Shown: in pieces, positions 1-32,932 of the stretch | How positions within the stretch are numbered: the stretch's first letter is position 1 | Layout: the number at the start of each line of letters is the position of its first letter | Sequence record: SRR22947725_9170 | DNA: 32,932 bases | Reading direction: 5' to 3' (one strand) | Made by a program: the position numbers and the translations under genes | The notes under the pieces: model-generated | What the model was told of the DNA's origin: nothing | What the model saw: only the letters and a program-made list of their open reading frames with translations | Databases searched by the model: none

Positions 1-652
1 TGCTGTCGGTGGCGGTCCGTGCAAACGCTTCGAAGGCTTCGAAGATTGCGTCCAAGGTTCCATAAAAGTCGAGATGATCCGGTGCGATGTTCGTAATCAA
101 TACGTGAGCGGGTTCATAGCCCACGAAGGATCTATCGGATTCGTCCGCTTCGATCACGAAGAGGTCATCCGATCCTGCCCGCGAGGAAACACCCCACTGG
201 CTGATCACTCCCCCATTGACACAGCCCGCGTCGATACCGACGGCTTCCAGCGCGGTGGCGAGCATCGCGGTGGTCGTCGTTTTGCCGTGAGATCCCGCAA
301 CGGCAAGAGGCGTTTTGCCCTGCAAAAGCCACCGCAGGGCTTCCGAGCGGTGGATAATCGTGAGGCCCCGATCGAGCGCTTCGAGATACTCCGGATTAGT
401 CTCGCGAACAGCGCTAGAGAAAACGACGGTGTCTACCCCGGCAAGGTGGGCGGCATCGTGACCAAGGAACACCTGGATACCTGAATGCCGCAACGACTCG
501 ACAACCTCGGAGTCAAACCGGTCGGAACCGGTCACTCGGTGTCCGCGCTCGGCAAAAACTCGGGCAATCCCGCTCATTCCAGAGCCTCCAACCCCGATAA
601 AGTGAATCGCACCCATCGCCTCCGGGAGAGCTCTGCCCAATTCAGGTTTCAT
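1..652 (-). CDS. murC: UDP-N-acetylmuramate--amino acid ligase MurC (partial; 3' end runs off the window)
   Basis: Hand translation from ATG 652 gives MKPELGRALPEAMGAIHFIGVGGSGMSGIAR...VAGSHGKTTTTAM...EADESD...ITNIAPDHLD. ATGA overlap with the murG stop; canonical dcw position. Not in the ORF track because it is truncated by the window. Confidence 0.96.
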   Translation of the reverse strand, partial: MKPELGRALPEAMGAIHFIGVGGSGMSGIARVFAERGHRVTGSDRFDSEVVESLRHSGIQVFLGHDAAHLAGVDTVVFSSAVRETNPEYLEALDRGLTIIHRSEALRWLLQGKTPLAVAGSHGKTTTTAMLATALEAVGIDAGCVNGGVISQWGVSSRAGSDDLFVIEADESDRSFVGYEPAHVLITNIAPDHLDFYGTLDAIFEAFEAFARTATDS

Positions 653-1737
653 TGCGACTCTTTCTGTGACAGCGTCATCACGGCTTCTGCCATCTGTTCG
701 GCGGCATCGTTCTTTCCTAACCCTGCCGCGGCCTCTTTCATTCTCTGCAGAGCAGCTTCCTCCGCCAAGATGGGCATAACTGTGGCCAGCACACCTTCGT
801 GGGTGAATTCATGGTCCGGCACAATCATCGCTGCGCCGCAGGCGACACTCTCCGAGGCGTTTCTTGCTTGTTCGCCATTACCCACCGGGTAGGGAACAAA
901 GATCGCTGGAAGGTGAAGCACCTGAATTTCAGAGACTGTCGCCGCGCCCGCGCGGGAAATCACTGCGGTCGCACTGGCAAGGGCCAGGTCCATGCGGTCG
1001 CAATAGTTCATTCCCCGATACCCCCGGGGCATATCGGCCGGGACGGTGTTGGCACCACCAACAATGTGGAGCACTTGCCACCCCGCCTGGGTGAGCACAC
1101 TAGCCAGAGCAGCAATTGTTTCGTTGATGCGCGTGGCGCCCTGTGACCCACCGGTGACCAGCAACGTCTTGGTCTGCGGCTTCAATCCGAAATGGGTGCG
1201 CGCCGTAGCGGGGCTCAGCGGCGAGTCCGGGTGAGTGATAGTTCTCTTCATCGGCATTCCGATGACCCTAGAGCTCGGAAATTTGGGGGTGGGAAAAGCA
1301 GTCAATACCTGGCGAGTGAAGCGGGCTCCTAGAAGGTTGGCAAAACCCGGCACAGCATTAGCTTCGTGGATCACCAGCGGGGTCTTGCGAAGCCACGCCG
1401 CGACATACACCGGGGCGCTGGCGTAGCCACCAAACCCCGCGACCACATCGGCCTTGTGGCGGGACAACATGCGAAGTGCCTGCAGGGTGGCGAACACAAA
1501 TCGTGGGAAAAAAGCAACAGCCAGGAGACTGAGTTTCCGCGGGAAAGGTAACCGCGCGAGAGTGTTAAGGCTTAGTCCGGCATCGGGAACGAGCCTCGAT
1601 TCCAGGCCTTCACGTGTGCCAACAACGACGATGTCCTCGGCCATCACGCCGTGGCTTCGTTGGAGCTCTTCCGCCACAGCCAAAAGAGGGTTGACGTGAC
1701 CGGCGGTGCCTCCGCCGGCAAGAATTACTCGGGTCAT
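649..1737 (-). CDS. murG: Undecaprenyldiphospho-muramoylpentapeptide beta-N-acetylglucosaminyltransferase MurG
   Basis: MTRVILAGGGTAGHVNP, GFGGYAS, HEAN, GGSQGA, SRAGAATVSE, GNGEQ motifs. ATG 1737 overlaps the ftsW stop (ATGA); the ORF-track extension to 2199 lies inside ftsW. Confidence 0.96.
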   Translation of the reverse strand: MTRVILAGGGTAGHVNPLLAVAEELQRSHGVMAEDIVVVGTREGLESRLVPDAGLSLNTLARLPFPRKLSLLAVAFFPRFVFATLQALRMLSRHKADVVAGFGGYASAPVYVAAWLRKTPLVIHEANAVPGFANLLGARFTRQVLTAFPTPKFPSSRVIGMPMKRTITHPDSPLSPATARTHFGLKPQTKTLLVTGGSQGATRINETIAALASVLTQAGWQVLHIVGGANTVPADMPRGYRGMNYCDRMDLALASATAVISRAGAATVSEIQVLHLPAIFVPYPVGNGEQARNASESVACGAAMIVPDHEFTHEGVLATVMPILAEEAALQRMKEAAAGLGKNDAAEQMAEAVMTLSQKESQ

Positions 1738-2966
1738 CGACGCCTTCCCCGCGCGGCAGAATAGTGCTCCGTCACCGAGATCGCGCCCGCGCGGTTGAGT
1801 GCCATAACTATCCCCACCGCCGCCAGCGAGGACAGGAGTGCCGATCCACCCACCGACATGAATGGCAGCGGAATCCCGAGTACCGGGAGCAGCTCCAGGA
1901 CCACAGCAATGTTGATGAGCGCTTGCCCAATCAACCAGACCATCACGCCCGCTGTCACCAAACGAGCGAAGGGATCTGGATTTTTTCTCACCAGGTGCGC
2001 CATCGTAATGGCGAGCACAACAAAGCACACAATGACAAGCCCCGCACCGAGAAGGCCCAGCTCTTCGCCCACGATGGCGAAGATGAAGTCGGTTTCTGCC
2101 TCGGGAAGCCAGGACCATTTTGCCCGGGAGTTGCCCAGTCCCACGCCGAACACTCCTCCAGAGCCCAACGCGAAGGTGGAATGAACCGTTTGCCAGCACG
2201 TGGTGAGGTACTCATCCTCTGTGCATCCAGAAAACCAGGTAGTGATTCGTCGAACCCGCGAGGGGGCAAAAAGTGCGGCCATCGCTCCCAAGGCGGCCAG
2301 GACGACGAGGATGCTGGCAAGGTGTCGGAGCCGAACCCCTGCGAGGAACAGCACACCAATAACCACCACAACCATCACGCCCACGGTTCCCAAGTCCTCG
2401 CCGAACATGACCATGCCGATAGACGCGACCACTCCAATCCCCAAAGGCGTCGCCAGGGTTCGAAGTTCTCCGATGGCCTCGAGTCGAGAAGACAGAATTG
2501 TTGCCATCCAGAGGATCAAAGTCACTTTGAGAAGCTCAGAAGGCTGCGCGGAAAAATTCCCCACGGCGATCCAGTTTCGGTTTCCCCCCGAAGTAACCCC
2601 TAGGGGTGTGAAGACAAGACTCTGTAAGAACAAGGCTGCGAGCAACCCCGCGGGGGCTGCTCGCAGGATCGCAATCGGTTGGACTCTGGCCAGTAACAAC
2701 ATGACCGGAATCCCCATTAACACCCACATGGCCTGCCGCAGAAAGACAGCAAAAAAGTTTCCATCATTACCCAGGGCCGAATCAACGAAAGAAGATGACA
2801 AGACCATCACGAGCCCGAAAATCACCAGGAAAAACACTATCGCCACCATCACCACGTAGTGGGGGGACTCCTGGGAAAACAGACGCTTGACGCTCACCAC
2901 GACGCGCGCGTCCGGAGCGGCTCGATTTTTGGCTTCAGGGTTTCTCACGGGTGCGCCACGAGCCAT
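1734..2966 (-). CDS. ftsW: SEDS-family peptidoglycan glycosyltransferase FtsW
   Basis: Multi-TM protein with GGNRNWI, QPSELLK, DLGT, GVGLGNS, LPEAETDFIFAIVGEELG, PLPFMSVGGS. ATG 2966 is preceded by AAGGGGTGG; alternative start 3005. Confidence 0.95.
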   Translation of the reverse strand: MARGAPVRNPEAKNRAAPDARVVVSVKRLFSQESPHYVVMVAIVFFLVIFGLVMVLSSSFVDSALGNDGNFFAVFLRQAMWVLMGIPVMLLLARVQPIAILRAAPAGLLAALFLQSLVFTPLGVTSGGNRNWIAVGNFSAQPSELLKVTLILWMATILSSRLEAIGELRTLATPLGIGVVASIGMVMFGEDLGTVGVMVVVVIGVLFLAGVRLRHLASILVVLAALGAMAALFAPSRVRRITTWFSGCTEDEYLTTCWQTVHSTFALGSGGVFGVGLGNSRAKWSWLPEAETDFIFAIVGEELGLLGAGLVIVCFVVLAITMAHLVRKNPDPFARLVTAGVMVWLIGQALINIAVVLELLPVLGIPLPFMSVGGSALLSSLAAVGIVMALNRAGAISVTEHYSAARGRRR

Positions 2967-3079
2967 CTCACCACCCCTTAGGTTGCAAATGTCAAGCGCG
3001 GGCATGGGTACAGGAACACGCGCCTTTCTAGTGTGCGCCCGTGGGTGAAAACCTCGGCGATGCCACGCCGGATGCGTTT

Positions 3080-4066
3080 TTAGGGCAGAGTCAGCACGCC
3101 AGCGATGACCGCCGGAGAAACATCAAAAGCCCGTGCGACAGCAATGGCACCCACGATCACCGGCAAATCCTCGGGGATGGTCCAGCCCGCTTCGCTCAAT
3201 TCCTCCAGGGTGGACACTTCGAGGGCGTGATTGGCTCTGTCATCGAGGAAGGCCCGGTCGACCAGGATGCCCTCCACCAGGCCCAAGTCGCTGCGGTCGG
3301 GGGAATCAAATCCCACCCCGATAGCGCGTGCTCCATCAGACACGTCGGCGTCTTCCACCAGTGACATGCTGGGTCCAAGACTTTTGCGATACACACAGGC
3401 GAGTTGGGTGCCATCGAAGAGGGCACCGTTTGTCAGGGTGGAGGTCTCCTCCACACAGACCGCAACATAGGGAGAACGGTGTCCCTCTCCCCGTGCCAGG
3501 AGCTGCGCCTGGTTGTCCGAGGCAAGAACTATCAACGCTTGATAGTCGTGCGGGTCGCGCAACGCATCGAGTAAGACGTCGGAATGGTGTCCGACCACCA
3601 ACGCGGGAACATCACCGGCATTCAGAAGACGTGCTGCGAGCTCTGCCAGACGCCTGCCATAGGTCTCACCGGCAACGAGCACCCAGGGCGAGAGGTGCTC
3701 TCTCTTATCCCGCACCCGCCAGGCAGCGTCGAGATCAGACCACACCAGAACTCCCTGGTTCTCAGCCGCCGTCACGACCGGGCTGTCTGCAGGAACCCCT
3801 GGGGACAGCACCAACGCCTCGGGAGAAAAATCCTTCAGCGCTGCGGACAGTCCTCGATCCCCCGCAACCACAGGAACAACCCCCAACACCTCGAGAATGC
3901 GAAGAGTATCGGGCCCTGCCTCATTGGCTAGGGCAAGTACATCGCAGCCGAGCTCAACAAACGTGTCCACCAGCGCAAACCCCGTAGCACCGAGCCCCAG
4001 CACCGCGACGCGATGGCCTGCCCAGTCGCTCGACCAACTTCTTAGCTGATCAATAGAACGAGTCAA
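3080..4066 (-). CDS. murD: Degenerate, C-terminally truncated MurD homologue (domains 1-2 only, catalytic motifs lost)
   Basis: Lies between mraY and ftsW. MurD-like N-terminus (SW..DW.G.RVAVLGLG.TG, VLSPG, AWRVRDK, LDALRDP, GILVDRAFLDDR). The P-loop position reads AGETYGRRL, and GNIG/ELSS/DHLD/HRxE/DSKATN are absent. TTG 4066 overlaps the mraY stop; alternative GTG 4078. Confidence 0.85.
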   Translation of the reverse strand: MTRSIDQLRSWSSDWAGHRVAVLGLGATGFALVDTFVELGCDVLALANEAGPDTLRILEVLGVVPVVAGDRGLSAALKDFSPEALVLSPGVPADSPVVTAAENQGVLVWSDLDAAWRVRDKREHLSPWVLVAGETYGRRLAELAARLLNAGDVPALVVGHHSDVLLDALRDPHDYQALIVLASDNQAQLLARGEGHRSPYVAVCVEETSTLTNGALFDGTQLACVYRKSLGPSMSLVEDADVSDGARAIGVGFDSPDRSDLGLVEGILVDRAFLDDRANHALEVSTLEELSEAGWTIPEDLPVIVGAIAVARAFDVSPAVIAGVLTLP

Positions 4067-5160
4067 CGGCTGAGCCACTCCAGGTAAAAGAGTCCCGCCC
4101 CCGCAGCCGCGCACAGACCCGCAATCAACCAGAAACGCACAACAATCGTGACCTCCGCCCAGCCTTTAATTTCGTAGTGGTGGTGAAGCGGCGAGGAATA
4201 AAAAATTCGTTTACCCTTGGTGGCTTTGAAATACAGCCGCTGCAGGATTACCGAACCCGTGAGAATCACAAACAAACCTCCCACCAGCGGGAGGAGCCCT
4301 TCTGTCCGGGAGAACAGTGCCAGCCCGGCCACGCCCCCACCTAAACCCAGTGAGCCGGTGTCTCCCATGAAAATCCTGGCGGGCGACGTGTTCCACCATA
4401 AGAACCCGATCAGGCTGGCACTGGCAATAGCGGCGACGGTGGTGAGCTCGAGAGAATCTCTGACTTCGTAGCACTTAAGGAAATTGTCTTCATCCGGGAA
4501 TACCCGGAAGCATGACTGATTGAACTGCCAGAAAGTAATCATGACATAGGCGACAAAGACCAACACCGCTGAACCGCTGGCGAGACCGTCCAAACCATCC
4601 GTCAGGTTTACGGCGTTAGAGGTCCCCACGATGATGAGTGTCGCCCACACCGCAAAACCGACCAAGACGCCAACCTGTCCCCACTGCGAGAAATCAATCA
4701 CGTCAGCATTTCGCACCAAGGACATGCCGGGGGCTGCCGGGGTTTGGCCATCGGAATCAGGAAAAGACACGGCCAACACGGCAAAGGTAACCGACACCAG
4801 AATCTGCCCGATGACTTTGCTTCGCGGGCTGAGGCCCAACGAGCGTTGCTGGCGAATCTTGGAGTAGTCATCCAAAAACCCCACGAACCCCAGGGCCACC
4901 ATCAAACCGATCACCAAAAGGGCGGACTGGCTGGGTGGGACACCTTCGATCAGGTGGGCAGTGAAGTACCCAAAAACAATGGCGAGCAAGATGACGATCC
5001 CACCCATTGTGGGCGTACCACGCTTGACGTAGTGGGTTTTGGGGCCATCTTGACGAATAAATTGTCCCCAGCCGATGGAGGCAAAAAGCCTGATGAAGAG
5101 TGGGGTGAGGAACAAAGAAAACCCCAGCGAGAGGGCGCTTCCCAGCAGCAGAATTCTCAA
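4063..5160 (-). CDS. mraY: Phospho-N-acetylmuramoyl-pentapeptide transferase MraY
   Basis: KRGTPTMGG, GFLDD, NAVNLTDGLDGL, FMGDTGSL and PLHHH motifs; multi-TM. Confidence 0.97.
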   Translation of the reverse strand: MRILLLGSALSLGFSLFLTPLFIRLFASIGWGQFIRQDGPKTHYVKRGTPTMGGIVILLAIVFGYFTAHLIEGVPPSQSALLVIGLMVALGFVGFLDDYSKIRQQRSLGLSPRSKVIGQILVSVTFAVLAVSFPDSDGQTPAAPGMSLVRNADVIDFSQWGQVGVLVGFAVWATLIIVGTSNAVNLTDGLDGLASGSAVLVFVAYVMITFWQFNQSCFRVFPDEDNFLKCYEVRDSLELTTVAAIASASLIGFLWWNTSPARIFMGDTGSLGLGGGVAGLALFSRTEGLLPLVGGLFVILTGSVILQRLYFKATKGKRIFYSSPLHHHYEIKGWAEVTIVVRFWLIAGLCAAAGAGLFYLEWLSR

Positions 5161-5609
5161 GCGAGGAGCTCACTCAGTCTTAACACCAGCGCACCCATAT
5201 CTTTTGGAACACCGCCCAAAACGACAACAACATCGCCGGGGCCAATGTCTTTCGACACCTCATCGTAGGCGCTAGCGACATCCTCGACGTGTTGTGACTC
5301 CCCGTCCCACGAACCTTCCCGACCCACCGAAGCAAAAATGGCCCTCGCCTCGGGCCCAATAGCAATGCACTTGGCCACATTAACTCGAACAATAAAGGCT
5401 CCGAAAGCCTCGAGGTCGTCGTAATCCGATTCTCCCGTCCATTCGATTGCCCCGGTGAGAACTATTTGGCGTTGTTCCGGAGTCACGGCGCCTCGCACGG
5501 CTTTGAGAAGATCGACTGCCGCCCGAGCCCCCACCACGCTGGTGCCGTCAATGATGGCGCCGCCTCCCCGAATCGGGTGAGAGGGGACACCAAGGTCCGC
5601 ATCCATCAC
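5157..5609 (-). CDS. murF: Stand-alone degenerate MurF C-terminal domain (~150 aa)
   Basis: Occupies the murF slot between murE and mraY with 4-nt overlaps at both ends (GTG 5609 on the murE stop; stop on the mraY TTG). Resembles MurF domain 3 (IVRVNV, REGSWDGES, PGDVVVV) but has no N-terminal or ATP-binding domain. Confidence 0.75.
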   Translation of the reverse strand: MMDADLGVPSHPIRGGGAIIDGTSVVGARAAVDLLKAVRGAVTPEQRQIVLTGAIEWTGESDYDDLEAFGAFIVRVNVAKCIAIGPEARAIFASVGREGSWDGESQHVEDVASAYDEVSKDIGPGDVVVVLGGVPKDMGALVLRLSELLA

Positions 5610-7162
5610 GGCCCCCTCTCTTCTGCGACCTCTGGCCACCCAGCATCTGCCAGCGCATTCTGAGCTTCTCGTTTGGCAGAATACGGCACCTTCTCTCCGC
5701 CGACATCGCGATAGGACTGCGAGCCTGGACCGCTCCAGAGCACGCTATCGCCCTCCCCCACCAGTGTGAGAGCAAACCTTATGGCCGTGGTGGGGTCAGG
5801 GACGTCATGCACATCGCGGTGTCGAACGGAGCGCGCACCTTCCAACAAACCCGCTCTAATCAGGCCAGGGTCCTCTTTTCGGGGATCGTCATCGGTCACA
5901 ATCACCACTTCTGCTCCGCGCGCAGCAACCGCGCCCATGACGGGTCGCTTCGTAGCATCGCGGTTGCCGGAGGTGCCGCACACCATCACAATTTTTCCTG
6001 TTGTGAGAGCCCTGATCGCAGCCAGCGTGTGTTCGTAAGCGTCGGCGCTGCGCCCCGCGTCCAAGAACACTGACGGACCTGAGGTTCCCGAAACTTTCTC
6101 TACTCTGCCAGGGATGGAGACTGGTATCCCTGTGGTTCCAGGACCCATGGCAGCGGAAATATCCGCCAGAGCGATACCGGATTCCTTCAGCATCACCACA
6201 GCGAGAGAGGCGTTGGCCACCATGTGCTCGCCAATAATCGGAGCTCTCAGCTCGAGCGATTCGCCCGCGGGCCCCCTCAGGTGCCACCTGGAGGTCTCCG
6301 AGGCCTCGTCGAGGACCTCATAGCTCCACTCACTGGGCCCTCGGGTGTGACCAGCGACGGTGGTGAAGGGGATCGTGACCTGCTGGGCGAGAGCGCGACC
6401 CCATTCACCATCAACACAGATCACACCGCGACGGGCCATGGCCGGCTGGAAAAGGGTTGCCTTGGCCTGGAGGTAGGGCTCCATCCCCCCAAAATCTTCA
6501 AAGTGGTCGTGGCTTAGATTGGTGAACCCCACCACAGCGCTCATCACACCCTGAAGCCTGTTCTTGACCAACGCTTGAGCGCTGACCTCAATTGCTACCC
6601 CACCCACACCTTTTTCACGACTCAGCGCAAGCATGGCGTGAATGTCGGGGGCTTCGGGGGTGGTCAGGCTCGAGGGGTACGCCACACCATCCACTCGGCG
6701 CTCTGCTGTCGTCGAAAGAGCCGTTCTCCGACCGATTCCCCTCAAGAGGGCTTCGAGGAGGAAAGCCGTTGAGGTTTTCCCATTCGTTCCCGTGACAGAA
6801 AAAACTGGCGGGTGATTCTCCTGCGCTGTGCCATACACGAGTGCGGACAGCGCTCCCAGAAGCTGTCGGGGATTTTCTGCAACAACGGCAGGGGTGGCTG
6901 TTGCGCCAAGGGCTGAGCATCCCGCGACATCGGTGAAGACCGCTACCGCGCCCTGAGCGAGAGCCTCATCCACCATCTCACTGCCGTGGCGATTGACACC
7001 TTGAAGAGCTACAAAGACATCTCCGGGCATCACCGCCTGGGTATGAAGGGCAACGCCGGTCACCGAAACGTCATCACCCTCGTGGGCGAGACCGAGGCCT
7101 CGAGCAATCTCTCCGAGCGTAACCGCGGGTGCACTCGTTGGGCGAAGTGGCCTGCTGGACAT
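5606..7162 (-). CDS. murE: MurE-family UDP-MurNAc-dipeptide--amino acid ligase (divergent substrate pocket)
   Basis: PGDVFVALQG, VTGTNGKTST, LTTPEA, EVSAQAL, FTNLSHDH, PGRVE, RDATKRPVMG, TDDDPR. Directly downstream of ftsI. Confidence 0.93.
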   Translation of the reverse strand: MSSRPLRPTSAPAVTLGEIARGLGLAHEGDDVSVTGVALHTQAVMPGDVFVALQGVNRHGSEMVDEALAQGAVAVFTDVAGCSALGATATPAVVAENPRQLLGALSALVYGTAQENHPPVFSVTGTNGKTSTAFLLEALLRGIGRRTALSTTAERRVDGVAYPSSLTTPEAPDIHAMLALSREKGVGGVAIEVSAQALVKNRLQGVMSAVVGFTNLSHDHFEDFGGMEPYLQAKATLFQPAMARRGVICVDGEWGRALAQQVTIPFTTVAGHTRGPSEWSYEVLDEASETSRWHLRGPAGESLELRAPIIGEHMVANASLAVVMLKESGIALADISAAMGPGTTGIPVSIPGRVEKVSGTSGPSVFLDAGRSADAYEHTLAAIRALTTGKIVMVCGTSGNRDATKRPVMGAVAARGAEVVIVTDDDPRKEDPGLIRAGLLEGARSVRHRDVHDVPDPTTAIRFALTLVGEGDSVLWSGPGSQSYRDVGGEKVPYSAKREAQNALADAGWPEVAEERGP

Positions 7163-7193
7163 GCGAGCCCCTCTCCCCGTTGTTGACTAGGCG

Positions 7194-8936
7194 CTACCAG
7201 GTTACCGGGGGAAGTACCGCGGGTTCACTCGAAGGTGCAACGCGATAGTGCTTGAGCACGTGGGACATCAGGTCATGAAAGGCAGGCGCGGCGGCGGTGG
7301 ACACCCGAGAAGTTTGGGGCTTGTAAAAACTCACCAACACCACATACTCAGGGTTCTCCGCAGGCGCCATCCCGGCCAAAGAAATAACCCGCTCTGCTCC
7401 ATACCCCTGGGAGTTTGCAATTTCGGCCGTTCCGGTCTTAGCCGCCACCCGATACCCGGGGATACCGAGGACATTTCTGAGCGGCCCCTGGGCAACGATG
7501 GTTTCCAGGCTCCGAATCACCTGGTCCGAGGCGCTTTGTGAAACAACTCGAATCGGTTCTTGCACGGGGTTCTCCACGAGCACGCCGGCATTGGACACGC
7601 ACCCCTCCACCAAGCGCAGCGGAACGCGAAGACCGCCGTTGGCCAGTGTTTGATAGGAACCAGCCATTTGAGCGGCGGTCACAGATATTCCCTGGCCAAA
7701 GAACTGGTTATAACGAGAGACGATATCCAAACCGCCCCCCGTTTTCAAGAGACCGTTTGATTCACCCAAAAAATCAACGCCTGTGGCAGAGCCAAAGCCA
7801 AACTTTTGGAAATAGCTGGTGGCCGTAGCGCGCGGCATGCGGCTAGAGAGTACGGAGAGACCGGTGTTTGAGGACGTATATAACACTCCAGCAGTGGTGA
7901 GTTGAGTGTCCTGAGCCACCGAAGAGTTTTTGATGTAGCGATCGTCGTAGAGCCTGAAAATGCCGGGAGCAACGATCTTCTCTTCGGCATACGTATATCC
8001 GCCATCAATCAGCATGGCAACGCCAATGGCTTTCATGATGGACCCAGGCTCATAGGGGGAGGAAAAAACCCGAGCTCCGGTGTTCGATGTGGGGGTTTGG
8101 GCAAAGTCGTTGGGGTCAAAAGTGGGCCAGTCAGCGGCTGCCAAAATATGGCCATCCGACACCCGCACAACCATGGCAGAACCGTGCTCGGCACCCAGCC
8201 GGCTTCCGTGTTCGGCCAACTGTTGCAACACGTACCACTGAAGGTCACTATCAAGGGTCAGGACAACGTCACCGCCATGAACGGGGTCCACCACCGTCTC
8301 AGTGGTGCCGGGGAGCCTGACGCCATCGGCACCGCGCTGATAGGTCGCCACGCCATTATCAGCGGCTAAACAGTCGTCCCAATCCAGTTCAACACCCGCG
8401 AGGGGCTGGTCGGTACCGAGCATTCCCGTGATGTTTCCCGCTACCGGACCGAAAGGATAGGTGCGCTCACGCACCAAATCCATTTGTAGCCAGGGGATGC
8501 CCAACTCGCGAAGGGCGAGATGGACCTCTGGGCTAACACCTTTGACCAAGTAAGTGAAGCGAGCCTCGGGGTCTTTACGGATGGCAAACAACATTTCGTC
8601 GGCGTTTGCTCCGGTGATGTCAGCAATTTCAGAAAGCGCGACCTCCAAAGAAAGGGTCTCCCCCGCGCGGCGAAAATCACCGCTCACGCTGGGGTCTGCA
8701 CTGACGTCATAGCGGTCGACATCGAGAGCCAAGTCATTTCCAAAGCTGTCGACGATTGACCCTCGAGACGCCCAGATTGTCCCACTAGTGGTGCGGATGG
8801 CCTCGGACTCTCCCTGAAGCTCGCTGGCCCGCACCACCTGAACATCGACCAGTTTGGTCATCAACAGGCTGGCGGTCGCAAAAACTAACACCAGGACCAG
8901 AGCCATACGGCGGCCTGTCATGCGCTGGTGGGTCAC
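7194..8936 (-). CDS. ftsI: Class B penicillin-binding protein FtsI (PBP3 / PbpB)
   Basis: N-terminal TM anchor, RGSIVD, LTLDSDLQ, and transpeptidase motifs SIMK (EPGSIMK), SSN and KTGT. Confidence 0.95.
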   Translation of the reverse strand: MTHQRMTGRRMALVLVLVFATASLLMTKLVDVQVVRASELQGESEAIRTTSGTIWASRGSIVDSFGNDLALDVDRYDVSADPSVSGDFRRAGETLSLEVALSEIADITGANADEMLFAIRKDPEARFTYLVKGVSPEVHLALRELGIPWLQMDLVRERTYPFGPVAGNITGMLGTDQPLAGVELDWDDCLAADNGVATYQRGADGVRLPGTTETVVDPVHGGDVVLTLDSDLQWYVLQQLAEHGSRLGAEHGSAMVVRVSDGHILAAADWPTFDPNDFAQTPTSNTGARVFSSPYEPGSIMKAIGVAMLIDGGYTYAEEKIVAPGIFRLYDDRYIKNSSVAQDTQLTTAGVLYTSSNTGLSVLSSRMPRATATSYFQKFGFGSATGVDFLGESNGLLKTGGGLDIVSRYNQFFGQGISVTAAQMAGSYQTLANGGLRVPLRLVEGCVSNAGVLVENPVQEPIRVVSQSASDQVIRSLETIVAQGPLRNVLGIPGYRVAAKTGTAEIANSQGYGAERVISLAGMAPAENPEYVVLVSFYKPQTSRVSTAAAPAFHDLMSHVLKHYRVAPSSEPAVLPPVTW

Positions 8937-8945
8937 GAAGACTGC

Positions 8946-9584
8946 CTAGCGCGTAATCGGCGAAGGAATAGAGCCACCGAAGGTGGCCACGGGAATAGGC
9001 TGGGTCACCATGGCGGCATGAATGGATGCTTCACCGGACTCAACCACGGGAACGTGTGCTGCGCGCAGGGCGTCCTCCGCGCTGAGTTCATAGGCTGCTT
9101 GAGCGCTGAGAGAAGCAAAGACGTCTGTCACGATCTGGACAGGCACGAACGCCTCCGTCCCCGCGGTCACCGTGTAAATCTGGCCCTGTCCAGCTTCGGC
9201 TGCAGGTGCTGCTTCCCCCAGGACTGCTCCATCAGAGACCCGCAAATACGCTGGGTTGTTGTCTTCAACCATTCCCATCGAACCCGCCAGAGACGCGAGA
9301 GTATCCGGCGCGGTGAGCGCACCGATTTCTTCCGCGACGATTTGCAAGCTTTGTTCGCTTTGACGCATCTCACCTTTGAGAGATGCAATCTCGTAGGCAC
9401 CGCTGGAGACACTGATGGAAAGCAACAGCTGCCCTCCTAGAATCGCAAAAATGCCCGCCAAAGTCACCACGATATAGCGCAGCTTTGGCGCGGTGGTTGT
9501 GCTGGTTTCTTTGCGTGTCGCGGGAGCCCCGGTTACCGGACTTCGGCGGCGGCTCGCGGCGGAAATAGCTACTCGTGCGGTCAT
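8946..9584 (-). CDS. ftsL: FtsL-like cell division protein
   Basis: Basic N-terminus, one TM (YIVVTLAGIFAILGGQLLLSI), coiled coil, LGMV-like MGMV...PAYLR segment; lies between rsmH and ftsI. Confidence 0.75.
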   Translation of the reverse strand: MTARVAISAASRRRSPVTGAPATRKETSTTTAPKLRYIVVTLAGIFAILGGQLLLSISVSSGAYEIASLKGEMRQSEQSLQIVAEEIGALTAPDTLASLAGSMGMVEDNNPAYLRVSDGAVLGEAAPAAEAGQGQIYTVTAGTEAFVPVQIVTDVFASLSAQAAYELSAEDALRAAHVPVVESGEASIHAAMVTQPIPVATFGGSIPSPITR

Positions 9585-10540
9585 CGACTCACCCTTCGGG
9601 TTCTCTCTGCTGCCCGGGTGCGCACCGATGCGCTCCTAGGGTTTACTGCTCGCTCTTCCGGGGTTGCCATTTCGGCTCCCCGGGTGATCTCGCTGAATTC
9701 GCTGCGGTGTTCCGGCAGCTCCTCAGGAAGCCCCAGGGGTGCAGTGGAAGAACTCCGCTGGCGGATGACCTTCTTCACCAGACGGTCTTCGCCCGAGTGA
9801 TAGGACATGACGACGATGCGCCCGCCTACCGCGAGACGATCCATGGCAACGGGGAGCACTGCCGCTAGAGACTCCAACTCCCGATTTACTTCGATTCGTA
9901 GCGCTTGGAAAACTCTCTTAGCCGGGTGACCGCGGTCTTTCAGTGCATAGGGGGTAGCGCTCTGCAAGAGGTCCACTACTTGAGCTGTGGTGCGAAGTGG
10001 GCTGCCGTCGCGATGGGCAACAATGGCCCTCGCGTACCGACCGGCCATTTTTTCATCACCAAAAGTCCGGAAAATATCGGCGAGCTCATCCACCGAGTAC
10101 GTGCGAAGAATCCCTTCTGCTGTGACATCGTCACTCACGTCCATGCGCATATCCAGGGGCGCATCCACGGCATAAGAGAAGCCGCGCTCTGGCTTATCTA
10201 GGTGAAGCGAGGAGACTCCCAAGTCCAAGAGAATCCCCGCAGGTTCTCCTCCTGGAAAATGATGGTCTAACGCTGCTGCCATCGTGTCGTAGCGCCCGTG
10301 GTGGAAAGTGAATCTGTCGCTGAAGCGCGCCAGTCTGAGGGACGCGAGGTTCCCCGCCTCGATGTCTCGGTCAATGCCGAGCAGGCGGAGTGCGGGGAAT
10401 GCTTCGAGGAAGGCCTCGGCGTGACCGCCCAATCCGAGAGTGGCATCAACCAGTAGGGCGCCTTCGTGGCCCAGAGCGGGACCCAGCAGCTCGAGAACGC
10501 GATCTCGCATTACGGGGATATGTTCATACGTTGTCATCAT
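9581..10540 (-). CDS. rsmH: 16S rRNA m4C1402 methyltransferase RsmH (MraW)
   Basis: HIPVM, DATLGLGGHA, DLGVSS, RGFSY, PLDMRM, FQALRIEVNREL, SYHSGEDR, NPRSAS motifs. Confidence 0.97.
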   Translation of the reverse strand: MMTTYEHIPVMRDRVLELLGPALGHEGALLVDATLGLGGHAEAFLEAFPALRLLGIDRDIEAGNLASLRLARFSDRFTFHHGRYDTMAAALDHHFPGGEPAGILLDLGVSSLHLDKPERGFSYAVDAPLDMRMDVSDDVTAEGILRTYSVDELADIFRTFGDEKMAGRYARAIVAHRDGSPLRTTAQVVDLLQSATPYALKDRGHPAKRVFQALRIEVNRELESLAAVLPVAMDRLAVGGRIVVMSYHSGEDRLVKKVIRQRSSSTAPLGLPEELPEHRSEFSEITRGAEMATPEERAVNPRSASVRTRAAERTRRVSR

Positions 10541-10571
10541 CGATGGCCCTGTCCTGGGCCCGGATTCGAGA

Positions 10572-10631
10572 TTCCCCTCCGTTCTTTCGACCTGGAACCG
10601 GGGAAGGTGATACAGGGCGAACGGACGGGAG
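10572..10631 (-). ncRNA. mraW RNA motif-like cis-regulatory hairpin in the mraZ-rsmH spacer
   Basis: On the minus strand TCCCGTCCGTTC pairs with GAACGGAGGGGA, with an inner CCTG/CAGG stem and a loop containing CCTTCCCC. This matches the actinobacterial mraW motif in position and loop sequence. Confidence 0.8.
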
Positions 10632-10645
10632 TCACGAACACGGGA

Positions 10646-11077
10646 TTACAGGAGTCCGGGAATCACCTCCTCCTCGGTCTCGGAAAAGGCTTGCTCGCGA
10701 TCGCTGTAGTACTGGTCCCAGGCGGTCGTCGCCCAAATCTCGGCGCGGTTTCCTGCACCGATGACGGTCAATTCACGCTCGAGCCCTGCGTAATCGCGAA
10801 GGGCAGGAGGGACGGTGACGCGGTTTTGCTTATCCGGAATTTCAGAACTCGCCCCGGAGAGGAACAGTCGCAAAAAGTCACGCCCCGCCTTAGAGGTGAG
10901 GGGAGCATCCCGAAGCCGCTCCACGTGAGTGTCGAAATCTTTGGCTGTGAAGACGTAGATGCAACGCTCTTGCCCCCGCGTCAGAACTAAACCGTTGGCC
11001 AATTCCTCCCGAAACCGGGCGGGAAGGATGACTCGGCCCTTGTCGTCGAGCTTGGGAGCGTGCGTACCCAAGAACAT
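10646..11077 (-). CDS. mraZ: Division/cell wall cluster transcriptional repressor MraZ
   Basis: [23 protein letters not shown]; second repeat [15 protein letters not shown]; 143 aa. Confidence 0.97.
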
Positions 11078-11117
11078 CGCGCCCCCCTTTCACATTCCGG
11101 CCAATTGGAAGCATTCA

Positions 11118-11154
11118 CCACTTTACTCCACTTTTCTCCAAAATGCACCACTTT
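11118..11154 (-). promoter_or_regulatory. MraZ operator: direct repeats with 10-bp period
   Basis: CCACTTT at 11118, 11128 and 11148 plus a variant CCAAAAT at 11138 (AAAGTGG on the minus strand), just upstream of mraZ. Confidence 0.8.
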
Positions 11155-11227
11155 GTGACAATTTTTTGGTGCAACGCACAACGGGCTCCCCACCCCTCAA
11201 TTACTGGGATCGAGAGGTAGGGACAAC

Positions 11228-11253
11228 AAAAAACCGGCCCCTCGGGGCCGGTT
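11228..11253 (-). terminator. Intrinsic terminator downstream of the DUF3040 gene
   Basis: Minus strand AACCGGCCCC-GA-GGGGCCGGTT followed by more T residues: GC-rich stem plus U-tract. Confidence 0.8.
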
Positions 11254-11290
11254 CGACTGTGTCTAGTGGAAGGTTTTCCCTCCACTTTGG

Positions 11291-11668
11291 CTACAGGTTG
11301 CCTCCACCTTGCCGGCGATCCCAGCGCTCATTCAGGCGATCCATCAGGCTCGCCTGCGACGGGGCTCGGCCCTGAGCAGTGGCACGTGAGCCAACGTCCG
11401 CGACCGAGGGCTTGGCAGGGACAGTCGCTGCCAACAGGACACCCGAGAACAAAACGGCGAAACCAAGAATTCCCACGAGCGTCACATCCGCATACACTCC
11501 GATAATCATCGTGACGATTCCCACGAGGCCAACGACTACCCCTATGCCAATGGCGGTGTAGTTGGGGGCGCGAACAAGCCCACTCGTGGACATAACGTCA
11601 GCCTCGTTCTTATAAAGGTTGCGCTCCATCTCATCGAGAAGGCGTTGCTCGTTCTCGGATAGTGGCAT
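11291..11668 (-). CDS. DUF3040 family membrane protein
   Basis: MPLSENEQRLLDEMERNLY, two TM helices, C-terminal MDRLNERWDRR; typical gene upstream of mraZ in actinobacteria; AGGAG RBS. Confidence 0.9.
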   Translation of the reverse strand: MPLSENEQRLLDEMERNLYKNEADVMSTSGLVRAPNYTAIGIGVVVGLVGIVTMIIGVYADVTLVGILGFAVLFSGVLLAATVPAKPSVADVGSRATAQGRAPSQASLMDRLNERWDRRQGGGNL

Positions 11669-11724
11669 TTAAGTTCTCCTGCGGGTATGAACAGTAAAAT
11701 TATTTTAGCCCGGTTTCCTGTGGA

Positions 11725-11730
11725 TAGGCT
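11725..11730 (+). promoter_or_regulatory. -10 element of a probable leaderless idsA transcript
   Basis: TAGGCT 6 nt before GTG 11737; no SD in the spacer. Confidence 0.55.
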
Positions 11731-11736
11731 AGTACG

Positions 11737-12855
11737 GTGCCGGAGCAAACTAAGTTAGTCACCGTTGTCGATGAACGCCTCGCCTCGTTCCTTTCTTCGC
11801 GAGAAGAAGCGATGGCTGTCATCTCGCCTGATCTCGGTCATCTCGCTGACTACGCCCGAAACCTTCTCGGTAACGGCAAGCGCTTCCGCGCCCGATTTTG
11901 CTATTGGGGATGGCGCGCTGCGCAGACCTCCCTCGACGCGATTGATCAGGTGGGCGGGACCGAGACACTCTCGGACATTGAACCCGTGGTTTCTTTGGCG
12001 ACCTCACTCGAAGTGTTTCACGCTGCCGCTCTCGTCCACGACGACATTATGGACAACTCGGATACCCGCCGGGGCTTCGCTTCCGCACACCGCAGCTTTG
12101 AATCAATCCACCATCAACGCGGGTACTCCGGTGGGGGCGCTCGTTTTGGCGAATCCACCGCACTGCTCCTGGGTGACCTTCTTCTGGCGTGGAGCGACGA
12201 CTTGTTGACCGAAGCGCTGGGCCAGCAAGACCCGACCGTGGCCCACGCCACAAGAACCGAGTTCACCAGAATGCGCCAGGAAGTAACGCTGGGGCAGTAC
12301 TTAGATATCCATGAAGAAGCCGCCTGGCTTCACACCGCCTTGGACGAGCGACTGGAGCGAGCACTCCGCGTGGTGACCTATAAATCGGCCAAATACAGCA
12401 TGGAAGCCCCCCTTCTCATTGGGGCATCACTCGCCGGCGCCACCGCGGAGGTGCTGGAAGATCTTTCCGCTTTTGGGCTTCCCCTGGGCATCGCTTTCCA
12501 ACTGCGCGATGACCTGCTCGGCGTCTTTGGTGACTCCGAAGTCACCGGCAAACCCTCAGGGGATGACCTGCGCGAAGGCAAACGAACCGCCCTGATTGCC
12601 GTGGGAGAACAGTCAATGCCACCTGGCGCGCAGAGCCTGTTCAACGAATTATTGGGCGATCGGAGCTTGACGGGTGAACAGATTGACGTTCTGCAATCAA
12701 CGCTGCGCCGGACCGGGGCTGTGGAAGAGGTGGAAGCGCTGATCGATCAGTATTCAAAAGATGCGCTCATCGCTTTGGAGTCAGCACGAATCGCGCCAGG
12801 GGCAAAAAAGGAACTCAGTCGCTTAGCGGCCGCGGTCACACAGCGTCAGTCCTAG
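11737..12855 (+). CDS. idsA: Polyprenyl (geranylgeranyl) diphosphate synthase
   Basis: GKRFR, LVHDDIMDNSDTRRG (first Asp-rich motif), GQYLD, YKSAKY, FQLRDDLLGVFGD...TGKPSGDDLREGKRT. Confidence 0.92.
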   Translation: MPEQTKLVTVVDERLASFLSSREEAMAVISPDLGHLADYARNLLGNGKRFRARFCYWGWRAAQTSLDAIDQVGGTETLSDIEPVVSLATSLEVFHAAALVHDDIMDNSDTRRGFASAHRSFESIHHQRGYSGGGARFGESTALLLGDLLLAWSDDLLTEALGQQDPTVAHATRTEFTRMRQEVTLGQYLDIHEEAAWLHTALDERLERALRVVTYKSAKYSMEAPLLIGASLAGATAEVLEDLSAFGLPLGIAFQLRDDLLGVFGDSEVTGKPSGDDLREGKRTALIAVGEQSMPPGAQSLFNELLGDRSLTGEQIDVLQSTLRRTGAVEEVEALIDQYSKDALIALESARIAPGAKKELSRLAAAVTQRQS

Positions 12856-12864
12856 CGGAAACGC

Positions 12865-13203
12865 TTAGAGGGCAAGAACTTGAGCGACCCTTCGAACTTC
12901 TGTTTTGCGGCCCCAGCGAATCGCTTCCACCGGGGTGACACCCAATCCTTCGTGATGGCTCAGTAGCCACTCCACCGCTTCCTCTTCACTAAATCCGCCA
13001 TCGAGCAGAACAATCACGGTTCCCGCCAAGTCTTTCAGCGGCTCCTCACCGTTAAGAAAAGCTTCGGGAATACAAAAGACGCCCTCAATCTTTTGCCCTA
13101 AGAGAGCTCGATCTTCGACAAGCCGGCGAACTTTGCCAGGGATGGTGTCCAGCCGCTCTGCGACATCGGGGACGCTGAGCCAGGAGGTTTCTTCGGGGAA
13201 CAC
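12865..13203 (-). CDS. Rv2175c-family DNA-binding protein
   Basis: WLSVPDVAERL HTH start, IPEAFL, GTVIVLLDGGF, GRKTEVRRVAQ; conserved position between idsA and the PASTA kinase. Confidence 0.88.
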   Translation of the reverse strand: MFPEETSWLSVPDVAERLDTIPGKVRRLVEDRALLGQKIEGVFCIPEAFLNGEEPLKDLAGTVIVLLDGGFSEEEAVEWLLSHHEGLGVTPVEAIRWGRKTEVRRVAQVLAL

Positions 13204-13374
13204 GGGTTAACTGTGCCAGACATTCGGCTTGTGGAATGACATAACGAATGTTTCGGGGAGATTAACCCTCGCCACAGCAGTAACAATGATTGACTCGAGT
13301 ATCATCCTGTGACACCGTTAACTGCGGAGGGTCGCTCAGCATCTGAGCGCACATTCGCGACACGATAGGACTTG

Positions 13375-14817
13375 ATGTCTGAAACCGAGCTCCCGCACTC
13401 CTCCTTAGAGGAGCCTGTGGAGAGCCTTGAGCGTCGAGTGTTTCGCGACCTTGCTCCGCGGGTGGCTCAGTTTGACCCACCCTGCCCCACCGGTCCTGGC
13501 TCCCTCCGGAAACGGGTTTTTTCCAGCATCCCCCTCATCATGACGGGAACTCTCGCTACCGGGGTCATCGCCACTCCTGGCATCGCTTCTCTCGCTCCGG
13601 ATGAAACCGAGAGCGCAGGGGGTAGTGCCGAGGAGTCTGACGCGCGCCCCAGTTTTTCTGACCGACTCCAAACAGCTTTTCTCCCCATCGCCCAGAGGAT
13701 ATTGAGCGCTACGGGGTCAGAGCTGCCGGCGACCTACGCGGTCCAATCAGGCGACAGTGTTTCCGGCATTGCCGATCGGTTCGGTATCCCCACCCCAGCA
13801 ATCTTGACCCTCAATGGACTGGGCTGGGACGCCGTGGTTCATGAAGGGCAGATTCTGAAGCTCACACCCGAGCCGACAAAGAAGCGGCAAGCGTCGCCTG
13901 CCAGGGTTCTGGGTGATGGCTACCTCGTTCACAACGGGGAAACCGCCAGTGAGATCGCGGATCGCCTCGGCATCTCTACCGAAGCGCTCCTCGAACACAA
14001 CGACCTGGATAAGGGCGCCGTCATTTATGCGGGACAGTTTATTTCCTTACCCGGCGTTACCAAGGACGTGGTATCCCGAGACGCGGTGACCCCCGCCCCT
14101 GTTTTCCCCACAATCATCGCTGCATCACTTGAGAGCACCGAAGCCACCAGCGCCACCGAGGATGACGCAGAGCCATCTCCCACGTTCGATTCAGCCGACC
14201 TCGAGTTATTAGAGAGCCCCGCCCTCATCACGGTGAAGGTGCCAGAGAAAAAGGTCGTTGCAAAAGTGACCCCGGCCCCCGCTGCCCCGGCTCCTGTGGC
14301 GGCTTCTCCTGCCCCATCGTCCCCGTCGCCCTCGGCCGCCGAAGTTTCAGAACAAGAAGAAGAAGCTGCGCCGAACGGAGTAGGACAACCCGTCAGCGGA
14401 AGCATCACTCCGTTAAATGATGAACGCAGAGGGAACGCGCAGATCATTATCAATGTCGGTCGAGAGTTGGGCGTGCCCGATTACGGCATTGTGATCGCCC
14501 TTGCCACTGCCATGCAAGAGTCTTCACTGCGCAACATCAACTGGGGTGACCGCGATTCGGTCGGTCTATACCAGCAGCGGCCCTCCACCGGCTGGGGCAC
14601 CGTGGAGGAACTCCTTGACCCGGCGTATGCCACACGGTTGTTCTTAGGAGGCGCTTCTAACCCCAACACGGGACGCACCCGAGGGCTGCTCGATGTTTCG
14701 GGTTGGGAAAAGATGACGCTGACCGACGCCGCCCAGCGAGTTCAAATTTCAGCGTATCCAGAGGCCTATGCAAAATGGGAAGCTAGCGCCTGGGCCTGGC
14801 TCTATGAATTGACGTAG
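13375..14817 (+). CDS. LysM-repeat cell wall protein with C-terminal lysozyme-like domain
   Basis: Two LysM repeats (YAVQSGDSVSGIADRFG, YLVHNGETASEIADRLG), Pro/Ala linker, C-terminal ALATAMQESSLRN..GDRDSVGLYQQRPSTGWG. Hydrophobic segment near residues 50-70. Start uncertain. Confidence 0.85.
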   Translation: MSETELPHSSLEEPVESLERRVFRDLAPRVAQFDPPCPTGPGSLRKRVFSSIPLIMTGTLATGVIATPGIASLAPDETESAGGSAEESDARPSFSDRLQTAFLPIAQRILSATGSELPATYAVQSGDSVSGIADRFGIPTPAILTLNGLGWDAVVHEGQILKLTPEPTKKRQASPARVLGDGYLVHNGETASEIADRLGISTEALLEHNDLDKGAVIYAGQFISLPGVTKDVVSRDAVTPAPVFPTIIAASLESTEATSATEDDAEPSPTFDSADLELLESPALITVKVPEKKVVAKVTPAPAAPAPVAASPAPSSPSPSAAEVSEQEEEAAPNGVGQPVSGSITPLNDERRGNAQIIINVGRELGVPDYGIVIALATAMQESSLRNINWGDRDSVGLYQQRPSTGWGTVEELLDPAYATRLFLGGASNPNTGRTRGLLDVSGWEKMTLTDAAQRVQISAYPEAYAKWEASAWAWLYELT

Positions 14818-14852
14818 TGGAGTGGCAACCCGCTAGGTTAGCTCTTCCTGCG

Positions 14853-14858
14853 TACAAT
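14853..14858 (+). promoter_or_regulatory. -10 element of a probable leaderless pknL transcript
   Basis: TACAAT 7 nt before ATG 14866. Confidence 0.6.
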
Positions 14859-14865
14859 CCAAAGA

Positions 14866-16842
14866 ATGGACGCCCCCACCGCTGACCCTCTTGTGGGGTT
14901 GCTGGTTGATGGTCGCTATCTCATTCAAAGCCGGGTCGCACGTGGGGGTATGGCCACCGTCTATCAGGCACTTGACCAGCGCTTAGAGAGACCTGTGGCC
15001 ATCAAGGTCATGCACCCTCACCTCGCCGAGGATGCTGAGTTCACCAGGCGCTTCATCCAAGAAGCGAGGCAAGCGGCTCGCCTTGCGCACCCGAACATCG
15101 TCAATGTCTTCGATCAGGGCCAAGAAGGCGCCCTCACCTACATCGTGATGGAATATTTGCCGGGCATCACGCTGCGAGAGTTACTGCAGGATTTTGGAGC
15201 CCTCACCGTGGGGCAAACCCTTGACATTGTGACCGCGGTGCTCAATGGTCTCGACGCAGCCCACACGGCGGGCATCGTGCATCGGGACTTGAAGCCCGAA
15301 AACGTTTTGCTTGCGGATGACGGTCGCATCAAAATAGCTGATTTTGGCCTTGCCAGAGCTTCCACCCACAACACCGCAACTTCTCAAGCTCTTTTGGGGA
15401 CCATCGCCTACCTCTCCCCCGAGCTGATTTCTCGGGGCGAAGCAGACCTGCGAAGTGACATCTATGCCCTCGGCATCATGATGTTTGAAATGTTGACCGG
15501 TGAACAGCCCTACCAGGGCGATCAAGCAGTCACCATTGCCTACCAACACGCGAATGACATTGTCCCCGCCCCCAGCACGAAAAACCCTGACATCCCCGCT
15601 GCCTTTGACGAACTCGTTGACTGGTGCACGCGTCGCTCGCCGGACGAGAGACCTCCCCACGCTCGCGCCGTGTTGGAACACGTCCGTTCCTTAGAGTCCC
15701 TCGTCGGCGCACCCCCCACCCAACCGCTTCGAACCCTCGATCAAACGATCGCCATGACGCAGCGAATGTCCCCCCTAGACCTGGAGGAAACCCAGGTTCT
15801 GAACCCCAAGGCCGGTGTGTTTGATGGTTTAGAACCCACCTCCTCCATCGGCACTATTTCCCAAGACACCGGGGAGATCCCGCCTCAAGAACCCGTTGCG
15901 CGCCGTCGCAGAAGTGGCGGGTCACGGTGGGCATGGATCAGCGCCTTCATCCTCGTGATTGTCATTGGTGGAGGAGGAGGAGCCGCGTTGTGGTGGGTGA
16001 ATGGGCCGGGGGCGATGACCACCGTCCCGGACGTTTCCGGAATCAGCGTCAGCACCGCCACCACAACTCTGGTGGCAGCGGAGTTAGTGGTGTCAGCAAC
16101 ACCGCTGGAAGAATTTGACCTTGTCCTGTCCGCCGGCACCGTGAAGGGAACGTCACCCGGCTCTGGCGAAAACGTGGATAAGGGCACTGAGGTGACACTG
16201 ATTGTGTCGCTCGGCCCCAACCCCGTTAGCGTCCCCTCGTTGGCAGGGGAAACCCTCGATAGCGCCCGCGCCCTGCTGGAGGAACTCAACCTCATACTGG
16301 GTGTGACGCGGGAAGAATTTAGTGCCAGCGCGGCGAAGGGAACACTGTTGCGCCTCACCGATACCTCCGGGCTTGCCCTCGCCCCCGGGAGCGAAATACT
16401 CGCTGGGTCCACGCTCGACGCCGTCCTCTCGGCAGGTGTCATTCCCGATGTCACCGGGCTCACCGTGGATGAAGCCCAAGCGATGCTCAACCAGGTCGGA
16501 CTCAGCGGAGTCGTCGGTGGCGATGGCGCCTACTCCGATTCGATTGCCGAGGGCTCCGTCGTCGAGATTTTGGCCGCCACTACCCAAACCTTCGCCCCCG
16601 GTGACACCCTCACCCTCGTTGTCTCACGGGGGCCCGAACTCGTAATGGTGCCCGACGTGGTGGGCGACACCATTGCCGACGCGAAGGCAAAACTGGAATC
16701 ACTCGGTTTCAGCGTGGAAGTCCGATCGGAATATCCGGAATCAGATTGGGACCGCTCATTCGCCCGGGTGACCAGCATCGACCCCAGTGCCAGTCAGGAA
16801 GTGGTGAAAGGTACCACCATCATTCTGCGCAGCTTCATTTAG
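14866..16842 (+). CDS. pknL: PASTA-domain Ser/Thr protein kinase (PknL/PknB type)
   Basis: ARGGMATVY, VAIKVM, HRDLKPEN, DFGLA, GTIAYLSPE, one TM, about four PASTA repeats (VPDVSG, VPSLAG, IPDVTG, VPDVVG). Synteny with Rv2175c and aroG matches pknL. Confidence 0.9.
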   Translation: MDAPTADPLVGLLVDGRYLIQSRVARGGMATVYQALDQRLERPVAIKVMHPHLAEDAEFTRRFIQEARQAARLAHPNIVNVFDQGQEGALTYIVMEYLPGITLRELLQDFGALTVGQTLDIVTAVLNGLDAAHTAGIVHRDLKPENVLLADDGRIKIADFGLARASTHNTATSQALLGTIAYLSPELISRGEADLRSDIYALGIMMFEMLTGEQPYQGDQAVTIAYQHANDIVPAPSTKNPDIPAAFDELVDWCTRRSPDERPPHARAVLEHVRSLESLVGAPPTQPLRTLDQTIAMTQRMSPLDLEETQVLNPKAGVFDGLEPTSSIGTISQDTGEIPPQEPVARRRRSGGSRWAWISAFILVIVIGGGGGAALWWVNGPGAMTTVPDVSGISVSTATTTLVAAELVVSATPLEEFDLVLSAGTVKGTSPGSGENVDKGTEVTLIVSLGPNPVSVPSLAGETLDSARALLEELNLILGVTREEFSASAAKGTLLRLTDTSGLALAPGSEILAGSTLDAVLSAGVIPDVTGLTVDEAQAMLNQVGLSGVVGGDGAYSDSIAEGSVVEILAATTQTFAPGDTLTLVVSRGPELVMVPDVVGDTIADAKAKLESLGFSVEVRSEYPESDWDRSFARVTSIDPSASQEVVKGTTIILRSFI

Positions 16843-18209
16843 CGCTGAGCCAACTCTTCCGCCACAAGGAACGCTAGCTCCAAGGATTGTTGGTGGTTCA
16901 AACGCGGGTCACATAAAGATTCATAGCGGGTCTCCAAACCCAACTCATCAATATTCTGGGACCCGCCCAAACACTCGGTGACATCATCACCGGTCAACTC
17001 CACGTGGATACCACCGGGGTGGGTGCCCACACTTCGGTGGGATTCAAAGAAACCGGTGACTTCCGTCACCACGTCATCAAAGCGTCGGGTCTTGTAACCA
17101 GTCTGCGTGGTGATGCCATTGCCATGCATCGGATCGCTTACCCAGAGCGGTTGCACTTCCAGCGCCTTGGTTGCTTCTAAGAGTGGTGGCAAAGCGTCAC
17201 GAATCTTGTCAGCCCCCATACGCGTAATGAAGGTCAATCGGCCGGGTTCGCGATGGGGGTCAAGCTTCTCGATCAGCGCGCTCATCGCTGCCACATCGGT
17301 GCTGTGGCCGAGCTTCACCCCGATGGGGTTTCGCACCCGTGAAAAGAAATCAACGTGGGCGCCCGTGAGCGCCCTCGTCCTCTCTCCGATCCACAGGAAG
17401 TGCCCAGAGGTGACATAGGGCTCACCCGAGCGAGAATCAATCCTGGTAAGGGGGCGTTCGTAATCCATCAGCAAACCTTCGTGGCTTGCATAAAATTCAA
17501 CCCGCTTGAGTTCATCAAAATTCGCTCCCGCCGCCTCCATGAAAGCAATTGCGCGATCGATCTCCTGAGCGAGGCCTTCGTAGCGGGAGTTCGCAGGGTT
17601 CCTGGCGAAACCTTTATTCCAGCTGTGGACCATTCGCAAATCCGCGAAACCACCCTGCGTGAAGGCACGGATAAGATTCAAGGTCGAGGCAGCGGTGTGG
17701 TAGCCCTTCAGCATCCGCGTGGGGTCAGGCGTGCGGGATTCGCTTGTGAAGTCATACCCGTTAACGATGTCGCCTCGATAGGCGGGTAACACAACGCCAT
17801 CTCTGGTTTCTTCATCATTGGAGCGGGGTTTTGCGAATTGGCCCGCCATCCGACCCATTTTGATGACCGGCATCGATGCTCCGTAGGTCAACACGACGGC
17901 CATCTGAAGAATCGTCTTTACTCGGTTGCGAATCTGGTCCGCCGTTGCGCCAGCAAAAGTCTCGGCACAATCCCCACCCTGGAGGAGGAAAGCGTCCCCC
18001 CTGGCTGCGCGCGCCAGACGGTCACGCAACATGTCCACCTCGCCGGCGAATACCAGAGGTGGTACCTCAGAAAGCTCAGCCCCTACGGCTGCCGCCTTTT
18101 TAGCGTCGGGCCAGGGCGGTTGCTGGTGCGCCTCGAGAGTGCGCCAATGGTCCAGGCCCTCCACCACGCCCGCGGCGGGAGCGACAACATGCTCAGAAGA
18201 TTCCACCAC
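16839..18209 (-). CDS. aroG: Class II 3-deoxy-7-phosphoheptulonate (DAHP) synthase
   Basis: QGGDCAETF, GRMAGQFAKPRS, YRGDIVNG, WIGERTR, DPMHGN, GIHVELTG, CDPRLN. Confidence 0.95.
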   Translation of the reverse strand: MVESSEHVVAPAAGVVEGLDHWRTLEAHQQPPWPDAKKAAAVGAELSEVPPLVFAGEVDMLRDRLARAARGDAFLLQGGDCAETFAGATADQIRNRVKTILQMAVVLTYGASMPVIKMGRMAGQFAKPRSNDEETRDGVVLPAYRGDIVNGYDFTSESRTPDPTRMLKGYHTAASTLNLIRAFTQGGFADLRMVHSWNKGFARNPANSRYEGLAQEIDRAIAFMEAAGANFDELKRVEFYASHEGLLMDYERPLTRIDSRSGEPYVTSGHFLWIGERTRALTGAHVDFFSRVRNPIGVKLGHSTDVAAMSALIEKLDPHREPGRLTFITRMGADKIRDALPPLLEATKALEVQPLWVSDPMHGNGITTQTGYKTRRFDDVVTEVTGFFESHRSVGTHPGGIHVELTGDDVTECLGGSQNIDELGLETRYESLCDPRLNHQQSLELAFLVAEELAQR

Positions 18210-18260
18210 GAAACACTTGTCCTTTACGGTTGTGGGCCAGCCGCTAGCCTAGCCGAGTGC

Positions 18261-18938
18261 TTAGGCGCTGGCGTTGCGAATAGTCGAGGCATACACGTCG
18301 TCATACTCCTGGGATCCCAGCGCGTGCATCTCGTGGATGATTTCATCCGTGATGGAGCGCAACACGAAACGATCCCCCTCCATACCCTGAAAACGGCTGA
18401 AATCAAGTGGAGCACCGATAACCACCCCCACCCGATGAACTTTGGGGAGGGAAGAACCCAGAGGCATCACCTTATCCGTGTCGATCATGACGGTCGGAAT
18501 TACGGGCACACCTGCTTCAAGAACCATTCGCGCAACCCCTGTGCGACCCCGATAGAGGCGGCCATCGGGTGACCGGGTCCCTTCGGGATAGATCGCCAAA
18601 ACTTTTCCCTCCGCCAGGACCGCCAGTCCGGCGTTGAGTGAGGCCTCAGAGGCTTTTCCTCCTGAGCGGTCAATGGGCAGCTGCCCAGAAGAGGTCATAA
18701 AGAATCGAATCAACCACCCTTTGAGACCTTTCCCAGTGAAGTAATCGCTCTTGGCCAAAAAAGCCATTTGTCGATCAACCATCATGGGCAAGAACAGAGA
18801 ATCCACGAGGGACAGGTGGTTGGAAACAACAATGACCGGCCCGCTGCGCGGAATGTTCTCAAGACCCTTCACCCACGGTCGAAACACCGTGGTCAACAAG
18901 GGGCCGATCACCCAGTGCTTCATCAGCCAGTAAAACAT
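18261..18938 (-). CDS. plsC: 1-acyl-sn-glycerol-3-phosphate acyltransferase
   Basis: NHLSLVD (HX4D), FLAKSDYF, YPEGTRSPDG. Confidence 0.92.
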   Translation of the reverse strand: MFYWLMKHWVIGPLLTTVFRPWVKGLENIPRSGPVIVVSNHLSLVDSLFLPMMVDRQMAFLAKSDYFTGKGLKGWLIRFFMTSSGQLPIDRSGGKASEASLNAGLAVLAEGKVLAIYPEGTRSPDGRLYRGRTGVARMVLEAGVPVIPTVMIDTDKVMPLGSSLPKVHRVGVVIGAPLDFSRFQGMEGDRFVLRSITDEIIHEMHALGSQEYDDVYASTIRNASA

Positions 18939-18943
18939 GAAAT

Positions 18944-19843
18944 TCAGTGTATTGCGCCCGACCTGGCAATGTCGGCGGCCCCGACGACGCCAGCGGTGTT
19001 CCCCAGCGCAGCGCCAGTGATGCGCGGACTGGGTCTTTTGCCAAAGGGGCCATAGTTTTGCTCAAACGAGGCCCTAATGGGAGCCAACAGCAGATCTTTC
19101 GCAGCCGCCACCCCGCCGCCGATGACGATGACTTCGGGATCCAACACGGCCACCAGAGACGCGATGCCACGGCCGAGGTAGTCCCCCACCCCTTCGAGAG
19201 CTTGGTGGGCAAGAGAGTTGCCTTCTTGCAAGAGTGCCATCAATTCTGCGCCTGATACGTCCCTACCCAGAAGCGTTCCAGCGTCTCGAACCAGCGCCGT
19301 GCCGGAGGCATACTGCTCCAGGCACCCCTTCGCGCCACAACCACACGCTCGCCCGGAAGGTTCGACCACGATGTGTCCCAATTCGGCCCCCACGCCAAAG
19401 CCGCCAATGAGGAGTGAACCCCGATCGATAATGGCCCCACCCACCCCGGTTCCAATGGTCAGCATCACCATCGACTGCGCGCCCCGAGCGGCACCGTGAC
19501 GATACTCAGCCCACCCCGCAGCGTTTGCATCATTTTCCAGGACGACGGGCCGAGATAGGGCGGTTTCTAATCGCTCTCGAAGGGGGAAATCAGACCAGGC
19601 GATGTTGGGTGAAAGATATACCCGGTCACGGTCGCGATCTAGAAATGCTGCCACAGCCACGCCCACGGTCTCAATCACCTCGTGTTGGTCAAGCTCCAAG
19701 ACCAGCTCTGCCACGGTCGAAATGATGGACTCTGGTTGATCTCGCGGGGTGGGTCGAGAGATAAGCTCCTGCACCCCACCGGATGGGTCAACCCTCCCGG
19801 CAGCAATCTTGGTGCCACCAATGTCAATCCCGATTGCCTCCAC
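18944..19843 (-). CDS. glk: ROK-family glucokinase
   Basis: GIDIGGTKI, ENDANAA, GTGVGG, ELGH, CGCGAKGCLE. GTG 19843 lies 6 nt after TAAACT; alternative GTG 19846. Confidence 0.9.
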   Translation of the reverse strand: MEAIGIDIGGTKIAAGRVDPSGGVQELISRPTPRDQPESIISTVAELVLELDQHEVIETVGVAVAAFLDRDRDRVYLSPNIAWSDFPLRERLETALSRPVVLENDANAAGWAEYRHGAARGAQSMVMLTIGTGVGGAIIDRGSLLIGGFGVGAELGHIVVEPSGRACGCGAKGCLEQYASGTALVRDAGTLLGRDVSGAELMALLQEGNSLAHQALEGVGDYLGRGIASLVAVLDPEVIVIGGGVAAAKDLLLAPIRASFEQNYGPFGKRPSPRITGAALGNTAGVVGAADIARSGAIH

Positions 19844-19942
19844 CACCCCAGTTTATTGGCCCACCCGGTGGCTCCCCGCATCTGCGGCGGACAATTAGCT
19901 CTAGAGTGGGAGACATTATTCAGAGGTACCAAAGGAGTTACC

Positions 19943-21772
19943 GTGAAAGAGTTCAGCACCCCCGCCGTTGTCCCCGCCGACCCCCAGGCAAACGCGACCC
20001 AACTGCTCATCGACCGGGTCGCTCTAGACCCGACCGGCCTTCTCTTTGCGCTCCCCGCCGAAGACGGGGGTTGGACCGACCTCACGACCTCTCAATTCCA
20101 CATTCAAGTGGTCGCCCTGGCAAAAGGCTTCATGGCCGCCGGTATCAAGGCCGGCGACAAAGTCGGGTTCATGTGCAAAACCCGTTACGAGTGGACGTTA
20201 GTTGACTTCGCGCTGTGGTTCGCAGGCGCCGTCATGGTCCCTATCTATGAAACTTCCGCACCCAGTCAGGTTCAGTACACACTGGAAGATTCCGAAGCGC
20301 TAGCGGTAATTGTCGAAACAGCAGAGCACTTCCAACGTTTTGATGAAATTGCCGGTGATGTGCCCGCCGTCACTAACGTGTGGCAGATGCACCTGGGCGA
20401 CTTGGAAAAGCTGGTCGCCAAGGGCGACACCGTCACCGATGAAGAGTTGGAAAAGCGTCGAACCACCGCCAAGGGAAAAGACCTCGCCACCTTGATTTAC
20501 ACCTCGGGTTCCACCGGACAACCCAAAGGTTGCATGCTGACCCACTCCAACTTTGTCGAACTGACGCGCAACTCCGCTGTTGCCATGAAGGAAGTGGTTG
20601 GGCCAGGCTCCACCTCCCTTCTCTTCATCACGACGGCCCACATCTTCGCGCGTTTCATTTCCGTGTTAGCGGTTCACACGGGAACCAGAATCGGCCACCA
20701 AGCCGATACCAAACAGCTACTGCCCTCCCTGGGGTCTTTCCAACCAACCTTCCTGCTGGCCGTGCCGCGGGTTTTTGAAAAGGTCTTTAACTCTGCAGAG
20801 CAGAAAGCCGAACTCGGTGGCAAAGGAAAAATCTTCCGGATTGCCGCTGACACCGCGGTGGAATATTCCCAGGCACTCGATGCGGGCTCGGTTCCTCTTG
20901 CGTTGAAACTTAAATTCCAGCTCTTTGATCGCCTGGTTTACAGCAAACTGAAGAAGGCTATGGGTGGAAAGGTTGCATACGCGGTGTCTGGTTCTGCGCC
21001 ACTGAGTACGCGCTTGGGGCACTTTTATCGGACCCTTGGAATCAAAATCCTCGAGGGCTACGGTTTGACAGAAACCACAGCACCGGCGACGGAAAACCTG
21101 GTGACGAAGTTTAAGATTGGCACCTGCGGCCCCGCACTACCGGGCGTAGCAATCCGCACCGACGACGACGGCGAAGTCCAGGTCAAAGGCATCAACGTCT
21201 TTGATGGCTACTGGAAGAACGAGGCCGCCACCCAGGAAGCCTTCACCACAGACGGCTGGTTCCGCACTGGTGACATCGGCAGCATCGATGATGATGGTTA
21301 TCTCACGATTACGGGTCGCAAGAAAGAGATTATTGTGACCGCCGGAGGCAAGAACGTTGCCCCCAACTACCTGGAGGACCCGATTCGATCCAATCCCATT
21401 GTCGGACAGGTCGTGGTGGCGGGGGATCAAAAGCCCTTCATTTCCGCACTCGTTACCCTCGATTCGGAAATGATTGATGCCTGGCTAGCAAACAATGGTG
21501 TGAGTGAAAAAATCAGCCTCCAGGAGGCAACCACCCACCCGGCAGTGCTTGCAGAAGTTCAAAGGGCCATCGACGGCGCCAACTCTCGGGTGTCACGGGC
21601 GGAATCGGTGCGAAAGTTTATCATTCTTCCCACCGAATTCACCGAAGAGTCGGGACACCTCACGCCTAAGATGAGCATCAAGCGCGCCGAGATCTTGCGT
21701 GACTTTGGGACAGAGTTGGAGCAGATGTATTCCGATTCCCCCGAAACTCAGGGAATTTCCATCAGTTCCTAA
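19943..21772 (+). CDS. fadD: Long-chain fatty acid--CoA ligase (FadD15-like)
   Basis: YTSGSTGQPKG, EGYGLTET, FRTGDIG, GRKKEIIVTAGGKNVAP. GTG 19943 preceded by AAAGGAG. Confidence 0.9.
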   Translation: MKEFSTPAVVPADPQANATQLLIDRVALDPTGLLFALPAEDGGWTDLTTSQFHIQVVALAKGFMAAGIKAGDKVGFMCKTRYEWTLVDFALWFAGAVMVPIYETSAPSQVQYTLEDSEALAVIVETAEHFQRFDEIAGDVPAVTNVWQMHLGDLEKLVAKGDTVTDEELEKRRTTAKGKDLATLIYTSGSTGQPKGCMLTHSNFVELTRNSAVAMKEVVGPGSTSLLFITTAHIFARFISVLAVHTGTRIGHQADTKQLLPSLGSFQPTFLLAVPRVFEKVFNSAEQKAELGGKGKIFRIAADTAVEYSQALDAGSVPLALKLKFQLFDRLVYSKLKKAMGGKVAYAVSGSAPLSTRLGHFYRTLGIKILEGYGLTETTAPATENLVTKFKIGTCGPALPGVAIRTDDDGEVQVKGINVFDGYWKNEAATQEAFTTDGWFRTGDIGSIDDDGYLTITGRKKEIIVTAGGKNVAPNYLEDPIRSNPIVGQVVVAGDQKPFISALVTLDSEMIDAWLANNGVSEKISLQEATTHPAVLAEVQRAIDGANSRVSRAESVRKFIILPTEFTEESGHLTPKMSIKRAEILRDFGTELEQMYSDSPETQGISISS

Positions 21773-22263
21773 CGAAACCAGTCCGATTCCCGGATAGCAC
21801 GAAGGGCTTTCTTTTTGTGCTCCGGAGTGAGCCCTTGAAAATAGAGGGCGCCCGCGAGGTGGTCGAGTTCATGCTGGAGCGCCTGCGCCATCAGTCCTTC
21901 GCCTTCCACCTCCAGGAGCTCCCCCTCCAGTGTGTATCCGGACACGATGGTGTGAGGGTAACGCTCCCGGGGGAAGGTTAACCCCGGAACGGACAGGCAC
22001 CCCTCCGACACCTGTTCCCTCTCCCCCCACACTTTCACGAGTTCGGGGTTGAGGAGATAGCCTATGTCGCCATCGATGTTGTAACTAAAAGCAGAAAGCC
22101 CCACACCAATCTGGTTGGCTGCTAACCCGGCGCGACCCGGGAGCGCCACCGTATCGAGGAGGTCGGTCACTAGCTCCTGCGCGCGGGCGCTCTTCGGGTC
22201 GAGAGTATCCGTGGCCGAAGCCAGTACGGGATCCCCGAAAAGCCGGATGGCGCGCACCGCCAC
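21769..22263 (-). CDS. def: Peptide deformylase
   Basis: GLAANQIG, EGCLS and QHELDHL motifs. Confidence 0.93.
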   Translation of the reverse strand: MAVRAIRLFGDPVLASATDTLDPKSARAQELVTDLLDTVALPGRAGLAANQIGVGLSAFSYNIDGDIGYLLNPELVKVWGEREQVSEGCLSVPGLTFPRERYPHTIVSGYTLEGELLEVEGEGLMAQALQHELDHLAGALYFQGLTPEHKKKALRAIRESDWFR

Positions 22264-22265
22264 CT

Positions 22266-23408
22266 TTAGGAACCGATGCCCTCGCTCATTCCCTCCGCCA
22301 CTAAGGCAGCAAGCTCGCGGGCTGCTTCACGGGTGTAGGGACTGAGGCGGGGCCAATCGATAATGGACCCGGCAGCAAGGAGGGGGTCATAGGGGATTCT
22401 CACGACTGCGCGAACCCGCGAGGCAAAGTGGTTTTCGATTTCATCCAGCTTCACGACATTCGTGCCCTGTGTAGCCGTATTAAGTGCCACCACCGCGTTT
22501 TTCACTAAGTCTTTGTATCCGTTCGCTTCCAACCAGGTAAGGGTCTCCGAGGCCAAACGGGCCTCATCAACGCTGCCGCCGGAGACGACCACCAAACCAT
22601 TGGCCCGATGAAGAGTGGGGCGCATCACCGAGTGCACGATACCCGTTCCGCAGTCGGTGAGAACAATGGAATAGAAGCGAGCCGCCTGATCTGCGACCAC
22701 ATTGTAATCGTCCTCGTCAAACGCTTCCGAAAGCAGTGGGTCAGTGTCAGAGGCCAAGATGTGCAGGCGAGTCTTGTCTTTCGACAGCAGCTCTCCAAAA
22801 TCCGTGAAGGATCGAATCCCCGCGGCCAGCTTTACCACGTCGCGGACGGTCGCCCCGGTGGATTTGGGAACACGCTCGGCAAGAGTTCCTCGATCGGGAT
22901 TGGCGTCAACACCGAGCACCCGGTCGTCCCGCACCTCAGCGAGGGCCATCCCCACAAGGATGGTCACGGTGGTCTTACCCACCCCACCTTTTCTGGTGAG
23001 GACCGGCACGAACTTGGTCCCCTGCTCAAAGGGGGTGGCAATTCGAGCATTCATCTCTTTACGCACGCGCACAGATCGGGAATCCCCGACATTGATCGTG
23101 TGAAAAGACAATTCATACAAGCAACGTTGCAAAAACCCCTCGGGTACTTCGCGATAGCGTCCGGTGGTTTCAATCAAGCGATCATCGGTGAGCATCGCCG
23201 CAGGCTCGGGCGAAGACCCGCGATTCTCCGACCGGCGCTGATACAAATCATCCTTTGAAGAAGCTGCCGTGGAAAGGGTGATTGTTACCGCCTCGTTCGG
23301 AAACACGGCAGAGGGATCAACAGCGCCATCGTGAAGCTCAATCTCGTCTCCGGCGCCTACTTCAACCGGAAATTCAGAAGGAACTGTCGACGCTGAGCGC
23401 TTAGCCAT
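22266..23408 (-). CDS. MinD/ParA-family ATPase (Rv0530/EspI-like)
   Basis: Deviant Walker A RKGGVGKTT, DANPDRGTL, LTDCGTG, IPYDP; low-complexity N-terminus. Confidence 0.85.
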   Translation of the reverse strand: MAKRSASTVPSEFPVEVGAGDEIELHDGAVDPSAVFPNEAVTITLSTAASSKDDLYQRRSENRGSSPEPAAMLTDDRLIETTGRYREVPEGFLQRCLYELSFHTINVGDSRSVRVRKEMNARIATPFEQGTKFVPVLTRKGGVGKTTVTILVGMALAEVRDDRVLGVDANPDRGTLAERVPKSTGATVRDVVKLAAGIRSFTDFGELLSKDKTRLHILASDTDPLLSEAFDEDDYNVVADQAARFYSIVLTDCGTGIVHSVMRPTLHRANGLVVVSGGSVDEARLASETLTWLEANGYKDLVKNAVVALNTATQGTNVVKLDEIENHFASRVRAVVRIPYDPLLAAGSIIDWPRLSPYTREAARELAALVAEGMSEGIGS

Positions 23409-23477
23409 TCAAAGTCCTTGTCTTAGAGGTAATAGTCTATGCCATGCCGTCTGAACTAACCTGATTTTTAGCTCACC

Positions 23478-26400
23478 CTAACCGATGACAACCAACAAGT
23501 CGCCGGCTTCCACCTGTTGGGTCACGGGAATGGCCACCCGCACAATCGTGCCACTGACGGCAGCGCTGATTCCCGCTTCCATCTTCATCGCTTCAATGGT
23601 AGCGACGATGTCGCCTTCGGAAATGGTGTCTCCCTCCTTTACCGCGAGGGTGACCACCCCCGAGAACGGTGCCGCCACATGCTGGGGGTTGCCCGGATCC
23701 GCTTTTTCTGCCGTTGCCACAGTCACTGTGATGGACTCATCCTTGATGCTGACGGGCCTAACTTGCCCATTCAGTGCCACCATCACCGTGCGGATTCCGT
23801 GGTCATCAGGTTCTGAAATAGTGTCCAGAGACACGTAGAGGCTCACTCCCGGTTCGACTTCGATGACTGTTTCTTCGCCCAATCGAAGCCCATAGAGGTA
23901 TTCCTTCGTGGAGATAACGGAAACATCTCCGAAGTTCTCTCGGACATCAAGGAAATCCCGTGTGGGACCGGGGAACAGCAACTCATTCAGCAGTGCTTGG
24001 CGGTCCGGGCCGGGAAGCGCTAGTCGGTCGAGGTGATCCCTAGAGACCACTTCCTCTGTGATCGCATACTTTTTTCCGGCCAAAATTTTGGTTCGGAACG
24101 GTTCCGGCCAGCCCCCGGGCAAGTCCCCCAGCTCACCGGCCATGAAACCCACCACGGAATCGGGAACATCGAAGGCGCCAGGATTCGCTTTGAACTCGTC
24201 CGGGTCGACGTCCATGGCGACCAAGTGCAAAGCGAGGTCTCCCACCACTTTGCTCGAGGGCGTGACCTTTGTGGGTCGCCCGAGCATTGTGCTGGCGCGG
24301 GCATACCAGTCTTCGATTTCTTCAAATCGATCTGCAAGACCCAGCGCGATAGCTTGCTGGCGGAGGTTGGAGAGTTGGCCGCCAGGAATCTCATGGTGAT
24401 ACACGCGACCGGTGGGGCCCGGTAGCCCCGATTCAAACGGGGCATACACCTTGCGAACCGCTTCCCAATAAGGCTCCAAGGCTGAGACGGCCTGAAGGTC
24501 CAGACCGGTATCTCGCTCGGTATGTGCAAGAGCGGCTACCAGAGCCGAAAGGGGCGGCTGGCTCGTCGTTCCCGCCATAGGTGCGCTTGCGGCATCCACG
24601 GCGTCCACCCCTGCCCGGGAGGCGGCCATCAGAGTCGCGAGCTGGCCACCCGCCGTGTCGTGGGTGTGGAGGTGGATGGGAACCTCAAATCGCTCCCGCA
24701 GCGCCGTCACCAGGGTGAACGCGGCCTCGGATCGTAATAATCCCGCCATGTCCTTAATGGCCAGGATGTGCGCGCCGGCTTCGACAATCTTTTCGGCGAG
24801 CGTGAGGTAGTAGTCCAGCGTGTACAGGTCTTCAGCTGGATCAAGGAGGTTGCCGCTGTAACACAGTCCCACCTCTGCAAGAGAGGATCCTGTTCCCAGT
24901 ACCGCGTCAATTGCGGGTCGCATATTGCTGACATCGTTCAGTGCATCAAAAATTCGGAAAATATCGACACCGGTGTCACTCGCTTCTTGGACGAATGCAT
25001 CCGTCACTTGAGTGGGATAGGGCGTATAACCAACGGTGTTTCGCCCTCGCAACAGCATCTGAATGGTGATGTTGGGCACACCTGCGCGCAAGGCGGCCAG
25101 GCGCTCCCACGGGTCTTCGCCGAGGAACCGTAGGGCCACATCGTAGGTGGCCCCACCCCACGCTTCGAGCGAGAGTAGTTGCGGGGTGAGATGGGAGACC
25201 GCGGGCAAGACATCGACCAAATCTTTGGTTCGAACGCGTGTTGCCAACAGGGACTGGTGAGCATCTCGAAAAGTGGTATCCGTAACAGCGAGTGGCTTTT
25301 GGGCGCGCAAGGCTGACGCAAAAGCTGCTGGCCCCACGCGATCAAGCAGCTGTTTGGAGCCCGCTTGGGCGGGAGTGTCAGGAACCGCAGGAAGCTTGAC
25401 TCGAGGGTCAATGACGCCGCGACCCGAGCCGTGAGGCTGATTCACGGTGACATCGCCCAACCAGGTAATGAGTTTGGTCCCACGGTCTTTACTGGGCTTT
25501 GACGTCAAGAGATGTGGGCGTTCCTCGATGAACGAGGTGGAAAGGTCACCCGCGAGGAACGAAGGATCCTCTACTACTGCTTGGAGAAAAGGAATGTTAG
25601 TGGACACTCCTCGAATCCGGAATTCAGCCAGACCCCGCCTGGCTCTGGCCACTGCGGCGGGGAAATCCCGGCCGCGGGTCGTCATTTTGGCCAGCATCGA
25701 GTCAAAATAGGGCGATATCTGCGCACCCTGGCTCACCGTTCCACCGTCTAAGCGAATACCTGCCCCACCAGGCGACCGGTAGGTCGTGATTTTACCGGTG
25801 TCTGGCCGGAAGTCAGCGGCGGGATCCTCTGTCGTAATCCGACACTGCAGGGCAAAACCGCGAGGAACCAGGTTTTCCTGAACCAAACCCATGTCTTTCA
25901 GAGTTTCCCCCGCCGCAATCCGAAATTGGGTGTGGACAAGGTCGACATCGGTGATTTCTTCTGTCACCGTGTGCTCCACTTGGATGCGAGGGTTCATTTC
26001 GATGAAGACGTGCTGTCCCGCGCGCTCCCCAGCAGTGTCAACAAGGAATTCCACCGTCCCCGCGTTTTGGTATCCAATGGATTGAGCAAACGCGACCGCA
26101 TCCTTCAAAATTGCCTCTCGCACCCCCTCGTCGAGGTTGGGTGCCGGAGCAATTTCAATGACCTTCTGGTGCCGACGCTGGACCGAGCAATCGCGCTCAA
26201 ATAGGTGAAGGGTGTTGCCTCCCGCATCGGCGATGATCTGGACCTCGATATGGCGAGGACGCACAACAGCTTGCTCTAAAAACATTCGCCCATCACCAAA
26301 AGCGGATTCGGCCTCACGCATGGAGGCCTCGAGGGCTTCTCGCAAATCCTCGGGCTTTTCTACCCGTCGCATCCCTCGACCCCCACCACCTGCCACGGCT

Positions 26401-26873
26401 TTCGCGAAGACGGGGAATCCGATGCCAGATGCTTGAGCCACAAGCTCGTCAAGATTGGTCGTGGCTTCCGTGGAGGCGAGGACAGGCACTCCCGCCGAAC
26501 GGGCATAATCCTTCGCGGTGACCTTGTTTCCGGCCATATCCAACACGCTTGCGGGAGGCCCGATAAAGACAATGCCTGCTTCTTCACACGCTCGAGCTAG
26601 GTCCGGGTTCTCGCTCAGGAATCCATAGCCGGGATAGATGGCATCCGCGCCCGATTCCTGCGCCACCCGCATGATTTCCTCAATCGTCAGGTAGGCGCGC
26701 AGCGGATGCCCGGGCTCACCGATTTGATACGCCTCATCTGCCTTCATCCGGTGCAGAGAAAACCGGTCTTCGTAGGGATACACCGCGACGGTGCGCATGC
26801 CGAGCTCCACGGCCGCTCGGAACGCGCGAATAGCGATTTCGCCACGATTTGCCACAAGGATTTTCGAGAACAC
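23478..26873 (-). CDS. pyc: Pyruvate carboxylase
   Basis: ANRGEIAIR biotin carboxylase domain, RDAHQSLLATR, HLHTHDT, AMKM biotinylation site; 1131 aa. Confidence 0.97.
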   Translation of the reverse strand: MFSKILVANRGEIAIRAFRAAVELGMRTVAVYPYEDRFSLHRMKADEAYQIGEPGHPLRAYLTIEEIMRVAQESGADAIYPGYGFLSENPDLARACEEAGIVFIGPPASVLDMAGNKVTAKDYARSAGVPVLASTEATTNLDELVAQASGIGFPVFAKAVAGGGGRGMRRVEKPEDLREALEASMREAESAFGDGRMFLEQAVVRPRHIEVQIIADAGGNTLHLFERDCSVQRRHQKVIEIAPAPNLDEGVREAILKDAVAFAQSIGYQNAGTVEFLVDTAGERAGQHVFIEMNPRIQVEHTVTEEITDVDLVHTQFRIAAGETLKDMGLVQENLVPRGFALQCRITTEDPAADFRPDTGKITTYRSPGGAGIRLDGGTVSQGAQISPYFDSMLAKMTTRGRDFPAAVARARRGLAEFRIRGVSTNIPFLQAVVEDPSFLAGDLSTSFIEERPHLLTSKPSKDRGTKLITWLGDVTVNQPHGSGRGVIDPRVKLPAVPDTPAQAGSKQLLDRVGPAAFASALRAQKPLAVTDTTFRDAHQSLLATRVRTKDLVDVLPAVSHLTPQLLSLEAWGGATYDVALRFLGEDPWERLAALRAGVPNITIQMLLRGRNTVGYTPYPTQVTDAFVQEASDTGVDIFRIFDALNDVSNMRPAIDAVLGTGSSLAEVGLCYSGNLLDPAEDLYTLDYYLTLAEKIVEAGAHILAIKDMAGLLRSEAAFTLVTALRERFEVPIHLHTHDTAGGQLATLMAASRAGVDAVDAASAPMAGTTSQPPLSALVAALAHTERDTGLDLQAVSALEPYWEAVRKVYAPFESGLPGPTGRVYHHEIPGGQLSNLRQQAIALGLADRFEEIEDWYARASTMLGRPTKVTPSSKVVGDLALHLVAMDVDPDEFKANPGAFDVPDSVVGFMAGELGDLPGGWPEPFRTKILAGKKYAITEEVVSRDHLDRLALPGPDRQALLNELLFPGPTRDFLDVRENFGDVSVISTKEYLYGLRLGEETVIEVEPGVSLYVSLDTISEPDDHGIRTVMVALNGQVRPVSIKDESITVTVATAEKADPGNPQHVAAPFSGVVTLAVKEGDTISEGDIVATIEAMKMEAGISAAVSGTIVRVAIPVTQQVEAGDLLVVIG

Positions 26874-26955
26874 CCGTGCTGCCCTTTCCTGCGCGAGGGA
26901 CCACGCGCCGCCTCACATACTCTGACCTAGCCTACTGAAGGCTAAGCTAGAGGGG

Positions 26956-27759
26956 ATGCGAGTGATTAGTTTGAGTTCCCTGAAGGGCGGCGTCGGGAAG
27001 ACGACTGTCACTCTTGGGCTTGCCTCCGCCGCCTTTGCCAAGGGCTTACGCACTCTCGTGGTTGACATGGACCCGCAGTCCGATGCCAGCACTGGCATGG
27101 ATGTGACGGCCGGACGTCATCTCAACATTTCCAATCTCCTGGCTCACCCGCGTGCCTCTGCGGTGCGAAAGGCCATTGTCCCTAGCGGTTGGACCCGCTC
27201 CCACAAAGGCCAGGTCGATGTCCTGCTTGGTTCACCTGCCGCCATGGCGTTTGACGAGCCAACGTTGACGAAGAAACAAATCTGGAGGATGGAAGAAATC
27301 CTGGCCGCTGTCGAAGACGACTACGACATTGTGCTCATCGATTGCCCGCCCTCGCTCAATGGTCTTACCCGCATGGCGTGGACAGCCAGCGACCGCGTTG
27401 CCGTGGTCACGGAGCCGAGTTTGTTCTCCGTTGCCGCCACCCAGCGTGCATTCCGGGCTATTGAAGAGCTTCGGCGAGGTGTCTCCCCCCGGCTTCAGCC
27501 TCTGGGGGTTGTCGTCAATCGTGTTCGTCCCCAATCGATTGAACACCAGTATCGAATTGATGAACTGAAGCAAATGTTTGGGGCATTAGTAATGCAGCCG
27601 GAGCTTCCCGAACGGGTAGCACTGCAACAAGCCCAAGGGGCGGCGAGCCCCCTCCACGTGTGGCCCGGAGAAAGTGCAGAAGAAATGGCTTTTAGCTTCA
27701 ACCTGATTCTTGACCGGGTAATTCGGTCTGCTCAGATTCTTGAACCAGAACCCGTTTAA
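26956..27759 (+). CDS. ParA/Soj-family ATPase
   Basis: LKGGVGKTT, DMDPQ, IDCPPSL. Confidence 0.9.
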   Translation: MRVISLSSLKGGVGKTTVTLGLASAAFAKGLRTLVVDMDPQSDASTGMDVTAGRHLNISNLLAHPRASAVRKAIVPSGWTRSHKGQVDVLLGSPAAMAFDEPTLTKKQIWRMEEILAAVEDDYDIVLIDCPPSLNGLTRMAWTASDRVAVVTEPSLFSVAATQRAFRAIEELRRGVSPRLQPLGVVVNRVRPQSIEHQYRIDELKQMFGALVMQPELPERVALQQAQGAASPLHVWPGESAEEMAFSFNLILDRVIRSAQILEPEPV

Positions 27760-28304
27760 CTCGCGCGCTGATTACGGCGAGCTGCTAACTCGTCTCTGGG
27801 GTCTTGCCCTGCAGTGGTGGCCTTGACCGACACCAACGAGGATTCGACCTCGCGCAGAACTTTACCCACGGCAATGCCAAAAACGCCCTGACCTTGAGAT
27901 ACCAGGTCAATGACTTCATCGTTGGAGGTGCACAGGTAGACGCTGGCGCCATCGCTCATCAATGTCGTCTCTGCCAGGTCGCTTATCCCCGAGACGCGAA
28001 GCTGTTCCACGGCAATCCTGATCTGCTGAAGGGAGATTCCCGTATCCAGAAGGCGTTTGACGAGCTTCAACACCAAAATGTCGCGGAAACCGTACAAACG
28101 CTGGGAGCCCGAGCCCTGGGCGAGTTGAACGGTCGGCGCCACCAGGTTCGTGCGGGCCCAGTAATCGAGTTGACGATAGGTAATCCCGGCGGCGTTAGCG
28201 GCGATGTTTCCCCGGTATCCCTGCTCGTGATCGATGATTGGCATTCCGTCGGTGAACAGTAAATCCTTGGCGTAACGCTCGCCCGTGTGATCCTGGGAAT
28301 CCAT
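27756..28304 (-). CDS. MerR-family transcriptional regulator (Rv1830-like)
   Basis: GITYRQLDYWART, GSGSQRLY, RLLDTGISLQQIR, TTLMSDGASVY, GQGVFGIAVG. Confidence 0.92.
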   Translation of the reverse strand: MDSQDHTGERYAKDLLFTDGMPIIDHEQGYRGNIAANAAGITYRQLDYWARTNLVAPTVQLAQGSGSQRLYGFRDILVLKLVKRLLDTGISLQQIRIAVEQLRVSGISDLAETTLMSDGASVYLCTSNDEVIDLVSQGQGVFGIAVGKVLREVESSLVSVKATTAGQDPRDELAARRNQRAS

Positions 28305-28424
28305 GTCGCACCCAACCCTAATTCTCTACTTGACCCTGAAGCTTGCGCCTTCACGATACCCGCCCGAAGGCGATTCACCGGGACCACAACTGCCGCAGTT
28401 CTCGGCGTGTCGACCCAATAGGTG

Positions 28425-29129
28425 TTATGACTCTAGTCGCTCCAAGGCTTCTCTGGTCAGAACCCCCCGCATCGTCGTCAAAACCTCGGACAACTCGCCC
28501 GCTTTGTCCCGGAACTCCGTCTTCGACATCGTCTGTGAGCCCTTTGAGGAAGCCTTGACGGCTTGGGAAACCAATCCTATTTCGCGGTCAACCGCTAGCC
28601 GCATCCCCCGCAAATGACGGGGTTCAATCCCAAATTTCGATGCCTCAACCACACATTTCAAAACGATGAGATCCTGGGCGAGATAGACCTTCTTCGCCTC
28701 AATAAGACCTGCCGACACTGCTGCATCGAGGACGCTGGCCAGCGCGCCAGAGTGGTCCGTCATGTCCTTGCGGGTGTATTTCGCGCGTTCGTTGACCGCG
28801 ACAGCCCCCTTGGCTTTCTGCCCATTGGGCAACGCGGGGTTCCTTCCCGCGTCAACCTCGTCGAGGTAATCCTTGATGACGCGCAGCGGCAGATAGTGGT
28901 CACGCTGAACCGTCAAAACAAAACGCAGCCGTTCGACATCAGCGGGGCTATAGGTCCTATATCCAGCAGGTGTCCGCTCGGGCGACACCAAATGGCGGTC
29001 TTCCAGAAATCGCAGCTTCGAGGGGGAAAGGTCAGAAAACTCAGGCGTCAGTTTGGCGAGGACTTGACCGATAGACAGAAGGGTCAGCCGGGGAGCGCCG
29101 GCGACCTGGCGCCTGGCAGAGGCGCTCAC
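28425..29129 (-). CDS. ftsR: MerR-family regulator (Rv1828/FtsR-like)
   Basis: SIGQVL, SKLRFLE, PERTPAGYR, QRDHYLPLRVIK, FGIEPRHLR; coupled to the upstream FHA gene. Confidence 0.85.
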   Translation of the reverse strand: MSASARRQVAGAPRLTLLSIGQVLAKLTPEFSDLSPSKLRFLEDRHLVSPERTPAGYRTYSPADVERLRFVLTVQRDHYLPLRVIKDYLDEVDAGRNPALPNGQKAKGAVAVNERAKYTRKDMTDHSGALASVLDAAVSAGLIEAKKVYLAQDLIVLKCVVEASKFGIEPRHLRGMRLAVDREIGLVSQAVKASSKGSQTMSKTEFRDKAGELSEVLTTMRGVLTREALERLES

Positions 29130-29593
29130 AGGGATGCTCGCGCACTGTCTAGATCGGCCCGGGACGCATAGAAAGTCATGCGGAATTTACCTACCTGCAC
29201 TTCTGCGCCATCGAGCAACAGTGCTTGATCCACCAAGACACCATCAAAATAGGTGCCGTTGAGTGAGCCCATGTCTTTGACTTCGAACGAGGTGTGGTGG
29301 CGCACGAATTCCGCGTGGCGCCTCGACACGGTGACGTCGTCAAGAAAAATATCTGCTTCGGGATGGCGTCCCGCAACAGTTGAATCCTGGTCGAGCAAAA
29401 AACGTGCGCCAGCGTTGGGGCCCTTGCGGACAATAAGAAGGGCGGAGCCCTGCGGAAGGGCCGCAATAATTTCTTGTTCTTCTAGCGAAACACCCGACTC
29501 AAGACCTTGAAGCTTCTGTTGGAAGTCAGGCCCGAACTTGACCGTGGGGTCAGGAATCCCCGCCTGGTCAGAACCGTTGGGTGTTTCGCTCAT
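29126..29593 (-). CDS. garA: FHA-domain protein GarA/OdhI
   Basis: LPQGSALLIVRKGPNAGARFLLD, GRHPEADIFLDDVTVSRRHAEF, GSLNGTY, QVGKFR. Confidence 0.9.
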   Translation of the reverse strand: MSETPNGSDQAGIPDPTVKFGPDFQQKLQGLESGVSLEEQEIIAALPQGSALLIVRKGPNAGARFLLDQDSTVAGRHPEADIFLDDVTVSRRHAEFVRHHTSFEVKDMGSLNGTYFDGVLVDQALLLDGAEVQVGKFRMTFYASRADLDSARASL

Positions 29594-29639
29594 CAGACTC
29601 CTTTGAAGACAGGTTTACACTACCCGAACTTTCGGAACC

Positions 29640-30218
29640 CTAACGCTTCGCCTTTCGCGCCACAGCGATTGCATCAGAGAGGTAAGAGAAACCGACCACC
29701 CAATAGAGCACAACAACAGTCACGGCGAGCACCCAGGCCACCGTGTTGGTGGCGGCTCCTATCGGTTCAAATACAGCCCCGAGAAAAAAGAGAGGCAACA
29801 CAAAAAGCATTCCAAATGTTGCTACTTTCCCCCACCACTTCACGGGCAAAGTGGCAGCCCCGTAGCGGGACATCACCAGGCCACCCACACCCAACAGGGC
29901 ATCACGCACCATCACCGCGGCCACGAACCACCACGGCACGACATCTTGAATGGCAAGTGCAATCACCGTTGCGGCAATGAATAATCGGTCGGCAAAAGGG
30001 TCGAGAAATTGACCCAGGCGCGTGATCTGGTTCATGGCCCGAGCGATCATTCCATCGACAAAATCAGTCAGCACCGCGGCCACCAGAAGAATAAAAGCCG
30101 TGAGAAGTTGGTCATTGATCACCAACACCAAAAAAACCGGAATAGACATGAGGCGAACCACACTGATCACATTGGCAAGAGTGAAGATTCGCGAACTCAC
30201 CTCCTGCACTTGGGCCAT
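29640..30218 (-). CDS. CDP-alcohol phosphatidyltransferase (PgsA2/Rv1822-like)
   Basis: TDFVDGMIAR...LGQFLDPFADR CDP-alcohol phosphotransferase motif; GKVAT; multi-TM. Confidence 0.9.
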   Translation of the reverse strand: MAQVQEVSSRIFTLANVISVVRLMSIPVFLVLVINDQLLTAFILLVAAVLTDFVDGMIARAMNQITRLGQFLDPFADRLFIAATVIALAIQDVVPWWFVAAVMVRDALLGVGGLVMSRYGAATLPVKWWGKVATFGMLFVLPLFFLGAVFEPIGAATNTVAWVLAVTVVVLYWVVGFSYLSDAIAVARKAKR

Positions 30219-30224
30219 AGTCTC

Positions 30225-30230
30225 AGTGTA
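30225..30230 (-). promoter_or_regulatory. -10 element of a probable leaderless pgsA-like transcript
   Basis: TACACT 6 nt before ATG 30218. Confidence 0.55.
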
Positions 30231-30317
30231 GGAGCGGGGAGGAAACTTTCAGCACTTTCCCAGCGCCGTGGCGGCGTCAATACCCTCCCGCTAGCTGTTG
30301 AGGTCTATCGTGGAGAA

Positions 30318-30776
30318 ATGTCCTGCATACGCTTCAACACCACGGCTCAACGCGAACAGCTGGCACAAGCGGTTTCCCGGGCGGACGGTGACGGTCCCGT
30401 TGCTGCCTTCCTCTCCCCCGCCATTACGGAGAGCAAAATCGCGCGCATTCGGGTGATGTCTCTGGACCCCAATCCAAAGATTCGAGAGAGTGCAGCGCTC
30501 TCGTATCACGCCCCCCTCGAAGTGTATGAAGCCCTAGCAGTAGACCCCAACGAGGGCGTACGGACGTGTCTCGCCCGGAACGCTCAAACGCCCTGCGACG
30601 TATTGCGGACCCTCGCCCGAGACTCCTCCGACACGGTCCGGGGGTTTGTCGCCATCAATTTCTCCGTGCCCGAGGACGCGATGGCGCTCCTCTCACAGGA
30701 CAAAAGCCCGACCGTTCAAAAACTTGTTGCTTGGAAATCCGCTCTCAAAGAAGATTCGGAGCTCATCAGCGCCTAG
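30318..30776 (+). CDS. Hypothetical protein with HEAT/leucine-rich-variant helical repeats
   Basis: ATG 30318 after GGAG; ~24-aa repeats (DPNPKIRESAALS, LAVDPNEGVRTCLARN, LARDSSDTVRGFVAIN, LSQDKSPTVQKLVA). Confidence 0.75.
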   Translation: MSCIRFNTTAQREQLAQAVSRADGDGPVAAFLSPAITESKIARIRVMSLDPNPKIRESAALSYHAPLEVYEALAVDPNEGVRTCLARNAQTPCDVLRTLARDSSDTVRGFVAINFSVPEDAMALLSQDKSPTVQKLVAWKSALKEDSELISA

Positions 30777-31522
30777 GTGCCCGCTTGGTGAACCCGCGCC
30801 GGCAACACAGTGGCAAGCGCTACGAGAACTTTGTACCGAAGGCTCGGTATCACCACAGCTTTCCCCAACTCCACAGCTCGCAATGAGGCTCGAACGACGT
30901 CGGAGGCTTTCAGCCACATAATTTCGGGAAAAATGTCTGTTTTCATCTCCATCCGCTGGTGGAACTCGGTCCTGGTGAAACCCGGGGCTACCGCACTTAC
31001 GTGGATTCCTTGGCGGCGATGAGTGGCATGAAGGGACCGTGCAATGCTCAACCCCCAGGCCTTGTGAGCGGAGTACGTTCCCCTCGCCAGGTAGCCGGCG
31101 ACACTCGAGACCATCACAATGCGGCCTTCGCCGCGGTCGATCATTCCCGGCAAGGCGGCTTTCATTAATTCCATGGGTGCCGTGACATGAACCGCCAGGT
31201 GATTTCTTTCCTGCTGGGAGTCACTGGAGGCTAAGGTGCCGTGGATACCGTAGCCGGCGTTGTTCACCAAGACCCGAATGGGATGTGTGTGAGAGGCCAA
31301 TCGCTTCCCCACCCGCTTCACATCGCCGGGGGAATGCAAATCCGCAACCAGAATTTCACACACAGCACCACCCTCCCGGAGGCGTGTGGCAGTCATCTCC
31401 AGGCGAGCGTTGTCTCTACCAACCAAGACGAGGGAATGGCCGCTCTGTGCGAGTTGGGCCGCATACTCGGCTCCTAGTCCGCTGCTCGCACCAGTAATCA
31501 GAGCCCAGGGAGAAGAAGTCAT
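30773..31522 (-). CDS. Short-chain dehydrogenase/reductase
   Basis: TGASSGLG, VNNAG, SSVAG, YSAHK (YxxxK), PGFTRTEFH. Confidence 0.92.
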   Translation of the reverse strand: MTSSPWALITGASSGLGAEYAAQLAQSGHSLVLVGRDNARLEMTATRLREGGAVCEILVADLHSPGDVKRVGKRLASHTHPIRVLVNNAGYGIHGTLASSDSQQERNHLAVHVTAPMELMKAALPGMIDRGEGRIVMVSSVAGYLARGTYSAHKAWGLSIARSLHATHRRQGIHVSAVAPGFTRTEFHQRMEMKTDIFPEIMWLKASDVVRASLRAVELGKAVVIPSLRYKVLVALATVLPARVHQAGT

Positions 31523-31528
31523 CCCCCG

Positions 31529-31534
31529 AGTGTA
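31529..31534 (-). promoter_or_regulatory. -10 element of a probable leaderless SDR transcript
   Basis: TACACT 6 nt before ATG 31522. Confidence 0.55.
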
Positions 31535-31549
31535 AGAGAGCGGGCGGCG

Positions 31550-31948
31550 CTAGGGGGCAATATCTGCCAATAGCTCAGTGACGCGCGCTTTGATCTCGTC
31601 TCGGATAACCCGGATGGCATCGATCCCTTGTCCCGCGGGATCCTCCAATACCCAGTCTTCGTAGCGTTTGCCGGGGAATATCGGGCAAGCATCGCCGCAC
31701 CCCATGGTGATCACCACATCAGAGTCCCGAACGGTTTCGAGGTCCAACAATTCGGGGGTGTTGTGGGTGATATCAATGCCCTCTTCCGCCATCGCAGTCA
31801 CCGCACCCGGGTTGATCGAATCTGCGGGGGCCGACCCGGCAGAAAATACTCTTACCCGGTCACCAGCCAGGTGTTGCAGATATCCTGCTGCCATTTGGGA
31901 CCGACCAGCATTATGAACACACACAAAGAGAACCGTAGGTACAGTCAT
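31550..31948 (-). CDS. arsC: Arsenate reductase ArsC (LMW phosphatase fold)
   Basis: CVHNAGRSQMA P-loop, SAGS, MGCGDACP, DP motif; AAGGAG RBS. Confidence 0.88.
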   Translation of the reverse strand: MTVPTVLFVCVHNAGRSQMAAGYLQHLAGDRVRVFSAGSAPADSINPGAVTAMAEEGIDITHNTPELLDLETVRDSDVVITMGCGDACPIFPGKRYEDWVLEDPAGQGIDAIRVIRDEIKARVTELLADIAP

Positions 31949-31970
31949 CGCCAGACTCCTTTATTTATCC

Positions 31971-32867
31971 CTACGATAAATGGCTGCGGTTAACGCGGGG
32001 TAACCAGAACCTTTCCACCAGGACCACCGAAACCACCACCAGCACACCAGCAATCGTTCCAAGCGAAACGCCCGCGAGGTTCTCCCCCGGCCCCAAAAGT
32101 TCTCGACCCTCGCCCTGCCATGGCCATAGGGCGCGAAGGGACCCAGCCATCAGCCCCGTCATGATGGCGAGTGTGATGGCGCGGTGATTTTCTAGGAGAT
32201 ACTGCAGCGCTCTGACGAACAGTGCTAGCCCTGCGAGCGCCCCCAGCGCAAACACTGCCAGATATTCAACGTTGCGATCGTTTACGGCCTCGATGGTGGG
32301 TTGGTAGAGGCCCATCACCGTCAGAAGGAACGACCCGGAGACTCCCGGTAGCACCAGAGCACACATAGCGAGGGCAGCAGCGGGCGCAACCGCCCAGAAA
32401 GAAGGGTCGGGGTTGTTGAGGGGTCCCATACCGGTGAAGACCACCATGAGCGTCGCAGCAGCCAGTGCGGCGAGGCCCAAGCGGGTATTCCATGAACCGA
32501 CCATTCGCCAAGGGATCCAGAGCGAGGCAAGAATCAAGCCGGCAAAGACACCCCGCGTTTCCTCCGGAAACTCCGTCACAACCGGCTCTAACAACGCTGC
32601 GCCCAGAATGACTCCCCCAGCCATTCCCATCAGTACCGGAATCACCACTACCCATCCGACTCCGGAAAGTTCCCTTCGGGAGACGGCAAGCTTTCCTCGA
32701 AAAAGACCGACGCCTGCGCGCACAAATCGGGCAGCACCATCAATCAGGGCCCCATAGACTCCCACCACCAGAGCGATGGTTCCCCCGCTCACCCCCGGGA
32801 CCGTCTCGGCCAGACCGATGAGAAACCCACGAAAACCTGTGGAGACCACCCGAAAAAAACTGCGCAT
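31971..32867 (-). CDS. DUF368 family membrane protein (putative undecaprenyl-phosphate translocase)
   Basis: Duplicated motif AETVPGVSGGT / LVLPGVSGS, GLMAGSLRALWPWQ; multi-TM. Confidence 0.9.
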   Translation of the reverse strand: MRSFFRVVSTGFRGFLIGLAETVPGVSGGTIALVVGVYGALIDGAARFVRAGVGLFRGKLAVSRRELSGVGWVVVIPVLMGMAGGVILGAALLEPVVTEFPEETRGVFAGLILASLWIPWRMVGSWNTRLGLAALAAATLMVVFTGMGPLNNPDPSFWAVAPAAALAMCALVLPGVSGSFLLTVMGLYQPTIEAVNDRNVEYLAVFALGALAGLALFVRALQYLLENHRAITLAIMTGLMAGSLRALWPWQGEGRELLGPGENLAGVSLGTIAGVLVVVSVVLVERFWLPRVNRSHLS

Positions 32868-32932
32868 TATTGGGGCGAGAAAAGGTCAAGGATTTGGGGA
32901 CCCGCCACGATCACAATGGCAAGCAGCAAACC

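Follow-up and report, generated by a model that had tools for sequence, protein, structure and literature searches.

Apparently non-catalytic remnants of murD and murF are retained under purifying selection in an otherwise intact dcw cluster

The normal D-Glu dipeptide can be made by a published pathway through MurD2 and MurL (PMC8788868); this pathway was described for Xanthomonas oryzae, and orthologs from Micromonospora and Salinispora were also assayed according to the accessible part of this minireview, in which the Microbacteriaceae, the family concerned here, do not appear. A MurF-derived part retained in a function that is not ligation is exemplified by the MurF'-Alr chimera of Phocaeicola dorei, whose MurF-like domain is presented in the accessible text as a non-ligase modulator of alanine racemase kinetics (PMC13726279). 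Mur ligases also bind one another, and the MurE-MurF of Bordetella pertussis provides, in the available sections of its source, a precedent for contacts between Mur ligases and for a gene order constrained by assembly (PMC10214165). The locus analysed here departs from all three, as far as these texts go: a canonical murD that was apparently displaced stays in place as a conserved, seemingly dead fragment, the MurF-derived piece stands alone in the dcw cluster as a separate domain 3 whereas that of P. dorei is fused to Alr, and the B. pertussis proteins are active, fused enzymes with no dead fragments described.

The stretch of DNA under study, referred to as the window, comprises 32,932 nt of record SRR22947725_9170 and carries a dcw cluster with all genes on the minus strand. 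As proposed in an earlier note made from the letters of the window, most of this cluster is intact. Full Pfam matches were obtained for mraZ (10646-11077), rsmH (9581-10540), ftsI (7194-8936), mraY (4063-5160; PF00953 and MraY_sig1, TIGR00445 at 281.4 bits, cut-off 192.05), ftsW (1734-3005; PF01098, 288.2 bits) and murG (649-1737; PF03033 and PF04101, the start being most likely near 1737 of a longest frame at 649-2199). The murE gene (5606-7162) encodes all three Mur ligase domains (PF01225, PF08245, PF02875; TIGR01085 at 327.2 bits, cut-off 257.3), and murC, of which the window end leaves the first 217 codons (2-652), matches PF01225 and PF08245 and has the P-loop GSHGKT. The ORF at 8946-9584 was assigned to the ftsL position from its place in the cluster, and a Pfam search with it gave no match.

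The murF slot between murE and mraY is occupied by a remnant, MurF* (5157-5609), of 150 aa from GTG 5609 or 149 aa from ATG 5606, the longest ORF (5157-5639) giving 160 aa. A truncated murD ortholog, MurD* (3080-4066), has 328 aa from an in-frame TTG at 4066 and 344 aa in its longest ORF (3080-4114, GTG at 4114). Situated between the two, mraY overlaps each by 4 nt. Three junctions thus conform to the 4-nt coupling claimed earlier, namely murE/MurF* (GTGA, 5606-5609; murE TGA 5608-5606, GTG 5609), MurF*/mraY (TTGA, 5157-5160; MurF* TGA 5159-5157, mraY TTG at 5160) and mraY/MurD* (TTGA, 4063-4066; mraY TGA 4065-4063, TTG at 4066), but the claim fails downstream of MurD*, where a 74-nt spacer (3006-3079) separates the TAA (3082-3080) from the ftsW ATG at 3005 and is too small to hold a domain 3 remnant. 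Because the starts lie at 4-nt overlaps, the likely products are of 328 aa (MurD*) and 149-150 aa (MurF*). Public gene calls fit the overlap starts, with 327-347 aa for MurD* and 142-215 aa for MurF*, the length of which differs by lineage (open frames of 144-380 aa).

The nearest genome, G001 (1.3 Mb, 97% complete, 23% shared 31-mers), has remnants 98-99% identical to those of the window in the same open frames, with no frameshift in either. Two further runs, X4 and X7, come from studies other than that of the window; the X4 contig (16,160 nt) covers positions 3000-7200 and differs there by 19 substitutions, with 0 gaps, and two X7 contigs over the locus have 0 gaps. Misassembly of the locus was ruled out by this identical, indel-free structure.

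Compared with canonical MurD (TIGR01087; 3lk7, 1e0d), MurD* has the same dcw position and the fold of domains 1-2 and is devoid of the P-loop and domain 3. The 344-aa form yielded a single Pfam match, PF21799 MurD-like_N (32.5 bits), and scored 45.3 bits against TIGR01087 (cut-off 211.95), where the match spans positions 1-157 of the 441 in the model. In an alignment with family MurD, to which it is about 40% identical over residues 5-342 in 151 of 151 family genomes, the P-loop site TGTNGKTTT of the active enzymes is replaced by AGETYG--RR, and the GNIG and DH..WHG stretches are missing as well. The AF2 model (mean pLDDT 94.1) found MurD 3lk7 as its best PDB match (E 2.2e-15, TMq 0.73). Across 80 sequences 34 columns are invariant; domain 1 is the best-conserved region, keeping the stretches GLGxTGF and SPGV, which we take to bind UDP in MurD. 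By alignment and model, MurD* is considered catalytically dead, with the fold of domains 1-2 retained.

MurF* shares with canonical MurF (TIGR01143; 2am1, 4cvm) the murE-mraY slot, the domain 3 fold and the motif EGSWDGES, and differs from it in its length of about 150 aa and in the loss of domains 1-2. Its only Pfam match, in the 160-aa form, is PF02875 Mur_ligase_C (30.6 bits), and TIGR01143 gave 17.9 bits at positions 309-414 of 418 (cut-off 288.6). The motifs NDAYNASP, GEMxELG and KSSxS, all present in aligned full-length family MurF, are absent. Mur ligase C-terminal domains were the best PDB matches of the AF2 model (mean pLDDT 86.3; 2am1, E 5.8e-06, TMq 0.70). Among 40 sequences with 45-83% identity to the window's copy, 26 columns are invariant, including VGREGSWDGESQ inside the stretch SVGREGSWDGESQH; EGSWDGES is common to most aligned full-length family MurF, a few rows differing by a single residue. 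The predicted picture for MurF* is again that of a catalytically dead protein, here with the domain 3 fold kept. Profiles (Pfam, TIGR), alignments, G001 and the contigs hence bear out the earlier description of both genes as shortened, frameshift-free and lacking ligase motifs.

The conservation of domain 1 with GLGxTGF and SPGV, together with the well-predicted fold, would also suit a reading of the remnants as ligand-binding regulators and not structural partners, in which MurD*, for example, binds UDP-MurNAc-L-Ala through its Rossmann-like domain 1, sensing it or passing it to MurD2. In MurF*, however, the sequence aligning with the dipeptide-binding motifs is gone, and therefore ligand binding cannot cover both remnants alike; we regard this explanation as rather unlikely.

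No active murD or murF is encoded within the window. The search for other Mur ligases suggested in the earlier note was carried out in G001 and revealed, outside dcw and on another contig, MurL with MurD2 and a membrane-anchored MurF with a second Ddl (Ddl2). MurL (329 bits, E 2.8e-98) adjoins a MurD2-type ligase of 470 aa scoring above the cut-off (278 bits). MurL matches here reach 329-385 bits, short of the cut-off of 700 for the Xanthomonadales equivalog, and use of L-Glu and epimerisation are predictions from sequence. The replacement MurF of 519 aa adjoins Ddl2 and has 4-5 predicted membrane helices where domain 1 would be. Of the Mur ligase domains it holds just the middle and the C-terminal one; its highest score comes from MurF models (187 bits), and it retains the P-loop GSYGKT and DDTYNSNP. 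The same two domains make up MurT of MurT/GatD, a homolog of the Mur ligases that lacks domain 1 and, as its NCBIfam family name indicates, acts on lipid II; the replacement MurF differs from it in the N-terminal membrane domain, the best score on MurF models and the adjoining Ddl. A MurT/GatD-like pair is also encoded in G001, whose whole Mur ligase set consists of MurC, MurD2, MurE, the membrane MurF, MurT and FolC; a housekeeping Ddl is present besides Ddl2, and neither murI nor a canonical MurF was found in this genome. MurL/MurD2 and the membrane MurF thus appear to do the chemistry in the closest relative, the replacements being established for G001 and other relatives and the window itself having none.

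The absence of active murD and murF from the window had also been taken to allow an undescribed pathway in which an organism without MurD and MurF activities makes a non-canonical stem peptide. Details of the last step may be different, given a replacement MurF without domain 1 and with its own second Ddl. Against such a route stand the retained GSYGKT and DDTYNSNP, the housekeeping Ddl, and normal murE, mraY and transpeptidase-type ftsI; with MurD2/MurL already published, as set out in the accessible part of PMC8788868, it is not needed, and we hold it to be extremely improbable.

In a survey of 151 family genomes, MurL was present in 11, in none of which murI was found. A dcw MurD without domain 3 occurs in exactly 10 genomes, all MurL-positive, and in 0 of the 140 MurL-negative ones. 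The membrane MurF was detected in 12 genomes, being the sole MurF-type match in 11, and all 12 have just the short MurF* between murE and mraY; a thirteenth MurF* genome, G123, has a canonical MurF elsewhere. MurD* accordingly tracks MurL/MurD2 and MurF* a replacement MurF. Both remnants co-occur in the window, G001, G124, G030, G098 and G029, and in G123 with its different MurF replacement. This co-occurrence, and the fact that the two pieces between them contain every Mur ligase domain once, would fit the earlier idea that MurD* and MurF* join to form a ligase-shaped scaffold. The distribution contradicts this: 4 of the 10 MurD* genomes have a full-length dcw MurF (G061, G092, G036, G128) and 7 of the 13 MurF* genomes a full-length MurD (G142, G053, G044, G135, G087, G080, G118). 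Because the remnants occur independently, each following its own replacement enzyme, and their conserved parts are also conserved in full-length family enzymes, such a joint scaffold is very unlikely. MurL-positive genomes do not form one clade in a MurE+MraY+FtsW tree (AU p 3.8e-39), the MurD* of G098 falls with its neighbours' full-length MurD (SH-aLRT 94), and G061, with a short MurD, is sister to the MurL-positive G049 with a full-length one; the remnants seem to have arisen repeatedly.

The dN/dS analysis proposed earlier was run against G001 and gave, from few changes, 0.115 for MurD* (7 non-synonymous, 21 synonymous; 28 in all; p 1.3e-07 against neutrality) and 0.042 for MurF* (1 and 8; 9 in all; p 1.4e-04), deeper pairs being saturated at synonymous sites. 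These values are not near 1 and are as low as those of the neighbours murE (0.169), mraY (0.054) and ftsW (0.186), by which simple decay was rejected. Both remnants are under purifying selection. Of the 53 variants in four environmental runs 40 were listed, and among these 9 of 9 in MurD* and 4 of 7 in MurF* (p 0.08) were synonymous. The rate ratio of MurD domains 1-2 to MurE was 1.12-1.67 for remnant pairs, no higher than the 1.15-1.94 of full-length pairs, and 2.7-3.2 for mixed pairs; that of MurF* to MurE was 0.92-1.59 versus 0.50-0.73 for the same domain in active MurF, which is about 2x faster.

These data also bear on whether the remnants could be slowly decaying genes with no function, open only because ribosomes have to pass through them to arrive at the overlapping mraY and downstream starts, as a translational coupling spacer. 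The three 4-nt junctions, the weak TTG start of mraY, the MurF* length variation resembling progressive trimming from the N-terminal side, and a dcw murD remnant that may contain a stop codon in another family (TGA inside the murD match of G366) would fit. A spacer would, however, require an open frame and not a conserved sequence, and the dN/dS values, the synonymous MurD* variants among those listed, the invariant columns of both proteins, the streamlined host genomes of 1.3 Mb and the uncoupling of MurD* from ftsW make this quite unlikely.

The explanation we consider reasonably probable is that the dcw murD and murF were functionally displaced and then trimmed to proteins that have no catalytic activity but remain necessary. 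D-Glu would enter the stem peptide via MurD2/MurL, with L-Glu being added and then epimerised, and the MurF step would be taken by the membrane-domain MurF encoded beside the second Ddl, following G001 and family members. In the window, the old murD has domains 1-2 left, without the ATP-binding loop and domain 3, and the old murF has domain 3 alone, without the substrate motifs; both frames are open, show translational coupling to murE and mraY and evolve under purifying selection. Since the conserved parts of the remnants are also conserved in the family's full-length enzymes, they predate the truncations; each remnant may preserve a non-catalytic job already held by its full-length ancestor, which the incoming enzymes could not supply. 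This job would most likely be a contact within a Mur ligase/MraY assembly, an explanation resting on the same logic as the MurE-MurF complex in the available sections of PMC10214165; for MurD*, binding of the UDP-MurNAc substrate would be an alternative. Of the earlier proposal that replacement ligases lie elsewhere while the old copies persist as structural partners, the replacements (in G001) and the persistence were supported, and a role as non-catalytic partners is what we infer.

In MurL-bearing members of other actinobacterial families, murD of the dcw cluster is whole, absent or a broken fragment; the MurD2/MurL route therefore does not in general require a remnant. The remnants are covered by contigs from RNA libraries, a type of library that can contain DNA. 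Short forms are also found in metagenomes, with more than 100 protein clusters for MurD* (45-80% identity) and 44 for MurF*.

The dcw cluster occupies window 2-11077 on the minus strand and follows the usual actinobacterial gene order, comprising mraZ, rsmH, an ORF at the ftsL position, ftsI, murE, a murF remnant (MurF*), mraY, a short murD ortholog (MurD*), ftsW, murG and the 5' part of murC (217 codons). Full model matches were obtained for murE, mraY, ftsW, murG, ftsI, rsmH and mraZ, and the P-loop is present in the murC fragment. The longest frame in the MurD* slot (3080-4114, minus strand) encodes 344 aa and that in the MurF* slot (5157-5639, minus strand) 160 aa. Coupling of both remnants to their neighbours by 4-nt overlaps, as described in the earlier note, was evident at the murE stop and MurF* start (GTGA, on GTG), at the MurF* stop and the TTG start of mraY (TTGA) and at the mraY stop and an in-frame TTG of MurD* (TTGA), but not between MurD* and ftsW, which are uncoupled given the 74-nt gap between them. 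Based on the overlapping junctions, the likely products are 150 aa (MurF*) and 328 aa (MurD*), matching the lengths of public gene calls (142-215 aa and 327-347 aa, respectively). The ORF at the ftsL position (8946-9584, minus strand, 212 aa) gave no Pfam match at E <= 1e-5.

The window and the genome of its nearest relative, G001, have 23% of 31-mers in common, and G001 contains the same remnant frames at 98-99% protein identity. In sequencing run X4, one contig of 16,160 nt spans window 3000-7200 with 19 substitutions and 0 gaps, and two contigs of run X7 likewise show 0 gaps; neither run belongs to the study that produced the run best matching the window. The G001 frames and the gap-free contigs rule out a sequence artefact as the cause of the short frames and confirm the earlier description of the murD and murF slots as shortened and devoid of ligase motifs, with open frames. 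At least 0.81 of the sampled words of the window were found in 13 DNA runs from nine studies. The runs containing the window sequence are aquatic, marine, estuary and freshwater metagenomes, and close homologs are named Pontimonas sp. and Salinibacterium in their source records.

MurD* lies in the orthologous slot between mraY and ftsW with ~40% identity to MurD of the family of G001. On TIGR01087 it scored 45.3 bits over model positions 1-157 of 441, below the cut-off of 211.95, and its only Pfam match was the MurD-like N-terminal domain PF21799 (32.5 bits; cut-off 27), with no PF08245 match in the profile search. An alignment with MurD of 12 other family genomes revealed AGETYG--RR at the position of TGTNGKTTT in the active enzymes and the loss of the GNIG and DH..WHG stretches; the P-loop site is degenerate in all 10 short-form MurD of the family. 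The ORF stops at the domain 2/3 boundary, the D-Glu-binding C-terminal domain being absent. The AF2 model of MurD* had a pLDDT of 94.1 and was matched by Foldseek to the solved MurD structure 3lk7 over domains 1-2 (E 2.2e-15, TMq 0.73). MurD* has, in sum, the N-terminal domain, fold and position of a MurD without its whole-protein score, P-loop and C-terminal domain.

MurF*, at 150-160 aa, is without domains 1 and 2 and hence without a P-loop; it falls outside TIGR01143, where it scored 17.9 bits over model positions 309-414 of 418 (cut-off 288.6). Its only Pfam match, to the Mur ligase C-terminal domain PF02875 (30.6 bits; cut-off 28.4), identifies the fold retained. Alignment with the C-terminal parts of eight full-length family MurF showed NDAYNASP, GEMxELG and KSSxS, stretches that we take to serve substrate binding in MurF, to be missing, and EGSWDGES, which also occurs in most of the full-length sequences aligned, to be kept. 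In Foldseek, the AF2 model (pLDDT 86.3) aligned with MurF, MurE and Mpl at their C-terminal domains.

To the comparison of window and G001, MurD* contributed 7 non-synonymous and 21 synonymous differences (dN/dS 0.115, p 1.3e-07 vs neutrality) and MurF* 1 and 8, respectively (dN/dS 0.042, p 1.4e-04), with values of 0.169, 0.054 and 0.186 for murE, mraY and ftsW. Since synonymous sites are saturated between the window and the family genomes G124 and G030, deep dN/dS was left unused. Among the 40 variants listed of 53, from four environmental runs, synonymous changes made up 9/9 in MurD*, 4/7 in MurF*, 14/17 in mraY and 3/6 in murE. Public proteins form more than 100 MurD* clusters (327-347 aa, 45-80% identity, 34 invariant alignment columns) and 44 MurF* clusters (142-215 aa, 26 invariant columns). 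The ratio of MurD(1-2) to MurE distance was 1.12-1.67 for remnant pairs, 1.15-1.94 for full-length pairs and 2.7-3.2 for mixed-state pairs, a pattern consistent with rapid change when the state switched and renewed constraint thereafter. For MurF domain 3, ratios of 0.92-1.59 in remnant pairs vs 0.50-0.73 in full-length pairs suggest that constraint on MurF* is somewhat relaxed. Catalytic residues lost under continued purifying selection characterise both MurD* and MurF* as probable pseudoenzymes; a literature search returned no paper on Mur ligase pseudoenzymes. The remnants are spanned and linked by contigs of two RNA-library runs, each from a different study, but carry-over of DNA is possible, so that these contigs are no proof of transcription. 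Source annotations label both remnants as active ligases, by which metabolic reconstructions would be misled.

Replacement enzymes were observed in G001 (1.3 Mb, 97% complete) and its relatives; a tblastn search with MurL, MurD2, membrane MurF and Ddl2 gave no match in the window, so that none of the four is encoded within these 32.9 kb. In G001, they form two modules on a contig other than that of the dcw cluster. The first consists of a MurL homolog (L001:60-1463, 467 aa), scoring 329 bits on NF041275 (E 2.8e-98) and thus below the equivalog cut-off of 700, and, directly downstream, MurD2 (L001:1456-2868, 470 aa; MurD model 278 bits, above cut-off). MurL adjoins a MurD-type ligase in G001, G124, G030 and 6/6 other loci, i.e., in 9/9 genomes examined, with MurL scores below the same equivalog cut-off. 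In the available text of a minireview (PMC8788868), the MurD2/MurL route is described as one in which L-Glu is attached by the ligase and then epimerised by MurL while on the nucleotide precursor, and which occurs in organisms without a D-Glu source. By gene content, the pair of G001 would represent this published alternative route. No literature was found on a MurL epimerase in Microbacteriaceae.

The second module, on contig C2 of G001, is composed of a membrane MurF (L009:982-2541, 519 aa; MurF model 187.3 bits, positions 65-402) directly followed by the Ddl homolog Ddl2 (L009:2563-3702). Membrane MurF has at least four hydrophobic segments in residues 1-160, with 4-5 predicted membrane helices in place of domain 1; behind these come the middle and C-terminal Mur ligase domains, in which GSYGKT and DDTYNSNP are kept. 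It adjoins Ddl2 in 9/10 loci, the tenth being at a contig edge. A phmmer search of residues 1-175 against 1.84 billion representatives returned 67 matches (E <= 0.001), all N-terminal in the target; whole targets measure ~500-550 aa, others are shorter and possibly fragments, and no fusion of the membrane domain to another enzyme was seen among them. In the ESM Atlas, the same residues gave a best score of 0.88 to unnamed clusters, which serve as leads only. The literature search returned no report of such a MurF, including membrane-anchored or Microbacteriaceae MurF. In G001, Mur ligase middle domains are confined to MurC, MurD2, MurE, membrane MurF, a MurT-like protein and FolC, and a housekeeping-type Ddl is present besides Ddl2. 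The MurT-like gene (L005:1363-2631) and a GatD-like gene (L005:2628-3359) adjoin the principal sigma factor gene, their scores of 93.8 and 29.2 bits being weak and far below the equivalog cut-offs.

Of 151 family genomes sampled, 11 contain MurL. Glutamate racemase, searched by TIGR00067 alone, was found in 135/151 and not in 16/151, including 11/11 MurL-positive genomes. With a query consisting of domain 3 from a canonical MurD of the family, a strong match beside the dcw MurD N-terminal part was obtained in 141/151 genomes; the other 10 (G001, G124, G030, G036, G128, G092, G098, G061, G029 and G123) gave a weak match only, inside MurD2, and 10/10 are MurL-positive. The eleventh MurL-positive genome, G049, has a full-length dcw MurD with a P-loop; it may represent an intermediate state and is sister to the short-form G061. 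This MurD (L048:5205-6794, 530 aa) contains the P-loop TGSSGKSTT and altered neighbouring motifs, in a genome without murI.

Membrane MurF occurs in 12/151 genomes and is the only MurF-type ligase detected in 11 of them; all 12 have just a short MurF* between murE and mraY. In G123, MurF* is accompanied by a full-length canonical MurF encoded away from the dcw cluster (L076:711-2718, minus strand), and G135, likewise with a dcw remnant, has both kinds of replacement: besides membrane MurF, it encodes a full-length canonical copy elsewhere (L075:744-2649). Two canonical MurF matches each were recorded in G046, G052 and G148.

On a MurE+MraY+FtsW tree, 6 changes are required to explain the distribution of MurL and 5 to explain that of membrane MurF, and a constraint grouping the MurL-positive genomes was rejected (AU p 3.8e-39). 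For MurD* itself, a single origin was suggested by FastTree, which placed all MurL-linked MurD in one clade (0.95); under a site-heterogeneous model, G098 moved out, the rest being unstarred (93). In that tree, MurD* of G098 groups with the full-length MurD found in the neighbouring genomes G053 and G142 (SH-aLRT 94), and the short G061 sequence is sister to the full-length one of G049 (94), placements by which truncation at the same domain boundary occurred at least twice. The count is held at at least two, as long short-form branches could attract one another and the trees comprise dcw genes only.

In a class-level sample, MurL was present in 26/401 genomes from 12 families (25/400 without the unpublished genome G186), a reach in Actinomycetia wider than the genera named in the available text of the minireview (PMC8788868). 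The dcw murD state was read in 23 other MurL-positive genomes outside the family of G001. It was canonical and present in G328, G342, G323, G300 and G336, replaced in place by MurL-MurD2 in G199, G229 and G489, and undetected in part of the 23. Partial genes were found in G366 (C1:190011-190973, positions 1-304, containing a TGA), G500 (C6:22594-23130, positions 2-180) and G536 (C95:49343-49555, positions 368-436), one of these three pieces being a 135-aa frame with a domain 3 match only. These varied states imply that the conserved remnant is a trait of this family and not of the MurD2/MurL route generally.

The earlier note had offered two explanations for the remnants. According to one, the organism would build its stem peptide by a new route; such chemistry is unneeded, as MurD2/MurL is a published route and membrane MurF keeps its motifs. 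According to the other, the copies were displaced by active ligases and kept as structural partners. Displacement is borne out by the replacements in G001, among them MurD2 and membrane MurF, which the proposed profile search for other MurD/MurF uncovered, and persistence for a reason by the selection data, including the proposed dN/dS estimates; the role as partners is one that we infer. Assembly of MurD* and MurF* with each other, also put forward, is at odds with a full dcw MurF in 4/10 MurD* genomes and a full MurD in 7/13 MurF* genomes.

The stretches that stay conserved in the remnants are, for the most part, also conserved among the family's active enzymes. As the best explanation, they probably serve a non-catalytic role that is older than the truncation and that incoming replacement enzymes would be unable to fill. 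Most likely, this role would be a contact within a Mur ligase/MraY assembly, which fits the location of both remnants, flanking and overlapping mraY, the reported binding of Mur ligases to each other (available text of PMC10214165) and the reported modulation of a different enzyme by a MurF-like domain (available text of PMC13726279). A complex prediction of MraY and MurF*, run without custom alignments, scored 0.00 and speaks neither for nor against such a contact.

Antibiotics are directed at Mur ligases, which have long been argued to work as a complex, an idea difficult to examine since cells die once an essential enzyme is removed. In the present genomes, chemistry is parted from other roles, catalysis having moved elsewhere and certain old domains having been kept, repeatedly and under selection. 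These genomes could be natural separation-of-function mutants, with MurD(1-2) and MurF(3) as the putative minimal scaffolding parts. The kept fragments would mark surfaces relevant to the non-catalytic role and provide a handle via pull-downs or deletions in cultivable, non-pathogenic relatives. Membrane MurF has a polytopic membrane domain where the UDP-binding domain 1 would be and might attach D-Ala-D-Ala at the membrane, possibly on a lipid-linked tripeptide after the MraY step; if true, the final cytoplasmic step in making peptidoglycan precursors would be reordered. That the ancestral Mur ligases of the family have a second, scaffolding role in a MurE-MurF-MraY-MurD assembly and that membrane MurF, in addition, reorders this step is a combination we regard as rather improbable. 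Nothing relevant was found in the literature on a membrane-anchored MurF acting on lipid II or tripeptide. In the main text of a Pontimonas strain genome paper (PMC6106888), peptidoglycan genes are called 'mostly typical', with murD, murF and glutamate racemase unmentioned there; its supplementary gene tables may list them.

Just upstream of the dcw cluster, the window encodes an Rv2175c-like DNA-binding protein (12865-13203, minus strand), a LysM protein (13372-14817, plus strand) and a PASTA Ser/Thr kinase (14866-16842, plus strand), a neighbourhood also known from mycobacteria. Further on, two MerR-family regulators and an FHA-domain protein stand in a row (27756-29593, minus strand), adjoined by a CDP-alcohol phosphatidyltransferase gene (29640-30218). 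A DUF368/VCA0040-like protein, similar to undecaprenyl phosphate translocases (31971-32867, minus strand; PF04018, 213.8 bits), shares the window with the dcw genes that use the lipid carrier.

Follow-up and report, generated by a model that had tools for sequence, protein, structure and literature searches.

A MurD-derived protein that appears to lack every catalytic feature is maintained by purifying selection in Pontimonas

Mur ligases have been treated purely as enzymes and antibiotic targets. Here we describe a relic of the ligase MurD that appears to have lost all features required for catalysis and whose reading frame is nevertheless maintained by purifying selection. It is encoded in a 32,932 nt long stretch of DNA (the window, record SRR22947725_9170) from a marine Pontimonas (Microbacteriaceae) and represents the ancestral murD of the dcw cluster. 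We consider it highly probable that both of the following hold: a catalytically dead MurD fold is kept under purifying selection, and its activity was displaced by the gene pair murL-murD2. The explanation as a whole, in which the two remaining MurD domains also serve a non-catalytic role, is one that we favour with modest confidence.

The relic gene occupies positions 3080..4066 on the minus strand, exactly as given in the preliminary description of this DNA, and comprises 328 codons plus a stop codon (3080-3082). Its open reading frame, translation and AlphaFold model comprise MurD domains 1 and 2 only. In the list of open reading frames of the window the 328 aa product lies between mraY and ftsW. 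An intact mraY (4063..5160, minus strand; TIGR00445, 281 bits) is located directly upstream, and ftsW (1734..3005, minus strand; assigned from its reading frame and profile matches) begins 75 nt past the relic stop; the DNA that encoded MurD domain 3 is therefore missing. A second relic, of MurF (5157..5639, minus strand; 160 aa), is found directly upstream of mraY. It consists of the C-terminal Mur-ligase domain only (Pfam Mur_ligase_C, 30.6 bits) and has a dN/dS of 0.054. Beside mraY it repeats the pattern of the MurD relic, the domain kept being the one that abuts the other side of mraY.

The likely start codon of the MurD relic is the TTG at 4066. A GGAG is found 10-13 nt 5' of this codon, and the database homologue P0002 (80% identical) begins at the equivalent residue. 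Another copy, from genome G129, carries a stop at aligned codon 16, immediately 5' of the relic start. The relic frame could be extended upstream by 16 codons to a GTG at 4114 (4067..4114, minus strand). This segment represents mraY's 3' end in a different frame and lies outside the gene: pooled over 15 genus pairs it shows 3 synonymous versus 49 nonsynonymous changes in the relic frame and is therefore noncoding in that frame. Residue numbers refer in the following to the P0001 translation, whose frame runs from this GTG, such that residue 17 corresponds to TTG 4066 and residue 344 is the last one. The relic start (TTG, 4066-4064) and the mraY stop (TGA, 4065-4063) overlap in a TTGA (4063..4066, minus strand), which, as far as the sequence tells, is a translational-coupling arrangement. 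Scanning positions 2900-4200 revealed no promoter-like site and a single terminator-like site, which was on the plus strand and within chance expectation. In RNA libraries of two studies (X1 and X2), contigs span 3188-3511 and 3713-4350, the latter including the mraY/relic junction, while other parts of the relic are uncovered. As assembled contigs in which DNA carry-over is possible, they give weak evidence of expression, the lack of which the preliminary description had set as counter-evidence.

Aligned to the family consensus, the central domain (3083..3739, minus strand; residues 126-344, defined by alignment and structure match) has lost all ATP, Mg and catalytic motifs. The former P-loop (3647-3673; this and the following motifs on the minus strand) reads AGETYGRRL for TGTNGKTTT, the former GNIG (3581..3592) reads GHHS, and the former ELSS.QL (3506..3526) reads LASDNQA, with the Glu being lost. 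The segment LN.ADDH..WHGS..Y..AK (3419..3454) has collapsed to VEETSTLTNGAL through a 15-column deletion, and the former APH...N (3158..3178) reads IPEDLPV. No Walker-A pattern GxxGK[ST] is present in the central domain, AGETYGRRL standing at the aligned position, and among 35 truncated sequences 0% retained the Lys and Thr/Ser positions of the P-loop. The Glu of ELSS, the His of DH and the carbamylated Lys, which we take from E. coli MurD structures to be the Mg and acyl-phosphate residues, are all substituted or deleted. The protein ends with ..VLTLP at the domain 2/3 boundary, directly ahead of the family positions F..HR.E and DDSKATN, such that the D-Glu-binding C-terminal domain (HR.E, DSKATN) is absent. 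The preliminary description had read AGETYGRRL, GHHS, LASDNQA, the collapsed DH...K segment and the stop at VLTLP ahead of HRxE and the DSKATN domain in the same way, and all of these readings hold.

The loss is concentrated at catalytic positions. In 30 canonical Microbacteriaceae MurDs, 136 columns show conservation of at least 90%; of these the relic kept 5 of 35 within the five catalytic motifs versus 74 of 101 elsewhere (Fisher p 9.8e-10). A selective catalytic loss had been claimed before, with evenly spread divergence set beforehand as the observation that would speak against it; the divergence is uneven. Motif-selective loss was also seen in six other relic lineages by column comparison. 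A search with TIGR01087 gave a score of 45.3 bits, to be compared with the curated cut-off of 211.95, and matched only profile positions 1-157, while a Pfam search of the relic returned only MurD-like_N (32.5 bits). Judged from these alignments and profiles, the relic has lost all nucleotide, Mg and catalytic motifs together with the whole C-terminal domain and is not classifiable as a MurD enzyme.

What remains is predicted to fold as MurD domains 1 and 2. The N-terminal Rossmann-like domain (3740..4066, minus strand; residues 17-125, from the MurD-like_N match and the alignment) retains LRSW..DW, GLGATGF..DT..ELG and SPG. The most conserved block (3197..3358, minus strand; residues 253-306), delimited by the invariant columns of 74 relic sequences and by alignments, has the pattern VEDADV.DGARAIG....SP..SDLGLVEGI.VDRAFL.DR...ALE.ST.EEL and is common to canonical family MurDs and all relics examined. 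The AlphaFold model has a pLDDT of 92 and a pTM of 0.88, and its residues 24-344 superpose on residues 1-297 of E. coli MurD with Z 27-28 and an rmsd of 2.5 Å. For domains 1 and 2 of solved MurDs in general, Z was 27-30 and the rmsd 2.2-2.6 Å over 274-288 residues. When solved structures were searched by sequence with the profile of the relic, only the N-domain and the beginning of the central domain were covered; the fold search matched the rest.

Selection on the reading frame was quantified from 15 close pairs, which have taxa in common and are not independent. The median dN/dS was 0.097 for the relic versus 0.018 for MraY and 0.037 for FtsW. The former motif sites, with a pooled value of 0.115, are now themselves constrained; for sites outside the motifs the pooled value was 0.098. 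By domain, dN/dS was 0.168 for the N-terminal and 0.068 for the central domain, which is the most constrained part. Between the relics of the window and of the nearest genome, G001 (98% identical), there are 21 synonymous and 7 nonsynonymous differences; another relic pair (G120/G112) shows 20 and 8, respectively. Of 30 genus loci fetched, 28 carry an intact relic; the two others, both from MAGs, are a copy interrupted by an in-frame TAG and a split copy. A relic pair from a second family, f41, is far less constrained (dN/dS ~0.45). Stop codons in sister genomes had been named in the preliminary description as counter-evidence; the frame is open in the 28 loci, with a dN/dS of ~0.10. Its inference of selection for a non-enzymatic role is thus supported by uneven divergence, open frames and this low ratio. 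The relic is not a decaying pseudogene but is maintained by purifying selection. With catalytic residues lost, the remainder conserved and the coding frame under purifying selection, it is a putative pseudoenzyme.

The strong constraint on the central domain and many invariant charged residues (R133, D136, K137, R186, R263, D286, R287, R293, E299 and R328 in 74 relic sequences) could also be expected if the relic had remained an enzyme and acquired a new chemistry independent of the Mur-ligase ATP site. However, the charged residues are inherited from canonical MurDs, no conserved new motif has arisen at the former active site, the P-loop stretch differs in every relic lineage, and no other family was matched in Pfam or NCBIfam. 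We regard a new enzymatic function as very improbable. A ligand-binding protein deserves more weight but is still unlikely in our judgement. In this case UDP or UDP-MurNAc-aminoacyl precursors would be bound via domain 1, and the relic would act as precursor sensor, buffer or hand-over module. The GLGATG and SPG loops of domain 1, which we take to contact UDP in E. coli MurD, are largely kept in relics (0.71-0.97 and 0.60-0.91 per column, respectively). Passages of PMC3605390 describe inhibition of Mur synthetases by UDP-sugar substrates, which points to precursor-level control. Yet the retained loops are also structural elements of the fold, and the N-domain is the less constrained half of the protein. 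Furthermore, the relic has lost two central-domain residues, the GNIG Asn and the DH His, by which E. coli MurD presumably holds the MurNAc-Ala end of its substrate.

Within the genus, 36 of 38 Pontimonas species genomes have the relic ORF, with identities from 98% down to 36%. In the family, 7 of 8 MurL-positive genomes carry a two-domain relic with the same end boundary; in the eighth (G049) MurD is full length, yet only 20 of its 35 motif columns are kept. None of the 30 aligned MurL-negative family copies is a relic, the remaining MurL-negative copies having been judged only by an open-frame length of at least 489 aa. The family f41 has the same two-domain relic. Among the best 150 cluster representatives worldwide, 48 are relic-like, 46 of them without GxxGK[ST].

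On a tree of MraY and FtsW, 6 changes of the relic state are required (bootstrap range 5-6), and a single relic clade was rejected (AU test p 2e-58). With the MurD gene tree, the AU test did not reject that all relics arose once (p 0.50), and the starred branches of the quick tree force 2 changes. Since the test on the MurD tree leaves one clade standing, the count of origins rests on the flanking-gene tree, and spread of one relic allele by recombination may be an alternative to repeated origin. At least five lineages retain one and the same domain boundary. In seven other MurL-positive actinobacterial families mraY adjoins ftsW with no murD-like match between them, so that a non-catalytic role cannot be universal; one of the seven (f16) has a canonical MurD with the same conserved blocks.

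These data also bear on the possibility that there is no function at the protein level, i.e. that the gene is a slowly decaying pseudogene or only provides spacing or translational coupling within the mraY-ftsW operon. The absence of catalytic motifs and domain 3, the complete deletion of the gene in other families, one nonsense and one split copy and the relaxed f41 pair would fit such a reading. It is hardly compatible with a dN/dS of about 0.1 in frame over 328 codons, with a frame held in 28 of 30 loci at such low identities, or with a confidently modelled fold and a recurrent domain boundary, and tens of bases would be enough for coupling. We therefore give it very little weight.

How the cell tolerates a dead MurD is suggested by the surrounding pathway. 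The nearest genome encodes a MurL homologue (NF041275, 329 bits, E 2.8e-98), whose stop overlaps the start of a full-length MurD-type ligase (278 bits). The MurL score is below the equivalog cut-off of 700, which is tuned to Xanthomonadales. In an alignment of the ligase with a solved Pseudomonas MurD, PEH is opposite EDH and GGFDRG opposite GGDGKG, i.e. Glu stands for Asp and Arg for Lys. The Pseudomonas positions probably correspond to residues 182 and 348 of E. coli MurD, at which MurD2 specificity is marked by Glu for Asp182 and Arg for Lys348 (PMC8788868). An adjacent murL-murD2 pair is also present in G030, G061 and G049. MurL was found in 35 of 38 genus genomes, where it co-occurs with the relic, and in 8 of 101 family genomes. 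No glutamate racemase gene (murI) was detected across the 8 MurL-positive family genomes, whereas 90 of 93 others gave a match, the search being made with TIGR00067 and a D-amino-acid aminotransferase lying outside it. In 4 of 4 genomes checked, murL-murD2 is located directly upstream of rph-rdgB, the place of murI in 3 of 3 canonical genomes.

We propose that murL-murD2 replaced murI at its own locus. MurD2 would add L-Glu, which MurL would epimerise on the nucleotide precursor. Since canonical MurD would have no substrate without free D-Glu, its chemistry would become dispensable. The presence of murL-murD2 and absence of murI were seen in the nearest genome and other relatives. In these the sequences identify the pair as the route of D-Glu incorporation, and for the window's own genome we infer the same. 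Because the relatives have MurL-MurD2 and no glutamate racemase, MurD ligase activity is expected to be dispensable, which explains the reversed conservation pattern with catalytic sites lost and other blocks kept. Displacement by murL-murD2 is the likely cause of the losses in murD.

The MurD2/MurL pathway accounts for tolerance of the relic, of which it is not a member. One could imagine the relic as an accessory subunit or chaperone of the incoming MurD2 or MurL, given that it is restricted to MurL-positive genomes among those examined in the family and co-occurs with MurL genus-wide. Co-occurrence would arise in any case, however, since a cell can tolerate a dead MurD only after the bypass is in place. 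The conserved surfaces are ancestral features that canonical MurDs from MurL-negative genomes also have, seven MurL-positive families do without a relic, and recombinant MurD2 and MurL function in vitro unaided (PMC8788868). A subunit or chaperone role thus appears improbable.

For the retention of the relic we prefer a non-catalytic job of actinobacterial MurD that would need domains 1 and 2 only. The relic may be a protein-binding adaptor of the lipid-I/divisome machinery close to the membrane, synthesised co-translationally with MraY. This idea is based on the overlap of the relic start with the mraY stop, on the MurF relic that abuts mraY, and on reported interactions of Mur proteins. According to passages of PMC3605390, M. 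tuberculosis Mur synthetases interact with FtsW, FtsZ, FtsQ, Wag31, SepF and PknA/B, not with each other, and parts of PMC4929429 describe binding of Mur enzymes to MraY, MurG and MreB. Candidate partners would be MraY, FtsW, MurG, other division proteins and PknA/B-type kinases. We infer that such an adaptor is the most likely role of the relic, a tentative assignment that falls a little short of an even chance. Further-reaching, and rather doubtful at present, is the idea that actinobacterial MurD moonlights: domains 1 and 2 would be structural parts of an assembly centred on MraY and FtsW, catalysis and domain 3 would have been shed at least five times whenever murL-murD2 replaced murI, and the C-domain relic of MurF would fit as its counterpart across MraY. 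If true, both relics would mark docking surfaces of the long-postulated Mur-ligase/MraY complex.

Compared to canonical MurD (TIGR01087; E. coli 1UAG/2UAG), the relic shares the position between mraY and ftsW, the fold of domains 1 and 2 and, with canonical family MurDs, ~40% identity over residues 5-342; it differs by lacking the P-loop, GNIG, ELSS Glu, DH...K and H..N motifs and the C-terminal domain. The MurL homologue of the nearest genome resembles the Xanthomonas oryzae MurD2/MurL system (XOO_1320/XOO_1319) in adjoining a Glu/Arg-type ligase with murI not found. Organisms that use this pathway without murI include, according to a review, Xanthomonadales, some Alphaproteobacteria and Micromonospora-type actinobacteria (PMC8788868). 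The review names neither Microbacteriaceae nor a retained dead MurD, and our data would extend the known range of the pathway to Microbacteriaceae and several other actinobacterial families. As in pseudoenzymes such as pseudokinases, catalytic residues are lost while the fold and non-catalytic surfaces are under purifying selection. In contrast to these, the dead copy here is no duplicate but the original orthologue in its original operon place, and the same domain has been lost from it more than once. In the MurT/GatD lipid II amidotransferase, MurT is a Mur-ligase homologue that has no N-domain but retains the central and C-terminal domains with the ATP site. It is likewise Mur-ligase-derived, has a reduced domain set and works in a protein complex, but it is the opposite of the relic, which keeps the N and central domains with a dead ATP site. 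A literature search found no earlier Mur-ligase pseudoenzyme or truncated MurD of this kind; on truncated MurD it returned only an A. baumannii MigC-MurD paper.

A MurD without any catalytic feature that is conserved genus-wide, and whose architecture several lineages have evolved anew, speaks for a structural role of its own. The relic would offer a natural entry point to the multi-enzyme complex debated for the cytoplasmic part of peptidoglycan synthesis, and its conserved surfaces indicate where contacts should be sought. The main text of the 2018 Pontimonas genome paper mentions neither MurD nor glutamate racemase, such that the actual D-Glu route of these genomes, MurD2/MurL without MurI, went unremarked there. 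Many relic proteins are named MurD ligase in the JGI annotation, which would mislead metabolic reconstruction.

The dcw cluster of the window lies on the minus strand in the order rsmH, a small ORF, ftsI, murE, an ORF of 160 aa, mraY, the murD-derived ORF (hereafter the relic), ftsW, murG and murC. The longest frame of the relic opens at a GTG at 4114 (-), from which we number its residues. Its real start is almost certainly the TTG at 4066, which overlaps the mraY stop codon (TTGA) and is preceded by a GGAG at a distance of 10-13 nt. A database homologue of 80% identity begins at the equivalent residue, and in one copy from the genus (Pontimonas) aligned position 16 is a stop codon. Over 15 genus pairs the 16 codons above the TTG carry 3 synonymous versus 49 nonsynonymous changes, the pattern that mraY sequence gives when read in the wrong frame. 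Together these observations place the gene at 3080-4066 (-), with 328 codons and the stop codon at 3080-3082, exactly as in the preliminary description.

Profile models recognised the relic only in part. Pfam detected the MurD N-terminal domain only (32.5 bits), and with the NCBIfam MurD model, whose cut-off is 212 bits, it scored 45, covering profile positions 1-157 only. Residues ~5-342 aligned at 32-45% identity to the murD of 100 other genomes of the family (Microbacteriaceae); the murD of these relatives sits at the equivalent dcw position where examined and encodes ~500-530 aa in the copies extracted. The sequence had been described by eye as a MurD that selectively lost its catalytic motifs and stops before the D-Glu-binding domain, and a joint alignment bore this out: TGTNGKTTT of the P-loop reads AGETYGRRL, GNIG reads GHHS, ELSS.QL reads LASDNQA, the segment LN.ADDH..WHGS..Y..AK has collapsed with a 15-column gap, and the protein ends just ahead of F..HR.E and DDSKATN. 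In addition, APH...N reads IPEDLPV. By analogy with E. coli MurD structures, we take these motifs to serve ATP, Mg and substrate chemistry. In 30 canonical family MurDs, a set from which genome G049 was excluded as MurL-positive, 136 columns are conserved to 90% or more; of these the relic keeps 5 of the 35 that fall in the five motifs versus 74 of the 101 outside (Fisher p 9.8e-10). It lacks every feature by which a MurD is recognised as an enzyme, so that annotation as a ligase is unwarranted; a residual or new catalytic activity appears highly improbable. The relic is a MurD by descent and fold and fits the definition of a pseudoenzyme.

An AlphaFold model based on an alignment of 74 relic sequences had a mean pLDDT of 92 and a pTM of 0.88, and its top Foldseek matches were solved MurDs (3lk7, E 3e-14). 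Model residues 24-344 superimposed on residues 1-297 of E. coli MurD (Z 27-28, rmsd ~2.5 Å, 274-279 residues aligned), and residues 28-344 on 4-308 of 3lk7 (Z 30.3). By the domain limits of E. coli MurD, residues 1-297 are the entire N-terminal and central domains and nothing more. In the model the relic still folds as two-thirds of MurD. Since ftsW starts 75 nt past the relic stop, the DNA of domain 3 has been lost rather than merely closed off.

The known MurD2/MurL pathway, in which MurD2 adds L-Glu and MurL epimerises the product, probably provides the context of this loss. Away from the dcw cluster the nearest genome, G001, encodes a 467-aa MurL match (NF041275, E 2.8e-98), whose 329 bits lie below a cut-off of 700 tuned to Xanthomonadales. 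At its stop codon murL overlaps the beginning of a second gene, for a full-length MurD-type ligase of 470 aa (TIGR01087, 278 bits) whose P-loop and C-domain are intact. Aligned to a solved Pseudomonas MurD, the ligase carries Glu for Asp of EDH and Arg for Lys of GGDGKG, the pair of residues reported to determine whether MurD2 uses L-Glu or D-Glu (PMC8788868). Of 38 genus genomes 35 gave a MurL match, including 15/15 of the high-quality ones; in the family sample 8 of 101 did. Users of MurD2/MurL are reported to be without D-Glu-forming genes (PMC8788868); glutamate racemase (TIGR00067) had no match in the 8 MurL-positive family genomes and was present in 90 of the 93 others. Three family genomes (G013, G019, G062) matched neither MurL nor the racemase; one is 80% complete and one measures 0.9 Mb. 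In all four MurL-positive genomes checked murL-murD2 lies immediately upstream of rph-rdgB (L001:60-4176 in G001; L147-L152), the same spot that murI, the racemase gene, occupies in all three canonical genomes checked. The pair has thus replaced murI in place in G001 and its relatives.

The G001 copy of the relic has the same 344-codon frame, with 98% identity to the relic here and 21 synonymous versus 7 nonsynonymous differences. Matches occurred in 36 of 38 Pontimonas species genomes, with identities from 98% down to 36%; the two that gave none have a completeness of 63% and 73%. The frame was uninterrupted, with a common end point, in 28 of the 30 genus loci fetched. The copy of G120 (locus L082) has an in-frame TAG at aligned codon 247 and that of G108 (59% complete) is split across two frames; both are metagenome-assembled genomes, in which sequencing error and real loss are indistinguishable. 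For 15 close pairs, non-independent because taxa recur among them, the median dN/dS (Nei-Gojobori) was 0.097 for the relic, 0.018 for MraY, 0.037 for FtsW and 0.054 for the MurF relic, the 160-aa ORF at 5157-5639 (-). Within the murD relic it was 0.168 for the N-domain and 0.068 for the central domain. The 39 former motif positions gave 0.115 versus 0.098 for the remainder, such that the former active-site positions, too, are now constrained within the genus. The relic is under purifying selection, and that it has no function as a protein seems scarcely credible. RNA-library contigs from two studies (runs X1 and X2) span 3188-3511 and 3713-4350 and so reach across the junction of mraY and the relic; as contigs, in which DNA carry-over is possible, they are weak evidence of expression.

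Among the 8 MurL-positive family genomes, the dcw murD of 7 ends within a few residues of one common boundary and has a scrambled P-loop, different in every lineage. In all 7 the non-motif columns are kept far better than the motif columns (motif versus non-motif: G061, 15/35 and 97/101; G098, 6/35 and 85/101; G029, 7/35 and 83/101; G036, 10/35 and 79/101; G092, 9/35 and 68/101; G030, 7/35 and 67/101). The dcw MurD of G049 (locus L058), which is MurL-positive and murI-negative, is full length with a P-loop and 20/35 motif columns. It reads GAEG for GNIG, HSSA for HR.E and DSRATT for DSKATN, and appears to be midway through its decay. A tree of MraY+FtsW from 47 loci required 6 changes of the relic state (bootstrap range 5-6), a single origin appeared in 0 bootstrap trees, and the AU test rejected a single relic clade (p 2e-58). 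On the MurD gene tree relic monophyly was not rejected (AU p 0.50), which counts against repeated origin; long branches may have caused this result, and one relic allele may instead have spread by recombination.

Across the class MurL occurred in 25 of 401 genomes, G001 among them. Besides Microbacteriaceae the families are f5, f16, f24, f26, f27, f37, f38, f41 and f48, a range exceeding the taxa listed in a 2021 review. We inspected the dcw region in ten MurL-positive genomes from eight further families. In seven genomes, one per family, mraY adjoins ftsW with no murD-like match in between (gaps up to ~450 nt). Both f41 genomes examined (G313 and G414; loci L129 and L130) have a two-domain MurD relic with the common boundary, weakly constrained as a pair (dN/dS ~0.45); one copy is fairly fresh, retaining GNVG and SSFQL. 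One of the ten loci had murC alone, and three MurL-positive genomes also retain a canonical high-scoring MurD. When 1.84 billion cluster representatives were searched with a profile, the best 150 included 48 relic-like sequences, judged by length and end point; Walker A was missing in 46 of these 48 and present in 31 of 36 full-length representatives. Of the 120 top matches in a 90%-identity database, 113 measured 194-347 aa, many of these being labelled MurD ligase by JGI. Our literature searches on MurD pseudoenzymes, truncated MurD and MurL with glutamate racemase returned no account of a conserved dead MurD. The review PMC8788868 mentions neither the pathway in Microbacteriaceae nor such a remnant, and the genome paper on Pontimonas salivibrio, in its main text, terms the peptidoglycan genes 'mostly typical' and contains neither 'MurD' nor 'glutamate racemase'.

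As to function, the relic keeps the surfaces LtSW..DW (N-terminus), AWR.RDK and LDA.R.P and the block V.dAdV.eGaRAIG...PG.SD.G.V.gI..DRAFL.dR...ALE.sT..El. These surfaces are common to canonical MurDs of MurL-negative genomes and are thus ancestral, with a retained job older than the displacement; an accessory role for MurD2/MurL is quite doubtful. A sensor that binds a UDP-sugar is unlikely, though less so. Our leading, still tentative reading is that the relic may be a non-catalytic protein-binding adaptor close to the membrane steps. Pointing to such an adaptor are the coupling of its start to the mraY stop and the MurF relic, which retains exactly the domain abutting mraY under even stronger constraint. 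Reported partners point the same way: M. tuberculosis Mur synthetases are reported to interact with FtsW, FtsZ, FtsQ, Wag31, SepF and PknA/B, not with one another (PMC3605390), and Mur enzymes to bind MraY, MurG and MreB (PMC4929429). Because murD is gone entirely in seven families, the role would be lineage-specific, not universal; one of the seven, f16, has canonical MurDs with the relic's conserved blocks.

The MurF relic, between murE and mraY, consists of the C-terminal Mur-ligase domain of MurF only. No canonical MurF was found in G001, which encodes a 519-aa MurF-like ligase with a hydrophobic, apparently membrane-spanning stretch in place of the N-domain; its gene adjoins ddl (L009:982-2541 and 2563-3702). 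Such a membrane-type ligase occurs in 8 of 101 family genomes, and the murE-mraY interval is ~430-950 nt in 7/7 other carriers checked versus ~1400-1450 nt in 5 non-carriers. The longest murG frame, 649-2199 (-), 516 aa, overlaps ftsW by ~460 nt; as MurG domains begin at residue 154, the real start probably lies much later. About 11 kb from the relic, a PASTA-domain Ser/Thr kinase of the PknB type is encoded at 14866-16842 (+), a kinase type reported to interact with actinobacterial Mur ligases (PMC3605390).
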